Positions 1-53,656 of a DNA stretch of 53,656 nt are shown here, one piece after another (within the stretch, counting starts at the first letter, position 1; the number at the start of each line of letters is the position of its first letter). The notes below the pieces were generated by a model. It made no database searches and had not been told where the DNA came from. It saw only the letters and a program-made list of their open reading frames with translations. Both the position numbers and the translations under genes were made by a program. This DNA is from Smithella sp. SCADC (GTDB taxonomy: Bacteria; Desulfobacterota; Syntrophia; Syntrophales; Smithellaceae). The stretch covers positions 1-53,656 of the forward strand of contig JQDQ01000168.1 of NCBI GenBank assembly GCA_000747625.2. Reading direction: 5' to 3'.

Positions 1-311
1 CGTCTCGGGTACATGATCCAGGTGCCATAAATATCCGCCTGCTGCTTTTATCCATTTCCGGAAAAATTTAACAGCCCCGCTTCTTTCCACCACATTAATA
101 TCGCCAATACCAAAGAGATAGCGAAGACGATAGCCATGATGTCATGGACAGTTGCCAATCCTTTCAGTCCGCCGAAGATGGCTCCTAAAAAGTTCAGTTC
201 TTTGAACATCATCCCCAATCCGGTGAGACATAAAAGCAGGCAGGAGATGGCTAGCATCCAGTGTACAAATCTCTCATATGCTGAAGTTACTTTAACCATT
301 TTTTTACTCAT
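1..311 (-). CDS. fdnI: Formate dehydrogenase gamma subunit (cytochrome b); runs off the window edge and is frameshifted near 55-69
   Basis: ATG at 311 after GGAGG; ERFVHW..LTGL and second heme His (VHD) in TM helices; frame stops at 48 but the -1 frame (57..1) continues KWIKAAGGYLWHLDHVPET, the expected FdnI continuation. Confidence 0.85.
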
Positions 312-312
312 T

Positions 313-1119
313 TTATGCACCTCCCTGCTTCTTATTGTCTTGATCGTAATGCTCCGGATGGGGTCTGTGCGGCCCGTGGATGAAGTAATGTAACAACGAA
401 CCGCCTACCACACCGCCTGCGGCCAGCAGGCTCAGGGGCTTTAACAAGTTTTTCCACAGACCAATAGACTGCGGCACCTTCGGATCTGTCGGCAGTTCGT
501 CGTAAACTTCCGGCTTGAACTGCAGAACGTAAATAACATGCGTGCCGCCGACAAATTTATCTCCGTAAACGTTGGCGTCGCCGCCCAGTTTTTCAACCTT
601 CGCGTAAGCTTTCTTGATCATCTCGTCTTTCGGGCCGATAGTCAGTGCGCCGGTAATGCAGGATTTAACACAAGCCGGCGGAAGGTTTTCCTGAATGCGG
701 GAATAACACAAATCACATTTGGAAACCTTTTCCGTCTCTTTGTTATAGCGTGGAACATCAAACGGACAGGCCGAAATGCACTCTTTGCAGCCGATGCATT
801 TGTCACGATGAACACCCACCGTCTTGATGTCTGTATAATAAAGAGCGCCGCTGGGGCAGACCTTTACGCAGGAAGCGTCGGTACAGTGCATGCAGCCGTC
901 CTTGCGGAAGATCCACTGGAATTTGCCGTTTGCATCTCTATGTTCCTGAAAGCGCATCAGCGTCCACGTATTCCACTGCAAGTCGGGCGGATTCTGATAA
1001 GTGCCTATTTGTTTTGTCGGCAAACCGGGCAGTTCATTCCACTGCTTGCAGGCGACCTGGCAACCGCGGCAGGCGGTGCACAGGGTTGTATCAATCAATT
1101 TTACAAGTTCGTTTCCCAT
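313..1119 (-). CDS. fdnH: Formate dehydrogenase beta (Fe-S) subunit with C-terminal membrane anchor
   Basis: CTACRGCQVAC, CMHC..CVKVCP, CIGCKECISACP, CDLC..PACVKSC motifs; C-terminal TM; lies between alpha and gamma. Confidence 0.95.
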   Translation of the reverse strand: MGNELVKLIDTTLCTACRGCQVACKQWNELPGLPTKQIGTYQNPPDLQWNTWTLMRFQEHRDANGKFQWIFRKDGCMHCTDASCVKVCPSGALYYTDIKTVGVHRDKCIGCKECISACPFDVPRYNKETEKVSKCDLCYSRIQENLPPACVKSCITGALTIGPKDEMIKKAYAKVEKLGGDANVYGDKFVGGTHVIYVLQFKPEVYDELPTDPKVPQSIGLWKNLLKPLSLLAAGGVVGGSLLHYFIHGPHRPHPEHYDQDNKKQGGA

Positions 1120-1130
1120 AGTTTATTCTC

Positions 1131-4100
1131 CTATAACTTGGTTACGTTGACCATGAACGCCTTGTACTCGGGACAGAAGGTATTCGCGTCACCAACGCTT
1201 GGGGTTAAAAAGTTCGTGCTGTCATCCTTGGTGTCCTTGGGAAAGAGCCAGCCGTAATTGAAGGGCATGCCGACCTGATGCACGGTTTTTCCTTCAATCG
1301 TAAACGGTTTGAGACGCTGGGTCACCATGGCCACACAGGATGTGACTGCCCCGCGAACCGAACTGACCTTAACGTGTTCACCGTTTTTAATTCCTAATTT
1401 CTCAGCCAGTTGGCCGCCGATTTCTATATATTGTTCCGGCTGCGCTTCCAGGAGCCACGCCTGCCAACGGGTTAACGCGCCGGAGCACCAGTGCTCCGTA
1501 CAGGAATACGTTGTGCAGACATACGGGAATTTTTCGCTCGCCCTGGCTATCTTGTCCATGTCACTGTTGAAAATCTCAATAGCCGGATTGATGAGCTGGC
1601 CGGACATTGGATTTTTAGCGAGCGGTCCTTCCAGCGGTTCATAATGTTCCGGGAAGGGACCATCAGCCATATTTTGGCCGAAGAAAGCGCCCAGACCGTC
1701 TCTTTGCATGATGAAGGGATACTTGCCTTTGGCTTTATCCGCCATTGGCGGCCAGGGGCCATCGGGCACATCGCCCACCCATTTATCGCCCTTCCATTCC
1801 AGAATATTGCGTTTGGGATTGTAGGGCTTGCCGTTTAGATCAACGGAGCAACGGTTGTAAAGGATGCGGCGGTTAACCGGCCATACATAAGACCAGTTGG
1901 GATAAAGACCAAGACCTGTCGGATCATCCTTACCGCGCTTGGCCATCTTGTTTTCACCATCCGCGCCGAATTGACCGCAATGGACCCAGTTGCCGGAACA
2001 AGTTGAACCGTCGTCCTGAAGGTTGCCGAAACCCGGCACGCACTGACCTTTTTTGTATAAGATCTTCGTGCCTTTTGCCTTGTCTTCGATAACCGTATCT
2101 TTCAGGAAGCGGCCGTTCATCTGTTTGGCCACTTCCAAAGCATCAAAGTGTCCCTGCTTATCCAGATAGTCCCAGTAAAGATTCAGGATGGGTTCCGTAT
2201 GAACGCCGCCTTCCTTGGCATACAGCTTTTTAACGGCATCCATGATTTTGATCGTAATTTCGCCCACGGGAATGCACTGGTCCGGTCCGTCACAGGCCTT
2301 CTGCTTCCACTGCACCATGCGGCCGGAGTTGGAAATGCTGCCTTCCTTTTCCATGGAGGCGGAGGCGGGCAGCAGAAACACTTCCGTTTTGATATTCTTG
2401 GTATCGACACCGGGACCTCTCCAGAACTGGTAGGTTTCATTGTCGAAAATGTTTTCGCCGATGAGCCAGTCGAGTTTTTCGAGTCCCTTGCGCACCTTGC
2501 CGGTATTGGGCGAACTTACGGCGTTATCCGCGCCAATGCAGAAGAATCCCTTGATCTTGCCCTTGTACATCTGGTCGAACATATGCATCGTGGAATAGTG
2601 TTTCCCGTCGTCTATCTTGGGCAGCCAATTATAGCCGAATTCGTTTTCCTTGGTGGCTTTGTCACCGAAGAATGCTTTCATGAGGCTGTTAAAGAACTTC
2701 GGATAATTCTGGTAGTAGTTTGCTGACTGGGGATCTTTGGATACAGGCGTATATTTTGTTAAATATTTTTCCAGCGTATCGAGCGAAGCTGACGGCTGTT
2801 TCATATAACCGGGCAGGATGTGATACAAAATCGCCTGATCGGTCGAACCCTGAACATTGGGTTCGCCGCGCATGGCGTTGATGCCGCCGCCCGCGATACC
2901 CACATTGCCCAACAGCATCTGGACGAGTGTCATGGCGCGGATGTTCTCTACGCCAACGGTATGCTGCGTCCAGCCCAGGGCGTAGCACTCCGTACCTGCC
3001 TTGTCCGGAACGCCGGTGGAGCTATATATCTCGTAAACCTTGAGGAGATTTTCCTTGGACACGCCGGTAATGCTGGAAACCTTATCGAGCGTGTAGCGGG
3101 AATAGTGCGTTCTCATTAACTGGAACACACAGCGGGGATGTTGAAGTGTCATATCCCGCTGAGGAATGCCGTTGGCATCTTTATCAAAGGCCCATGTATC
3201 CTTGTTGTACTTACGCTTACCGGCATCGTAACCGGAGAAAAGACCGTCTTTAAAATAATAGTCCTTGCTCACGATAAATGAAGCGTGGGTGTAATTGAGG
3301 ACATATTCCTTAAAATATTTTTTCTTCTCAATAATGTAGTTGATCATACCGCCCAGGAAAGGGATGTCCGTGCCGGAACGAAGCGGCACATGGAAATCAC
3401 AGCGGGCGGATGTCCGGGTAAAGCGCGGATCGACATGAATCACCTTGGCTCCTTTTTCCTGGGCCTTCGTGACCCACCTGAAGCCCATGGGGTGATTCTC
3501 CGCCATGTTGCTCCCCATGATGAGGATGACATCAGCATTTTTCATGTCAATATAATGGTTTGTCATGGAACCGCGTCCGAAAGACTCGGCCAAAGCTCCG
3601 ACGGATGGGCTATGGCAAACCCGGGCCTGGTGATCCATATAGACGATGCCCAGAGCGCGCGACATAGCGGTTATCAGCCAGCACTCCTCGTTGTCCACAT
3701 TGGAACTGCCATAATGGCCGATCGCTTCGCAGCGGTTGACCAGTTCGCCCTTGGCATTTGTCTTGATGAAATTCTTGTCGCGGGTGTCCTTGATCAGTCT
3801 GGCCATCCGGGGCAGTGCCCACTCCCAGTCCTTTTCCTCCCATTTGTCACCGCCGGGCCTGCGATAGAGAACCTTGCGCAGGCGGTGTTCGTTGGCCTCC
3901 GTCATCTGAAAGAAACCGGACCCCTTGGCGCAAAGCGCTCCCTCGTTGATCGGATGGTCGGCGTCGCCTTCAATGTTGATGATCTTGTTGGTTGCCTTGT
4001 CCGTGCTACAAACGAGCCCGCAGCCGCAGGAACAGTAACAACAAATCGTCGTTGTCTGTTTGGCGATCTTGACGCGGTTCATCTTGTTCAATTCGTCCGC

Positions 4101-4202
4101 ATAAGCCCGAGTCGGACTGAGATTGAACCCCAGAGACGACAGGGCAACCCCGCCTCCGACAGCCCCGGACACCTTCAAAAAACCTCTTCTGCTGATGTTC
4201 AT
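1131..4202 (-). CDS. fdnG: Formate dehydrogenase-N type alpha subunit, Tat-exported, Cys (not Sec) ligand
   Basis: SRRGFLK Tat motif; CCYCSCGC..C Fe-S motif; HQARVCHSPSV active site; RGEPNVQGSTD; C-terminal PEYKAFMVNV. Confidence 0.97.
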   Translation of the reverse strand: MNISRRGFLKVSGAVGGGVALSSLGFNLSPTRAYADELNKMNRVKIAKQTTTICCYCSCGCGLVCSTDKATNKIINIEGDADHPINEGALCAKGSGFFQMTEANEHRLRKVLYRRPGGDKWEEKDWEWALPRMARLIKDTRDKNFIKTNAKGELVNRCEAIGHYGSSNVDNEECWLITAMSRALGIVYMDHQARVCHSPSVGALAESFGRGSMTNHYIDMKNADVILIMGSNMAENHPMGFRWVTKAQEKGAKVIHVDPRFTRTSARCDFHVPLRSGTDIPFLGGMINYIIEKKKYFKEYVLNYTHASFIVSKDYYFKDGLFSGYDAGKRKYNKDTWAFDKDANGIPQRDMTLQHPRCVFQLMRTHYSRYTLDKVSSITGVSKENLLKVYEIYSSTGVPDKAGTECYALGWTQHTVGVENIRAMTLVQMLLGNVGIAGGGINAMRGEPNVQGSTDQAILYHILPGYMKQPSASLDTLEKYLTKYTPVSKDPQSANYYQNYPKFFNSLMKAFFGDKATKENEFGYNWLPKIDDGKHYSTMHMFDQMYKGKIKGFFCIGADNAVSSPNTGKVRKGLEKLDWLIGENIFDNETYQFWRGPGVDTKNIKTEVFLLPASASMEKEGSISNSGRMVQWKQKACDGPDQCIPVGEITIKIMDAVKKLYAKEGGVHTEPILNLYWDYLDKQGHFDALEVAKQMNGRFLKDTVIEDKAKGTKILYKKGQCVPGFGNLQDDGSTCSGNWVHCGQFGADGENKMAKRGKDDPTGLGLYPNWSYVWPVNRRILYNRCSVDLNGKPYNPKRNILEWKGDKWVGDVPDGPWPPMADKAKGKYPFIMQRDGLGAFFGQNMADGPFPEHYEPLEGPLAKNPMSGQLINPAIEIFNSDMDKIARASEKFPYVCTTYSCTEHWCSGALTRWQAWLLEAQPEQYIEIGGQLAEKLGIKNGEHVKVSSVRGAVTSCVAMVTQRLKPFTIEGKTVHQVGMPFNYGWLFPKDTKDDSTNFLTPSVGDANTFCPEYKAFMVNVTKL

Positions 4203-4495
4203 GAACTTCTTCTCCTTTCCCGAAATTTAAAAATCTCCATTTAAGAGCGCATCTTCCCAAAACTTGAAAAGATGCTGTTACAGCTAAACTTAGCTATTGC
4301 TGCCGGCGATCACGACCGGCGCAAGTTGCGTGTTCAGAAAATTATGAAGAATGCGGGTTTGGATTTTGACAACCAAACACGGCCTCCTTCCTGTTCATTG
4401 CCGCCTTTCCGCGGCAGAACATGCTGGAAGCTAGTTGGTCTGCGGGAGGAAAGAAGCGGCAGGACTATCCGTTCGGAACCTTACAGGTTCCTTAA
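4203..4495 (-). promoter_or_regulatory. Highly structured 5' leader of the fdn operon with an internal SD and short uORF candidates
   Basis: Several hairpins on the minus strand (GGAACCT-GTA-AGGTTCC; TGCCGC-GGAAAG-GCGGCA; GCCGG-T-CG-TGAT-CG-CCGGC; TAGCTA-AGTT-TAGCTG; GCATCTTTTCAA-GTT-TTGGGAAGATGC); AAGGAGG at 4389-4383. Confidence 0.6.
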
Positions 4496-4848
4496 CGATA
4501 GATCATGTGCGATAGTTTTTAAATAAAGCTGACATTGCCTTTCCCTTTTTTTATCTATATCAATTGCGGGATACCGTGACCGAAAGTCATATAAAAGTCA
4601 ATATGTTATATAAAGCATAAATACAAAAAAGACATCAGCGTTTAATTTTTTATCAATGATAATAATAAGATAAATGGTATCGCGTTCGTTGGATAGGGGA
4701 TAGTGATTATATCTTAAAGATATACGAATTATTCCTAATATTTATTTATGTTTTTTTTGATAATAATGTTAAAATAACAAAAAATTAAAGGTCACGTACC
4801 TGATGTTATATTTTAAACCTCTAATAAAATCATACAAAGGAGGATGTC

Positions 4849-5058
4849 ATGAAGTACGGTGCAAGAAATCAAATTGTCGGGAAAGTGGAAAGCATTAAGA
4901 AAGGCGCGGTCATGTGCGAGGTTAAAGTAAAAACCGCGGGCGGCGATTTTATGGAATCGGTCATGACAACGAACTCGCTGAAAGAACTGGGCATTAAGAA
5001 AGGCGATAAGGTTAAAGTTGTGGTCAAAGCGGTAAATGTTTTGCTGGTCAAAGAATAG
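4849..5058 (+). CDS. mop: Molbindin / Mop (single TOBE domain) molybdate/tungstate-binding protein
   Basis: 69 aa; GARNQIVGKV..SVMT..S.KELG.K.GD.V.VVVKA; GGAGG SD. Confidence 0.92.
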   Translation: MKYGARNQIVGKVESIKKGAVMCEVKVKTAGGDFMESVMTTNSLKELGIKKGDKVKVVVKAVNVLLVKE

Positions 5059-5148
5059 TAAAAATTTAAGAGGCACCTTTCTTAGCGAATGGCGGCTCTT
5101 TTTTTGCAATTCTTTTAAAAGGGAAGGAAAATACCTTCCCCGGAGAAT

Positions 5149-5466
5149 CTAGCAACTGCAACATGATCCGCAATTGCCGCCTGTTGCAGGAGCGAGGCTG
5201 GACGTTAATTTAAATCCGGACCCGTGTGGCGTATCCAAAAAATCAACACTGATCGGTTTTGCTTGATTCAATATGTCCTTATCAATAACAAATTTTATTC
5301 CTTTTTCTTCAAACACTTCATCATCGCTGCCCGGATCATCCAGAGCCATTCCCAAAGCGGGACCGGCGCAGCCCATAGACAATGTAATCCGCACAGCGGA
5401 ATCGGTTTTCTTTTCCCTAATGAAGTCTTTAATTACTTCTGACGCCTTTTCTGTAACGGTGAGCAT
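5149..5466 (-). CDS. HesB/IscA-like Fe-S biogenesis protein, Cys form of the HesB-like selenoprotein family
   Basis: MLTVTEKA, MGCAGPALGMALD, C-terminal CGSCCSC; GAGGAGG SD. Confidence 0.88.
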   Translation of the reverse strand: MLTVTEKASEVIKDFIREKKTDSAVRITLSMGCAGPALGMALDDPGSDDEVFEEKGIKFVIDKDILNQAKPISVDFLDTPHGSGFKLTSSLAPATGGNCGSCCSC

Positions 5467-5706
5467 TAAATTTCCTCCTCTTTGAGTGAATATTGTTATT
5501 CACCTTTGCTCGTAACATATCCATGCTTCATCATAAGTCAATCAAATTATTGTTTTTGTATATCTTGCCCAGGAAAAACGCGAATTGACTTGAAAATAAA
5601 ATGAATAATACATCCATATATATTCCTTTTAGTTATTTGACATATTCTTTCATATCATATATAGCTGCCGCGAATCAATGATTATTATCCAATGGAAGGA
5701 GAATAT

Positions 5707-6144
5707 ATGGCTGAAAATATAGCAAGCAAAGAGTGGGAACCGAAAATCGCTGCCATCGTCTGCAACTGGTGTACTTACGCGGGCGCCGATCTGGCGGGCA
5801 TCAGCAGAATTCAGTATCCGCCGAATGTGCGTGTTATCCGCGTTCCCTGCACGGGAAGAATAAATCCTTTTTATATTGTCAAGGCCCTTCAGGAAGGCGC
5901 CGATGGCGTTCTGGTTTCCGGTTGTCATCCGGGTGAATGCCACTATATATCGGGAAATCTGGTTGCGCGCCGCAAGTTTGCGATGCTGAAAAGTTTTCTG
6001 AATTACATCGGCATAGAAGGCGACAGAACCATGTTTACCTGGGTGTCTGCTTCTGAAGGCGATCGTTTTGCCCAGGTCATCAAAGGCGTTACGGCCAAGG
6101 TCAAGGCGCTGGGACCTGCGAGCAAGTTGGTAAAGAAACTTTAG
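5707..6144 (+). CDS. mvhD: MvhD/FlpD [2Fe-2S] subunit (methyl-viologen-reducing hydrogenase delta), stand-alone
   Basis: CNWCTYAGAD, RVPCTGR, GADGVLVSGCHPGECHY, WVSASEG; ATG 5707 after AAGGAG. Confidence 0.92.
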   Translation: MAENIASKEWEPKIAAIVCNWCTYAGADLAGISRIQYPPNVRVIRVPCTGRINPFYIVKALQEGADGVLVSGCHPGECHYISGNLVARRKFAMLKSFLNYIGIEGDRTMFTWVSASEGDRFAQVIKGVTAKVKALGPASKLVKKL

Positions 6145-6186
6145 GAAGAAAACGGTTTACGGCAGGGGAAAAGGGACAGATTTTAT

Positions 6187-6372
6187 CTATTTTATCTTCT
6201 TTCTCAGCCGTCCTTGCCCTCGAGATTCGATACGACGGTTGATTTTTGTTTCTATTTTGTCAATGAACCGATTGCTGTCCGTTAATTGAACTCGCTGCAG
6301 CGATTTGCGTCTCAGTTCCCATTTGCCTTTGGGAATAGAATCTTTCACCCAAGCCTCATAACGCTCCTCGTA
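6187..6372 (-). pseudogene. C-terminal remnant of an IS200-like/REP-associated tyrosine transposase (RAYT)
   Basis: Open minus-strand frame with no start: YEERYEAWVKDSIPKGKWELRRKSLQRVQLTDSNRFIDKIETKINRRIESRGQGRLRKKIK*, resembling RAYT C-termini; followed by AAATCTGTCCCTTTT and preceded by GGGTCAGGTCATGCAATATT, end motifs I associate with such elements. Confidence 0.6.
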
Positions 6373-6403
6373 ACAACGAAAACTAATATTGCATGACCTG
6401 ACC

Positions 6404-6534
6404 CTAGTACCTACTTGCAGAGAAACGATGTCATCTCGAAGGAACGGAGTGACTTAGAAATCTGCGAGATCACTAAATAGATTTCTCCCTGCGGTCAAAA
6501 TGACAAATCACGAACTTATGCAAGTAGGTACTAG
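6404..6534. mobile_element. MITE-like palindromic element (family A core) with perfect 16-bp terminal inverted repeats
   Basis: CTAGTACCTACTTGCA...TGCAAGTAGGTACTAG around core GTCATCTCGA..AGAAATCT-spacer-AGATTTCTC..AAATGAC (6430-6504). Confidence 0.8.
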
Positions 6535-6656
6535 GAGGCTGTCTGAGAACTCAAAAAATGATTTCTCGACCACATTATATTGTATTTGTTAACATAATAA
6601 CACACTATATATTGTGGTAATAAATTTGACTTAGCTATTCTCGGACAGCCTCCTAG
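6531..6656. mobile_element. Non-autonomous MITE with IS5/IS1182-like ends at a CTAG site
   Basis: CTAG-GAGGCTGTCTGAGAA...TTCTCGGACAGCCTC-CTAG (1 mismatch), AT-rich interior; shares the CTAG at 6531 with the preceding element. Confidence 0.75.
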
Positions 6657-6728
6657 GCATCCTCTTCCCTTCATTCTGCGGCGAACTCCGGACGCACTAT
6701 ACACAGTATTTCGGTAACCAAGATTGAC

Positions 6729-6774
6729 TTGACATGAAGCGAAAAAAGAATATAATCGCTTCATAATATGAAGC
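6729..6774 (+). promoter_or_regulatory. Sigma70 promoter of the fic gene overlapped by a palindromic operator
   Basis: TTGACA(6729)-16 nt-TATAAT(6751); ATGAAGCGA-N13-TCGCTTCAT plus a third half-site ATGAAGC at 6768. Confidence 0.75.
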
Positions 6775-6789
6775 AATAAACGGTGACAA

Positions 6790-7899
6790 ATGACTCAGTA
6801 TTTATGGAAACGTCCTGATTGGACTCATTTCAGATGGAAGAATGAAGACATTCTTTTTGCGCTTGGTGAATGCCGGTTGCTGCAGGGAAAACTCTTGAGT
6901 AAAGTGACCGATCTTGGATTTCTCCACGAAAACCAGGCCCAGCTTGAAATATTAACTGGGGAGACCTTAAAAACCGCCTTAATCGAAGGCGAGAGCCTCA
7001 ATGCTCAGACCGTTAGATCGTCGGTTGCAAGAAAGCTCGGGCTCCTTTCGGCGGGACTGAGAGTAGACCATTATATTGACGGACTCGTCTCTATTCTCCT
7101 TGATGCCACAAAAAATCATGATGAACCTCTTACACAGAAACGTCTTTTCGGCTGGCAGGCGGCACTTTTTCCGACGGGCTATTCCGGTATCCACAAAATC
7201 AGAGTAGGTAAATGGCGGGGGGATAAGCCCATGCGCGTCGTGTCGGGTCCCGTCGGTCATGAAAATATTCATTTTGAAGCGCCTCCCTCTGAGCGCATAC
7301 CCGTGGAAATAGGCTGGTTTCTTGAATGGTGGAAGGTGAGCCGGGGCAATTTGGAAGGATTGTTGCGGGCGGCCATTGCTCAATTCTGGTTTGTGACCAT
7401 CCATCCATTCGAGGATGGCAACGGCCGTATCGCCAGAGCCTTGACCGATATGGCCCTGTCACAGGATGACCGGCAATCGATAAGGTATTATAGTCTTTCT
7501 TCTCAAATTATGGCAGAGCGGAATGCCTATTATAATGTTCTTGAATACTGCCAGAAGCATGATGGCGACATTACGGAATGGCTCAATTGGTTTCTTGGCT
7601 GTTTCTGCAGGGCCATCAAGAGTTCTGAAGAAATGTTGGCGACAGTCCTTAATAAGGCCTCATTCTGGAAATCACATTCGAACTTTTCACTAACGGAGCG
7701 GCAGCGTAAAGTCATAAACCGGTTGCTCGATGCAGGAAAGGGCGGTTTTACAGGTGGACTTACAACCAAAAAATATGTTTCTCTGGCCAAAGTCAGCAGA
7801 GCTACAGCCTTTAGGGAGATAGAGCACCTTATGAAACTTGGAATACTTAAACAGAATCCCGGCAGAGGCAGGAATGTAAGCTATGATTTGAATTGGTAG
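6790..7899 (+). CDS. Fic family protein (DUF4172-type N-terminus, Fic domain, C-terminal winged HTH)
   Basis: W..PDW..F.W N-terminus; HPFEDGNGRIAR Fic motif; VSRATAFREI HTH. Confidence 0.92.
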   Translation: MTQYLWKRPDWTHFRWKNEDILFALGECRLLQGKLLSKVTDLGFLHENQAQLEILTGETLKTALIEGESLNAQTVRSSVARKLGLLSAGLRVDHYIDGLVSILLDATKNHDEPLTQKRLFGWQAALFPTGYSGIHKIRVGKWRGDKPMRVVSGPVGHENIHFEAPPSERIPVEIGWFLEWWKVSRGNLEGLLRAAIAQFWFVTIHPFEDGNGRIARALTDMALSQDDRQSIRYYSLSSQIMAERNAYYNVLEYCQKHDGDITEWLNWFLGCFCRAIKSSEEMLATVLNKASFWKSHSNFSLTERQRKVINRLLDAGKGGFTGGLTTKKYVSLAKVSRATAFREIEHLMKLGILKQNPGRGRNVSYDLNW

Positions 7900-8043
7900 C
7901 AGATGTGAATTGAGTCAGTGAAATGAAGAACACCTGTTCGCCGATTATCTCGATATGAATTTTAAATTACGTCATTAATCATGTTCTCCGAGTGCTTTAA
8001 TGTTTTTTGACTAATCTCCATAAAATGTGCTAAACATCTTAAT

Positions 8044-8172
8044 ATGTCCTCCGCTGGCGGAGGTGTCCCGAAGGGACGGAGGTGGACAAAGAAATGTTGG
8101 ACTGTAGTTCGAATGAATATTAAAGCTTAATTGAAAAATCCACCCCCTTGATCCCCCGCCGGCGGGGGACAT
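8044..8172. repeat. Palindromic intergenic repeat, family B, copy 1
   Basis: ATGTCCTCCGCTGGCGGAGGTGTCCCG..GGGACGGAGGTGGA-spacer-TCCACCCCC..CCCCCGCCGGCGGGGGACAT. Confidence 0.85.
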
Positions 8173-8187
8173 AAAAGGAAAACGGCT

Positions 8188-9831
8188 ATCAACAAGATTT
8201 TCGGAAATACAACAGGTTTACGCGCCGCGCAAATAAAACAGATTGAACGCCTCGGCCATAAAGGTATCCCGCCGGAAAATATCATCACCAACGATCTGGC
8301 CCGGCAATTATCTTCTATTTCCCGTGAAATCAACCGGCAAATCGGCCTGCTCATCAGCCGCAAGGGCGAAATCAGTTCCGTTATCGTCGGCGATCATAAA
8401 AGTATTTTAATTCCCAATCTGGACGGATTCCGTTCTTCCTCTCTGCGCTTTAAAGGATTGCGGCTGATTCACACGCATTTAAACGGCGAGGAACTTTCCG
8501 GCGAGGATTTAACAGACCTGTCCCATCTGCGGCTTGATCTCATCGGGGCGCTGGAAGTCAAGGAAGACGGCTCTCCCGGCGTGATGCACCGGGCGCATCT
8601 CATCGCAGAAAATCCAGAGGGGAACTACTGGCTGATAATGAAGCCTGAAGAACCGCACCGGATGCAGATAAATTTTCTTTCCTTCATACAGGCGCTGGAG
8701 GATGAGTTTGCAAGGAAACAGAAATCACGGAAAATTGACGCGGCGGAAAAAGCCATTCTTCTGCGTGTGGAGAAGAATCCGCTCGCCGGAGCTGAAACAT
8801 CGCTTGCGGAACTGGCCCAACTGGCGCGCACCTGCGGCGTCGAAGTTTTTGATTCCATCGTGCAGTATCGTCCTCAACCCGATCCTAAATTCATGGTCGG
8901 ACGGGGAAAGCTATCCGCCATCGATCTGCGGGCTTCGCAGATCGGCGCCAATATGCTCATTTTCGACCACGAGCTGACGCCGGCACAGGCCCGTTCCATC
9001 AGCAATTTTACCGGATTGAAAATTATCGACCGCACACAGGTCATTCTGGATATTTTCGCCAGACGCGCGCACAGCCGCGAAGGAAAAATTCAGGTGGAAC
9101 TGGCCCAGCTCAGATACCGCCTGCCGCGCCTGACTCATGTGGATACTTCCCTTTCCCGTCTGGCCGGCGGCATCGGTGGCATTGGTCCCGGCGAAACAAA
9201 ACTGGAAATTGACCGCCGCCGCATCCGCGAGCGTATTCACCGCCTGGAAAAGGATTTAAAAGCGATAACAAAATCACGGCGGCAACGCTCCAGCAGAAGA
9301 GAAAAAACAGGACTGCCCATTATTTCCATCGTCGGTTATACCAACGCGGGCAAATCCACGCTGCTCAACACCCTGACCCAAAGCTCGGTTTTAGTTGAAG
9401 ATAAACTCTTCGCCACGCTGGACACAAAAAGCGCCCGCCTGCGTTTTCCTCAGGACACGGAAGCGATTATCACCGACACGGTCGGCTTTATCCGCAGTCT
9501 GCCGGGGGAATTATTCACCGCTTTCCGGGCTACACTGGACGAACTGCTCGATGCCGACATTCTCCTGCATGTTATTGATGCGAGCAGCAGTCAGTTTGAA
9601 GAACAAATCGCCGCCGTGGAAAAAATTCTGGAAGATCTGGAAATTAACGGCAAGCCAACCATCCGGGTGCTCAACAAATCCGACCGCGTTGCCGACAAAG
9701 AAATGCTTCAAAATCTCTGTCGTCGTCTGGATGCTGTCGCTGTTTCGGCGCTGGATAAACGAACTCTTTTCGTATTGATGGAAAAAATAGAATCGTTGCT
9801 TGCAGGTAAACACAACTTTTCTCCGCGCTGA
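8188..9831 (+). CDS. hflX: GTPase HflX, long N-terminal form; probable non-canonical ATC start at 8188
   Basis: GYTNAGKST, DKLFATLD, DTVGF, NKSD motifs and GPGETKLE; frame open from 8152 with INKIFGNTTGL..Q...ERL conserved-looking N-terminus; AAAGGA upstream of the ATC. Confidence 0.93.
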   Translation: MNKIFGNTTGLRAAQIKQIERLGHKGIPPENIITNDLARQLSSISREINRQIGLLISRKGEISSVIVGDHKSILIPNLDGFRSSSLRFKGLRLIHTHLNGEELSGEDLTDLSHLRLDLIGALEVKEDGSPGVMHRAHLIAENPEGNYWLIMKPEEPHRMQINFLSFIQALEDEFARKQKSRKIDAAEKAILLRVEKNPLAGAETSLAELAQLARTCGVEVFDSIVQYRPQPDPKFMVGRGKLSAIDLRASQIGANMLIFDHELTPAQARSISNFTGLKIIDRTQVILDIFARRAHSREGKIQVELAQLRYRLPRLTHVDTSLSRLAGGIGGIGPGETKLEIDRRRIRERIHRLEKDLKAITKSRRQRSSRREKTGLPIISIVGYTNAGKSTLLNTLTQSSVLVEDKLFATLDTKSARLRFPQDTEAIITDTVGFIRSLPGELFTAFRATLDELLDADILLHVIDASSSQFEEQIAAVEKILEDLEINGKPTIRVLNKSDRVADKEMLQNLCRRLDAVAVSALDKRTLFVLMEKIESLLAGKHNFSPR

Positions 9832-9955
9832 TTTTGTGCTATGGAGAGTTAATAAAGCTGTCATTCCCGCGAAGTGCCCGTCGGGGTAAATCCCGATTCG
9901 AAGCTGGGCGTATGAGACTGTGTCATAATTGCAAATATGGATTGTGTGCAATAAG

Positions 9956-10090
9956 TAATGTCCCCCGCTGGCGGGGGCAGGGGGTGGATTCTTTTAAAAC
10001 ATATCTAATTTTGGCCAGTTACGCATTACATGAATTTTATCCACCTCCGTCCCGATTGCATCGGGACACCTCCGCCAGCGGAGGACATTA
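9956..10090. repeat. Palindromic repeat family B, copy 2 (inverted relative to copy 1)
   Basis: TAATGTCCCCCGCTGGCGGGGG..GGTGGA-spacer-TCCACCTCCGTCCCGATTGCATCGGGACACCTCCGCCAGCGGAGGACATTA. Confidence 0.85.
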
Positions 10091-10118
10091 AAATGAATAT
10101 GGAAAAAGCAGTACATTC

Positions 10119-10679
10119 ATGAATAAGGAATTTGTTGAAATACGCTGGCATGGCCGCGGCGGCCAGGGCGCCATAACGGCGGCAAAGATTGTTGCCGGAG
10201 TTGCCTTTATTTCCGGTTATTCAGGGGTTGTTATGGCCCCGACTTTCGGCACGGAGCGCCGTGGAGCGCCGGTTACGACATCTCTGAAAATATCCAAAGA
10301 AAAAATTTACGATTTATCACCCATAGAAGAACCTGATATTATTGTTGTTCTTGACCATCTGCTGCTTTCCGAAGGGGATGTAACCTGCGGACTCAAACCC
10401 GGTGGAATCATCGTTTTGAACACACCAAAAGCTTTTGAAACATACAATTTCAAAAATTACAGGCTGGCAACCGCAGACATAACGGCTATATCGGTAGAGG
10501 CAGGCCTTCCTCATGGCATAATCAATACGGGGATCATCGGTTCCTTTGCGAAAGCCACAAATCTCCTGAATTTTGATACTCTGACTAAAGGCATTGAAGA
10601 GGAATTCAGGACAAGAAATCCCCAAAAGAACTCATTAGCCGCCAAAATAGCCTTTGAAAAAACTGTGACGGGAGGTTGA
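10119..10679 (+). CDS. porC: 2-oxoacid:ferredoxin oxidoreductase gamma subunit
   Basis: EIRWHGRGGQGA, FGTERRGAPV. Confidence 0.9.
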   Translation: MNKEFVEIRWHGRGGQGAITAAKIVAGVAFISGYSGVVMAPTFGTERRGAPVTTSLKISKEKIYDLSPIEEPDIIVVLDHLLLSEGDVTCGLKPGGIIVLNTPKAFETYNFKNYRLATADITAISVEAGLPHGIINTGIIGSFAKATNLLNFDTLTKGIEEEFRTRNPQKNSLAAKIAFEKTVTGG

Positions 10680-10681
10680 AA

Positions 10682-10990
10682 ATGGGCACGAGAAACTACA
10701 GAAGAAAAACTTCCCACAGCGAGCCGGGGCCGGGTGACGGCGGAAGGACCGGTTCGTGGAGGGTGGAGCGGCCGGTAATAAATACAAGCCTCTGCATTCC
10801 CTGCAAGAGGAAAGCCGAGGCCTGTTTCATCTGCTGGTTGCTCTGTCCGGATGTTGTCATCTCCCGGACGATACCGCCGGAAATCGATCTGGAATACTGC
10901 AAGGGATGCGGTATCTGCGCTGAAGAATGCCCGACCAAAGCCATCACGATGGTGGACGAAGCGGCATTCTCCAAAGAGGAAAAGGATTAG
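10682..10990 (+). CDS. porD: 2-oxoacid:ferredoxin oxidoreductase delta (2x[4Fe-4S]) subunit
   Basis: TGSWRVERPV, CFICWLLCPD, YCKGCGICAEECP; ATG after GGAGG. Confidence 0.9.
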   Translation: MGTRNYRRKTSHSEPGPGDGGRTGSWRVERPVINTSLCIPCKRKAEACFICWLLCPDVVISRTIPPEIDLEYCKGCGICAEECPTKAITMVDEAAFSKEEKD

Positions 10991-10995
10991 GCGCC

Positions 10996-12195
10996 ATGCA
11001 TATTATAGAAAACGGAAATGTTGCCGCAGCTTTGGGCGTTATGCTATGCCGTGCCAATGTTATTGCCGCCTATCCCATTACTCCTCAGACTCCTCTGACA
11101 GAAAAACTCTCCGAGTATGTGGAATCCGGTAAAATGAAAGCCGAATACATTCCGGTCGAGAGCGAGCATTCCGCTCTGGCCGTGTGCATCGCCGCATCAT
11201 CAGCCGGAGGAAGATCCTTTACCGCCACCAGCGCCAACGGGCTGCTCTATATGCACGAACAGGTTCAGTGGGCGGCAGGCGCCAGACTTCCCATTGTGAT
11301 GTGCGTCGTCAATCGCGCGGTAGGCGCTCCCTGGAACGTCTGGAATGACCAGCAGGATTCGATTTCACAACGCGATACCGGCTGGATACAGATATACTGC
11401 GCTGACCATCAACAGATAATTGATTCGGTCATCAAAGCCTATTGGCTCGCGGAGAAGGTAAGCATCCCGATCATGGTCTGCTATGACGGCTATATTTTAT
11501 CGCATACCTACATGCCCTTTGATGTGCCGGATCAGGAAAAGGTCGATGCCTTTCTGCCGCCGTTTAAACCGGATTACGCTCTGAATCCCGATGAGCCTGC
11601 CAATCTCAATACGGTAACGCTTCCTGACGTCAGGCTTGATGTCAGGGGTGAGCTCGCTCACGGCTATATGGAGATCAGATATCTGCTTCATGAAGAGATG
11701 CGAAAGGCGCTTACCGTGGCCGCGGAAGCGGAAAAAAGATTTGCCGGTATATTTGGCCGGGGCGGCGACCCTTATATAGAACCTTATCTTTGTGATGATG
11801 CCGAATATGTTGCGGTCGGACTAGGCTCTCTGACTTACCAGTTGCGTGTTTGCGTGGATGCCTTGAGAAAAGAAGGCATCAAAATCGGCGTGATGGGCGT
11901 TCGTTTTTACCGGCCATTCCCGGATGTTGCACTGGCCAATGCCCTGAAAGGGAAAAAAGGCGTGATCGTTTTTGAAAAGGCATTAAGTTACGGTTATGAA
12001 GGAGCTCTGGTTTCGGATTTAAAATCGGCGCTTTATGAAAATCTTGCCGGTACCGGCGCTCTGCCTGTTGTACAAAATTTTATCGCGGGAATAGGCGGCC
12101 GCAATATTTTGACAGGAGATTTGACACATAATCTCCGGGCAGCGACAAAAGGCAGGGTTGCGCAGGAACCCGTTTGGATAGGGCTCGATTTCTAG
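10996..12195 (+). CDS. porA: 2-oxoacid:ferredoxin oxidoreductase alpha subunit
   Basis: GNVAAA, AYPITPQT, VESEHSA, FTATSANGL, NRA; start set to ATG 10996. Confidence 0.9.
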   Translation: MHIIENGNVAAALGVMLCRANVIAAYPITPQTPLTEKLSEYVESGKMKAEYIPVESEHSALAVCIAASSAGGRSFTATSANGLLYMHEQVQWAAGARLPIVMCVVNRAVGAPWNVWNDQQDSISQRDTGWIQIYCADHQQIIDSVIKAYWLAEKVSIPIMVCYDGYILSHTYMPFDVPDQEKVDAFLPPFKPDYALNPDEPANLNTVTLPDVRLDVRGELAHGYMEIRYLLHEEMRKALTVAAEAEKRFAGIFGRGGDPYIEPYLCDDAEYVAVGLGSLTYQLRVCVDALRKEGIKIGVMGVRFYRPFPDVALANALKGKKGVIVFEKALSYGYEGALVSDLKSALYENLAGTGALPVVQNFIAGIGGRNILTGDLTHNLRAATKGRVAQEPVWIGLDF

Positions 12196-12203
12196 GAGAA
12201 TCA

Positions 12204-13106
12204 ATGCAGGCGAAGACTACAATTTTAAGTTTACCGGCAGAAGAATTTGTCCATCCGGGAACAAGAGCATGTACCGGATGCGCCCTGGCCATCGCCTACC
12301 GGATAGGCCTCAAGGCTCTGGGTAAGGATACGATCCTTGTTGTGCCGCCGAGTTGTCTTACGGTGCTTCAGGGACTCTTTCCGATTGCCTCGACAAAGCT
12401 TCCCTGCCTGAATGTAACCTTTGCCTCCACAGCCGCCGCCGCCACAGGAATTCTGGCCACACTGAAGGTACAGGGCAGGGATAAGATTAAAGTGGCCGCA
12501 TGGGCAGGAGACGGCGGAACGAGCGACATCGGTTTGCAGGCTTTATCGGGCGCGGCAGAACGTGGCGATAAATTCATCTATCTTTGCTACGATAATGAAG
12601 GGTATATGAACACCGGTGTTCAACGCTCAGGCACGACCCCGATCGGCGCCATCACCGCCAATACGCCGTTCAAGGGAAAGCTGCAGCAGAAAAAAGATGT
12701 GCCGGCAATCATGGCGGCGCATAAGTTAAGCTATGTTGCCACCTGCTCTGCCGCCTACCCGCTGGATCTTTTCGACAAGATAAGAAAATGCGTTGATCTG
12801 CCGGGCACCAAATACATTCACATCCATATTCCCTGCCCGCCGGGCTGGGGATATGACCCTCGCTATGGAATAAAAATCGGACGGCTGGCCGTGGAAACCG
12901 GATATTATGATCTCTATGAAATAATCAACGGCGAGTTCAAATTGACTGCCGCATCAGAAAAGCTGGTGGAAAAACACAAGCTGATACCGGTGCGTGAATA
13001 CTTCCGCACGCAGTCGCGTTTTAAAGTTCTTACGGATGCACAAATAACCGATATTCAAAAAGAGATCGATAAGAAATGGAATGAGTATTACAAAAAGGAA
13101 GATTGA
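12204..13106 (+). CDS. porB: 2-oxoacid:ferredoxin oxidoreductase beta (TPP-binding) subunit
   Basis: ACTGC, GDGG..DIG.QALSG, DNEGYMNTG.QRS, PCPPGW; ATG after AGGAG. Confidence 0.9.
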   Translation: MQAKTTILSLPAEEFVHPGTRACTGCALAIAYRIGLKALGKDTILVVPPSCLTVLQGLFPIASTKLPCLNVTFASTAAAATGILATLKVQGRDKIKVAAWAGDGGTSDIGLQALSGAAERGDKFIYLCYDNEGYMNTGVQRSGTTPIGAITANTPFKGKLQQKKDVPAIMAAHKLSYVATCSAAYPLDLFDKIRKCVDLPGTKYIHIHIPCPPGWGYDPRYGIKIGRLAVETGYYDLYEIINGEFKLTAASEKLVEKHKLIPVREYFRTQSRFKVLTDAQITDIQKEIDKKWNEYYKKED

Positions 13107-13148
13107 CACTATAAATTATCAAAGAGTAATCTTTAAACGGTCAAAGCG

Positions 13149-16100
13149 ATGAGCACCAAAAATAAAATTCATCAGCATCCTGAACCCGGCTCCCGAAAGA
13201 TTATGTTTCGCGGAGATACTGTAACCTTTACGCTTTCATTGGATAAAGAATCGCAAGGTAAAGCCTGGGTGCGCACCAATATAGGCCATGCCTCCATAGC
13301 CAGAAAAGCCGTTATCGATTCGCTGGACAGGAATTTGCCATTGCAGGGAACTGAATGGTTCGATATCCCCATGCGACAGGTTGATTCTCATCATTTTTCG
13401 GTAATGCTGCCTTTGAGTGAGGTGGGACATTTCGAAGCAAAATGCTTTTTCATGTCCGCCGGCAAAACAAAACCTCTCTGGCCGGAAGGCGATAACATCA
13501 CCATCAATGTGGAACCGGCAGATTCGTGTTGCGCTAATATCATTTACAACGCTTTTGTAAGGCAATTTGGGAAAAACAAAAATGGACAACATTCTCCAGA
13601 TGATTCAGACAAATTGTGCATCTTGCACCTTGATAAAAAAGAATATACCGTTATTCCCCGATCAGGCACTTTTCGCGATTTGATTGCCGAACTGGATTTC
13701 ATTGTCGGCAAACTTGGTTGTCGATTTGTGCACCTTCTTCCCATTTCTCCGACACCGACAACTTACGGCCGCATGGGAAGGTTTGGAAGCCCTTACGCGG
13801 CTTTGCATTTCACAGGAATCGATCCGGCGCTCGCTGAGTTTGATATTAAAGCCACCCCCCTCGAGCAATTTGGCGAACTGCTGGATGCCATTCATGCCCG
13901 CAAAGGCAAACTGATGATCGACATCGCCGTTAATCATACCGGTTGGGCTGCCAGCCTTCACGAAACCCATCCTCACTGGTTGCTACGCGACCATACCGGC
14001 GATATCCGCAGGCCCGGCGCGTGGGGCGTTGTCTGGCAGGATTTGACCAGTCTTGATTATTCTCAGCAGGACCTTTGGAAATATATTGCTCATGTATTTC
14101 TGACATGGTGCCGTCGCGGGGTAGACGGATTTCGATGCGACGCCGGATACATGATTCCATTGCCTGCATGGACCTATATTATCGCTATGGTCAGGGAACA
14201 GTTTCCGGAAACAATTTTTCTACTGGAAGGACTGGGAGGCAGAATATCGGTAACCCGGGATTTGCTCAATCATGCCGATTTTAATTGGGCATATTCAGAA
14301 CTTTTTCAGAATTACGATCGGATACAAATCGAAAATTATCTGCCTGAAGCTATCGACATATCAAATACAGACGGAATTGCGGTGCATTACGCGGAAACCC
14401 ACGACAACAACAGACTGGCCTCCCGCTCCAGGATCTATGCCAGGATGCGCACCGCCCTGTGCGCGCTGTGCTCACATCAGGGAGCATTCGGATTTGCCAA
14501 CGGAGTAGAATGGTTTGCTGACAAAAAGATAAGCGTTCATGAAGCCCATCCGCTAAACTGGGGAAGTGCGGAAAATCAGGTAGATCATATTCGCAGGCTG
14601 AATATATTGCTCCGCTCCCATCCGGTTTTTTTTGAAAAAGTTGATTTAAAACTTATTCAAAATGGCGAAGGCAACGTTATTGTATTGCTGCGACGACACG
14701 TTCCGTCCGGGAAAAAACTGGTCATCGTTGCTAACCTGGACGATAAAAAAACGGCAGAAGCAATTTGGGTATTTCAGGCAGACATGGCTATCGGCCCATG
14801 GATTGATCTCTTGACCGAAAGAAAGATAGAGGTAATAACCGGCCCGGATTATCATACATGCAAACTTTCTCCCGGCGAGGTGTTGTGTCTGACAGTAGAC
14901 GAAAAAGATTTAGATTTGCTCAAGCAACCGGAAAGCCTTTCTTTTCTCCCTGAACGTTTATTGTTCCGGAAGTTCAAGGTGAAAGCGATGGAAGTGTTCT
15001 GCTTCTATCACGGAACACAAGATATATCTGACTTCGACTTAATTACGGCAACAAAACAGTTAAGTGATAATCCTGTGGAATTTTGTCGTTCTTTTAATCC
15101 GGATAACCAGGAACACAGGGTTATTTTCTGGCAATGGCCCCGTGACCTCAAACGCGAAGTCATTCTGCCACCCGGACATTTTCTGCTGGTGAAGGCGGAC
15201 AATCCCTTTCGCGCCACCATCATTGACGGATATGAAGAAAATGAACGGGTAATCGTCAGCGAGGAAAGCCTGCCCCAAAATGACGGAACTCATTTCCTCC
15301 TGTTTACGCCCTGTAAAGATATTTCGACAGCAACGCATCTTACATTACGAGTCACTGTATATGAAGGACAAAGAACCCGTCATGAAGATTCCTCTCTACT
15401 TTTCTTAACCGAAACGCCATGTCCGGAATCACCTGCCATGATCAAACGTAACGATCTCATGCAGGGCAATCATATATTTTTATCCACAAACGGCATCGGT
15501 GGCATGTGCAGAGCGAACATAAAGTGGGGGAAACTGAACAGTAAATATGACGCGCTTTTGGCAGCCAATCTCAATCCGCTTTCCCCGGAAGACAGACAAA
15601 TTATGTTTACGCGCTGCCGGGCATGGATTGTCTATCAGGGGTATTCCCAGGAAATTTGTTTTGACAATCTTGATCATTTTAGGACTGAAGGCAACCAGGG
15701 ATTCTGGAAATACGAAATTCCAACCGGACAGGGCGAGCGAATTGACCTTCTGATCGCGGTAAAAATGATTCAGGGGGAGAATACCGTTCTGCTTGAGTTT
15801 CATCGTTTGTCTGCAAAATCGATCAAGGGAAAACTCGACGACAAAGAATCCGTCCAGTTGATTTTACGACCTGACATAGAAAACAGAAATTTTCATGAAA
15901 ATACCAAGGCATACAAGGGACCGGAAAATGCCTGGCCTGCCGCTATCACCATCGAACATGACGCATTTATTTTTACACCTTCGCCGGACAGAAAATTGAA
16001 GCTTCATATTTCAAAGGGAGTATTTGTCTCTCAACCGGAATGGTATTATATGGTTCACCGCCCTGCGGAAAAAGAACGTGGTCTGGATCCCGATTCAGAT

Positions 16101-17444
16101 CTTTTCAGCCCCGGTTATTTTTCTGTATTCATGAAAGGCAGGGAAACAATCTGTTTGACTGCTTTTGTCAATGAAAATCTTCCTGTTTCATCATGTCAAT
16201 TATCCAAAAACCACGCGGGAAAAGAGAATAAATCGGCATCTCCCGAACAGATGTTGCAAGGTGCCCTTAATGCATTTATTGTCAAACGCGACAATTTGAA
16301 ATCCGTTATCGCCGGCTATCCCTGGTTTCTGGACTGGGGAAGAGATTCGCTCATTTTCTCAAGGGGCCTTATCCAGGCGGGCATGATTGATGAAACTTCG
16401 CAGATACTGAAATTATTCGGGGGATTTGAAGATCATGGCACATTACCTAATATGATACGCGGCAATAACGCGGGTAACCGCGATACATCCGATGCTCCGT
16501 TATGGTTTGTTATCGTCTGTGCCGATTTAATAAAAAAGGGAATTTCACCGGCGTTTCTTTCCGAAAAATGCGGAAACAGAACCATGATGGATATCCTGCT
16601 TTCCATAGGCCACTCCTATATCGAAGGAACCTCCAATCATATACGAATGGATCAAACATCAGGACTGATTTACAGTCCGGCGCATTTTACCTGGATGGAC
16701 ACCAATTATCCCGCGTGCACGCCCCGCCAGGGATATTGCATAGAGATTCAGGCCTTATGGCACGCGGCGCTTCTTTTTTTGTCGCATATCGATAAAAACG
16801 GGCACAACTGGGACGTATTGGCAAAGACTGTTGAGCAATCTATCATGGAATTGTTCCTTTTAAAGAATGGTTACATGGCCGATTGTCTACATGCACCACC
16901 CGATGATCCGGCAAAAAAAGGCCTCCCCGACGACTCCCTCCGGCCAAATCAGTTGCTGGCTATTACCATGGGGGCAGTGTCGGACATGACAACCGGCAGA
17001 GACATTCTGGATGCCTGCCAGTCTCTTCTGGTACCGGGAGCAATCAGAAGTCTGGCAGACGCGCCGATAAACTATTCTCTTGAAATTATTTACAACGGAA
17101 ACGTTATCGGAGATCCCCATTATCCGTATAGGGGCCGCTATGGCGGCGATGAGGATACCGGCAGGAAACCAGCCTATCATAACGGAACGGCCTGGACATG
17201 GTTGTATCCATCCTATTGTGAAGCTTATGCAAAAATTTATGGTAAAAACGGCATGGCTACTGCCCGATCTTTGCTCATGGGCAGCCTGGAAATTATCCGC
17301 GATGGTTGCATCGGTCATTTTCCTGAAATTCTTGACGGCGACTATCCACATCACCAGAGGGGATGCGACGCCCAGGCGTGGGGACTGAGCGAATGGTTGC
17401 GTGTATGGAAATTATTGAACAACAGTAATCTACAGATTGGCTAA
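13149..17444 (+). CDS. Large glycogen debranching enzyme: N-terminal GH13 domain fused to amylo-alpha-1,6-glucosidase
   Basis: GSPYA, DIAVNHT, DGFRCDAG, ETHDN (GH13); IAGYPWFLDWGRD, DAPLW, TWMDT, EIQALW, LRPNQ, YHNGTAW, QAW (GDE C-terminal). Confidence 0.88.
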   Translation: MSTKNKIHQHPEPGSRKIMFRGDTVTFTLSLDKESQGKAWVRTNIGHASIARKAVIDSLDRNLPLQGTEWFDIPMRQVDSHHFSVMLPLSEVGHFEAKCFFMSAGKTKPLWPEGDNITINVEPADSCCANIIYNAFVRQFGKNKNGQHSPDDSDKLCILHLDKKEYTVIPRSGTFRDLIAELDFIVGKLGCRFVHLLPISPTPTTYGRMGRFGSPYAALHFTGIDPALAEFDIKATPLEQFGELLDAIHARKGKLMIDIAVNHTGWAASLHETHPHWLLRDHTGDIRRPGAWGVVWQDLTSLDYSQQDLWKYIAHVFLTWCRRGVDGFRCDAGYMIPLPAWTYIIAMVREQFPETIFLLEGLGGRISVTRDLLNHADFNWAYSELFQNYDRIQIENYLPEAIDISNTDGIAVHYAETHDNNRLASRSRIYARMRTALCALCSHQGAFGFANGVEWFADKKISVHEAHPLNWGSAENQVDHIRRLNILLRSHPVFFEKVDLKLIQNGEGNVIVLLRRHVPSGKKLVIVANLDDKKTAEAIWVFQADMAIGPWIDLLTERKIEVITGPDYHTCKLSPGEVLCLTVDEKDLDLLKQPESLSFLPERLLFRKFKVKAMEVFCFYHGTQDISDFDLITATKQLSDNPVEFCRSFNPDNQEHRVIFWQWPRDLKREVILPPGHFLLVKADNPFRATIIDGYEENERVIVSEESLPQNDGTHFLLFTPCKDISTATHLTLRVTVYEGQRTRHEDSSLLFLTETPCPESPAMIKRNDLMQGNHIFLSTNGIGGMCRANIKWGKLNSKYDALLAANLNPLSPEDRQIMFTRCRAWIVYQGYSQEICFDNLDHFRTEGNQGFWKYEIPTGQGERIDLLIAVKMIQGENTVLLEFHRLSAKSIKGKLDDKESVQLILRPDIENRNFHENTKAYKGPENAWPAAITIEHDAFIFTPSPDRKLKLHISKGVFVSQPEWYYMVHRPAEKERGLDPDSDLFSPGYFSVFMKGRETICLTAFVNENLPVSSCQLSKNHAGKENKSASPEQMLQGALNAFIVKRDNLKSVIAGYPWFLDWGRDSLIFSRGLIQAGMIDETSQILKLFGGFEDHGTLPNMIRGNNAGNRDTSDAPLWFVIVCADLIKKGISPAFLSEKCGNRTMMDILLSIGHSYIEGTSNHIRMDQTSGLIYSPAHFTWMDTNYPACTPRQGYCIEIQALWHAALLFLSHIDKNGHNWDVLAKTVEQSIMELFLLKNGYMADCLHAPPDDPAKKGLPDDSLRPNQLLAITMGAVSDMTTGRDILDACQSLLVPGAIRSLADAPINYSLEIIYNGNVIGDPHYPYRGRYGGDEDTGRKPAYHNGTAWTWLYPSYCEAYAKIYGKNGMATARSLLMGSLEIIRDGCIGHFPEILDGDYPHHQRGCDAQAWGLSEWLRVWKLLNNSNLQIG

Positions 17445-17516
17445 ACTCTTTTTTTCAATACAATTTCCTTAAAATTCACCAAAATTTTATCTGTCGTCTA
17501 TCTATAGATATTTCTC

Positions 17517-17545
17517 TTGACATAAATGACTTTGATAATTAAACT
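17517..17545 (+). promoter_or_regulatory. Sigma70 promoter upstream of the CBM48 gene and glgP
   Basis: TTGACA-17 nt-TAAACT. Confidence 0.6.
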
Positions 17546-17599
17546 TTTTTGTAAATTGGAGGATCTCTCTCATTTACACCGATATTCAAGGAGGACGAT

Positions 17600-17908
17600 A
17601 TGAGTATGAAAAAGAAATACATAAAAAACAGCAAGCTGTGCAAAGTAACCTTTAGGGTCCCCAAAGAAGCTTCCATGAACGCCAAATCAATCTCTATTGT
17701 AGGTGATTTCAACAATTGGAGTATCAAAGACAATCCCATGAAGAAGCTAAAAAGCGGCGAATTCACTCTGGAGCTGGATCTCGAAACCAAAAAGGAATAC
17801 CAGTTCCGGTATCTGATTGATGAAAAAATTTGGGAAAATGACTGGGCAGCCGATAAATATGCAAGAAGTGAATATGGCAATTGCGAAAACTCCGTTATCG
17901 TTGTTTAA
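17600..17908 (+). CDS. Stand-alone CBM48 / isoamylase early-set glycogen-binding protein
   Basis: CKVTF, IVGDFNNW, YQFRYLID, WENDW.AD.Y, ENSV. Confidence 0.88.
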   Translation: MSMKKKYIKNSKLCKVTFRVPKEASMNAKSISIVGDFNNWSIKDNPMKKLKSGEFTLELDLETKKEYQFRYLIDEKIWENDWAADKYARSEYGNCENSVIVV

Positions 17909-17932
17909 ATTATTTTATTAAGGATAGAACAA

Positions 17933-20482
17933 ATGAGTTACCTGCAAACGTTTCAAGTCTTTCCCTACATACCGGAGCCATTGAAGTTTCTGGAAGTGCT
18001 GGCAAATAATTTATGGTGGTGCTGGAACCTTGATGCTATCGAACTTTTTCGGCGCATTAATCCGAAATTGTGGGACGAATCGGGACACAATCCTATCGTT
18101 TTCTCAACTCTGATTGAGCAAAAAAAGTTCGATGAATTGTCGACTGATTCCAGCTTTCTGAGTTACATGGAAGAAGTTCGTGAACATTTTATCAAACAGG
18201 TTGCTGAACCATTTGATAAAGTCCAACGGCCAGGCAGAGGAAATGATGTCATAGCTTATTTCTCCATGGAGTTCGGCCTTCATGAATGTCTTCCGTTATT
18301 CGCCGGCGGATTGGGAATCCTTGCAGGAGATCATCTGAAGGCCTCTTCTGATCTTGGTATCCCCATGGTTGGAGTCGGCCTGTTATATCGTAACGGTTAT
18401 TTCCATCAATTTTTGAATCATGACGGATGGCAACAGGAAGGATATCCGGAAACAGACCTGTATAAACTCCCTATCGAAAGCGTTAAAGATACATCCGGCA
18501 ATGATTTGCACATTACAATTGCCGGTCCGGACGGAGCAATTCAGATCATGATCTGGGAAATCATGGTGGGCAGAATTCCGCTATACCTCCTGGATACAAA
18601 CATTAAAGAAAATCCTCCAAAGATTCGTGATATTAATTCAAGTTTGTATTCTGCCGATGGAAAAGTGCGCCTGGCCCAGGAAGCCGTTTTGGGCATCGGC
18701 GGGATGCGTGCTTTAAATGCGATGGGCATTAATCCGATTGTTTGTCATATCAATGAGGGACATTGTTCTTTTTGTAATATTGAAAGACTGGCGCAGATCC
18801 GATCCCGACATAATGTGGATTTGAAAACGGCCATGGGGATCAATGCGCGAACCACTGTGCTGACCACCCATACGCCGGTGCTGGCCGCACACGACGAATT
18901 CCCTCTTGATCAGGTTAAGCCTTATCTTGTTCCTTTTGAAAAAGATCTGGGACTTTCCGCCGACAATCTTTTAAAATGGGGTCAGACAGACCATGACATC
19001 AATAAAAGCCCCTTTTCTATGTTTGTTCTTGGATTGCATTTGACGCAGAACCGTAACGGTGTCAGTCGTCTCCACGGCTCCGTCGCCAAACGCATGTGGT
19101 CATTTGTGTGGCCCGGAATACCGGAAGAAGAAATTCCTATCAATTACATTACCAACGGCGTGCACATCCCTTCCTGGATATCTATCGAAATTTCCACTCT
19201 TTTTGAGCGATATTTCGGTCGGGACTGGCCTATGAAAACATCAAACACTGATATGGCCAAACGCATCGATAATATTTATGATGAAGAATTATGGCGTTCA
19301 CATGAAATGAGCAGAACCCGGTTAGTCCGTTTCTGCAGAAAATGGATGGTCAAACAATATGCGCGGAGAAATGCCCCCCAATACATTATGAAGGAAGCGG
19401 AATCCGTGCTGGATGATAATGTATTGACCATTGGCTTTGCGCGGCGATTTACCACCTATAAACGTGCAAATCTATTATTCAATGACATGGATCGGTTTGA
19501 AACTATTCTAAAAAATGAACAACATCCTGTTCAATTTATTTTTGCCGGAAAAGCTCATCCAATGGATAACGAAGGGAAAAAAATTATCCAGCAAATTGTT
19601 CATCTTTCCAGACATCCTGAATACCATCATAAAATTCTCTTTCTCGAAAATTATGACATTGACATTGCACGGCATCTGATTCAGGGAACCGACGTATGGT
19701 TGAACACACCGAGACGTCCCCTGGAGGCTTGCGGCACTTCAGGAATGAAGGCAGCAGCCAACGGAGTTCTCAATCTCAGTATTCTGGACGGCTGGTGGTG
19801 TGAAGGCTATTCTCCGGAAACAGGATGGGCTATCGGTACCGGAGAAGAATTTACTGATCATCAATATCAGGATGCCGTGGAAAGTCATGCCCTGTATAAC
19901 GTATTGGAAAATGATGTAATTCCTTGTTTTTATAACAGGGAAAACGGAGGACTCCCCTTACGCTGGCTGGCCATGATGAAGGCTTCAATTCGGCTGGCAC
20001 TGGAGCAATTCAGCGCACAAAAAATGGTCACCAATTACAACCATTTCTTTTACATGCCCGCTATTTCACAGTATGACGACCTGACGCGGGACAAGGCTGC
20101 GCAAGCCATCCGATTGAAGAATTTATATGAGCGACTTCGTGAAAAATGGTCTGCCCTATCTATAGAACTGCCTGTCAGAAAAGACAGTGGGGCATTGAAA
20201 GTTGGCGAATTTCTAAACATTTCAACAAATGTGCATTTGGGTGAACTTACGCCGGACGAGGTTGATGTGGAATTATTTTACGGACACATGAAAACTGTGG
20301 AAAGCCTTGCTGATGGGAAAACTCAACAAATGAAAGTTGTGGAAAATTTGGGCAACGGTATCTATCGGTATGAATGTTCGTTGCCCTGTACAATTGCCGG
20401 TCGTTTCGGATTTACGGCACGCGTAACTCCCAAAGCGGATTCCTTTATTAAATACGCCCCGGGATTAATTACCTGGGCATAA
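17933..20482 (+). CDS. glgP: Alpha-glucan (glycogen) phosphorylase
   Basis: YFSMEFG, GGLGILAGD, NEGH, ARRF..YKR, EACGTSGMKA, DGWW. Confidence 0.96.
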   Translation: MSYLQTFQVFPYIPEPLKFLEVLANNLWWCWNLDAIELFRRINPKLWDESGHNPIVFSTLIEQKKFDELSTDSSFLSYMEEVREHFIKQVAEPFDKVQRPGRGNDVIAYFSMEFGLHECLPLFAGGLGILAGDHLKASSDLGIPMVGVGLLYRNGYFHQFLNHDGWQQEGYPETDLYKLPIESVKDTSGNDLHITIAGPDGAIQIMIWEIMVGRIPLYLLDTNIKENPPKIRDINSSLYSADGKVRLAQEAVLGIGGMRALNAMGINPIVCHINEGHCSFCNIERLAQIRSRHNVDLKTAMGINARTTVLTTHTPVLAAHDEFPLDQVKPYLVPFEKDLGLSADNLLKWGQTDHDINKSPFSMFVLGLHLTQNRNGVSRLHGSVAKRMWSFVWPGIPEEEIPINYITNGVHIPSWISIEISTLFERYFGRDWPMKTSNTDMAKRIDNIYDEELWRSHEMSRTRLVRFCRKWMVKQYARRNAPQYIMKEAESVLDDNVLTIGFARRFTTYKRANLLFNDMDRFETILKNEQHPVQFIFAGKAHPMDNEGKKIIQQIVHLSRHPEYHHKILFLENYDIDIARHLIQGTDVWLNTPRRPLEACGTSGMKAAANGVLNLSILDGWWCEGYSPETGWAIGTGEEFTDHQYQDAVESHALYNVLENDVIPCFYNRENGGLPLRWLAMMKASIRLALEQFSAQKMVTNYNHFFYMPAISQYDDLTRDKAAQAIRLKNLYERLREKWSALSIELPVRKDSGALKVGEFLNISTNVHLGELTPDEVDVELFYGHMKTVESLADGKTQQMKVVENLGNGIYRYECSLPCTIAGRFGFTARVTPKADSFIKYAPGLITWA

Positions 20483-20629
20483 ACATAGCCTTTAATCAAG
20501 GTAAATATCTGTATCTCGTTGCATTGATTTTCGTTTCGGTGAATCAATTCATTTATGATTTGTGATTGATCGCGATACGATATTTTTGTGAAGTCATCTT
20601 TGAAAAAAACGAGGGAACGCTGACCCGAT

Positions 20630-22144
20630 ATGTTTCGCCGCAGAACAAAACCACGGGTGCTCATTGTAACTCCGGAAGTGACCTATCTCCCGGAAGGAAT
20701 GGGAAAAAACGTCAATCATCTAACCGCCAAAGCAGGAGGTCTTGCTGACGTCTCTGCAGCCCTGATCAACGCACTATTTGCGCAGGGAGGTGATGTTCAC
20801 GTTGCGCTACCCGATTATCGAAACATATATAATCAGGAATCAGAAAGATTATTCAAAAATGAATTAAAAAAAATAAAAAGAGAAGTCTCTAAGGAACGTA
20901 TTCATCTGGCCGAAGACAGGGCATTTTTTTACATGAATTCCGTTTATTCCAGCTACAACTGGGAAAACATAAAAATTTCATTGGCATTTCAAAGAGAAGT
21001 CATCAACAACATTATTCCCGTCGTCAAACCGGATTTGATCCATTGCAATGACTGGATGACGGGATTACTTCCGGCCAAAGCCCGGGAACTAGGTATCCCC
21101 TGCTTATTTACCATCCATAATATTTTTACGGTTAAGAAAACTCTTGCTGAAATTGAAGACCAGGGGATTGATGCCGCCATGTTCTGGAAACATTTGTTTT
21201 TTATGAGGCCACCCGGCTGTTATGAAGAAACGCGGAAAACTAATCCCGTGGATTTTCTGGTTAGTGGTGTTTTTGCAGCGCATTTTGTTAACACGGTTAG
21301 CCCCACTTTCCTTCTTGAAATTGTAGAGGGAAAACATCCGTTTGTTGAAGAACCTTTGAAACGGGAATTGACTTACAAATGGGAGGCTAACTGCGCTGCA
21401 GGCATATTGAATAGTCCCGACCCTTCTTTTAATCCGGAAAACGACTCCTCTCTGCCGTTCCGGTATCATGCTAAAAATTTCACCAGGGGCAAAGCCAGAA
21501 ACAAACAACATCTTCAAAAAAGCCTCGGTCTTATTGAAAACGAACAGGCACCTCTTTTTTTCTGGCCATCCCGTCTGGACAGAATCCAAAAAGGCAGTCC
21601 GCTTATGGCGCACATTCTTTATGATGTCATTTCCAAATACTGGAATATTTCCATGCAAATGGTCTTTGTGGCCGATGGTGAATTTCAGCAATACATCAGT
21701 CAGATTGTCTGGCAGTTCAATTTATCCGGAAGAGTTGCCGTATGTGATTTTGAAGAAAATCTGTCACGACTGGCCTACGCCGCATCGGATTTTATTCTCA
21801 TGCCATCAGCCTTCGAACCTTGTGGCTTGTCCCAGATGATTGCCACGATTTATGGTTCCCTGCCGGTTGCCCGGGACACGGGCGGCATTCACGACACGAT
21901 TCAAAAACTGAACACTGAAAACAATTCCGGAAACGGAATCCTGTTTGAAACTTATGACTCGCAGGGACTGATGTGGGCAATAGATCAGGCTGTGCAATTT
22001 TATATGCTGCCGCCATCTGAAAAAGAAAAACAGATATCCCGCATCATGAAAGAAAGTTTGGCATCTTTTAACCATTCGGTAACAGCAAAAATTTATACCG
22101 ATCTTTTTGAAAAAATGCTGAATCGTCCATTTATCAATCCATAA
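20630..22144 (+). CDS. glgA: Glycogen synthase (GT5)
   Basis: KAGGLADV, HCNDW, FTIHN, TVSP, MPSAFEPCGL.QM, TGG..DT. Confidence 0.9.
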   Translation: MFRRRTKPRVLIVTPEVTYLPEGMGKNVNHLTAKAGGLADVSAALINALFAQGGDVHVALPDYRNIYNQESERLFKNELKKIKREVSKERIHLAEDRAFFYMNSVYSSYNWENIKISLAFQREVINNIIPVVKPDLIHCNDWMTGLLPAKARELGIPCLFTIHNIFTVKKTLAEIEDQGIDAAMFWKHLFFMRPPGCYEETRKTNPVDFLVSGVFAAHFVNTVSPTFLLEIVEGKHPFVEEPLKRELTYKWEANCAAGILNSPDPSFNPENDSSLPFRYHAKNFTRGKARNKQHLQKSLGLIENEQAPLFFWPSRLDRIQKGSPLMAHILYDVISKYWNISMQMVFVADGEFQQYISQIVWQFNLSGRVAVCDFEENLSRLAYAASDFILMPSAFEPCGLSQMIATIYGSLPVARDTGGIHDTIQKLNTENNSGNGILFETYDSQGLMWAIDQAVQFYMLPPSEKEKQISRIMKESLASFNHSVTAKIYTDLFEKMLNRPFINP

Positions 22145-22203
22145 AAGTTTTTTGCAGGATAGTTAAAATAAGTGCATAATTCAAAATAGGATATTACGAA
22201 AAT

Positions 22204-24264
22204 ATGAGGGATAAACAACCGGAAAAAAAACCAACTGATCGAACCATATATACTCTAAACGACCGTTTGCAAATTATATTGGACAGCGATCCTTGTCTAC
22301 GTCCCTATAGTGAAATCATTGAGCGCAGACTGAACCACATTACCGGACTTGAGAAAAAGCTAATTGGTAAGAATAGAAAAAGTCTGTCTGATTTTGCCTC
22401 AGGCCATCAATATTTTGGGCTACACAAACATGATCACGAATGGATTTTTAGAGAATGGGCACCTAATGCCACAAAAATATTTTTTGTCGGCGAGATGACG
22501 GGTTGGGAAACCCAAAATGATTTCGCTCTTGAGCGTATAACTCATGACGGAATTTGGGAAATTCATTTTCCCGAAAATTTCCTGTCTCACGGTGACTTAT
22601 ACCGTCTCATGGTGCAATGGCCCGGTGGCGAGGGAGACCGCATTCCCGCTTACGCCAAAAGAGTTGTTCAGGATCCCGAAACACTGATTTTTAACGCCCA
22701 GGTATGGAATCATCCGGCTTACAAGTGGCAATATAAAACACCTGGACAGGCCATTCCTCCGCTGATTTATGAAGCTCATGTCGGTATGGCTCAGGAAGAA
22801 GGGAAGATAGGAACATATCGTGAATTTACCGAATTCATCATTCCCCGCATCGTCCGATTGGGATATAACACGATTCAACTGATGGGAATCCAGGAACACC
22901 CTTACTACGCTTCATTCGGCTATCAGGTGTCCAGCTTCTTTGCTGCTTCTTCGCGGTTCGGCACTCCGGATGATTTGAAAAAACTGATCGATACCGCCCA
23001 CAGCGCCGGACTGACAGTAATTATGGACATCATCCACTCCCACGCTGTCAGTAACGAAGTCGAGGGGCTCAGCCGTTTTGACGGAACGCTTTATCAATAT
23101 TTCCACAACGGCTTCCGCGGTTTTCATCACGCATGGGATTCGCGATGCTTTGATTACGAAAAACATCAGGTCCTTCATTTTTTGCTGTCGAACTGCCGTT
23201 TCTGGCTGGATGAATACCACTTTGATGGCTTTAGGTTTGACGGTATCACTAGCATGCTCTACCTGGATCACGGTCTGGAAAAAGCCTTTACCTCTTATAA
23301 CGATTATTTTAATTCAAACGTCGATGAGGATGCGCTCGCCTACTTGGCACTGGCCAATACTGTCATTCATGACATCAGACCGGATGCCATAACCATTGCA
23401 GAAGACATCAGCGGCACGCCATCCCTTGCCTCGCCCAAAAATAGAGGGGGAATCGGGTTTGATTACCGTCTTGCCATGGGTATCCCGGATTATTGGATTA
23501 AACTTGTTAAAGATTGCAGGGATGAAGATTGGCCGCTGGACCATCTCTGGTATGAACTCAACAACAGGCGTCACGATGAGAAAACCATCAGTTATGCCGA
23601 ATCCCACGACCAGGCTCTTGTCGGAGACAAAACGCTGATGTTTTGGATGGCCGACGCAGCCATGTATAATCATATGATCGCCCATAACACCAACCTGATC
23701 ATTGACCGGGCCATGGCTCTTCACAAACTGATACGCCTGATCACACTGGCGACTGCCGGACACGGCTATCAGAATTTCATGGGTAATGAATTCGGCCATC
23801 CCGAATGGATTGATTTCCCGAGGCAGGGCAATAACTGGTCATTTCACTACGCGAGAAGGCAATGGCATCTGACAGATGATTCGAGTTTGAAATACCAGTT
23901 CCTTGAACGTTTTGACAGGGATATGATTACGCTTGCCAAGCGTTTTGCCTTTCTTGAAGATCCATGGCCAACCCTTTTTCATGAGCATATCAACGATAAA
24001 GTCATAGTTTTCAGGCGGGGCAAACTAATCTTTATCTTCAACTTTCATCCTACGGCATCATATCCCGACTATCAACTACACATGCCGCCAGGAAAATACA
24101 AAATGATATTAAATACTGATGACGCAATATACGGAGGACACGCGCGACTGATATTCGATCAGGTTCATTTTACAATGCCGTTGTGCCCTGACGAAACAGT
24201 GCAAAACATTTTGAGGCTGTATCTCCCGACCAGAACAGCCATTATTTTAAAACTACAAAGCTAA
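22204..24264 (+). CDS. glgB: 1,4-alpha-glucan branching enzyme (GH13_8-like)
   Basis: FREWAPNA, IYEAHVGM, EHPYYASFGYQV, FDGFRFDGITSMLY, YAESHDQALVGDKT, NFMGNEFGHPEW.DFPR. Confidence 0.95.
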   Translation: MRDKQPEKKPTDRTIYTLNDRLQIILDSDPCLRPYSEIIERRLNHITGLEKKLIGKNRKSLSDFASGHQYFGLHKHDHEWIFREWAPNATKIFFVGEMTGWETQNDFALERITHDGIWEIHFPENFLSHGDLYRLMVQWPGGEGDRIPAYAKRVVQDPETLIFNAQVWNHPAYKWQYKTPGQAIPPLIYEAHVGMAQEEGKIGTYREFTEFIIPRIVRLGYNTIQLMGIQEHPYYASFGYQVSSFFAASSRFGTPDDLKKLIDTAHSAGLTVIMDIIHSHAVSNEVEGLSRFDGTLYQYFHNGFRGFHHAWDSRCFDYEKHQVLHFLLSNCRFWLDEYHFDGFRFDGITSMLYLDHGLEKAFTSYNDYFNSNVDEDALAYLALANTVIHDIRPDAITIAEDISGTPSLASPKNRGGIGFDYRLAMGIPDYWIKLVKDCRDEDWPLDHLWYELNNRRHDEKTISYAESHDQALVGDKTLMFWMADAAMYNHMIAHNTNLIIDRAMALHKLIRLITLATAGHGYQNFMGNEFGHPEWIDFPRQGNNWSFHYARRQWHLTDDSSLKYQFLERFDRDMITLAKRFAFLEDPWPTLFHEHINDKVIVFRRGKLIFIFNFHPTASYPDYQLHMPPGKYKMILNTDDAIYGGHARLIFDQVHFTMPLCPDETVQNILRLYLPTRTAIILKLQS

Positions 24265-24273
24265 TTTATATTG

Positions 24274-24406
24274 CTAGTGCATACTTGCAAAAGTTACCGA
24301 TATGTCATTTCGACCGAAGGGAGAAATCTTATTCAATGATTATAAAGATTTCTCAGTCACTTCGTTCCTTCGAAATGACACGGTTAATATTGAAATCAAG
24401 CACTAG
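24274..24406. mobile_element. CTAG-bounded palindromic element (family A); 24280-24407 identical to 53520-53647
   Basis: CTAGTGC...GCACTAG ends; core GTCATTTCGACCGAAGGGAGAAATCT-spacer-AGATTTCTC..CGAAATGAC. Confidence 0.85.
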
Positions 24407-24591
24407 CGGTATTTACTATGACAATCTCATGCAAAAAATTGTGCCTGAATAAAAAGTTAGATTTACAGGATTAATTCAAGAATATTAAAATTATGAACAA
24501 ATTTAAAAATATTCCGTTTGAATGAAATATTGCAAACATTTTTACAATATTATAAAAGCATTTTATCATTTAGAAATACGTAAGGCAAATA

Positions 24592-25587
24592 TTATTTCTC
24601 GTTGATGGATTCTTTGATTTTGAAACCGAAATGCCTTCCGCCTTCTTCGGTATAACCTAAAACTTTATCCCCCCTGGCTAACTTCACAACCGATACCGGT
24701 TCACCGGAAGGTTGCGTCAACCTGATTGTTTCCGCGTTTTGAAGAATAATAGAAACTTCTTTGTCGCCTGCTTTCGCCACAATATTGAGCATGGGTCTTT
24801 TTTCTATTTTGAGCCTGCCTACGGTGGAAACAATACTTTCTCCTTTTTGATTGACGATCAGGATTTCATCTCCCGTTTTGAGTTCGTCGAGGTATTTTGT
24901 TTTGCCGCCGGGCATCATGACGTAAGCATGGACAGCGCCGGCATTGACCCGAAATGGTCTGGGCTCCACATATGGATTTTCAACGCTTTCCGAATGCACC
25001 AGAAAAAAAGCGTTGCTGTAATTTCCGATCAGCATTCCTTCGCCCAATTTCATATCCGTGATGGTATCGATACAAACCCTGTCGCCCATAGAAACTTTTT
25101 GCACATCCTTGATGATAAACTCCTGTAGATCAAGCTGCGAACCAATGCCCTTGGCAAAGGCCACAATTTCTTTGACCACCGCCGGATTGTCCGTGCGAAC
25201 GAGAACTCCCCATACGCCTTTTTCGAGGATGGTTAAGGCAACTTTTGCATCCTCCATGGACGTGACAGGAAAAACGACTTTTGCGCCCTGGGCAATGATG
25301 TTTTCCAGCGGAATAATAGTCCAGTCCTGACTATCCACGATGGCCGTCTGGCTAGTCAAAGAAGCTATCCTCTCTTCATCTTTTTTATTTTTGATGGTGA
25401 TTTCCAGGACATCTTTTCCCAATCGCAAATCGCTTTTCTGGTCGTCGGCGATTACGCTGATCAGTCCCAGTGCTTTTACTTTTTCAATGTCCTCGCTATT
25501 CACCAAAACGGCATCGACACCGTTTTCAATGGCTGTCGTCACGAGATTCTTCTTCCAGTTACGGCAATCGAGCCAGACCTTTTTCAT
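24592..25587 (-). CDS. 3-dehydroquinate synthase II (archaeal-type AroB')
   Basis: DW.IIPLEN, LEKG, GDRVCIDT, GEGML.G, RPFRVNAG.VHAY, KIE.RP, LQNAETI. Confidence 0.95.
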   Translation of the reverse strand: MKKVWLDCRNWKKNLVTTAIENGVDAVLVNSEDIEKVKALGLISVIADDQKSDLRLGKDVLEITIKNKKDEERIASLTSQTAIVDSQDWTIIPLENIIAQGAKVVFPVTSMEDAKVALTILEKGVWGVLVRTDNPAVVKEIVAFAKGIGSQLDLQEFIIKDVQKVSMGDRVCIDTITDMKLGEGMLIGNYSNAFFLVHSESVENPYVEPRPFRVNAGAVHAYVMMPGGKTKYLDELKTGDEILIVNQKGESIVSTVGRLKIEKRPMLNIVAKAGDKEVSIILQNAETIRLTQPSGEPVSVVKLARGDKVLGYTEEGGRHFGFKIKESINEK

Positions 25588-26390
25588 TACTTAGCCTTTC
25601 CTTCCAGAATCGCCGTTGCGGCTTTCACGCTGGCATCCTCATGGATAATAGCCTTGATGGCCTTGATCATCCGGGATGGATATTCATGCTGAAAAACATT
25701 CCGGCCAATAGAAACTCCTCCACCGCCGGCAAGTATGGCATTTTTGATATTTTTCAAAACATCGACATCGTTTTTAGCCTTTTCTCCACCTGCTATCAAA
25801 ACGGGAACACCGCAGCCATCGACAACAGAACGGAAGCTGTCAACATCACCCGTGTAACTGACCTTGACCAGATCAGCGCCAAGCTCCGCTGCAACCCGGG
25901 CGGCATGTTTAACAACAGCGACATCGCTTTCCGTTTTTATCTTCTTTCCGCGAGTGTACATCATGGCCAGAAGCGGCATACCCCAGGCCTGGCATTGCTT
26001 GGAAACTTCGCCAAAATCTTTAAGCATTTCTGTTTCATCATCGGCGCCGATATTAACGTGAATGGAAACGCCGTCCGCACCCAATTTGATGGCCTCTTCC
26101 ACCGTGCAAACCAGAACTTTCGAATTGGGATCAGGACTCAACGACGTGCTGGCGGAGAGATGGACTATCAGACCGACATCGTTGCCGTGTCCGCGATGAC
26201 CTGTCCGAACGACACCTTTATGAATCACAATAGCATTGGCCCCACCATCAACCACCTTGCCAATAGTAGTCTTCATATCTACCAGACCGGATATGGGACC
26301 TGCCGATACGCCATGATCCATGGGAACAATCAGCGTCCGGCCATTTTCACGGTTCATAATACGCTCCATCCTAACCTGCTTGCCGATCAT
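25587..26390 (-). CDS. 2-amino-3,7-dideoxy-D-threo-hept-6-ulosonate synthase (AroA', DhnA-type class I aldolase)
   Basis: [37 protein letters not shown]; coupled to DHQ synthase II. Confidence 0.9.
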
Positions 26391-26548
26391 AATATTGCCT
26401 CCTGTATTTTTTATATTTAAGAAAATAAGATTTGCACATTGCGTTTATTGTCAAAGACAAAACGCAATGTCAAGATTATTTTATAATCGCCGGATGATTA
26501 ACTCCGATGATGCAATAGAAGAAAATGCAACGTTCTGAAATTGTTTTT

Positions 26549-26574
26549 GTCATTTCGACCGTAGGGAGAAATCT
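26549..26574. repeat. Half copy of family A repeat
   Basis: GTCATTTCGACCGTAGGGAGAAATCT with no partner arm. Confidence 0.7.
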
Positions 26575-26590
26575 TTGGTAAACGAAAATA

Positions 26591-27574
26591 TTAGCATCCA
26601 ATGGCCAACTTCAGGGTATCCATATTCAGGTTGCCGCCGGACATGATCATAACCACTTTTTTGCCTGCAAGACGATCCCTGATTTTGTAAGCCGCTATCA
26701 GGGAAACGGCGCCGGCGGCCTCTGCCAGATTATGCGTGGTTGTCAGCGCCATTCTAATTCCTTCAAGTATCTCGTCTTCGGTCAGAAGTACGACATCACT
26801 GATGGTGTCCTTGAGGATGGTATAGGGCAGATGGAATACGGCTCTGGCGGCCAGTCCATCGGCAACCGTATGGGCTTCATCAAGAGTGACAATTTCTCCC
26901 TTCTTCCATGAATTATAAAAGGATGCGGCATTCTGAGCTTCTACGCCGATTATCTCGATTGCCGGTTTGAGCGCACGCATTGTTTTTAAAAGCGACGCGC
27001 AACCGGCGCCGCCGCCGACAGGACAAATGATAGTATCTACTCCCGGCAGGTCTTCCATGATCTCCAGTCCCATAGTGGCAAGGCCGTTTAAAATTTCCGG
27101 TTCGTTGCCCTGCTGAACATAGTAATAACCGGCGCTGTCCACAAGTTCTTCGCAGTATGATTGCGCGTCGTAGAAATCATCTCCGTGGACAATAAGTTCC
27201 GCGCCGTAACTCTCTATTGTTCTGTTAATTTCAGGATTGTTGCGCTCCGGCACGACAACCGTGCAGGGCACATTAAACCATTGTCCCGCCCAGGCCATGG
27301 CCAAGCCGTGATTGCCCCTGGTCGCGACAAGGATTCCGGCTTCCAGTTCCTCCCGGGACATGTGATGGAAGAAATTCAGAGCCCCTCTTATTTTGAATGA
27401 TCCGGTCGGGTTGTGGTTTTCATGCTTGACGAACGCCTCGCAGCCGATAAGCCTGGATAGTTCCGGATAATGCGTCAGGTTTGTTCTATTGAGGTACTTG
27501 TAAATAACGGATCTGGCCATGAAAGCCTTCGGCAGATTAACCTGCATGCTCAACGCTTCATATTTTTTCAGCAT
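26591..27574 (-). CDS. PLP-dependent threonine/serine dehydratase family protein (no ACT domain)
   Basis: KHENHNPTGSFKIRG, TRGNHG, PVGGG, ADGLA, SGGN. Confidence 0.88.
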   Translation of the reverse strand: MLKKYEALSMQVNLPKAFMARSVIYKYLNRTNLTHYPELSRLIGCEAFVKHENHNPTGSFKIRGALNFFHHMSREELEAGILVATRGNHGLAMAWAGQWFNVPCTVVVPERNNPEINRTIESYGAELIVHGDDFYDAQSYCEELVDSAGYYYVQQGNEPEILNGLATMGLEIMEDLPGVDTIICPVGGGAGCASLLKTMRALKPAIEIIGVEAQNAASFYNSWKKGEIVTLDEAHTVADGLAARAVFHLPYTILKDTISDVVLLTEDEILEGIRMALTTTHNLAEAAGAVSLIAAYKIRDRLAGKKVVMIMSGGNLNMDTLKLAIGC

Positions 27575-27615
27575 AAAAATTCCTCCTGATAACTACAGCG
27601 CTATAAAGCCATTTT

Positions 27616-28905
27616 CTAAATATGTTTGCTTATCAAATCGGCATATCTCGCGGCAGCGCCTATATTAGACAGCACAACCTCCTTGCCCCTTTCTCCTCTA
27701 TGCTTGAGTTCTTCGGGATTTTCCAGCGCCTTAAAAATTTCCCGCTGTAACTCCTCAGCGCTTCCTATAGTAACTCCGCAGCCTGCGTCTTCCAGCAGAG
27801 CCCTTTCCTGGCTGAAATCCTCCATTGAAGGACCGTAAAAAATTACCTTCCCCCAGGCCGCCGCCTCTAAAATATTTTGTCCACCTTTGGGAACAAGACT
27901 TCCGCCGCAATAAACAATAGTAGCCAGCGAATAAACCTTAAATAGTTCTCCGATAACATCAACGACAATGATTCGCTCGTCGTTTCTGTGACGTCCATTG
28001 TTCATATCCGAGAGCGTTATGAAATCGTTTAAATTTGCCCGCTGTAAAAGATTTATAACATCATTAGTCCTTTCAATGTGACGCGGCACAATAATGAGTT
28101 TAAAATCAGGATAACGTTTTAAAATATCCAGATAAACACTAATGACAATTTTTTCTTCATCTTCATGCGTGCTGCCCGCAACAAAAAATTTTTCGTTTTC
28201 CCGCGCATTGAAACGCAAAAATATTTCCTTTTGCAAAGCCGGTGAAACCATTGCCGCCAATCCGTCGTACTTGGCATTTCCCAGCACTTTAACTTTTGCG
28301 GAATCCAAACCGATAGCCCTGATCCTTTCCGCATCAATCATGGAAATCATTCCGGCGGCATCCAGATTATCCAGAATTTTTCTCCAGAAAAATGCCGTCT
28401 TCCGGTAACGGCGATAAGAGCGGGGAGAAATCCTTCCATTGACCATCAATGTTTTTATCCGAAACTCTTTGCAAACACGAAGGAAATTAGGCCACAGCTC
28501 CGTTTCCACCAGTACAAAAACATCGGCTTTAGCTAATTTGATAATTTTACGCACAACAAATGAAATGTCCAGAGGGAAATAAATAAATGCGTCCGCTCCC
28601 TTGATAAATCTGTGCGCCATTTCCTGGCCTGTTTCCGTGGAAGTAGAAAAAATGACCTTTATTTCCGGCCTTTTCATTTTCAGGCACGCGACTATCGGTG
28701 CGGCGGCGGTAACCTCACCAACTGAAACCGCGTGAATCCAGACTCGCGGCCCTTCCTTCAAATTGGTCAGTATTCTTAACTGTCTTCCACCTAATTTCGG
28801 GATTATGCTTTTGCGGTATTTACCGGTAAAAATTATTTTCAATAAAAAATAGGGCGCAATAAATATCGCGGCAGCAGATAAAATAATATTGTAGAAAATA
28901 TACAT
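27616..28905 (-). CDS. waaA: Kdo transferase
   Basis: WIHAVSVGE, ETELWPN, NGRIS, GSTH, VPRH.ER, GGS..GGQN.LE; start set to MYIFYN. Confidence 0.93.
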   Translation of the reverse strand: MYIFYNIILSAAAIFIAPYFLLKIIFTGKYRKSIIPKLGGRQLRILTNLKEGPRVWIHAVSVGEVTAAAPIVACLKMKRPEIKVIFSTSTETGQEMAHRFIKGADAFIYFPLDISFVVRKIIKLAKADVFVLVETELWPNFLRVCKEFRIKTLMVNGRISPRSYRRYRKTAFFWRKILDNLDAAGMISMIDAERIRAIGLDSAKVKVLGNAKYDGLAAMVSPALQKEIFLRFNARENEKFFVAGSTHEDEEKIVISVYLDILKRYPDFKLIIVPRHIERTNDVINLLQRANLNDFITLSDMNNGRHRNDERIIVVDVIGELFKVYSLATIVYCGGSLVPKGGQNILEAAAWGKVIFYGPSMEDFSQERALLEDAGCGVTIGSAEELQREIFKALENPEELKHRGERGKEVVLSNIGAAARYADLISKHI

Positions 28906-28960
28906 GGCGCTATTTTTAGATTTTTCCGCCGCAGTGTCAAGGGAATTAATGAGTCCCAAT

Positions 28961-29120
28961 TAATGTCCTCCGCTGGCGCGTCTAGTCCGGCGTATGCCTG
29001 GAGAGGTGTCCCGATACAATCGGGACGGAGGTGGATAAAATTCATGTAATTCGTAACTGACCAATACTACGTATGCTTCAAAAACTTCCACCCCCTTGCC
29101 CCCGCCAGCGGGGGACATTA
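28961..29120. repeat. Palindromic repeat family B, copy 3, with a 24-nt insertion in the left arm
   Basis: Near reverse complement of 9956-10090 including the spacer; insertion CGTCTAGTCCGGCGTATGCCTGGA. Confidence 0.85.
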
Positions 29121-29295
29121 CTCACTACACACAATCAATATTTGCAATTGCGATACTGTCTTTTCGCAAAGGAATGATAAAAATGGCCAAAATTGATTTT
29201 TTACCAGATCATCAAAGATAACAACCCAGTGGTTGACAACGGCGGCTCTTTAGTATAATTTACAGCTATAAAAGAACCGGGAAAATAAAAATTAA

Positions 29296-29961
29296 ATGAA
29301 AATAATAGCCCCTTCAATCCTTTCCGCCGACAGCAGCAGGCTAAGCGAGGAAATCGCTGCTGTAGAAAAAGCCGGCGCCGACTGGATTCATATTGATGTA
29401 ATGGACGGTCATTTTGTTCCCAACATTACCCTGGGACCGGCCATAATATCAACCTTAAGAAAAACCACAAAACTACCTTTCGATGTACACCTGATGATTG
29501 AAAATCCCGAAAGGTACATTGAATCTTTTTCTCAAGCCGGCGCGGACATTATTACCGTGCATGTGGAAGCGGCCAGTCATCTTCACCGGACAATCGATAT
29601 CATCAAAAAGGCCGGGAAAAAAGCAGGCGTTTCATTAAATCCGGCGACATCTTTGACGCAAATCGAAGAAATTCTTCCCGATATCGATCTGCTATTGATT
29701 ATGAGCGTTAATCCGGGATTCGGCGGCCAACAATTTATCAAAACCTCTTTACCAAAAATTGCCAGGGCAAAAAAAATGCTGGAAGCTTCGCCATATAAAG
29801 TGCTGCTGGAAGTTGATGGAGGAGTAAATCTAAAAAACATTGGTGATATCGCTCAGGCCGGCGCCGATGTTATCGTCGCCGGAGCCGCAGTCTTCGGCAG
29901 CGACGATTACACAAAAACTATAACTTCATTAAAAACTGCCGCTAATAGTCAGACAACTTAA
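29296..29961 (+). CDS. rpe: Ribulose-phosphate 3-epimerase
   Basis: IAPSILSAD, HIDVMDGHFVPN, DVHLMI, MSVNPGFGGQ, VDGG. Confidence 0.97.
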   Translation: MKIIAPSILSADSSRLSEEIAAVEKAGADWIHIDVMDGHFVPNITLGPAIISTLRKTTKLPFDVHLMIENPERYIESFSQAGADIITVHVEAASHLHRTIDIIKKAGKKAGVSLNPATSLTQIEEILPDIDLLLIMSVNPGFGGQQFIKTSLPKIARAKKMLEASPYKVLLEVDGGVNLKNIGDIAQAGADVIVAGAAVFGSDDYTKTITSLKTAANSQTT

Positions 29962-29978
29962 CCTTCCAAAGATTAAAA

Positions 29979-30013
29979 CAAAAAACCCGCTGTCAAATAC
30001 AGCGGGTTTATTT
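29979..30013 (+). terminator. Rho-independent terminator after rpe
   Basis: AAACCCGCTGT-CAAAT-ACAGCGGGTTT. Confidence 0.7.
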
Positions 30014-30322
30014 GTTGAAGATTATGCGTTTTTACTTTGCTATTTTTGCCATTACACTTAATTACGATTGGTTGCAGTTTATCAAACCATAAGCAAAAAT
30101 CAAGCAATATTTTTAAAAAATTGGCCGTCTACTTAAATCAATAAAGATAACAATTACTTATTGATCACAAACAAGTATTTTAGTCAAAACCATCGGGTGC
30201 AACTGGAAATTATAAATTTTGTGCTTGACAAGGCCAAAAAAAAGCGTATTTTTGCAAGCAGTATAAGGACTTGTTATATTAGTACAATCTTTATTAAATC
30301 TTTGAAAGGAGGTTTGCGGATA

Positions 30323-30520
30323 ATGAAAAAAATGTTTGCTATTTTTGTTGCTATGCTGTTCGTTGCATCTTTATCTATTTCAGTTGTAGGATGCAAAAAA
30401 GCTGAAGAACCTGCACCGGCTCCTGCTGTTGAAACACCTGCTCCCGTACCGGCTCCTGCTCCTGACGCTGCCAATGCACCGGCGCCAGCTCCCGAAGCTG
30501 CGCCTGCTCCTGCAAAATAA
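30323..30520 (+). CDS. Small Pro/Ala-rich lipoprotein (65 aa)
   Basis: AAGGAGG SD; MKK-hydrophobic-VVGC lipobox; PAPAPA mature part; TTGACA-16-TATTTT at 30225. Confidence 0.8.
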   Translation: MKKMFAIFVAMLFVASLSISVVGCKKAEEPAPAPAVETPAPVPAPAPDAANAPAPAPEAAPAPAK

Positions 30521-30548
30521 TTGCTTAAGAATAATTTGCAGACAGACT

Positions 30549-30588
30549 AATCGGGTATTCACTGAAAAAGTGAATGCCCGATTTTTTT
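30549..30588 (+). terminator. Rho-independent terminator
   Basis: AATCGGGTATTCACT-GAAAA-AGTGAATGCCCGA followed by T7. Confidence 0.8.
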
Positions 30589-30594
30589 GTGTTT

Positions 30595-31347
30595 TTATTC
30601 CTGAACAGGAAACAGACTGTTTTTAATCAGTTTCATTTTTGCCAGACGAAAAGTCAGCGCCGTATTCAGACAGCCGAAACCGTATTTGATGCTCCGGCTT
30701 AAGTTGATTGATGAAGCTTCGGCAAAATAATTCGTCGGGCAGCTTACTTCCGCGATCGTGTAACCAACCCAGACAACCTGTGCCAGCATTTGATTATCGA
30801 AAACAAAATCATCGGAATTATTTTTCAGCGGCAGTTTCAGCAAAAGTTCGCGGGAAAAAGCCCGGTATCCGGTGTGATACTCGGAAAGTTTTGCTCCGAT
30901 TAAAATATTTTCCGTTAAAGTCAGAAAACGGTTGGCGATATATTTCCATGGTGGCATGCCGCCTTTTAAAGCGTAGCCGCCTAAGATGCGGGAACCAAGC
31001 ACACAATGATAAAGGCCGTTGCCGATCATTGAAGTCATCGCCGGAATCAGCTTGGGCGTGTACTGATAATCAGGATGCACCATGATGATGATGTCCGCGC
31101 CCTCTTCCAGCGCCAGCCGGTAACAGGTTTTTTGATTGCCTCCGTAGCCGAGATTGCGTTCATGCACAAAAACTTTCGTCAGAGGAAGATCCTCTGCGAC
31201 TTTCACGGTATTGTCCGGGCTGGCGTCGTCGACAAGTATAACTTTATCCACGACGCCCTGCGCCATGACTTCATTATATGTTTTCATGATGGTTTTTTCG
31301 GCGTTGTAAGCCGGCATGACCACCACTACTTTTTTATTCTGAAACAT
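30595..31347 (-). CDS. Glycosyltransferase family 2 (polyprenol-phosphate sugar transferase-like)
   Basis: VMPAYN, LVDD.S.D, NLGYGGNQK, HPDYQY, EYHTGYRA. Confidence 0.9.
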   Translation of the reverse strand: MFQNKKVVVVMPAYNAEKTIMKTYNEVMAQGVVDKVILVDDASPDNTVKVAEDLPLTKVFVHERNLGYGGNQKTCYRLALEEGADIIIMVHPDYQYTPKLIPAMTSMIGNGLYHCVLGSRILGGYALKGGMPPWKYIANRFLTLTENILIGAKLSEYHTGYRAFSRELLLKLPLKNNSDDFVFDNQMLAQVVWVGYTIAEVSCPTNYFAEASSINLSRSIKYGFGCLNTALTFRLAKMKLIKNSLFPVQE

Positions 31348-31368
31348 GCCTCTACCCGGCCGCTCTTT

Positions 31369-32406
31369 CTAAGCAAAATGAGCGTCAAGTTTCTGCTGCT
31401 GCTTAGCCGCCTCCGCCACCATTCTATCCATCAGTTCGGCCACGGCCGGTTCATCGTGAAGCAGGCCCATCACCTGCCCTACGGGAAGCACACCTTCCTT
31501 CGTATCGCCTTCTTCCGTGGCAACTCTGATCGCATGGAAACCGTTCGCCATGAAAGCCAGTTGTTTGGCGGTTTTCCAGCCTGTCAGCATAACACCCGCA
31601 AACAGTTTGAAGAAAGGCAATTTTAACTGCCTGGAAATATCCTGCGCATTTATGAAAGCCGCCGGCAGATTCAAGCCTTTCTTGACGGCTCTTTCGGCGG
31701 CATCGGTCTTCATAATACGGCAGAGTAGTCCGTCGAATCGATCCGAATACAAAGTATCCTCGACGCCTTTTTCCATGGACAGTTTTTTATAAACATCATG
31801 AAGAGGACTTTCTTTAGTTGTCATAAAACGGGTGCCCATAGCGATTCCTTCCGCGCCCAGAGCCAGCGCCGCCGCCAGACCGCGTCCGTCGCCGAAACCG
31901 CCGGTGGCGATGACGGGAATCTTTACAGCATCAACCAAAGAAGGAACAAGCACCAGAGAAGTAACATGCTCGCCATGCGCCGCTGCCTCGTGACCGGTGG
32001 AAATAACGCCATCGCAGCCGTAATCCTCCGCACGTTTGGCATGTCGTGCGTTAACCACAGTCGCAATAACTTTACCTCCATAAGTATGCGCTTCCTTTAC
32101 TATCCAGTCACCTTTACCCAGAGAAAAATTAATCACAGGCACTTTTTCTTCCAGCAACGCTTTGGCGTTTTCAGCCGCACCCGGAAATAAAAGAGTAGCA
32201 TTGGCGCCGAAAGGTTTATCCGTGAGAGAACGGATTTCTTTGATTGCTTGCCGCGTCTGTTCTGCATTTAAAGGACCTGTCGCCAGAATTCCCAAGCCTC
32301 CGGCATTAGAAACGGCTGCAACCATTTTTGGCGTACTAATCCAGCTCATTCCGGATAAAATAATGGGATATTTGATTCCAAAAAGCTCTGTAATCCTGGT
32401 TTTCAT
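31369..32406 (-). CDS. Nitronate monooxygenase / FabK-like FMN enzyme
   Basis: MKTRITELFGIKYPI, AVSNAGGLG, GHEAAAH, GGFGDGRG, MGTRF; start set to 32406. Confidence 0.88.
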   Translation of the reverse strand: MKTRITELFGIKYPIILSGMSWISTPKMVAAVSNAGGLGILATGPLNAEQTRQAIKEIRSLTDKPFGANATLLFPGAAENAKALLEEKVPVINFSLGKGDWIVKEAHTYGGKVIATVVNARHAKRAEDYGCDGVISTGHEAAAHGEHVTSLVLVPSLVDAVKIPVIATGGFGDGRGLAAALALGAEGIAMGTRFMTTKESPLHDVYKKLSMEKGVEDTLYSDRFDGLLCRIMKTDAAERAVKKGLNLPAAFINAQDISRQLKLPFFKLFAGVMLTGWKTAKQLAFMANGFHAIRVATEEGDTKEGVLPVGQVMGLLHDEPAVAELMDRMVAEAAKQQQKLDAHFA

Positions 32407-32422
32407 AAAAATATTCCCTAAT

Positions 32423-33286
32423 TTATTTTTTACTGTAATCGTATACGCCGCGGCCGGTTTTGCGTCCCAAGCGGCCCGCGCGGACAAGTTTTCTCAACAT
32501 CAGCGCCGGACGGTATTTGTCGCCCAGTTCTTTGTACAAATCTTCCAGGACATGCAGCATAGTATCAAGGCCGATCAGATCAGCCAGCGCCAACGGCCCG
32601 ATGGGATGATTGCATCCCAGCATCATGCCCTTGTCGATATCCTCGGCAGAAGCGAGTCCTTCATCCAGAACATGGAAAGCTTCGTTGAGCATCAGGCACA
32701 GTATGCGGTTCACAACAAACGCCGGAGCTTCTTTTACTACAATAACTTCCTTGCCGATTTTTTTGCCCCAGGCTTTGGCGACTTCCAGTGTTTCAGGTGA
32801 CGTCTGATAACAGCAGATTATTTCCAGAAGTTTCATCACGGGAACCGGATTGAAAAAATGAGTGCCGATTACCTTATCCGGACGTTTGGTCACGGAAGCC
32901 ATTTCCGTGATACTTAGTCCTGAAGTGTTCGTGAAAAAAAGACAATGCGGAGGAACGATTCCTTCGAGTTCTTCATAAACTTTCTTCTTGACAGCCATAA
33001 CTTCTATGACAACTTCCACTACAATATCCGCTCCTGTTGCCGCTTCTTTGATATCCAAAGTAGGTTTGATATGGCCAAGAATCGTCTCCATCTGCTCTTT
33101 GGTGATTTTGCCTTTTTCCGCATCGCGGCTGAGGTTCTTTTTAATCGTGTTCATCCCGCCGTCAATAAAGCGCTGTTCAATATCGCGCATGGTTACTTCA
33201 TATCCCGCCTGCGCGCATACCTGCGCAATTCCGCTGCCCATCAATCCGGCGCCCAACACACAAACTTTTTTGATTTCCATTTTCAT
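32423..33286 (-). CDS. hbd: 3-hydroxybutyryl-CoA / 3-hydroxyacyl-CoA dehydrogenase
   Basis: [46 protein letters not shown]. Confidence 0.92.
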
Positions 33287-33355
33287 TTCCCCTTTAAATT
33301 ATTTTATTCGGATAAATCGATTTACCCTGTTATCGAAGATATTCAAACCAGTTTT

Positions 33356-33438
33356 GTCATTGCGAGCCTGAGGCAAAGCAATATCGCTTTTGTCTCGCCC
33401 CTCAGATTGCCGCGCTTCCTGCAGGAGCTCGCAATGAC
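33356..33438. repeat. Palindromic repeat, GTCATTGCGAG variant related to family A
   Basis: GTCATTGCGAGC..GCAAT-spacer-AGATTGC..GCTCGCAATGAC. Confidence 0.75.
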
Positions 33439-33564
33439 GACATCTTTATGATACTGACTCAGGGCAGACTAACAAACTATGCGAGCCAAAGTCAAGGAAA
33501 AACCCCGGACGGGGAAATATCAGAATTTCATTGAACAAAGAGCTCCGATATGCAAGAATTATTC

Positions 33565-34083
33565 ATGCTTATTTTAATTGATGGCTATAACTTAATCAGA
33601 CAATCCGACAACCTGCGGCGATATGAAAGAAAAACTTTGGAGACGGGAAGAAACGCTTTAATCGCCAGGCTTGTCGAATATGAAAATAAAAGGGCGCATC
33701 AGATCATCGTGGTTTTTGACGGCATCCAAAACGGATGGGCGGAAGAAGGAAGAGACAGGGAAGGGAAAATCAATATTATTTATTCCCGCCATGGCGAGAG
33801 AGCTGATGACGTCATTAAGAGAATAGCGGCGCAAACCGCGGGAGAAGTTATTGTAGTTTCTTCCGATCGGGAAATATCATCTTTTGCAACTCAGTCAGGC
33901 AAAACGCCTCTGTCGTCTTTAGAATTTGAAGCAATTATGAACAACGTTATTTACGCACCTTTCGAAACAAAACCCGCAACGAAGAAAATGGAAATTAACG
34001 AGCGGCGTCCCCAAAAGAAGGGACCGGCAAGAAGATTGCCCCGCGCGAAAAGACAAAAGCAGACAAAAATCAGTAAACTCTGA
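33565..34083 (+). CDS. YacP-like NYN domain protein (putative RNase)
   Basis: LIDGYNLI, VVFDG, ADDVI, VVSSDREI. Confidence 0.88.
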   Translation: MLILIDGYNLIRQSDNLRRYERKTLETGRNALIARLVEYENKRAHQIIVVFDGIQNGWAEEGRDREGKINIIYSRHGERADDVIKRIAAQTAGEVIVVSSDREISSFATQSGKTPLSSLEFEAIMNNVIYAPFETKPATKKMEINERRPQKKGPARRLPRAKRQKQTKISKL

Positions 34084-34250
34084 TGTCCCCCGCTGGCGGG
34101 GGCAGGGGGTGGACGTGTTATTGCGGATATTATTTATCGTAGGGCGCGTTTCCTAAACGCGCCGCACGTCGGACTGCTCGGGGAGCAGTCCCTACAATTT
34201 CCACCTCCGTTCCGATGCTACATCGGGACACTTCCGCCGGCGGAGGGTAT
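34083..34250. repeat. Family B repeat, copy 4, with a nested GTAG-type REP doublet (34139-34195)
   Basis: Family B arms; spacer holds GTAG-GGCGCGTTT-CCT-AAACGCGCC and inverted GTAG-GGACTGCTC-CCC-GAGCAGTCC. Confidence 0.82.
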
Positions 34251-34396
34251 AGGCCAATTTCCGGCAATTAATCATCAGATCATTACAAAAACAACGGTGG
34301 ATCGAGTAAAAAAACATTGAAAACTAATAACATTTCTGATAGAAATCATAAAAATATAAAAGTATTATCTATTCCGATTTAAAAAGGAGAGTAATA

Positions 34397-36385
34397 ATGA
34401 TTAAGGTAATCAGGGCAAAATTATTTCGGCAATTATGTCTGCTCTTTTCTTTATTTCTACTTTGTTGTCTTATCGCCTGCGGCGGGAGTAAGGACACAGC
34501 CGATACCGGAGGGGGGTCAACGACAACAGGCACACCTACTCTTACTTTAAGTGTTCCCAATGTAACATTCGGAACTCCTGTCACAGCTACAGTGACACTC
34601 ACAAGTGGCAGTGGCGCGACGATACAAGGTGCCGTCGTAACCTTTTCGACGTCAAGCGGTCTTGTCACATTTACTCCAACTTCCGCCAGCGCCCTGACAA
34701 ATTCCAGTGGCGTCGCTTCCGTCACATTGAGTGCCGCTAGTGTTGATTCCGCTGGAGCTACCTATATTACGGCTTCGACTTCAATTTACATTGACGGCAC
34801 AGATACAACAGTTACCAGCAATCAGGTAGGCATTTCGGTCAGCGGGGGAACAGTTACACTGGGCACTCTCACGGTGGGCACGTCACCAATTTCCGCTTAC
34901 GGCACCAGCAGCTTAAGCGTACCAGTACTGATAAATGGTGTACCTGCCACAGTTCCCATCTCTGTAACCTTTACTTCACCCTGCGTTAGCGCGAGCAAGG
35001 CAACAATTTCCAGCCCTGTAACGAGTTCCGCAGGCACGGCAATATCCACCTACAAAGATAATGCTTGCGCTTCCGGATCATCTGACATATCGGATGAGAT
35101 ACGGGCAGCTGTAACTAGTAACCCTAGTGTCTCTGTCACCAATACCATAACTGTTCATCCTACTCAGGTCAACAATATACAATTTATATCAGCAATTCCT
35201 GCAACCATCGGTAAAAAGGGAACAGGCTCATCAACATTACCACAAACTTCGCTGGTTACATTTAAAGTGGTGGATAGTAGCGGTAAAGCCAAACCGGGAA
35301 TAGGTGTCGCTTTCAGCCTCCTGCCGGCAACCGTTCCGGGAGGAGTCTCACTCGATCCTGCTACGGGGACATCTGACGACAATGGATTAGTCACGACTAC
35401 GGTTACTTCAGGTACGGTGCCAACGCCTGTCTGGGTTGTGGCAACAACCACCGTCGCGCCGATAGTTAGCAGTCAGTCCAACGCCTTAACCATTACAACC
35501 GGACTACCTACACAGAAATTTTTCTCGCTTGCCGTGCAAACCCATAATATTGAAGCCTGGGGATATGATAATGTGCCATCCAAAGTAACTATTTCCGCAT
35601 ATGATCGTCTGGGCCAGCCCGTGCCTGATGGCACAGCAGTCAACTTTTACACTGAGGGAGGGGGAGGAATTTCGCCTGCGAATTGCTCAACGACAGGCGG
35701 AATGTGCACTTCTACATTCCTAAGCCAATACAGTAGCAGACCTTCAAATGGCAGAGTAACGATACTGGCTACCGCTGTAGGAGAAGAAAGTTTTGTTGAT
35801 CTAGACGGCAACGATACTTATGATTCAGGCGAAACTTTTTATTCTCTGGGTGATTTATATATTGATGCCGACGAAAGCCTAAACTGGGAAAGTGGCGAGC
35901 AATTTTTCCTTCCTTATGCTTCAGAGGGATCTTCGGCCTGTCCAGATAACGCGTTAAGCAAGCACAATACATGTGATGCTACATGGAGCACAAACTATGT
36001 TCGGCGCAGCAATCTCATAATCCTTTCATCCTCTGAACCTCTCGAAACTTCATATACGGTTACAATGGGAACTAATTGCCTGCGAACAGCTACTTTACTA
36101 TTGAGAGATGTTAACGGTAACACCATGCCGGCGGGAACTACAATTTCCACAGCTAATAATTATGTATATTATAAAACTTCTGGTGCCACTACAAATTCCA
36201 CGGCTTCTGTAAACATTGATAGTGGTTCTCCTATTCCTGATTCCACATCCAACAGTGGCACAAACTTTACTATTACGATAGATGGAACAGATTGCGCAGC
36301 ACCAAATTATCCGTCAGGGACTGTGAATGTAGTCGTTACGTCACCAAAGGGGCTTACTACAAAAATACCCGTTACTGTCAACTAA
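34397..36385 (+). CDS. Thr/Ser-rich lipoprotein with bacterial Ig-like (Big_1/invasin-type) domains; putative adhesin
   Basis: LIAC lipobox; V.F.TS.G..ALTNSSG.A.V.L Ig motifs; GRVTILA.A.GEESF.D.DGN Ca-binding-like motifs. Confidence 0.78.
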   Translation: MIKVIRAKLFRQLCLLFSLFLLCCLIACGGSKDTADTGGGSTTTGTPTLTLSVPNVTFGTPVTATVTLTSGSGATIQGAVVTFSTSSGLVTFTPTSASALTNSSGVASVTLSAASVDSAGATYITASTSIYIDGTDTTVTSNQVGISVSGGTVTLGTLTVGTSPISAYGTSSLSVPVLINGVPATVPISVTFTSPCVSASKATISSPVTSSAGTAISTYKDNACASGSSDISDEIRAAVTSNPSVSVTNTITVHPTQVNNIQFISAIPATIGKKGTGSSTLPQTSLVTFKVVDSSGKAKPGIGVAFSLLPATVPGGVSLDPATGTSDDNGLVTTTVTSGTVPTPVWVVATTTVAPIVSSQSNALTITTGLPTQKFFSLAVQTHNIEAWGYDNVPSKVTISAYDRLGQPVPDGTAVNFYTEGGGGISPANCSTTGGMCTSTFLSQYSSRPSNGRVTILATAVGEESFVDLDGNDTYDSGETFYSLGDLYIDADESLNWESGEQFFLPYASEGSSACPDNALSKHNTCDATWSTNYVRRSNLIILSSSEPLETSYTVTMGTNCLRTATLLLRDVNGNTMPAGTTISTANNYVYYKTSGATTNSTASVNIDSGSPIPDSTSNSGTNFTITIDGTDCAAPNYPSGTVNVVVTSPKGLTTKIPVTVN

Positions 36386-36413
36386 CACTATTTTACTTTT
36401 GATATAATGCCAG

Positions 36414-36440
36414 AAAAGCCGGCCCAAAGCCGGCTTTTTT
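36414..36440. terminator. Bidirectional terminator between the Ig-like gene and holA
   Basis: AAAAGCCGGC-CCAAA-GCCGGCTTTTTT. Confidence 0.8.
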
Positions 36441-37782
36441 ATGAGCAGGCTTTAATCAAAAACATCTCCAGCAATAATTGCGGGCTGGGGGCGGAAGATT
36501 TAAAGGCGCGATCAAGTTCCAGCAATTCATCAAGAAATTTGATCAGACGTGGATAAGTAAAGCGGCTGCAATTACGCAACGCGTTATACACAACAAAAGG
36601 ATGCTGGCTGAAAATAAGGCCTTCCCGCTTTACCCCTGAGGCGTTCAATTCGCCGATAACGGGATAAAGAATTTTTTGGAACCAGCCGTATTCCATGCCG
36701 GGAGTGAATTTCGGCAGCTTGCCCGAATCAACCAGAATCCTGGCCTGCAGCAAAAGACGGATTTCCCGAACCAGCATACTCAGAATGATCAGATGATGAG
36801 TCCCCTGATCCAGAATATTTTTCAGGGCATCGAGCGCCGCCAGTTGATTTTTTTCACTCAGGGCGTTCGTTAAAGCGAAGATTTCTTCTTCTTTTGTTTT
36901 GCCCACGGCGTCTTCAACATCATCTTTATCGATGATCGTCTTGTCTCCGGCATAAGAAATAAGCTTCTCCAGTTCCAGCATTGAGCGCCGTAAATCGAAT
37001 CCTGTTTTCCGGCCTAAAGCGATCCAGGCCGCGGGCGATAATTTTTTGCCGCAACCCTCCAACAATTGCTGTGCCTGCTTCTGAAGTGTTTCTTTTCTGA
37101 CTGTTTCGTTTTTGACCTCACCGAAATAATGGACAACACCCGCCTCGGAAATAATTTTGTAGAGTTTCTTCCTTTTGTCCACATCTTCAGCCGTAAGAAT
37201 CAGACAGTTTCCCGCGGGTAATCCTTCCTTAAAAATTTCTTCGAGACGCTCGACTTTGTCGGCGCCTGTTGCCGCGATGAGTCCTGAATCGGAACAGATT
37301 TCCAAAATGCGGGGCAGCCATTTTTCGCGCTCTTCTCCCGCATCTCCTTTCACAATTTTACTCCATTCATCATCGGTTATTTTTCGCCAACCGGCATTGA
37401 GCAAATCCTCCAGAGAAAAACCGGCTATTTTTAAAAAAGTCAGAAAATATTTCGCCGCCTTCGCCGGCTGTTCATCAATGCTGCCGCGTATTTTTTGAAT
37501 CAGTTGCGCCAGGTTTTCGCGGGATTGAAAAATAGTCGTGTTCCGCACCACAACCACTTTCCTGTCGCCTAAAAGAGAAGGTGTCAGGATATTTTCCATC
37601 AGGCTGTCCATATCGGTATTTTCGCCGTCAAGATAAAACAGGCTGAAATCCCGGGAACCATCCGGTAATATTATATCTAAAATTTTATTGAGGGTTTCAG
37701 TGATTAGATACTCTTCTTCTCCGTAAAGAAGGTAACAGGGCGCAATAATACCTTTTTTTAAATTGGCAAAGATTTTTTCCAT
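36439..37782 (-). CDS. holA: DNA polymerase III delta subunit (long form)
   Basis: YLLYGEEEYL, DKRKKLYK, ELEKL..Y, IFAL..A, D..FKS. Confidence 0.85.
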   Translation of the reverse strand: MEKIFANLKKGIIAPCYLLYGEEEYLITETLNKILDIILPDGSRDFSLFYLDGENTDMDSLMENILTPSLLGDRKVVVVRNTTIFQSRENLAQLIQKIRGSIDEQPAKAAKYFLTFLKIAGFSLEDLLNAGWRKITDDEWSKIVKGDAGEEREKWLPRILEICSDSGLIAATGADKVERLEEIFKEGLPAGNCLILTAEDVDKRKKLYKIISEAGVVHYFGEVKNETVRKETLQKQAQQLLEGCGKKLSPAAWIALGRKTGFDLRRSMLELEKLISYAGDKTIIDKDDVEDAVGKTKEEEIFALTNALSEKNQLAALDALKNILDQGTHHLIILSMLVREIRLLLQARILVDSGKLPKFTPGMEYGWFQKILYPVIGELNASGVKREGLIFSQHPFVVYNALRNCSRFTYPRLIKFLDELLELDRAFKSSAPSPQLLLEMFLIKACS

Positions 37783-37807
37783 GACTCAAAAGCGGTAAAT
37801 AAGAAGA

Positions 37808-38461
37808 TTAAATTATAACGTATTTCTTTATGAGCTTGACGACTTCTTCCGGTTCATCTACAATTTGAAGCAAATCGAGGTCAGCAGGAGAAATTTTTCC
37901 TTCTTTCAGCATTCCGTATTTCAGCCAGTCAATCAAGCCCTGCCAGTATTCGCTACCCATAAGAATAAGCGGAAAAGATTTGATTTTTTTGGTCTGAATC
38001 AAAGTAAGAGCTTCAAATAGTTCATCCATGGTGCCGAAGCCGCCCGGCAGGATCACATACGCAACAGCATATTTGACAAACATCACCTTGCGAATAAAAA
38101 AGTACTTGTAATGAAGATTGATATTGGCGTAGGGATTCGGCTTTTGTTCAAATGGCAATTGAATGTTCAATCCTGCTGATTTCCCGCCGGCTTCCGCCGC
38201 GCCCTTATTGGCCGCTTCCATAATTCCGCCGCCGCCACCGGTTATCACGCTAAATCCGCTTTGAACCAGAAGCCGGGCCAGGTTTTCTGCTTTTTGATAG
38301 TAAATATCATCGGGTTTGAGTCTGGCGGACCCGAAAAAAGTAACGGCATTATGCACCCTGGAAAGAGTTTCTATGCCCTCAACAAATTCAGCCATAATGC
38401 GAAATACCCGCCATGATTCATCAATGGACAGAGAATCGATTACATATTGTTTTTCTTCCAT
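37808..38461 (-). CDS. LOG family (TIGR00730) Rossmann-fold protein
   Basis: FGSAR, TGGGGGIMEAAN, YFFIRKVMF, PGGFGTMDE. Confidence 0.92.
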   Translation of the reverse strand: MEEKQYVIDSLSIDESWRVFRIMAEFVEGIETLSRVHNAVTFFGSARLKPDDIYYQKAENLARLLVQSGFSVITGGGGGIMEAANKGAAEAGGKSAGLNIQLPFEQKPNPYANINLHYKYFFIRKVMFVKYAVAYVILPGGFGTMDELFEALTLIQTKKIKSFPLILMGSEYWQGLIDWLKYGMLKEGKISPADLDLLQIVDEPEEVVKLIKKYVII

Positions 38462-38522
38462 AATGCATTACTCCCCTGAGGCCATAATTGAAAATTCCTA
38501 CACTTACAGGCTATCCAGTGTA

Positions 38523-38640
38523 GTGTCTCATAAATATCTATGCAGTATGTCATTTCGAAGCGAAGCGAGAAATCTTAATTATAGTCAGAATATACAAGAT
38601 ATCTCCCGCTGGTCGATATGACAAGGTTTCATTGAGACAC
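38523..38640. repeat. Family A core (38549-38622) inside GTGTCTCA/TGAGACAC inverted ends
   Basis: GTCATTTCGAAGCGAAGCGAGAAATCT-spacer-AGATATCTC..CGATATGAC. Confidence 0.8.
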
Positions 38641-38646
38641 ACCAGC

Positions 38647-38838
38647 TTAAAACTTGCGGCGTCTTTGAACTTTGGCCAGTCTTCGCTGTGCTTCAATTTT
38701 CTTTCTCTTTTGCTTTACTGAAGGCTTTTCATAAGCACGGCGGACTTTTAATTCCTTAAACAAGCCGCTTTTCGAAAGTTTGTTTTTCAAAAGTTTTAGA
38801 GCCTTTTCTACGTCATTGTCAATTACCCTTACTTCCAA
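38647..38838 (-). CDS. rpsU: 30S ribosomal protein S21
   Basis: 63 aa; DVEKALK.LK, G.FKE.K.R..YEKPS; TTG start after GAGGAGG. Confidence 0.92.
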   Translation of the reverse strand: MEVRVIDNDVEKALKLLKNKLSKSGLFKELKVRRAYEKPSVKQKRKKIEAQRRLAKVQRRRKF

Positions 38839-38886
38839 GTTAATTCCTCCTCGTTTTTATGTTCAATTTTTAATATTTTACCTAAA

Positions 38887-39080
38887 GTCACTTCGAATCC
38901 CGATGTTTCGGGATGAGAAGTCTTAAAGATTTCTCGTCGCTTCGCTCCTCGAAATGACATCATGGCTTCACAGACCACAGGCACTCTGCTCTCCGCTTCG
39001 CTCCTGGGATAATTTCCAATCCCGATGTTTCGGGATTAATTCGACTAACCAATCTGACTTCGCTTCGCTTGTCATATTGG
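38887..39080. repeat. Cluster of palindromic repeats upstream of rpsU (family A copy 38887-38958 plus related hairpins)
   Basis: GTCACTTCGA..AGATTTCTCGTCGCTTCGCTCCTCGAAATGAC; AATCCCGATGTTTCGGGAT twice; CGCTTCGCT three times. Confidence 0.75.
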
Positions 39081-39093
39081 AGTGTCATTAATA

Positions 39094-39143
39094 AAAAAAG
39101 GGCAGTTCGGCAAAAACAGATTTATTCTGTGCCGTAAACTACC
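39094..39143 (-). terminator. Terminator after hisC
   Basis: Minus strand GGGTAGTT..CGGCA..TGCCGAACTGCCC followed by T7. Confidence 0.6.
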
Positions 39144-39167
39144 CAATAATTTCCAATTAATTTAAAA

Positions 39168-40247
39168 TCACGCTCCTTGTTTGGGAATAACGCTTTTTAA
39201 CACCCTTAGGAAGCTATCGTTTTCTTTACGATTTCCTACTGTAACCCTCATGCAGTTGGGTATCAGTGACGGTATATTCAAATTTTTTACAACTATACCT
39301 TCCGCAACTAATTGTTTGTATATGCGATCCGAATCAAAAGCGCAACTAAAAAATATAAAATTTGCCTGAGAGGGAAAAGGCTTAATTCCGGCAATTTTCT
39401 GCAAACCCAGATAAAGTTCCTCACGTCTTTTGATTATTTCTTCAACTTGCCTGGAAAATTCGTCCTGATAGTCAAGGAAAAAACTGGCGGCTATTTGTGA
39501 TAATGAATTGATATTATAAGGTAATCTTACTTTATCTAAGTGAGCAACGATGTCCGGATTAGCGATTAAAAATCCCAGTCGCATTGAGGCTAACCCCAAT
39601 TTGGACAGCGTTTTCAGGAAAATCAGATTATCGTATTTTTTTAGCAGAGGAAGCAGGGTCTGGCCGGAAAAGCTGGCATAAGCTTCATCAATAACAACCA
39701 TACCTGGAGATTTTTTGATGATAGTTTCTATTTTAGCCCGGCTGAAAAGATTACCGGTGGGAGCATTCGGATAACTTAAGAACACCAGAGCAGGAAAATT
39801 TTCTTTTACCTTGTCAATAATGGCGTCGCAATCAAGATCAAATTTCTTGTTCAGGGGCACTTCCACCACTTTATTGCCGGTGTTAGCCGCTATAATCTTG
39901 TACATGGAAAAAGCGGGAACGGGAACCAACACGCCATTTATTTTGCCTTTTAGCGTCAGACAAAGGATTTGAATCAGTTCGTCAGAACCGTTGCCTGGCA
40001 TAATCATATCCTTATCCACGCCGTAATATTGAGCAAATCCTTCGCGTAATTCGGGAGCGTCGGCCACGGGATAACGGTTTAAATCAATCCTGGCCATTTT
40101 TTCGAAAAGTTTTCTTTTCAGATGTTCCTGAATGGTAAAAGGATTTTCATTGGCATCCATCTTTATCGCGCCCGTAACCTCCGGCGCCATATAGCCGCGT
40201 TGCTTAAATATTTCTTTATTGACGATGTCTTTCAAAATCATGGCCAT
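39168..40247 (-). CDS. hisC: Histidinol-phosphate aminotransferase
   Basis: DANENPF, NRYP, GNGSDE, PNAPTG, DEAY, TLSK.GLA..RLG. Confidence 0.92.
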   Translation of the reverse strand: MAMILKDIVNKEIFKQRGYMAPEVTGAIKMDANENPFTIQEHLKRKLFEKMARIDLNRYPVADAPELREGFAQYYGVDKDMIMPGNGSDELIQILCLTLKGKINGVLVPVPAFSMYKIIAANTGNKVVEVPLNKKFDLDCDAIIDKVKENFPALVFLSYPNAPTGNLFSRAKIETIIKKSPGMVVIDEAYASFSGQTLLPLLKKYDNLIFLKTLSKLGLASMRLGFLIANPDIVAHLDKVRLPYNINSLSQIAASFFLDYQDEFSRQVEEIIKRREELYLGLQKIAGIKPFPSQANFIFFSCAFDSDRIYKQLVAEGIVVKNLNIPSLIPNCMRVTVGNRKENDSFLRVLKSVIPKQGA

Positions 40248-40253
40248 AAAAAC

Positions 40254-41072
40254 CTAATTAAAAATGTTTTCACCTTGTATATTCCAACGGGTATTATTGT
40301 ATTTTCCCATTAATTCATTTTTTAAAGTTTCTTCCGCGGATGTTAAAGTTTCTTCCACCAGATCTATCCCCAGCTCATCGATAAAACCTTTTTTCAATTG
40401 AAAACAAATTCCCCGCGCATCAACCGGTGAAGCAATTTCTTCGTTGACCGCTGTCACTGTTTCTCTTAGTTGTTCTACTTGCCGGGATGTGCGCGAAGGC
40501 AATAAAAAATCCGCTGTCTTCACCGGATCAAAAGCTAAAAGCAATGAACCATGCTGTAAAAATCCACCTCGTCTTCTCACCTGAGCGCTGCCGCAAATTT
40601 TACGCCCTTTAACTAAAAGCTCATTTTTAGAAGGAACCGAAAAGCAGTAAGTTTCAGCTTTTTGTGCCGGCAAAACCCGGCCACTTTCGACTAAATCCGC
40701 CTTTATTCCCAAATAAGCCAGGCCGCAAGCGATACATTTGCTGATTACTTTATATGTTCCCGGAATATCGGGCGGGAATAATTTTTCCTGATCCGGGGCT
40801 ACAACAGAATAAGTAATTTCATCAAAATGGAAAACGGCTTTTCCCCCTGTTATTCTTCTGGCGACATCAATTCCGGCGCTGTAACATTTTTCGATATTTA
40901 CTTCCTTTCTTGCGTCTTGAAAATAACCAATGGAAATTGCCACCGGCCGCGAATTATAAAATCTAATCGTGGGGGATTTTTTGTTTTTTATGGTTTCATT
41001 GAAAATCGCCTCATCTATAGCCATGTTTTCGAATATATTATGATATTGAAAATTTAATAGTCTCCATGACAT
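40254..41072 (-). CDS. Lipoate-protein ligase A family / LipM-like octanoyltransferase
   Basis: NMAIDEA, RRITGGKAVFH, CF, KICGSAQ, LQHGS; adjacent to gcvH. Confidence 0.88.
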   Translation of the reverse strand: MSWRLLNFQYHNIFENMAIDEAIFNETIKNKKSPTIRFYNSRPVAISIGYFQDARKEVNIEKCYSAGIDVARRITGGKAVFHFDEITYSVVAPDQEKLFPPDIPGTYKVISKCIACGLAYLGIKADLVESGRVLPAQKAETYCFSVPSKNELLVKGRKICGSAQVRRRGGFLQHGSLLLAFDPVKTADFLLPSRTSRQVEQLRETVTAVNEEIASPVDARGICFQLKKGFIDELGIDLVEETLTSAEETLKNELMGKYNNTRWNIQGENIFN

Positions 41073-41086
41073 AGATAACGATCAGT

Positions 41087-41476
41087 CTATTTTTTTTGTG
41101 TTATAAAATCATGGTAACTGGAAGCAACCATAAGATCATCTATTTGATCCAAATTATCCATTTCAATGATAATCAGCCATCCGGTATCATAGGGATCTCT
41201 GTTTATTATATCGCTGTCGTCGATAATATCTTCATTAACAACAACTATAGTGCCACTGACGGGAGCAATCAAATCCACTACTTCTTTGACGGATTCGATG
41301 GAACCAAATGTTTCGTCGCATTCCACATAAGTATCGGCTTCAAGAAATTCAACGGAGAGAATATCTCCCAGTCTTTCCTGGACATAATCGGTAATTCCTA
41401 TCGTGGCCATAGATCCATCAACCCGGACCCACACGTGTTCGGAACTATAAAGCACATCTTCCGGAAACACTTTCAT
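41087..41476 (-). CDS. gcvH: Glycine cleavage H protein / lipoyl carrier
   Basis: YSSEHVW, IGITDY, IESVK (lipoyl Lys), PVSG, DPY..GW. Confidence 0.9.
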   Translation of the reverse strand: MKVFPEDVLYSSEHVWVRVDGSMATIGITDYVQERLGDILSVEFLEADTYVECDETFGSIESVKEVVDLIAPVSGTIVVVNEDIIDDSDIINRDPYDTGWLIIIEMDNLDQIDDLMVASSYHDFITQKK

Positions 41477-41495
41477 AACAGCACAACCTCTGCTT

Positions 41496-42581
41496 TTATT
41501 CTATAATTGTAAGTTCTTTATCCATTTTTGTAATCTTTTCGCAACTATTTTCTTTCACCAGCGCCGTATCTTCGATTCGTATGCCCCAAAGCCCCGGGAT
41601 ATACAAACCAGGTTCAATAGTTACAACCATATTTGGCTTTAAAATATCAGTGGAATGGGAGGCCAAACGTGGCGCTTCATGAACTTCCAAACCTACACCA
41701 TGCCCTGTACCATGAACAAAGTACCGGACGTATTTTTCTCCAAAAACGCTTCGGACACACCGGTCAATACCGGCTGCGGAAACGTTTGCCTTAACACAAG
41801 ATAAAGCCCGATCATGAGCGTTTTTCACCATTTGATAAGCATTTTTTTGCCTGTCTGTCAATTTCCCAAAAGCAATTGTACAGGTTTCATCCGAGCAATA
41901 GCCCTTATACTTAACGCCAAAATCGATAACAACAAAATCGCCTTTTTTTATTTTTCTATCCGTTGGTTTAGCATGGGGGAAAGCGGCGTTTTCCCCTGCG
42001 GCAACAATCACTCCAAACGCGAGTTCATCGGCCCCGGCTCTTCGCGCTTCAATTTCCAATTCCAGCGCCACTTCCTTTTCCGTAAAACCGGGCTTTATTT
42101 TACCTATCAGTGAGCGAATGGAAGAAGAGGAAATTTCCGCGGCTTTTTTCATCAGCGCTATTTCTGCTTTGTCTTTGTATGCCCGAAGCAACTTCAACTC
42201 ATCATTTAAAGCAATCAATACTCCCTGACGCACATGGCTTGTCAATTGATTGTACATTCCCAGGGTTATAGAATTCGCTTCAACACCAATACGTTTTAAT
42301 TTAAACTTTTTTATCGCCTGATTGATTCCTTCAATTTTATCCTTGTATTCTATTATCCGCAGACCGTTCGTTTCCATGCCGGCCTGAGTAATGTAACGGC
42401 CATCAACAAGCAAATTTGTTTCATCGGAATTAATCAAAAGGACACCTTCACTGCCTGTAAAACCGGAGAGGTAACGGATATTGTTCATATTAAAAAAAAT
42501 CAGACTATCGATTTTGCAGGAAGAAAATTTTCTCCGAAGGCGGGATATTCTATCCGGTAATTCTTTATTTGTTTGTGGCAT
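41496..42581 (-). CDS. Xaa-Pro peptidase (M24 family)
   Basis: YLSGFTGS, DGRY, IDFG..Y.SD.T, HGTGHGVGLEVHE, EPG.Y, RIED. Confidence 0.92.
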   Translation of the reverse strand: MPQTNKELPDRISRLRRKFSSCKIDSLIFFNMNNIRYLSGFTGSEGVLLINSDETNLLVDGRYITQAGMETNGLRIIEYKDKIEGINQAIKKFKLKRIGVEANSITLGMYNQLTSHVRQGVLIALNDELKLLRAYKDKAEIALMKKAAEISSSSIRSLIGKIKPGFTEKEVALELEIEARRAGADELAFGVIVAAGENAAFPHAKPTDRKIKKGDFVVIDFGVKYKGYCSDETCTIAFGKLTDRQKNAYQMVKNAHDRALSCVKANVSAAGIDRCVRSVFGEKYVRYFVHGTGHGVGLEVHEAPRLASHSTDILKPNMVVTIEPGLYIPGLWGIRIEDTALVKENSCEKITKMDKELTIIE

Positions 42582-43251
42582 GTATTTTCAACCTATCGAC
42601 ATTTTTAAGCCAGGAGGACAACGTCTTAATCAGTTTATCCGGATCAAATTTTTCAACAACGATTGACGAGGAATCAAGTGATTTTTTGAGCGAATCAAGT
42701 TTTGCAGCGGCCTGAATGTTTTGCGGTTCTTTTTTTATTATTTCTTCAAGGATTTTTCGCGCTACCGGCAAGTGACCTTGTCTGATATAAAGCTCCGCAA
42801 GAGTCACTGTAAACAATTCCGGTTCAGGAATATTTTCATCTGTTATATCAATTTCATTTACAGGATGATCTTCCTGATCAAGAAGAGTCATTTTTTCAAT
42901 AACCATTCTCGCGTCTTCAGCGCCGGGATGCAAAGAAAGAAATTTCTCGTAACAAAACGCGGCATCCTGATGGAAACCACTTTTCCGGTAAACATCACCT
43001 ATCCGGTCATAGACAAAAGACAATTCCGAAATAATATTGCCAACATCACGCAAAATATCACGCGCTTCATCAATTCTTCCCCTGCCGATGAGAGCGCTGC
43101 CGGCAACGACGTAGGCATCGGCATCGGCGGACAAAAACCTGAGACGCTCCTGTGCGAGATTCAATGCGCCGGGAAACTTGTTTAGCTCCAGCAGTTTTTC
43201 CGCTTCATTAAGAAAATTTTTCCGGTCTTTCTCAGAAGTATTGTTTTCCAT
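42565..43251 (-). CDS. Tetratricopeptide repeat protein
   Basis: TPR helices; T.TLAELY..QG motif; start set to MENN at 43251. Confidence 0.75.
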   Translation of the reverse strand: MENNTSEKDRKNFLNEAEKLLELNKFPGALNLAQERLRFLSADADAYVVAGSALIGRGRIDEARDILRDVGNIISELSFVYDRIGDVYRKSGFHQDAAFCYEKFLSLHPGAEDARMVIEKMTLLDQEDHPVNEIDITDENIPEPELFTVTLAELYIRQGHLPVARKILEEIIKKEPQNIQAAAKLDSLKKSLDSSSIVVEKFDPDKLIKTLSSWLKNVDRLKIHATNK

Positions 43252-43351
43252 ATTTTTCGGATAATCGATTAAATAAATAAGGATTTTTCGCGCTAAGTAA
43301 CACAGCCGGTATATTGTGTCAAGGCTGGAAAGAAGCAATGTTACGTTTAGA

Positions 43352-44116
43352 TTATTTCAAGGACTGCAAATAATTTTTAGCAAGCCGTCCGAAAGAAGAG
43401 TCCGGCGATAATCTAACAACGGTCTGAAACGCTTTTTTAGCATTTTTATTATCTTCAGTCCTGAAATAACACTGACCCAATAAAAATTGAGCATCCACAA
43501 GAGAAGGATCTAATTCCACGGATTTCTTAAAATGACGAATAGCTTCCAGAGGGTTATCCTGATCAAAATAAATTAATCCCATATTTTTCTCAATTTGCGG
43601 TCGTAACGTGGTTCGGGGATCGGCATTAAGCGCTTCCTGATATTTCGCTATAGCCTTATTATAATCTTTTTTGGAATAGTAAGCCCAGGCCATATTATAA
43701 AGGGCCATTGCGGGCGTATCGTATAAATGATTACTGAGAGCTTCTTCAAACTCCTCAATTGCCTGGTCCCAAAGTCCGCTGTCTAAATACAACGTACCCA
43801 AAAAATTATGCGCTTCAGAATAATTTTCATCCAGAGAGATTGCTTCTTTAAATTCCTCTATGGCTTTATCCTTCATGCCTTTTCCATGGTAAGATATGCC
43901 TAAATAATAATGAACTTTGGGGTTGCCGGAATAGTATTTTTCAGATTCCAGCAACTCTTTCAGGGCGCTGTTATACTGACCGGCGCCAATATAAGAAATG
44001 CCTTTGTTCAAAAAAAGTTCTGATTGTTCTCTGTGCCAGGGGGTATAAGTACAGGAGGAACAAAGAAGTATTGTCAGACAAACGAAAAACAAGGAAGTTT
44101 TATTTATAATTGTCAC
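43352..44116 (-). CDS. TPR lipoprotein, PilF/PilW/Tgl-like pilotin
   Basis: Lipobox CSSC; tandem TPRs (YSEAHN.LG, Y.TP..A.YN); overlaps the end of pilQ. Confidence 0.82.
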   Translation of the reverse strand: MTIINKTSLFFVCLTILLCSSCTYTPWHREQSELFLNKGISYIGAGQYNSALKELLESEKYYSGNPKVHYYLGISYHGKGMKDKAIEEFKEAISLDENYSEAHNFLGTLYLDSGLWDQAIEEFEEALSNHLYDTPAMALYNMAWAYYSKKDYNKAIAKYQEALNADPRTTLRPQIEKNMGLIYFDQDNPLEAIRHFKKSVELDPSLVDAQFLLGQCYFRTEDNKNAKKAFQTVVRLSPDSSFGRLAKNYLQSLK

Positions 44117-45887
44117 CTTTTAATATCTTGGGTGTCACAAAAACTAACAGCTGTTTTTTGTTACGATTTATATTCTCGGTTTTAAATAACCAGCCCAGAA
44201 CGGGGATCTTCTGCAGCCAGGGCCATCCACTTACCGATGTAGATTCATCAATCGACATAACTCCGCCAACAACAACTGTGTCTCCATCACTAATAACAAC
44301 CTTTGATTCAATCTCACTTTTCTTGATGGGAGGATTACCCTGCACTTCCTTTCCCCAATCGGGGCTGTCATTACTGGCCTTGATGTCCATGGAAATTTTT
44401 CCTTCATCAGTTATTTTGGGCGTTACTTCCAATTTCAATAAGGCTTCTTTAAAAGAAACAGTTGCCGGCGAAGTACCGGATGCCGGAGTTGTATACGGGA
44501 CCTCCGTGCCCTGCTTAATAATAGCTTTAATGCCCTCCATAGTCACAACTTTGGGCGCAGAAATCAATTTCCCTGTACCGTTCTCTACCAAAGCGGCCAA
44601 TTGAGTTTCGAGAAAGCCCGTTGCGCCGCCAAATACCAGACCAATAACCGGCCCCGTCACCGCAGCGGGGAAATTTACCGCCGCCATGGCTAAACTTTTA
44701 CCCGAAATGCCATCAATATTGACACCGGCTTGAGAAGGATAATTTTGTGTATATCGAGTTGGTGTTGTAGATGTAGAGCTGCCACCGGTTACACCCAGAC
44801 CATAAGTGCCGTCACTGACTTTCTGCTGATTTCCAAAGCCCCACTCAACTCCGATTTTTCTGACAAAATCTTCGGTCGCCTCGACAATCTTTGCTTCAAT
44901 TAATACTTGTTTTAACAAACCTTTTTCCGCCATCATTTTTTGTTCTCTGGCTTTCCGTTCGTCGTCAGCCTTATTTTGATCATCCGCAGCCCTCGCTTTG
45001 TCAGCTTCATCTTTTTTCTTTCTATCCAGGGTTGTTACTGTAATGATATGGCCTGTTTGCCTTTTAGTTAAACTATTCAAGTCCAATATCGTATCCAAAG
45101 CCTGCTTCCATGGAACATTTTTCATAGATAAAGTTATAGAACCCTTTACATCTTCGCTGGAGACAATACTGACATTACCGGATTCAGCCATCAGACGTAA
45201 GACACTCTTTATATCCGCATCTTGAAAATCAAGGTCTATTATTCGATCCATACCCTTGACTGCTTCAGTCTTGAAAGGTTTTACTTCTGTCTCTTCACCT
45301 TTCTTAACATCACTGCCTGTTACAGTTTCCGCACTGACTTTTGCTGTCGCTTTTCTTCCTGTGGTTACAGGAGTTTTTCCTTTAATTTTCCGGGAATCAT
45401 TATCCTTCTTCTCCAATAAACTGGCAATGTTAAAATCAATAAACAAATTCTGCCCATCTTGTCTTATTGCAAAAGGAACAATCTTTTTAATATCAACAGT
45501 TAAATAAACCCATCGTTTACCTTTTATTAGTTGTTGCGAAGGTGTTACGCTTATAATATTGTTCAACTCGCCTTCTCCCAACGGCCGGCACAGGCTTTCA
45601 GGGACAGTCATATTTTCCAATTTTATCAGATAGCTGCCATTATTCTTACTTCTCATATCAATAACCGGCTTTTGGGACACAACAAGATGAATTCTTTCTT
45701 TCCCGGACAATTTCTCCAATAAAACATTTTCCAGATTCCCTACATTGGCAACAACAGCCGCTGACTTGTCTTCAGATGATTTGTTTTTATCTGTTGTTTC
45801 CAAGGCGGAAGAAACACCTGCAATATATGTAAAAATCCAAATAGTAATTGTAAAAACAAGAAATGTTTTGGATAAATATTTTTTCAT
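44100..45887 (-). CDS. pilQ: Type IV pilus secretin
   Basis: LDFQDADI, VPW.QALD, QVLIEAKIVE, L.LEVTP.IT, P.L.KIP.LGWLFK. Confidence 0.95.
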   Translation of the reverse strand: MKKYLSKTFLVFTITIWIFTYIAGVSSALETTDKNKSSEDKSAAVVANVGNLENVLLEKLSGKERIHLVVSQKPVIDMRSKNNGSYLIKLENMTVPESLCRPLGEGELNNIISVTPSQQLIKGKRWVYLTVDIKKIVPFAIRQDGQNLFIDFNIASLLEKKDNDSRKIKGKTPVTTGRKATAKVSAETVTGSDVKKGEETEVKPFKTEAVKGMDRIIDLDFQDADIKSVLRLMAESGNVSIVSSEDVKGSITLSMKNVPWKQALDTILDLNSLTKRQTGHIITVTTLDRKKKDEADKARAADDQNKADDERKAREQKMMAEKGLLKQVLIEAKIVEATEDFVRKIGVEWGFGNQQKVSDGTYGLGVTGGSSTSTTPTRYTQNYPSQAGVNIDGISGKSLAMAAVNFPAAVTGPVIGLVFGGATGFLETQLAALVENGTGKLISAPKVVTMEGIKAIIKQGTEVPYTTPASGTSPATVSFKEALLKLEVTPKITDEGKISMDIKASNDSPDWGKEVQGNPPIKKSEIESKVVISDGDTVVVGGVMSIDESTSVSGWPWLQKIPVLGWLFKTENINRNKKQLLVFVTPKILKGDNYK

Positions 45888-45901
45888 GATCTTACCTCTT
45901 T

Positions 45902-46381
45902 TTAATTTTTGCGCAGTTTTAAAATTACCCTTCTTGGTTTTTTTGTTTCATATTCTTCTATGATGACACGATCAGCCATAATTTCGATTACTTTACCATT
46001 ATATAAACCAATGTGAGTCCCTTTATGTAAAGTATAGAACTTTTTTGCCGTATCTTCACAAATAGCCACTCGATGATCTTTATCGCCGGCAATTCCCACT
46101 ATCCGGTATTTTTCAGCATCGGCCCTTTGCAATGGGAACATAGAAACCTCTGCTTTTTTGAGAACTTGCTTTTTTGCAACAGCGACATCTACTGTTACGA
46201 AAGGCCGGAAGGGATCAGGTTTGCCTAATGGATTATAGCTGTAATTGTCTATGGGAGCTGTTGTAACCGGCGGCTGAATTTGCGTTGTCATTGCGGCCGG
46301 AGTTGCATTTGCCGCAGCGCCGGTCAATGGATTTAAAATAATTATAAAAGTGCTGATAATGGCAAATTTTATTTTTTTCAT
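45902..46381 (-). CDS. pilP: Type IV pilus assembly protein PilP
   Basis: YNP.GKPDPF.P, PLQ, G..IG...G.V..I; operon position. Confidence 0.85.
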   Translation of the reverse strand: MKKIKFAIISTFIIILNPLTGAAANATPAAMTTQIQPPVTTAPIDNYSYNPLGKPDPFRPFVTVDVAVAKKQVLKKAEVSMFPLQRADAEKYRIVGIAGDKDHRVAICEDTAKKFYTLHKGTHIGLYNGKVIEIMADRVIIEEYETKKPRRVILKLRKN

Positions 46382-47112
46382 TTTGTTTTTTCACTTACTT
46401 TTTCTTTTTTATCAATAAACATGTACGTCTTAATCGTACAGGTTGTGGCAACAACATATCCTTTTCCTTTTACTTCTTTCCTGTCTCCGATGGTTATATC
46501 GGAAACATTGATAATTCTCGGCAATTGAGCCACTTTGTTAAAAAAGTAAAGGATGTTTTGATAAGTACCGATTACCGAAACTCCCACCGGTATTTCTTCG
46601 TAAAACGGTTCCGCTGCCGGTGCGGCGCCTTTCTTATCTCCGGCAGCCGCAGGATTAGCATTAGAGGCTTCTCCTTGCCGTTGATCCGAAGGCTTAAGTA
46701 ATCCCGCTGTTTTTTGTATTCCGGTGGGTTGTTTCTCCAGCGTTTTGGGCACTGCCGGTTTAGGTTCAAATAACAGAAATTCAACACCAGCATCCTTCCC
46801 TGCTAATGCAACAGAATGAAAAAGCGCCGGTATTTCTTTTTGGTTGGGAAGTTTCAGCAGGGCTACTTTATAATTTTCTGTTAATTTCGCAACGTCAGCC
46901 TTGTATTGATCAATCTGCCTGGCAACTTTTTCTTTTTCTTTAATTTTCGATTCTATCTCTGTATATTTATTATTAAGAGAAGATCTCTTTTCTATTGCTG
47001 AAGATAAAAAATAGAACCAATCCAGATAGCCGATAATGAAAACAAGCAAACATACAACCAACACTTTGGCTTTAGGTGACATTTTCTTTATATCATTCAA
47101 TGTGATGGCCAT
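46378..47112 (-). CDS. pilO: Type IV pilus assembly protein PilO
   Basis: N-terminal TM, LP..KEIP.L, FY.E.P, V..LPRI.NV. Confidence 0.92.
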   Translation of the reverse strand: MAITLNDIKKMSPKAKVLVVCLLVFIIGYLDWFYFLSSAIEKRSSLNNKYTEIESKIKEKEKVARQIDQYKADVAKLTENYKVALLKLPNQKEIPALFHSVALAGKDAGVEFLLFEPKPAVPKTLEKQPTGIQKTAGLLKPSDQRQGEASNANPAAAGDKKGAAPAAEPFYEEIPVGVSVIGTYQNILYFFNKVAQLPRIINVSDITIGDRKEVKGKGYVVATTCTIKTYMFIDKKEKVSEKTK

Positions 47113-47115
47113 ATA

Positions 47116-47661
47116 TTAGAATCCTTTTTTCAAGATGCAGGAAAAATTAAACTGTTGCAAAGTAACGCCGGCAATCTCCGTCTTTTTCGATGAAATTAAA
47201 TCCACTGATTTTATCGGATCAAATTTCTCAACATCTTTCATAAAATCGGCGACAATGATATTGTCTCTGCCAATACCTTCAATGTTAAGGCGATCCTCTT
47301 TCTGGGTTATCTTGACGAGCCAGATATCTTTAGGAACAAGCATAGCCAGATTGTCTAAAGTTTTTACCGGCGCTAAACGGTTTTCTTCTAAAGTTGCAAT
47401 TACGCCCAGTTTTTGTTCCAACTCCTTTTTATCATTTTTATACTTTTCCAGATCACCTATTTTTTTATCTAATGCCACCAGCGTAGCTTCCGCAGTTTTT
47501 ACCTTACTTTCCAAATTACTAATTGAAGAATTTATCCAAACCTGCAACCACACAAGCAAAAGAATCAATACGACAAATGAACCTACAGCAATGAATATCT
47601 GCTGGCTAAGATTTTCTTTTTTTTCTTTTTCGCGATAGGGTAAAAGGTTTATTTTTATCAT
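47116..47661 (-). CDS. pilN: Type IV pilus assembly protein PilN
   Basis: IKINLLP, TM plus coiled coil, P..IWL. Confidence 0.92.
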   Translation of the reverse strand: MIKINLLPYREKEKKENLSQQIFIAVGSFVVLILLLVWLQVWINSSISNLESKVKTAEATLVALDKKIGDLEKYKNDKKELEQKLGVIATLEENRLAPVKTLDNLAMLVPKDIWLVKITQKEDRLNIEGIGRDNIIVADFMKDVEKFDPIKSVDLISSKKTEIAGVTLQQFNFSCILKKGF

Positions 47662-48740
47662 TTGTCGCCTATCTTCCTTAAGCCTAAACCTATAACTGCC
47701 GCTGCAATTGGCTTAATGCTTTCTATATTCTTTGCGTCAATGTTTCTTTTATTATAGCCAATTTTTAAAAACGGATTGATTAATTCAATTCTCACATTAA
47801 GCTTTTCTGATAAACTTGTAACCAAATTGGAAATTTTAGCCGATCCACCGGAAAGCAATACGCGCTTAATGTATTCGCCGCCAAAAGTTGAATGAAAATA
47901 ATCCACGGACCTTTCGATTTCCAGGCAAATAGGCTTGGCAAACTCCAGAATGCTGTTTTTTAAATCCAGGTTATCTTCTTCACTGCCGTTGGGCAGACCT
48001 TCTATTTTGATTTTTTCTGCTTCCTCAAAAGTCAACTTATATTTTTCCTGCAAACCTTCAGTAATAGCGTTTCCGGCCAAAGCAAAATCTCTCGTAAATA
48101 TTGACATACCGCCCTTAATAACATTGATGCCGGTAGTACTTGCTCCGATATTTATAATTACAGCGGTTTCATCGTTATTAAATTCATAATTAGCTTCATA
48201 CACAGTTTCCAAAACAAAAGGAGCGACATCCATAATCATTACATTCAGGCCGGCGGCGGTGATTGCCTCAAGATAACCACTAACCACATCTTTTTTTGCC
48301 GCCACAATAATTATATCCATTTGATTAGGGTTATAGTTATTATCGCCCAAAATCTGGAAGTCATAATTAACATCTTCCATATTATCAAAAGGCAAATACT
48401 TGCCTGCTTCATCATGGATCAAATCACGCAATTCTGCTTCATTCATTTGATCCAATGTTACCTTTTTTATAATAACCGAACTGCCCGCCAGAGAAGTTAC
48501 TATTCCTTTGTGTTTGCAACCGGAATTTTTGAAGAGTTCTTTGATTTTTAAAGATAATGCACTGGAATCAGCTAAAACACCATCGATAATTGTACCCTTG
48601 GTTAAGGGAACCTGAAGGAAGCGGTTAAGAACAGGCCCATGAGAGCTACTGACGACTTCACCCAGTTTTAAAGAACTTGAACCGATATCTAAACCAACCA
48701 GGCTCTTTTTACGCGAAAAAATTTCTTTTAAGTTTAGCAT
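47658..48740 (-). CDS. pilM: Type IV pilus assembly protein PilM
   Basis: GLDIGSSS.K, YLPF, NIGA..T, LSGGSA, A..GL.LR. Confidence 0.94.
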   Translation of the reverse strand: MLNLKEIFSRKKSLVGLDIGSSSLKLGEVVSSSHGPVLNRFLQVPLTKGTIIDGVLADSSALSLKIKELFKNSGCKHKGIVTSLAGSSVIIKKVTLDQMNEAELRDLIHDEAGKYLPFDNMEDVNYDFQILGDNNYNPNQMDIIIVAAKKDVVSGYLEAITAAGLNVMIMDVAPFVLETVYEANYEFNNDETAVIINIGASTTGINVIKGGMSIFTRDFALAGNAITEGLQEKYKLTFEEAEKIKIEGLPNGSEEDNLDLKNSILEFAKPICLEIERSVDYFHSTFGGEYIKRVLLSGGSAKISNLVTSLSEKLNVRIELINPFLKIGYNKRNIDAKNIESIKPIAAAVIGLGLRKIGDK

Positions 48741-48783
48741 TAAAGCACCGTCATATAGTTTTTAACGAAACACTTTCCTCTCG

Positions 48784-49050
48784 TCATTTTGCCCACCTGT
48801 AAACAACATCTCCTTTTTTAACCATACCTAATTCATTTCGGGCCATTGCTTCTATGTAACTGGAATCGTTACGCAATAAAAGTATCTTCTTTTTTAATTC
48901 ATCGTTTTCCATAGTTATTTCATTGTTTTGCAACTTCAATTGAGCCAATCGTTTGCTCATAAGATAGTTATCAACAAATCCCCTGTTGCCAAACGTTATC
49001 AAAAGCGCCATGAGCGCTAAAAAACCAACAAGATATCTTCCTATCTTCAT
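48784..49050 (-). CDS. ftsB: Septum formation initiator FtsB/DivIC family protein
   Basis: TM then FG.RG, coiled coil, YIE..AR.ELGMVK.G. Confidence 0.85.
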   Translation of the reverse strand: MKIGRYLVGFLALMALLITFGNRGFVDNYLMSKRLAQLKLQNNEITMENDELKKKILLLRNDSSYIEAMARNELGMVKKGDVVYRWAK

Positions 49051-49110
49051 TTGAAATCAATTTCCACCAGTTCAATACGATAAAAAAATGATGTGCCCTT
49101 TTACTTTTTT

Positions 49111-49308
49111 TCAAGGGAACACTTCTTCATACGGTTTCTGCAATGCTTTGGCTACTTTCAATTCAGAATTCTTTCTAGTAGACAAACCTTTCTCCATTTT
49201 AGCGATTGTTTGCGGGGTCAATCCCGCCTTTCTCGCCAATTCAGATATACTCAGAGGAATTGTTTCTCGAAATTTTTTTACGTGATTTTTATTGATATTA
49301 TCTACCAT
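49111..49308 (-). CDS. Small XRE-family HTH protein
   Basis: N.VK..RE...S.SELARKAGL...TI.KMEKG. Confidence 0.82.
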   Translation of the reverse strand: MVDNINKNHVKKFRETIPLSISELARKAGLTPQTIAKMEKGLSTRKNSELKVAKALQKPYEEVFP

Positions 49309-49371
49309 AAATTAAAGTTTTCCCTTGTTATGGTTATTAAAAAACATTAATTTCAGCAAAAAGTCAAGAAA

Positions 49372-49404
49372 ATTAATGAATATTAATGAATATTAATGAA
49401 TATT
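49372..49404. repeat. Three tandem 10-bp direct repeats (ATTAATGAAT) upstream of the HTH-ftsB-pil genes
   Basis: ATTAATGAAT x3 then ATT, next to a minus-strand TTGACT at 49367-49362. Confidence 0.75.
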
Positions 49405-49418
49405 GATAATTGTTAGAT

Positions 49419-50588
49419 TTACACGGAAGGTAAAACCTGCTGCGGTTCTCCGAGGATAAACTTACCGCTTTCAATCCACTCTTTTAATATATTGGAAATT
49501 TGCCTTGCTTTGTAATAACTGGACAAAGGCGCGGTGATCACTTTTTTCCCATCGATAGTAATCGTTCCGCTGCGTAAATCTTTATAACTAACCTCTGCCA
49601 GAGGCTTGGGATTGCCTTTAGGATAATCCATACTGTAATCATAAATCTGAGTATAAATATTTTCGTCTTTTACCGCTGTGAAAAGCGCCATATCTTCATC
49701 CAAAATAGGAATGGGAATTCCTATTCCTACAAACAGGGAAACTCCATAGCCTAAAATACTTGCTCCGGCCAGCCATTCCGGAGCCATTTCTTTCAAATTA
49801 CCAACAACGGCGATTGTGCCAGCCCCCTGTTTGGGAACGCCGTTTGTTCCACGGGGCACATTAGGATTATGCTGCGTACCAGGCCAGGCGACAAACCCCT
49901 GCGCTCCACCTAAAAATATCCGGGTGCCAATACCTATTGTCCGGTAATATGGATCGTTGAATAATGGACTTAATTGTCCCGATGTTGCATAAGCCGCATT
50001 GGCCATTTGCGGACGAAGCATACCCATGTATGTATATATTGTTCTATCGGATAAATTAACAGCGCAATTATAATTTTGATAAGCATTGCGCGGATTAAAC
50101 AAAATTGCATTTTGTAAATCATTTATCGTAATGTTTCTTTCATATTTTCTGGCGGGATAACAATCCGTTCCGTAACCTTCGGCGCGAAGTTTGACAACAT
50201 TTCCGGCAACAAGATCTTCTATTACATGACCTCCGCCGTAGTTAAATTCACCGGGATAAACGCTGTTGAGCGGATCATTTTCCACTACTTCTGTCGCACC
50301 AATATAACAATCCACCGCGGCTATTCCGCCATATGCCGGCACATCATTTAACCAGACCCTGGAGGCTCGAATCCGGGGAGAAGTATGACCAAAATTAAGG
50401 AAAGCTCCCGATGAGCACATAGCCCCAAAAGTTCCGGTAGTAACAACATCAATTTTACGGGCGGCTTCAACTGCGCCGTTCCTCTCCACAATATCAATCA
50501 TTTCTTCGGCTGTGACAACAACAGCCCGCCCTTCTTTTATCTTTGCGTTTATTTCTTCAAATGTTTTTTTAACTTTAAATTTTTTCAT
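49419..50588 (-). CDS. Homocysteine biosynthesis protein (aspartate-semialdehyde sulfurtransferase, DUF39/MA1821-like), no CBS domains
   Basis: EIN.KI..G.AVV.TAEE, DVVTTGTFG.MCSSG, YGGGHVI, TDCYP, NPRN.YQNY, NDP. Confidence 0.88.
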   Translation of the reverse strand: MKKFKVKKTFEEINAKIKEGRAVVVTAEEMIDIVERNGAVEAARKIDVVTTGTFGAMCSSGAFLNFGHTSPRIRASRVWLNDVPAYGGIAAVDCYIGATEVVENDPLNSVYPGEFNYGGGHVIEDLVAGNVVKLRAEGYGTDCYPARKYERNITINDLQNAILFNPRNAYQNYNCAVNLSDRTIYTYMGMLRPQMANAAYATSGQLSPLFNDPYYRTIGIGTRIFLGGAQGFVAWPGTQHNPNVPRGTNGVPKQGAGTIAVVGNLKEMAPEWLAGASILGYGVSLFVGIGIPIPILDEDMALFTAVKDENIYTQIYDYSMDYPKGNPKPLAEVSYKDLRSGTITIDGKKVITAPLSSYYKARQISNILKEWIESGKFILGEPQQVLPSV

Positions 50589-50668
50589 ATATGAATTTCG
50601 TCGTTTGAAATAATTTTATGTTTTTCATACCACTGTTTAGCGCCAAATGCAAAAGCTAAGACGCGGTA

Positions 50669-51112
50669 TCAGGTGTGGCCGAATCCGCCATTACCTCTGG
50701 AGGTGTCGTTCAACGCTGAAGTTTCGATCCAATCCACCTGAAAGACTTTCTGCACAACCATTTGCGCCAGACGCATACCTCTTTTAACAACGAATGGTTC
50801 TTTTCCATGATTGATAACAATCAATGCAATTTCTCCTCGATAATCGGCATCAATCGTACCAGGTGAATTAAGCAGTGTTATTCCATTATTCAATGCTAAC
50901 CCGCTGCGCGGTCTTATCTGCGCTTCGTAACCTTCGGGCAAAGCTATGGCAATTCCCGTTGGAATTTTCTTACGTTGGCCGGACAGAATAATCTCTTCTT
51001 CAGACACAGCCGCAAATATGTCCATTCCGGCAGCCTGATCTGTCATATATTGAGGCAAGGGAAGGTCTTCGTTACCCGATATTTTTTGGAGTTTTACTTT
51101 TATTTTTTCCAT
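50669..51112 (-). CDS. dut: dUTP diphosphatase
   Basis: AGMD, RPRSGLA, GTIDADYRGE, R.AQ, RGNGGFGHT. Confidence 0.96.
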   Translation of the reverse strand: MEKIKVKLQKISGNEDLPLPQYMTDQAAGMDIFAAVSEEEIILSGQRKKIPTGIAIALPEGYEAQIRPRSGLALNNGITLLNSPGTIDADYRGEIALIVINHGKEPFVVKRGMRLAQMVVQKVFQVDWIETSALNDTSRGNGGFGHT

Positions 51113-51183
51113 TTTATCCAACCGGAAAATATATTTCCGCCTGTTTTAATCGGTGAAAAAAATCTTTGCATAATTATCAATTT

Positions 51184-51259
51184 GTCATTTCGGCCACAGG
51201 GAGAAATCTTATAAGGTAATAAAATAAAGATTTCCCGTCGCTTTGCTCCTCGAAATGAC
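51184..51259. repeat. Family A palindromic repeat between pnp and dut
   Basis: GTCATTTCGGCCACAGGGAGAAATCT-spacer-AGATTTCCCGTCGCTTTGCTCCTCGAAATGAC. Confidence 0.8.
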
Positions 51260-51286
51260 ACAAAAATCTGTTTCGCAAGGGTTTCG

Positions 51287-51345
51287 AAAAATAAAAAGAG
51301 CCGTTCTGTATCCGTTATTTTACGAAGACAGAACGGTTTGTTTTG
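51287..51345 (-). terminator. Terminator after pnp
   Basis: Minus strand CCGTTCTGT..ACAGAACGG followed by CTCTTTTTATTTTT. Confidence 0.65.
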
Positions 51346-51367
51346 AATAATTACCGCCGGCAAAGAA

Positions 51368-53488
51368 CTATTTCACTTCGGCGTCCAGAGCTTCTTTGCG
51401 GCTGAGACGAATCTTGCCGGATTTGTCAATTTCCAGCACTTTCACCATAACCTCATCGCCTTCCTGCAATACATCAGTCACTTTGGCTATTCTTTCCTTG
51501 GCAATCTGCGAAATATGCAGCAGGCCTTCGGTTCCGGGCAAAATTTCGACAAACGCGCCGAAATCGACGATCTTCTTGACCGTGCCGCGGTAAATCTTGC
51601 CGACTTCCGCTTCTTCCGTCAGCCACTTCACCATCGCCACGGCGCGGGCGGCCGCTTCGGCATCGGCGGAAGCAATCGTTACGGTGCCGTCATCTTCGAC
51701 ATCAATGGTAACTCCTGTTTCGCTGATAATCTGACGGATATTCTTGCCGCCGGAACCGATAACGTTTCTGACCTGATCTTCTTTTACTTTAACTGTTGTA
51801 ATACGGGGAGCGTATTTAGATGTATCCGATCTCGGCGCGGTCATCGTTTCGCGTATTTTACCTATGATATGAATACGACCTTCGCGCGCCTGTGCCAGAG
51901 CCTTGCGTAGAATATCTTCCGTCAACCCGTCAATTTTAATATCCATTTGCATGGCGGTCACGCCTTTTTCCGTACCGCAAACCTTGAAATCCATATCGCC
52001 GGCATGATCTTCATCGCCCAGAATGTCGGACAGAATCACGACTTCATCGCCTTCCTTGAGAAGCCCCATGGCAATTCCCGCGACGATATCCTTCACCGGA
52101 ACTCCGCCGTCCATCAAACATAAAATGCCGCCGCAAACGGTGGCCATGGACGATGATCCGTTGGATGATAAAATCTCTGAAACAATCCTGATGGTATAGG
52201 GGAAGGTTTCAGGATCGGGCAGCACGGGAACCAAAGCCTTGCGGGCCAAAGCGCCGTGACCGATTTCTCTTCTGCCGGGACTGCGCTGACCTTTTGCCTC
52301 GCCCACACTGAAGGGAGGAAAATTGTAGTGCAGTAAAAACGTTCTCGTCTCCTCACCGCCCACATAGTCCATGCGTTGTTCATCAGAGGATGTGCCCAGC
52401 GTGAGAGCGGCCAGGGCCTGCGTTTCACCACGATTGAACAGGGCAGAACCGTGAGCGCGCGGCAGCACGCCGACTTCCGAACTTATCGGACGAATATCGG
52501 TTGAAGACCGGCCGTCGATTCTTTTCTTTTCCTGAAGAATCATATCGCGCAGAATGCGTGATTCGAGATGTTCGATAATCGCAGCTACTTTTTTACTAAG
52601 AGCCGCATCATCACCGCCGATATTTTTTATAACAGCCGCACGGACATCACCCAGTTTACTGTAACGTTCCAGTTTGCGCGGCAGACGGTAGCCTTCTTTC
52701 AAACCAGGCAGAGCTTCAGCGCGCACGCGGGCAACAAGCTCTTCCTCCGGCGCGACTTCCTCCACCGGTCTTTTGACCTTGCCAATAGCCGCCTGCATCT
52801 GATCCTGTAAATCAATGACCGGACGGACAGCTTCCAGTCCGAATTTAATGGCGTCAACAATGATATCTTCCGGAACCTCTTTGGCTTCGCCTTCCATCAT
52901 GACCAGTTCCACATCATAGGGACGGCCCGACTTTCCGGGCGTTACTTTGCGTCCCACCAGGAAAAGGTTCAGTTCGCTTTCCTTCATTTTTTCCGGCGAA
53001 GCGTTGGCAATTAATTCGCCGTTGATCCGGCCGACACGCACACCCGCAATCGGTCCTTTAAAGGGAACATCCGATATTCCCAGAGCGGCGGAAGCGCCGA
53101 TCATTGAAGCGACATCCGGATCGTTTTCTTTATCCACGGACAAAAGAGTGGCCACCAATTGCGTTTCCGAAAAATATCCTTTGGAGAACAAAGGACGAAT
53201 CGCGCGATCAATAACGCGCGACGTCAGAATTTCTCTTTCGTTGGGACGTCCTTCGCGCTTGAAAAATCCTCCGGGAATTTTACCCGCGGCAAAAGTCATT
53301 TCCTGATAATCAACAGTCAAGGGCAGAAAGTCCACCCCTTCCCGTATGCTTTTTAACGAAACCACCGTAACTAAAACGACCGTGTCGCCATAGTAAACCA
53401 GTATCGCCCCATCGGCTTGCGCGGCCACATAATTCGCTTTCAGGGAAATATTCCGCCCGGCAAAATCCGCACTAAATACATTACTCAT
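51368..53488 (-). CDS. pnp: Polyribonucleotide nucleotyltransferase (PNPase)
   Basis: DFLPLTVDY, RREIGHG.LA, SNGSSSMA, EDH.GDMDFKV, KH and S1 domains; ATG 53488 after GGAGG. Confidence 0.98.
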   Translation of the reverse strand: MSNVFSADFAGRNISLKANYVAAQADGAILVYYGDTVVLVTVVSLKSIREGVDFLPLTVDYQEMTFAAGKIPGGFFKREGRPNEREILTSRVIDRAIRPLFSKGYFSETQLVATLLSVDKENDPDVASMIGASAALGISDVPFKGPIAGVRVGRINGELIANASPEKMKESELNLFLVGRKVTPGKSGRPYDVELVMMEGEAKEVPEDIIVDAIKFGLEAVRPVIDLQDQMQAAIGKVKRPVEEVAPEEELVARVRAEALPGLKEGYRLPRKLERYSKLGDVRAAVIKNIGGDDAALSKKVAAIIEHLESRILRDMILQEKKRIDGRSSTDIRPISSEVGVLPRAHGSALFNRGETQALAALTLGTSSDEQRMDYVGGEETRTFLLHYNFPPFSVGEAKGQRSPGRREIGHGALARKALVPVLPDPETFPYTIRIVSEILSSNGSSSMATVCGGILCLMDGGVPVKDIVAGIAMGLLKEGDEVVILSDILGDEDHAGDMDFKVCGTEKGVTAMQMDIKIDGLTEDILRKALAQAREGRIHIIGKIRETMTAPRSDTSKYAPRITTVKVKEDQVRNVIGSGGKNIRQIISETGVTIDVEDDGTVTIASADAEAAARAVAMVKWLTEEAEVGKIYRGTVKKIVDFGAFVEILPGTEGLLHISQIAKERIAKVTDVLQEGDEVMVKVLEIDKSGKIRLSRKEALDAEVK

Positions 53489-53514
53489 TAATTTTCCTCC
53501 ATTTAATTTTAGTT

Positions 53515-53647
53515 CTAGCCATACTTGCAAAAGTTACCGATATGTCATTTCGACCGAAGGGAGAAATCTTATTCAATGATTATAAAGATTTCTCAGTCAC
53601 TTCGTTCCTTCGAAATGACACGGTTAATATTGAAATCAAGCACTAGC
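53515..53647. mobile_element. CTAG-bounded family A element just upstream of pnp
   Basis: 53520-53647 identical to 24280-24407; CTAGCCATA occurs on both sides (53515 and 53643). Confidence 0.85.
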
Positions 53648-53656
53648 CATAAAATA

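Follow-up and report, generated by a model that had tools for sequence, protein, structure and literature searches.

The window analysed here is a 53,656-nt stretch, contig C165 of the Smithella sp. SCADC MAG, which we refer to as the host genome (G000). Its first ~6 kb contain three genes with cysteine at the selenocysteine (Sec) position, fdnG, a HesB-like gene and mvhD, together with the molbindin gene mop. This clustering of Cys codons beside mop had been proposed in a first-pass annotation, and it was confirmed by open reading frames, translations and family profiles. The probability that two given genes start at most 5 kb apart by chance in 3.19 Mb was about 0.003, and the grouping also recurs in other genomes.

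The gene fdnG (1131..4202, minus strand) encodes a 1023-aa Cys-type catalytic subunit of a periplasmic formate dehydrogenase (FDH). The protein scored 1390 bits against TIGR01553 (cut-off 814.2) and has a Tat signal and the domains PF10518, PF04879, PF00384 and PF01568; by all these features it is predicted to be the alpha subunit of formate dehydrogenase-N (FDH-N). Its motif is ARVCHS (HQARVCHSPS), and the Cys codon TGC at 3615-3617 aligned exactly with TGA in two in-genome paralogues, located on C58 (76% identity) and C187 (54%). Among 36 genus genomes it was the sole Cys form of its type. In the tree it branched with type 1, and the Cys FdnG of congener G011 was nested in type 2. In G050, runs of N were seen at the Sec site of the FdnG gene on contig C23. 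Next to fdnG lies fdnH (313..1119, minus strand), the iron-sulfur subunit, with Fer4_11, Form-deh_trans and TIGR01582 matches (265.6 bits for the last); its product is 88% identical to FdnH of the C58 Sec operon. The gene for the cytochrome b subunit, fdnI (minus strand), is cut by the contig start, which leaves its 5' part (1..404), and because the gene is partial its TIGR01583 score fell below the cut-off. Residues 4-120 of the C58 FdnI aligned to window positions 404-54 and, in a different reading frame, residues 122-140 aligned to 57-1.

An AT-rich intergenic region of 645 bp (4203..4848), with neither an Rfam family nor a match to the upstream box described below, separates fdnG from the divergent mop, and its mop-proximal part is partly conserved among module copies. 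mop itself (4849..5058, plus strand) encodes a 69-aa protein whose single TOBE domain scored 65.8 bits against TIGR00638 (cut-off 55), and it matched ModG 1h9j (E 2.6e-19) and Mop II 1gug. It is thus predicted to be a molbindin with a putative oxyanion ligand.

The HesB/IscA-like gene (5149..5466, minus strand; 105 aa) is the Cys form of a selenoprotein family. It scored 109.8 bits against NF038090 (IscA_HesB_Se, cut-off 85) and has both the G-[U/C]-x-G-P site and the C-terminal Cys-rich tail of that family. Within its SMGCAGP motif, Cys33 (codon 5368-5370) aligned with the U in G-U-SGP of 22 relatives' genes. Neither a second HesB-like gene, hence no Sec partner, nor the usual Sec-hesB neighbourhood was found in the assembly, so a backup role for this gene is at most putative here.

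On the other side of a 225-bp gap, and divergent from hesB as the first-pass annotation had noted, is a stand-alone Cys-type mvhD (5692..6144, plus strand). It matched PF02662 over its full length (175.1 bits, positions 1-123 of 123) and is accordingly a predicted member of the MvhD/FlpD family. The likely start is ATG 5707, after AAGGAG at 5696-5701, and both the ribosome-binding site and the ATG are conserved. The Cys codon TGT at 5923-5925 (SGCHPGECH) aligned with TGA of the C169 paralogue, which is 88% identical. Two Sec sites had been suggested for this protein: the GCH cysteine is indeed the Sec site in this lineage, but the cysteines of CNWCTY are Cys in all three in-genome MvhD copies.

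The right edge of the module is marked by a ~200-bp dispersed repeat (6169..6369) with 85-86% matches on C163, C120, C1, C217 and C236. Position 6708 is the boundary between the module and a conserved Fic-HflX backbone, being the left end of the stretch 6708-14615 that matches C198. Rfam gave no family in the whole window at the gathering threshold, or in 4000-7000 at E up to 1. Folding of the 60 nt after TGA or Cys codons for SECIS elements gave z-scores from -1.3 to +1.0, which are not decisive. Among the articles listed in literature searches, none dealt with a Cys island in Smithella.

The host decodes UGA as Sec. The annotation had named a lack of Sec machinery as a refuting outcome, and the machinery is present: tRNA-Sec on C191, and, in a profile search of the MAG, SelA (601 bits), SelB (377 bits) and SelD (382 bits), the last encoded by a gene with an in-frame TGA. 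Another tRNA-SeC call, on C241, was set aside for its poor cloverleaf. In-frame TGA was also found at the conserved Sec sites of FdnG, FdhA and MvhD. In a scan for Sec/Cys pairs, 43,487 TGA windows were compared with 21,726 ORFs; the scan yielded many off-frame false pairs, so real pairs were picked by eye from 61 Cys-aligned best matches. Only MvhD, FdnG and FdhA formed such pairs, with Cys at the Sec site of one paralogue, and all their Cys members lie on C165 or on contig C243. The search for TGA paralogues was therefore positive for FdnG and MvhD, and also for FdhA, whose Cys form is on C243, but negative for the HesB-like gene in this assembly.

Sec and Cys copies could also have come from different organisms merged in one MAG. 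The MAG has 8.22% contamination over 244 contigs; it contains two haplotypes, as C198 and window 6708-14615 share 98.9% identity; and the matches on C155 and C192 had the same scores at the same query coordinates. Such mixing is nonetheless highly improbable as the source of the pairs: six other genomes (G004, G006, G013, G024, G045 and G050) carry a stand-alone Cys mvhD besides a Sec operon copy, including G006, which has a listed completeness of 100% and 1% contamination. The contigs with the two genes are at least 81 kb long in G006, G045 and G050, and C165, C169 and C187 all have the same nearest relative, G016.

C243 opens with FdnI residues 200-243, the missing 3' end of fdnI, followed by fdhE, a Cys FdhA that has a TGA-containing paralogue in the host, and YedE, a putative selenium transporter (TIGR04112, 507 bits). 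C243 thus very probably continues the window contig. Further families of the selenium locus around the module are YedF (214.6 bits), LysR_Se, which in the host is encoded outside the window on C241 (LysR_Sec_metab, NF040786, 274 bits, cut-off 250) and has a putative link to the module there, and, in G050, a PF11823 carrier. LysR_Se adjoins the module in G050 and G013 and lies near it in G011 and G045.

FDHs are Mo/W enzymes, and the locus might instead hold isoenzymes for another metal regime (Mo versus W), with Mop storing the oxyanion and the cysteines incidental to selenium. By sequence Mop is an ordinary molbindin, matching solved ones, and stands beside fdnG; a ModA gene is divergent from yedE on C197. 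We consider this reading unlikely, because Mop also goes with stand-alone Cys mvhD in modules with no visible FDH (G045, G050 and G024), a second Mop copy follows lysR_Se by 27 nt, and the same cluster includes Cys forms of MvhD and HesB, neither of which is a Mo/W protein. The Rfam search also found no Moco riboswitch.

Upstream of mvhD (5602..5664, plus strand), alignment of the stand-alone Cys mvhD loci showed that a GAATAAT-N11-ATATTCC box, with TTGACA and TATATA after it, is conserved. The box is kept in 10 of 12 such loci, whatever gene lies upstream. Because of its 15-nt spacer, the mvhD promoter escaped a consensus promoter scan. When the genome was searched with an nhmmer model of the mvhD box, four non-self matches were obtained, two of which precede lysR_Se (C241) and a yedE gene by at most 83 bp and 27 bp, respectively. 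Each match is weak alone (E 1.3 and 3.3); the chance of this joint placement was about 1e-7. A third site, outside the training set, precedes the other yedE, the two yedE genes being on C243 and C197, and in G016 the divergent genes lysR_Se and yedE have the box between them. Neither the nhmmer model nor regular expressions detected it in front of fdnG(Cys), mop or FdhA(Cys). A loose two-half-site regular expression was useless, with 295 genome matches, and stricter ones were uninformative too. One further model match, C174:4549-4579 (E 0.28), is located within or next to an ORF. The box is a candidate regulator-binding region common to Cys mvhD, lysR_Se and yedE.

Synteny in relatives, another check proposed by the annotation, supported the grouping: congeners too have Mop, mvhD(Cys), hesB(Cys) and genes for Cys FDHs grouped inside or beside the YedE/YedF/LysR_Se locus. 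In G011, no more than 14 kb of contig C5 contain Mop, mvhD(Cys), hesB2(Cys), FdnGHI(Cys), FdhA(Cys) and LysR_Se; in G050, contig C6 has LysR_Se, mvhD(Cys), Mop and YedE; and G013, G012, G004 and G045 show variants of this grouping. An apparent non-conservation based on HesB, in which 29 relatives' HesB flanks lacked Mop, MvhD, FdnG and Fic, was overturned by a second HesB lineage beside Cys mvhD. The FdhA lineage of G011 differs from that of G000, G013, G012 and G004, and the Cys FDHs of the selenium-locus modules are, judging from such phylogenetic differences, of independent origins.

The island is evidently an accessory and variable one. It is absent at this site from G016, the nearest species, and from G021, where the sequence to the left of hflX corresponds to C198 and not to the module, and mop occurs in 9 of 36 genus genomes, 8 of them with a stand-alone Cys mvhD. 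Such patchiness would suit an evolutionary by-product, in which Cys copies were transferred from Sec-poor relatives at a recombination hot spot while the lineage drifted to Sec loss, with no regulated backup. Along the same line, SelA was not found in G023, G046, G009 and G048 (each at least 91% complete), those or close genomes carry Cys in place, and the HesB of the window clusters with the Cys-type genes found in G023, G009 and G020, not with that of G016. This explanation has in our view a low probability, since the stand-alone Cys mvhD genes form their own clade (12 rows, support 92/81), are 89-97% identical across species and have a conserved promoter region. They also co-occur only with Sec operon copies, being present in 7 of 14 genomes with a Sec HdrL-operon MvhD versus 0 of 6 with a Cys operon copy (Fisher p 0.044, for genomes that are related and not independent), and the box common to mvhD, lysR_Se and yedE likewise counts against a by-product.

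We therefore regard a selenium-starvation replacement set under the LysR_Se (HrsM-family) regulator as the probable interpretation, with its selenium dependence, direction of regulation and subunit exchange, like the contig order, inferred from these patterns. The first-pass annotation had proposed a replacement set for selenium starvation; the Sec machinery, the FdnG, MvhD and FdhA TGA paralogues, the recurrence and the box bear it out in part, but the HesB-like gene has no Sec paralogue in this assembly, and the searches detected the box at neither fdnG nor mop. The left end of the window would be part of a variable Smithella island that collects Cys-type copies of host selenoenzymes: FDH-N (fdnGHI), the MvhD of the HdrL/Flx-Hdr complex and HesB-like, with cytoplasmic FdhA on the adjoining contig, plus Mop, and the island would form part of the YedE/YedF/LysR_Se selenium locus. 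Under selenium shortage, UGA could no longer be read as Sec and the Sec enzymes would fail. LysR_Se acting at the box would then allow expression of Cys mvhD, with the divergent hesB, and of the yedE uptake genes. The Cys FDHs might keep formate metabolism going, less efficiently, and Cys MvhD may replace the Sec subunit in the Hdr complex.

A bolder reading, which we consider rather improbable, is that Smithellaceae have a transferable 'selenium-independence cassette' in the lysR_Se-yedE locus, which recruits Cys copies of needed selenoenzymes and is switched by LysR_Se via the box, and that the molbindin and the box-linked ModA take part in the response because proteins that bind oxyanions pick up or sense those of selenium, not only molybdate/tungstate. 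If so, it would be the first defined bacterial regulon of LysR_Se. Syntrophic propionate and alkane degraders like Smithella depend on formate and hydrogen transfer via selenium- and Mo/W-dependent enzymes, and anaerobic digesters are limited by trace-element supply. Defined Cys backups together with a candidate operator offer a direct test of bacterial LysR_Se targets, the Cys set would give marker genes of selenium limitation in methanogenic communities, and the set shows Sec/Cys exchange proceeding by modular gene gain besides point replacement.

Related systems are known. In Desulfovibrio vulgaris, also of the Desulfobacterota, selenium switches between [NiFeSe] and [NiFe]/[FeFe] hydrogenases, so that Sec and non-Sec isoenzymes alternate as proposed for Smithella. 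That switch concerns hydrogenases only, and it is not known to have a clustered multi-family Cys set.

Treponema primitia, like Smithella, is a bacterium with a Sec/Cys FDH pair, fdhF(Sec)/fdhF(Cys). According to the portions available of PMC3892789, its Cys transcript goes up under selenium limitation, one enzyme family only is involved, and the Sec gene is controlled by translational coupling; the main text has no occurrence of 'LysR' or 'molybd'. The LysR_Se/YedE/YedF/DUF3343 neighbourhood of Lin et al. 2015 comprises the same families that sit around the Smithella module. That paper, in which 'Mop' does not occur, ties LysR_Se to Sec-decoding genes; in its available part, the bacterial role is only predicted, with no mention of Cys isoenzyme genes within the bacterial locus.

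A close parallel is Methanococcus, as described in the accessible parts of PMC11097638 and PMC5322559. Unlike these archaea, Smithella is a bacterium, its set comprises FDH-N, FdhA, a Flx/HdrL-type MvhD and HesB-like, not hydrogenases, on a patchy accessory island, and its regulation is predicted; M. maripaludis is without a Cys FDH (PMC11097638). In Methanococcus, HrsM (= LysR_Se) represses the Cys isoform genes, and selenium depletion switches on vhcD, pstS and the genes for a YedE and a molybdate-binding protein (PMC11097638, PMC5322559). Like Smithella, M. maripaludis and M. voltae, with their HrsM-repressed isoenzymes (frc, vhc, hdrA, fwdB), are Sec hosts in which several redox enzymes have Cys paralogues, among them VhcD, the homologue of MvhD; the Cys genes are grouped at a common regulatory region, for which the Smithella box is a candidate counterpart, a regulator of the LysR_Se family (NF040786) is encoded in the genome, and the response, putative in Smithella, is associated with YedE, PstS-type and molybdate-binding genes (PMC11097638, PMC5322559).

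The ORF listing of the left 6.2 kb of the window showed an interrupted fdnI (running off the contig start from about 404), fdnH (313-1119) and fdnG (1131-4202; TIGR01553, 1390 bits, with a Tat signal), all on the minus strand. Beyond a 645-bp gap lie mop on the plus strand (4849-5058; TIGR00638, 65.8 bits), the HesB-like gene on the minus strand (5149-5466; NF038090 IscA_HesB_Se, 109.8 bits) and, divergent from it, mvhD on the plus strand (5692-6144; PF02662, 175 bits). All motifs quoted in the first-pass annotation were present, its gene families were borne out by Pfam and NCBIfam, and the cluster of cysteine-type (Cys) FdnG, HesB-like and MvhD with Mop that it described was confirmed. The GC content drops from 0.50-0.52 (1-4000) to 0.42-0.45 (4001-8000), and no Rfam family matched in the window. 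Elsewhere in the window, a bacterial gene at 49419-50588 gave a sub-threshold match to TIGR03287, "methanogenesis marker 16 metalloprotein" (139.8 bits, cut-off 364).

The host assembly (244 contigs, 3.19 Mb, completeness 94.7%, contamination 8.2%; the window is contig C165) contains a well-formed tRNA-Sec on C191 together with SelA (601 bits), SelB (377 bits) and SelD (382 bits), the SelD gene itself having one in-frame TGA, which showed that selenocysteine (Sec) is used. The cluster had been proposed as a replacement set for Sec proteins, and TGA-containing paralogues were found for FdnG and MvhD, while the HesB-like gene is single-copy: protein and family searches of the host assembly returned only the window copy. 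FdnG has two full-length paralogues, on C58 (76% identity) and C187 (54%), each with one TGA that aligns exactly with the window cysteine (HQARV-U/C-HSPS); the operon of the C58 gene, fdnG(Sec)HI-fdhE, is complete, and its upstream neighbours (TetR, two peroxiredoxins) differ from those in the window. There are three MvhD copies, and the one on C169 is 88% identical to the window protein, reads G-U-HPGECH against G-C-HPGECH, and lies within an HdrL(1475 aa)-MvhD-FlxC-like-HdrC-HdrB operon. In a genome-wide scan, all 43,487 TGA-centred windows were compared with all 21,726 ORFs; many of the resulting pairs were off-frame artefacts, and the Sec/Cys pairs judged real by reading were MvhD, FdnG and cytoplasmic FdhA only, the last with TGA on C155, C192 and C226 and Cys on C243.

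The window probably continues into C243, as judged from the contig ends. The last 57 nt of the interrupted fdnI are 95% identical to the C58 fdnI, indicating a repeat at the contig start, and C243 opens with FdnI residues 200-243, a fragment most simply derived from the window's operon because the C58 and C187 fdnI genes (98.8% identical to each other) are complete. Within window 1-60 the fdnI frame shifts near 54-57, where the final 57 nt resemble the C58 copy; this frame change is probably an assembly effect at the repeat. On C243 the FdnI end is followed by fdhE, a 901-aa FdhA(Cys), a small HAD-like gene, YedE (507 bits against a cut-off of 200 for TIGR04112, "putative selenium transporter"), an uncharacterized gene and a periplasmic NiFe hydrogenase that the end of the contig truncates. 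Since C243 holds FdhA(Cys), its junction with the window would place all Cys members of the in-genome Sec/Cys pairs in one locus.

The module is accessory. The nearest species by HflX is G016 (96%), followed by G021 (90%), and G016 has no Mop, stand-alone mvhD, Cys FdnG or Cys FdhA. Window 6708-14615, covering Fic, HflX and the start of the oxoacid:ferredoxin oxidoreductase genes, is 98.9% identical over 7.9 kb to the end of another host contig (G000:C198:15524-23431), a sign either of two strains in the MAG or of a recent duplication. Leftward of 6708, G016 and G021 match C198 and not the module, so that either the module varies between strains, as an insertion or a rearrangement, or the MAG is a two-strain mix. 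A pure binning artefact, in which the Sec and Cys copies would come from merged organisms, is very improbable; six other genomes contain a Sec mvhD in the operon as well as a stand-alone Cys mvhD, which speaks against it. The FdhA(Sec) matches on C155 and C192 had equal scores and identity, marking another duplicated assembly stretch. Just right of mvhD, at the island boundary, lie a roughly 200-bp dispersed repeat (6169-6369; 85-86% copies on at least 5 other contigs) and, after it, nested inverted repeats (6380-6660). A Fic/DOC gene (6729-7899; DUF4172 and Fic) with a perfect TTGACA-16-TATAAT promoter match comes next, and is absent from the corresponding position in G016 and G021. Left of hflX, G000:C198:9712-15221, G016:C9 (L206) and G021 carry a tandem array of paralogues of about 450-470 aa, whose proteins matched no family.

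The HesB-like protein was matched in 36 of 41 genomes. The best genus copy has TGA in 17 genomes and Cys in G000 (the host), G015, G019, G009, G020, G023 and G017, and the relatives' Sec site G-U-SGP aligns with G-C-AGP of the window. The window HesB falls into one group with its Cys counterparts in G023, G009 and G020 (support 0.86), apart from the hesB of G016, which is a Sec gene. The conserved flanks of the relatives' hesB were not found in G000, so a Sec hesB there counts as not found rather than demonstrably absent. A second, deeper HesB lineage (hesB2; 57-62% identical) is Cys in every case; it lies directly 3' of stand-alone Cys mvhD in G011, G012 and G013, after a 5'-truncated mvhD in G004, and before mvhD in UBA2280.

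Conservation of the clustering, which the first-pass annotation proposed to check, held in part. No Mop, MvhD, FdnG or Fic was found within 1.5 kb either side of HesB at 29 loci of relatives, but the grouping of Mop, mvhD(Cys), hesB2(Cys) and Cys formate dehydrogenase recurs. The fullest module, G011:C5, comprises Mop, mvhD(Cys), hesB2(Cys), an uncharacterized 200-aa gene, and fdnGHI and FdhA without TGA, with the LysR-type LysR_Se 2.1 kb beyond FdhA. Of the 36 genus genomes, 9 encode module-type Mop (G000 with two copies, G004, G011, G012, G013, G022, G024, G045, G050); eight are among the nine with stand-alone Cys mvhD, G006 having mvhD without Mop, and in six genomes the two genes are at most 0.8 kb apart. 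A molybdenum/tungsten (Mo/W) reading, which Mop would suit, we regard as unlikely. Full-length FdnG proteins of the genus, type 1 (76-80% to the window) and type 2 (53-55%), have TGA in all but two cases, namely the window's type-1 gene and the G011 module copy. In the FastTree phylogeny the window FdnG stands at the base of type 1 and the G011 FdnG is nested within type 2. Similarly, the FdhA of G000, G013, G012, G004 and G023 form a Cys clade (84-100% identity; adjoining Sec genes 70-72%), and the G011 Cys FdhA belongs to a separate 49-51% lineage. These different lineages indicate that Cys forms of separate descent were gathered in like clusters.

Further genes accompany the modules of relatives. 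Immediately upstream of the G011 module lies a TGA-free 994-aa fusion of radical SAM, ArsM-like methyltransferase and MbdU-like (DUF5714) parts (G011:C5:4888-7872, L082), with a weak match 5' of the gene to the conserved box described below; it may be another Cys form, because related families are double selenoproteins. A stand-alone 149-aa SelB winged-helix protein (PF09107) is encoded between hesB2(Cys) and FdhA(Cys) at G004:C75:9191-9640 (L091), and a PstSCAB-type ABC transporter between Mop and mvhD(Cys) at G013:C82:2244-5610 (L084).

In the IQ-TREE phylogeny of MvhD (63 rows), three groups were observed: the stand-alone, Mop-linked Cys clade (12 rows, 92/81), HdrL-operon Cys (7 rows, 91/93) and HdrL-operon Sec (18 rows, 83/66), where the G000 copy pairs with that of G016 (99/88). 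Of the typed HdrL-operon mvhD copies, those of 14 genomes are Sec and those of 6 are Cys; the partial mvhD of G043 was left out of this typing. An extra stand-alone Cys mvhD was found in 7/14 Sec-operon and 0/6 Cys-operon genomes (one-sided Fisher p 0.044, overstated as the genomes are kin). G011 (90% complete) and G012 (85%) have the stand-alone Cys mvhD, and no HdrL-operon copy was found in them. Neutral transfer of Cys genes in a lineage heading to Sec loss, a reading on which both the HesB tree and this distribution bear, seems to us improbable.

A match to LysR_Sec_metab (LysR_Se; NF040786, the HrsM family) above the cut-off was obtained for 15 of the 36 genus genomes. In G016, which is without the module, YedF, LysR_Se and YedE adjoin, with lysR_Se and yedE divergent; in G050, mvhD(Cys), a HAD-like gene and Mop are sandwiched by LysR_Se and YedE. 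The distance from LysR_Se is 0.7 kb to FdhA(Cys) in G013 and 3.3 kb to mvhD(Cys) in G045, and stand-alone Cys mvhD adjoins double-cubane protein and YedF genes in UBA2280, BIN3, 8_bin.29 and G176 (another genus). The host selenium locus (C241:1898-10260, L186) contains LysR_Sec_metab, a second Mop (94% identical) starting 27 nt after it, a VTT-domain protein, an arsenosugar-type glycosyltransferase, DUF3047, an ArsS radical SAM (seleno)protein fragment, a double-cubane reductase, YedF and a C-GCAxxG-C-C protein. In-frame TGA codons are present in several genes of this locus.

The 70 nt 5' of stand-alone Cys mvhD are kept in 10 of 12 loci, and the gene upstream varies (Mop, HesB, or unrelated in G004:C33, G006 and 8_bin.29). 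The box reads GAATAAT-N11-ATATTCCTTTTAGTnATTTGACA, then TATATA 15 nt on (window 5602-5664). When an nhmmer model built from the 10 conserved sequences was run against the entire G000 assembly, five matches had E values of 10 or less: the window itself (2e-12), C174 (0.28), C241:1776-1815 (1.3; 83 bp 5' of lysR_Se), C243:4652-4690 (3.3; 27 bp 5' of yedE) and C6 (8). That two of the four non-self matches fall at lysR_Se/yedE upstream sites has a chance of about 1e-7. A second model with these sites added gave a new site 51 bp 5' of the C197 yedE (E 0.24). At that locus (G000:C197:22975-25199, L214), modA (TIGR01256, 161.5 bits) is divergent from this second yedE, 85% identical to the C243 yedE, with the box in the common intergenic region. 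Beyond the training set, the box was found in relatives 5' of yedE (G016, G022), near lysR_Se (G045), 5' of a rhodanese gene and truncated mvhD (G004) and 5' of hesB2 (UBA2280). Upstream of fdnG(Cys), FdhA(Cys) and mop the box was not found. When up to 2 mismatches were allowed, 5 of the order's 151 genomes contained the 21-nt core, and a reversed control gave 3 matches; exact and 1-mismatch matches were confined to G000, G006 and G176, always 5' of Cys mvhD.

Paralogy, recurrence, independent recruitment and the shared box together suggest that the module would be a selenium-starvation island, the reading we hold to be rather probable. The backup set first proposed gains from the same four points, except that HesB does not fit as a "replacement" in this assembly. 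A literature search, supplements excluded, found no published account of a Cys island in Smithella. In Methanococcus, according to passages of PMC11097638, Cys isoforms take over from selenoproteins on selenium depletion and are repressed by HrsM, a LysR-type regulator acting between frc and vhc. Genes whose levels increase on depletion include vhcD, one for YedE, one for a molybdate-binding protein and, in M. maripaludis, pstS. LysR_Se (= HrsM), YedE, YedF and DUF3343 are predicted selenium genes in passages of Lin et al. 2015 (PMC5322559; see also PMC9312934), a text in which "Mop" does not appear, and Treponema primitia, in passages of PMC3892789, has a selenium-responsive fdhF Sec/Cys pair. 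The Smithella locus may be likened in its working to these; it is set apart by being bacterial and multi-family, by lying within a selenium locus, by being accessory and by including a molbindin.

Follow-up and report, generated by a model that had tools for sequence, protein, structure and literature searches.

How cells sense selenium when choosing between a selenocysteine (Sec) enzyme and its cysteine (Cys) back-up is an open question, and a comparative-genomics paper describes the regulatory network of selenium as incompletely understood (PMC5322559). A possible answer comes from a locus of Smithella sp. SCADC (assembly GCA_000747625.2, contig JQDQ01000168.1), of which we analysed a stretch of 53,656 nt, here called the window. 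On its minus strand, an operon for a Cys-type formate dehydrogenase (FDH) lies behind a structured leader, and an earlier, sequence-only reading had proposed that this leader senses Sec through an upstream open reading frame (uORF). The idea survives in spirit, but the wrong uORF had been named. Comparison with related genomes points to another candidate sensor, made up of the uORF 4535-4503, the UGA that ends it and a hairpin (4501-4465), and this uORF falls outside the interval 4203-4460 to which that reading was confined.

The formate dehydrogenase operon and its genome

The features of the locus are collected in Table 1. The gene fdnG had been read as Cys-type, and with the motif 'HQARVCHSPS' it is indeed of that type. 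Searches of the genome for Sec machinery and for a Sec-type fdnG paralogue, both proposed with the sequence-only reading, were successful: the Smithella genome contains selA, selB, tRNA-Sec (selC) and a Sec-type selD, together with two further fdnG paralogues that are Sec-type, have short leaders and lack the conserved element described below. Inspection by eye also located the promoter box upstream of fdnG on contigs C58 and C187; the Sec-type fdnG of C58 has the box, but only about 60 nt separate it from the start codon. When the family was searched at the DNA level, 68 of 116 genomes had any match to the query, and in most of these the promoter-box part was matched. Among public RNA runs, one possible match contained 0.04 of the words searched.

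Table 1. Features of the fdnG leader and operon (positions in the window)
Feature	Position	Strand	Description
Promoter/operator box	4548..4621	-	TATATAACATATTGACTTTTATATGACTTTCGGTCA; shared with other fdnG paralogues
uORF1 SD-like element	4545-4538	-	purine-rich, GGGAAAGG
uORF1	4503..4535	-	ATG TCA GCT TTA TTT AAA AAC TAT CGC ACA TGA (MSALFKNYRT-UGA)
uORF1 UGA	4505-4503	-	
In-frame extension past UGA	4431..4502	-	23 codons; ends at conserved UAG 4433-4431, at the foot of P2
P1	4465..4501	-	SECIS-like two-part hairpin; 11 nt past UGA
P1 lower stem	4501-4497/4469-4465	-	
P1 upper stem	4491-4486/4480-4475	-	GGAACC/GGUUCC
P1 loop	4485-4481	-	UGUAA; invariant G 4484
Tract A	4434..4463	-	C-rich, G-poor, CCUGCCGCUUCUUUCCUCCCGCAGACCAAC; includes UGCCGC 4461-4456 (duplicating the P3 5' arm), CCUCC 4449-4445 (anti-SD-like), CAGACC 4442-4437 and CGCAGACC, the best-conserved block
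P2/P3 long hairpin	4383..4430	-	3' strand is AAGGAGG 4389-4383, SD of ORF2
P2 outer	4430-4426/4387-4383	-	CUUCC/GGAGG
P2 inner	4423-4419/4394-4390	-	
P3	4416-4411/4404-4399	-	UGCCGC/GCGGCA
P4	4378-4373/4362-4357	-	GUUUGG/CCAAAC; 5' arm contains the ORF2 start
ORF2	4290..4376	-	UUG 4376-4374, six nt past SD; 28 codons to UAA 4292-4290
Predicted expression platform	4205..4354	-	window-specific; sequence not conserved
Regulated operon	48..4202	-	Cys-type periplasmic formate dehydrogenase (Pfam and catalytic-residue check)
fdnG, FDH alpha subunit	4202-1131	-	Tat signal, Cys196; Cys-type, 'HQARVCHSPS'
FDH Fe-S subunit	1119-313	-	Pfam
FDH cytochrome b	320-48	-	Pfam

A conserved leader element with an in-frame UGA

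Relatives share with the window an element of about 200 nt, 4552-4350 on the minus strand, of which we identified 61 copies in 47 genomes, nearly all within one order. In all 61 copies a short uORF, 10-12 codons long when read from the nearest ATG, lies between the promoter box and the genes. The searches included a model built from a shorter core alignment. The TGA of the uORF is kept in 42 of 43 model matches, the sole exception being a partial copy, and is also present, as aligned, in 20 further matches. Across 41 sequences with a mean identity of 55%, the UGA accounts for three of the nine invariant columns. An ATG 21-48 nt upstream is in frame with the UGA in 48 of 59 copies (the 61 minus two without a perfect stem), and in the other two frames in 4 and 1. 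The UGA thus appears to stand in frame within a candidate translated ORF, as the UGA of a SECIS element would.

Beyond the UGA the frame continues to a second conserved stop, which follows after exactly 23 codons, as TAG, in 33 of 41 sequences, after 20 in 7 and after 32 in 1. No sequence has a stop within 20 codons past the UGA in this frame (0/41), while the other frames have one in 13/41 and 40/41. The alignment shows a frame that is kept open past the UGA and is shut again by a conserved stop. Since these are related sequences, part of this frame conservation could be a by-product of conservation at the RNA level.

Hairpin P1 and the SECIS comparison

The UGA is followed by hairpin P1. This hairpin, whose loop carries an invariant G, is conserved better than any other helix of the element: in its upper stem 98.4% of cells are paired, and changes on both sides are seen at 6/6 pairs. 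The lower stem shows compensatory changes in an alignment of 11 sequences, but it is only 42% paired in the MAFFT alignment of 41. The UGA lies 9-11 nt from the stem in 57/59 copies and 16-17 nt from the loop, again in 57/59. A hairpin thus sits at a fixed distance 3' of the UGA with a G early in a small loop, which in sequence terms resembles a SECIS element. In E. coli the SECIS rule calls for a 17-nt stem-loop 11 nt after the UGA. By a loose definition only, P1 qualifies as SECIS-like.

The likeness to the SECIS elements of fdhF and fdnG is that of an in-frame UGA followed by a hairpin with a conserved loop G at a fixed short distance; a figure legend of PMC1794560 names the conserved loop G of bacterial SECIS elements. 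Unlike those within enzyme genes, the leader's UGA closes a 10-codon frame, and its residue has no catalytic context. A comparison within the same lineage is possible with the SECIS elements of Sec-HdrA and Sec-fdnG. The leader loop begins at nt 20-21, counted from the U of the UGA, versus about nt 26-27 in these genes; the distance between UGA and loop G is 4-5 nt shorter in the leader. The loops of the Sec-HdrA and Sec-fdnG hairpins are AGGU and GGG; all have a G-rich loop, and their stems are unrelated to the leader's.

P1 might also act without any decoding, if SelB-GTP with Sec-tRNA bound to it and blocked or remodelled the leader, the uORF and UGA serving only to load and stop ribosomes. 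That the best-conserved helix carries the invariant G is in keeping with such an operator, and a precedent exists in E. coli, where a SECIS-like element in the selAB 5' UTR, bound by SelB and Sec-tRNA, represses translation (bioRxiv 10.64898/2026.03.03.709296, citing the original work). The leader resembles that operator in that a leader hairpin would let Sec-charged SelB feed back. The selAB operator, however, contains neither a decoded UGA nor a uORF, blocks an SD only 3 nt away and controls genes of Sec synthesis. In the leader the UGA is invariant and in frame, about 90 nt separate the hairpin from the SD, and the genes that follow are those of Sec-free isoenzymes and selenium uptake; it is therefore not an operator of the selAB type, in which no UGA is decoded and the hairpin abuts the SD. 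SelB binding alone would also leave unexplained why the invariant UGA is held 16-17 nt from the loop, and why an in-frame start and a 20-23-codon open frame with its stop are conserved. We regard it as quite improbable.

Downstream helices and a second translation start

P1 is followed by tract A, by the P2/P3 hairpin, whose 3' strand provides the SD of a second frame, ORF2, and by P4. P3 is 95.1% paired; inner P2 is 77.8% paired, with both-side changes at 5/5 pairs; and P4 is 80-88% paired, with compensatory changes and 14 extra pair types. Over the whole structure the paired share of cells is 78.6%, while slid controls give 39-48%, and 24 of 33 pairs are compensatory. None of 500 shuffles came up to the structure on any of the five measures. 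By these comparisons the element is a structured RNA with four covarying helices.

An SD box followed at 4-10 nt (mostly 5-6) by UUG-G was found by regular expression in 44 of 61 copies, and in several of the remaining copies AUG or GUG, identified by eye, replaces UUG at the same position. A conserved SD with UUG, AUG and GUG interchanging at one position argues that the output is a real translation start. In three copies (L068, L072 and L074) ORF2 is the MauE/DoxX-like gene itself, of 167-170 aa. A consensus scan detected no intrinsic terminator in 4100-5200, and a hairpin-plus-U scan none credibly placed in the 330 nt beyond 43 copies. With the conserved SD and start enclosed in P2 and P4 and no terminator found, the arrangement would fit translational attenuation.

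Tract A (mean C 46%, G 15% in 41 sequences) is unpaired in the consensus fold. Three alternative partners could be available to it, namely the P3 3' arm, the GGAGG box and the P4 5' arm, and 79% of cells are complementary in these pairings, on which an inverting switch would depend. Their covariation, however, does not rise above that of shuffled sequences, 312 of 500 of which scored as high.

The four covarying helices, together with invariant unpaired blocks such as CGCAGACC, have an aptamer-like look, and in 4 of 12 related loci a Moco riboswitch (RF01055) lies downstream of the element as a separate unit in tandem, an arrangement typical of riboswitches. Both observations would suit a riboswitch whose ligand is a selenium compound or some other molecule, or a leader to which a protein binds; the uORF would then be incidental. 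The frame statistics given above, however, indicate translation, and no Rfam family matches the leader: none was found on the element itself at the 12 related loci, none at E up to 10 in 3900-5200 and none at gathering score over the whole window. The check, also proposed with the sequence-only reading, for a known Moco/Wco RNA that would explain the structure yielded no match at the window leader with the RF01055 covariance model. Alternatively, the 34-residue product of uORF1 could itself be a functional small selenoprotein. Its extension does keep the residues ..RE.G.F..PQT; however, changes in the extension show no third-codon-position bias, and compensatory changes in the stems, by eye, alter the peptide. 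A riboswitch, a protein-bound leader or a small selenoprotein is, taken together, a very improbable account of the element.

Sequence between the element and fdnG

In ten leaders of the element type recovered by the family-wide DNA search, similarity to the window stops near 4350, and what follows is window-specific. The segment 4354-4203 folds with an MFE of -52.2 kcal/mol (z -5.25 versus shuffles). The fdnG ribosome-binding site (4223-4205) is the predicted partner of its stretch 4354-4333, which is translated by ORF2, and this pairing would enclose three local hairpins. More generally, in 9 of 20 leaders most of the pairing predicted for the main SD is with the first 40 nt past the element.

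Two of the three enclosed hairpins are those that the sequence-only reading had called SECIS-like. Everything it listed is present on the minus strand by direct reading: AAGGAGG at 4389-4383, a GTG at 4380 opening 12 codons, a TTG at 4376 opening 28 codons to the stop at 4292-4290, a TTG at 4372 whose frame reads MSKSKPAFFIIF-TGA(4336), and the hairpin GCGCCGG..CCGGC. That these features are real, in a strongly structured region, is what can be said for a sensor made of the TTG 4372 uORF, its UGAs at 4336 and 4312 and their hairpins. Conservation tells against it. TTG 4372 is kept in only 3 of 11 aligned leaders, the region of the two UGAs is unalignable in relatives, even upstream of a 92%-identical fdnG orthologue, and neither hairpin (uORF region 4372-4241) is conserved. 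The AAGGAGG assigned to this frame serves instead the conserved start at 4376, which had been mentioned as a caveat and proves to be the start kept in relatives, along with the AAGGAGG (as a GGAGG box) and the pyrimidine tract. We give virtually no credence to this version of the sensor.

The pyrimidine tract (about 4455-4444) had also been proposed to pair with the fdnG SD. The two are complementary in the window (duplex -18.4 kcal/mol), but covariation is absent: over 28 loci, tract A and the main ribosome-binding site showed no co-evolution, the mean duplex energies being -12.01 kcal/mol for a locus's own pair, -11.99 for cross pairs and -10.95 for shuffled ones. The pairing in the window is generic anti-SD/SD complementarity.

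Distribution and regulon

The genes that follow the element are largely connected with selenium or with selenium-free versions of enzymes. Twelve copies precede a periplasmic and 4 a cytoplasmic FDH, and the catalytic residue is Cys in all 14 whose site lay in the locus. Nine precede HdrA-like genes. The element-adjacent HdrA is without a stop in 6/6 cases, while other HdrA copies carry one TGA in 9/9 (four genomes; the copies compared are 72-76% identical). YedE selenium transporter genes follow 16 copies, YedF genes 2 and SelD 1, the SelD gene (L069) being a regulated gene that itself carries a TGA. MauE-like/rhodanese genes with an active-site Cys follow 6 copies, acyl-CoA-dehydratase activase or double-cubane reductase genes 7, and other or unknown genes 4. 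The two yedE genes of the Smithella genome have no element copy upstream, even with search filters off. Because selB passes the cut-off in 141 of the 151 genomes of the class, its co-occurrence with the element is uninformative.

A proposed mechanism and its direction

Given the anatomy, conservation and covariation of the element and its association with selenium genes, the conserved element 4552-4350 is probably a cis-acting leader that reports the cell's capacity to decode UGA as Sec. We infer Sec insertion, SelB binding at P1 and the switch itself, which could work as follows. A ribosome translating the 10-codon uORF1 would meet the UGA with P1 at its entrance. When Sec-tRNA(Sec)-SelB is lacking, it would terminate there; when the complex is present, Sec would be inserted and the ribosome would proceed for 23 more codons, across tract A, to the UAG. 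Its stopping position would decide the pairing partners of tract A and of the P2 5' strand, and this choice would set access to the ORF2 SD (GGAGG 4387-4383) and to the start UUG 4376 in P4. ORF2 would be either the first regulated gene or, as in the window, a short frame, and ribosomes translating this short frame would free the fdnG ribosome-binding site.

Given a Sec-responsive leader, we would on balance expect selenium sufficiency to turn the regulon off, in the manner of amino-acid attenuators, because the regulon consists of selenium-free isoenzymes and of genes for selenium uptake and trafficking. The same sensor could operate in the opposite direction, with Sec readthrough activating the genes so that selenium switches the regulon on: a ribosome that has passed tract A and halted at the P2 foot would unmask the ORF2 SD and start, through coupling or protection of a Rho site. 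In the naked-RNA fold of the window the ORF2 SD does pair with tract A, which is C-rich and G-poor and resembles a Rho loading site. In simple masking models the exposure of this SD has the same value, 0.22, in naked RNA and when a ribosome sits at the UGA, and it reaches 0.29 for a ribosome at the second stop, a weak signal that runs opposite to the direction suggested by the regulon; among 41 sequences exposure rises by more than 0.1 in 16 with the ribosome at the second stop versus 2 with it at the UGA. Forcing the alternative tract A pairing, however, also raises SD exposure (16/39); the effects in these partition-function models are small and mixed, and the models do not discriminate. Treponema primitia offers evidence on both sides (PMC3892789): selenium lets transcription pass the fdhFSec UGA via translation coupling, but low selenium raises fdhFCys transcripts. 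In Methanococcus maripaludis, too, Cys isoforms and putative transporters go up when selenium is limiting (PMC11097638). Every regulated enzyme examined is the selenium-free copy (14/14 FDH, 6/6 HdrA, Cys-type rhodaneses), which makes sense only if these copies are needed when Sec is lacking. Activation by selenium seems unlikely though not remote, and repression under selenium sufficiency is the direction tentatively favoured here.

Comparison with known regulatory systems

Leader-peptide attenuation is known from the trp, his and pheA leaders and, at the translational level, from ermC and cat. Like these, the element appears from its sequence to place a short leader ORF with a regulatory codon ahead of the genes controlled, and the codon would depend on the supply of one charged tRNA. 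As proposed here, the position at which the leader ribosome stops would likewise pick the RNA fold that governs the downstream genes, and a decoy strand, tract A, mimics the 5' arm of a downstream hairpin. Unlike in those systems, the sensed codon would be a UGA stop recoded by SelB and a SECIS, so Sec scarcity would bring termination rather than stalling at a sense codon. The leader also differs in having no intrinsic terminator, its output apparently being the SD and start of a second frame, and in that its alternative fold is without covariation support.

In its proposed task the leader resembles two protein-based switches, Methanococcus HrsM and the translation-coupled transcription of T. 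primitia fdhFSec, in which the selenium supply likewise decides whether the Sec or the Cys isoform of FDH, hydrogenase or Hdr is used (PMC11097638, PMC3892789). HrsM is a LysR-type repressor, and PMC11097638 describes both the sensing of selenium and its signalling through HrsM as unknown. In T. primitia the effect takes place within the Sec gene, and for fdhFCys no mechanism is given in the consulted part of PMC3892789. The sensor proposed here, in contrast, is RNA, a leader that precedes the Cys genes.

Implications

In searches of openly available full texts no earlier description of such a leader was found, and the words leader, riboswitch and attenuat- are absent from a 2026 review of prokaryotic selenoproteomes. 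If the proposal is correct, the leader would be without precedent both as a cis-acting selenium sensor and as an attenuator that senses through a recoded stop codon, and the quantity sensed would be the cell's actual capacity for decoding UGA as Sec. Such a compact Sec-dependent switch could serve as a selenium biosensor.

The element also defines a selenium regulon by a cis-element, which independently supports YedE, YedF and a small DUF3343-like protein as selenium genes and adds two new candidate pairs, one of a MauE/DoxX-like membrane protein and a rhodanese, the other of a double-cubane reductase and its activase. The element would also mark the FDH and Hdr paralogues that syntrophic bacteria use under selenium scarcity. 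We lean slightly towards the view that bacteria of this order gauge selenium at the ribosome, where decoding of the uORF UGA would decide the fate of a selenium-starvation regulon whose candidate members are Sec-free FDH and HdrA, YedE, YedF and DUF3343-like proteins, SelD, rhodaneses and the double-cubane reductase.

Leader of the Cys-type formate dehydrogenase operon

The interval 4203-4460 (minus strand) makes up the 3'-terminal two-thirds of the leader ahead of a three-gene operon for a periplasmic formate dehydrogenase (FDH), whose alpha subunit has Cys at the catalytic position ('HQARVCHSPS'), confirming its earlier assignment as Cys-type. The sequence-only reading had proposed that a frame opening at TTG 4372 senses selenocysteine (Sec) at two UGAs, 4336 and 4312. 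All of the sequence features that it listed are present: AAGGAGG at 4389-4383, GTG 4380, TTG 4376, TTG 4372, both UGAs, the hairpins and a pyrimidine tract at about 4455-4444. The two UGAs lie outside the conserved part of the leader and align with nothing, including the leader of a 92%-identical fdnG orthologue, and the TTG 4372 start is kept in 3 of 11 leaders. TTG 4376, named only as a caveat, is the start of a conserved frame, ORF2. The upstream tract can indeed pair with the fdnG SD in the window (-18.4 kcal/mol), but this pairing shows no co-variation over 28 loci. Folding of region 4354-4203 (minus) is very strong (-52.2 kcal/mol, z -5.25), and none of 200 shuffles did as well. No Rfam family matched the leader at E values up to 10, or any part of the window at gathering score.

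The observation is partly confirmed, and its interpretation partly supported. A selenocysteine-responsive leader is very probably present at this locus, and the sensor is very probably a different upstream frame, uORF1 (4535-4503), with its own UGA and hairpin, rather than the frame from TTG 4372. The conserved leader RNA, here termed the element, comprises uORF1, helices P1 to P4, a C-rich tract A and the ORF2 start.

Features of the leader, its operon and related loci. Positions are in the window unless a contig of the host genome (G000) or another locus bearing the element (L) is named.
Feature	Position	Strand	Remarks
FDH alpha subunit (fdnG)	4202-1131	minus	Pfam; Tat signal
FDH Fe-S subunit	1119-313	minus	Pfam
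FDH cytochrome b	320-48	minus	Pfam
Promoter/operator box	4548-4621	minus	
Promoter/operator box	G000 C58 ~7190-7270		
Promoter/operator box	G000 C187 ~12820-12850		
SD-like stretch of uORF1	4545-4538	minus	purine-rich
uORF1	ATG 4535, UGA 4505-4503	minus	ten sense codons, MSALFKNYRT
Extension in frame past UGA	UAG 4433-4431	minus	23 open codons
P1 lower stem		minus	begins directly after UGA
P1 upper stem	4491-4475	minus	6-bp stem, 5-nt loop, GGAACC-UGUAA-GGUUCC, eleven nt past UGA
Tract A	4463-4434	minus	CCUGCCGCUUCUUUCCUCCCGCAGACCAAC; C-rich, G-poor; crossed by extension codons
P2/P3 long hairpin	4430-4383	minus	3' strand is AAGGAGG 4389-4383
P4 hairpin	4378-4373/4362-4357	minus	UUG 4376 in 5' arm
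ORF2	4376-4290	minus	28 codons; start UUG 4376, six nt past P2/P3, in P4 5' arm
HesB-like Fe-S biogenesis protein	5149-5466	minus	
MvhD/FlpD-like protein	5692-6144	plus	
84-aa ORF	4272-4526	plus	overlaps leader
Moco/tungsten-cofactor aptamer	L080 1213-1331		RF01055, 60-68 bits
Moco/tungsten-cofactor aptamer	L081 1872-1989		RF01055, 60-68 bits
Moco/tungsten-cofactor aptamer	L062 1885-2003		RF01055, 60-68 bits
Moco/tungsten-cofactor aptamer	L049 1238-1352		RF01055, 60-68 bits

Selenium genes of the host genome

The host assembly (244 contigs; completeness 94.7%, contamination 8.2%) carries the Sec genes for which a check had been proposed: selA, selB (contig C211), selD with one in-frame TGA, predicted tRNA-Sec, and two further periplasmic fdnG paralogues (76% and 51% identical), both Sec-type with TGA at the catalytic position. 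ARAGORN predicted three tRNA-Sec genes on contigs C191 and C241 (two on one contig), and four Rfam matches exceed gathering score; the three predictions could reflect real multiplicity or the 8% contamination of the assembly. A promoter/operator box is common to the window leader and the 76% paralogue. It stands about 60 nt from the start codon in this Sec-type paralogue versus about 345 nt in the Cys-type gene, pointing to an extra leader module in the Cys-type copy. The box, with an inverted repeat (TGACTTTCGGTCA / TGACTTTCAGTCA / TGACTATCGGTCA), precedes all three fdnG paralogues. A gene of about 110 aa lies divergently upstream of the C58 copy and also of L040; it begins MEIK(C/Y)K(V/I)WIEK.GK and, judged by eye, resembles a ModE-type winged-helix regulator.

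Genes for a HesB-like and an MvhD/FlpD-like protein, both without TGA, lie immediately upstream of the promoter of the leader. Both families are listed as selenoproteins of related bacteria (Table 3 of PMC1794560), so the surroundings of the leader may be a small island in which selenium-free versions are grouped. Conservation across the region of the 84-aa plus-strand ORF is explained by the minus-strand RNA and its frames.

Distribution among relatives

A DNA search of 116 genomes of the family with the window leader gave matches in 68, in most of them to the promoter box; the roughly 230 nt after the box (window about 4579-4350) recur in only ten loci, with similarity ending near 4350. Covariance models, the first built from 11 leaders and the second from a 41-sequence core alignment, identified the element in 12 of the 116 family genomes, 23 of 151 sampled genomes of the order, 31 of 151 of the class (a sample of the same single order) and 3 of 151 of the phylum, one of these lying outside the order with a weak match (E 2e-4). 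The copies examined, from 47 genomes, comprise 61 that are full or nearly so and 2 that are partial. The host genome has a single copy, and the element is absent upstream of both of its yedE genes.

All 7 genomes of one genus carry the element, in up to four tandem copies spaced about 5 kb from one another. The tandem leaders at G198:C37 3427-19714 and G171:C1 913753-924194 number three or four at this spacing, and each heads its own operon, with an HdrA-like or FDH gene without TGA. The partial copies, L054 (G017:C72 698-824) and L056 (G031:C75 9072-9210), consist of uORF1 and P1 only and are probably decayed.

The upstream frame and its UGA

The TGA of uORF1 is kept in 42 of the 43 first-model matches, the exception being partial copy L056 with TTA, and stands at the same place, as aligned, in 20 further matches. 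Across 41 sequences with 55% mean column identity, nine columns are invariant; three are the U, G and A of this stop, and a fourth is the second nucleotide of the P1 loop (G 4484). An ATG lies 21-48 nt upstream in the UGA frame in 48 of 59 copies (the 61 minus two without a perfect stem by script), against 4 and 1 in the other two frames, and most copies without an in-frame ATG have an in-frame GTG. The ATG-UGA distance is 30, 33, 36, 42 or 45 nt by lineage, so it is the frame that is conserved, rather than a fixed position. Within 20 codons past the UGA, no in-frame stop occurs in any of 41 sequences, compared to 13 and 40 with stops in the other frames, and the frame closes after exactly 23 codons in 33, 20 in 7 and 32 in 1, although these uORF1 counts overstate independence, the sequences being related and the RNA also conserved for structure. 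As judged from sequence comparison, the pattern fits a frame that is translated and contains a recoding site.

The upper P1 stem starts 9-11 nt past the UGA, and its loop 16-17 nt past it, each in 57 of 59 copies. We take this geometry to agree with that of bacterial SECIS elements, whose loose sequence definition P1 satisfies. The SECIS elements of Sec-type HdrA and fdnG genes in the same lineage differ in having G-rich loops 4-5 nt farther from the UGA than that of P1 and stems unrelated to it.

Covarying helices and the ORF2 start

Pairs were counted on 41 cores aligned by MAFFT without fitting to a structure. For P1 to P4 together, 78.6% of cells are paired, versus 39-48% with slid partners; both sides change in 24 of 33 pairs, and on each of five measures all 500 shuffles fell short of the observed value. 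Pairing reaches 98.4% in the upper P1 stem (6 of 6 pairs compensatory), 95.1% in P3 and 80-88% in P4, and in inner P2 5 of 5 pairs are compensatory. The four helices covary, and the parts that make up the element are conserved.

A conserved GGAGG box is followed 5-6 nt (up to 10) downstream by a start codon. The strict pattern of a purine box, 3-10 nt, and UUG then G is found in 44 of 61 copies; the other 17, from alignments read by eye, have UUG (about 5), AUG (4), GUG (2-3), CUG (2) or nothing obvious (2). This interchange of UUG, AUG and GUG at one position indicates that it behaves as a real start codon. The frame from the conserved UUG is a 167-170 aa MauE/DoxX-like protein itself at L068, L072 and L074, and a 64-78 aa remnant of one at the yedE loci L067 and L098, which suggests that yedE leaders derive from a MauE-rhodanese operon; elsewhere ORF2 is a short frame of 9-82 codons. 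P2 holds the SD and P4 the start codon, and initiation of ORF2 translation is the most likely step for the switch to act on. No intrinsic terminator is present downstream in the leader, and an effect on transcription would follow through coupling to ORF2 translation. Window 4354-4333, crossed by ORF2, is predicted to pair with the fdnG ribosome-binding site (4223-4205), and 9 of the 20 leaders examined have a predicted long-range closure of a similar kind.

Genes downstream of the element

By family scans, the genes downstream of the element encode periplasmic FDH alpha subunits (12 copies), cytoplasmic NuoG-like FdhA (4), HdrA-like proteins (9), the putative selenium transporter YedE (16; TIGR04112, all far above cut-off), YedF (TIGR03527) followed by a small DUF3343-like frame (2), SelD (1), a MauE/DoxX-like membrane protein and/or a periplasmic rhodanese akin to the N-terminus of the selenoprotein TsoB (6), an acyl-CoA-dehydratase-type activase and/or double-cubane-cluster reductase (7), a radical-SAM protein (1) and a lipoprotein (1); 2 copies precede an unassignable gene. 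YedE, YedF and DUF3343 are proposed as selenium genes on other grounds in PMC5322559.

Catalytic Cys is found in all 14 FDH genes with the catalytic site inside the fetched locus, and the rhodaneses have a Cys active-site loop. The sharpest test is the contrast among HdrA-like genes in four genomes of the genus with tandem copies: all 6 that follow the element lack an internal stop, whereas the 9 other copies, 72-76% identical, all have one in-frame TGA and no element. The element is associated with selenium genes and Sec-free paralogues, and this pattern indicates that it marks selenium-free paralogues of selenoenzymes together with genes for selenium uptake and handling.

A second selB-like gene, above family cut-off, lies 2-6 kb from a leader heading yedF or yedE (G125:C43 15457-17313; G145:C72 9956-11014) and may be a dedicated SelB paralogue in the same cluster. 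We know of no stated link between selenium and the activase/double-cubane reductase genes, which follow the leader at L096, L100, L118, L123, L111, L112 and L113; their products may be selenium-free stand-ins or may reduce a selenium compound.

Proposed mechanism and direction of regulation

A leader ribosome would translate uORF1, SelB and Sec-tRNA would bind P1, and Sec would be inserted at 4505-4503. The ribosome would therefore stop at either 4503 or 4431, and its position would alter how tract A and the 5' strand of P2 pair with the SD region. Tract A has the look of a decoy, since it includes UGCCGC, which repeats the P3 5' arm, CCUCC, which is an anti-SD core, and a block able to pair with the P4 5' arm. 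Such alternative pairings can form in 79% of cells (42-60% in slid controls) and are not above shuffles (312 of 500 as high), so they are offered here as conjecture.

In simple equilibrium models, mean exposure of the SD and start codon was 0.22 for naked RNA and also with a ribosome at the UGA, 0.24 with a ribosome on tract A, 0.29 at the second stop (up by >0.1 in 16 of 41) and 0.32 with tract A:P3 pairing forced (up in 16 of 39, down in 3). Read one way, these models would favour readthrough as the activating event; read the other way, activation would come when tract A is free. They say little about direction. The regulon argues strongly that the regulated genes are needed when Sec cannot be made, the same logic as in amino-acid attenuators. 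A need for these genes without Sec also agrees with what has been reported on Cys isoforms in Treponema primitia (PMC3892789) and Methanococcus (PMC11097638). Given a Sec-responsive leader, we lean towards repression of these genes by selenium; activation by selenium, which the readthrough reading of the models would accommodate and the regulon speaks against, is the less likely direction.

Relation to known regulators

Identity of the element with the Moco riboswitch was rejected. In 4 of 12 related loci RF01055 occurs as a separate second module, a bona fide aptamer located after the element and before the FDH gene, so that one mRNA carries two sensors in series; no RF01055 match is found in the leader of the window itself.

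The element would act in the manner of a leader-peptide attenuator, with a recoded stop as its sensing codon. The SECIS-like operator of E. coli selAB is different: it has no decoded UGA and abuts the SD that it blocks (bioRxiv 10.64898/2026.03.03.709296). Full-text literature searches, which reach few subscription journals, gave no description of such a leader. The element would be ribosome-mediated attenuation in a new form. It offers a concrete account of bacterial selenium sensing that is easy to test, and it delimits a selenium regulon.
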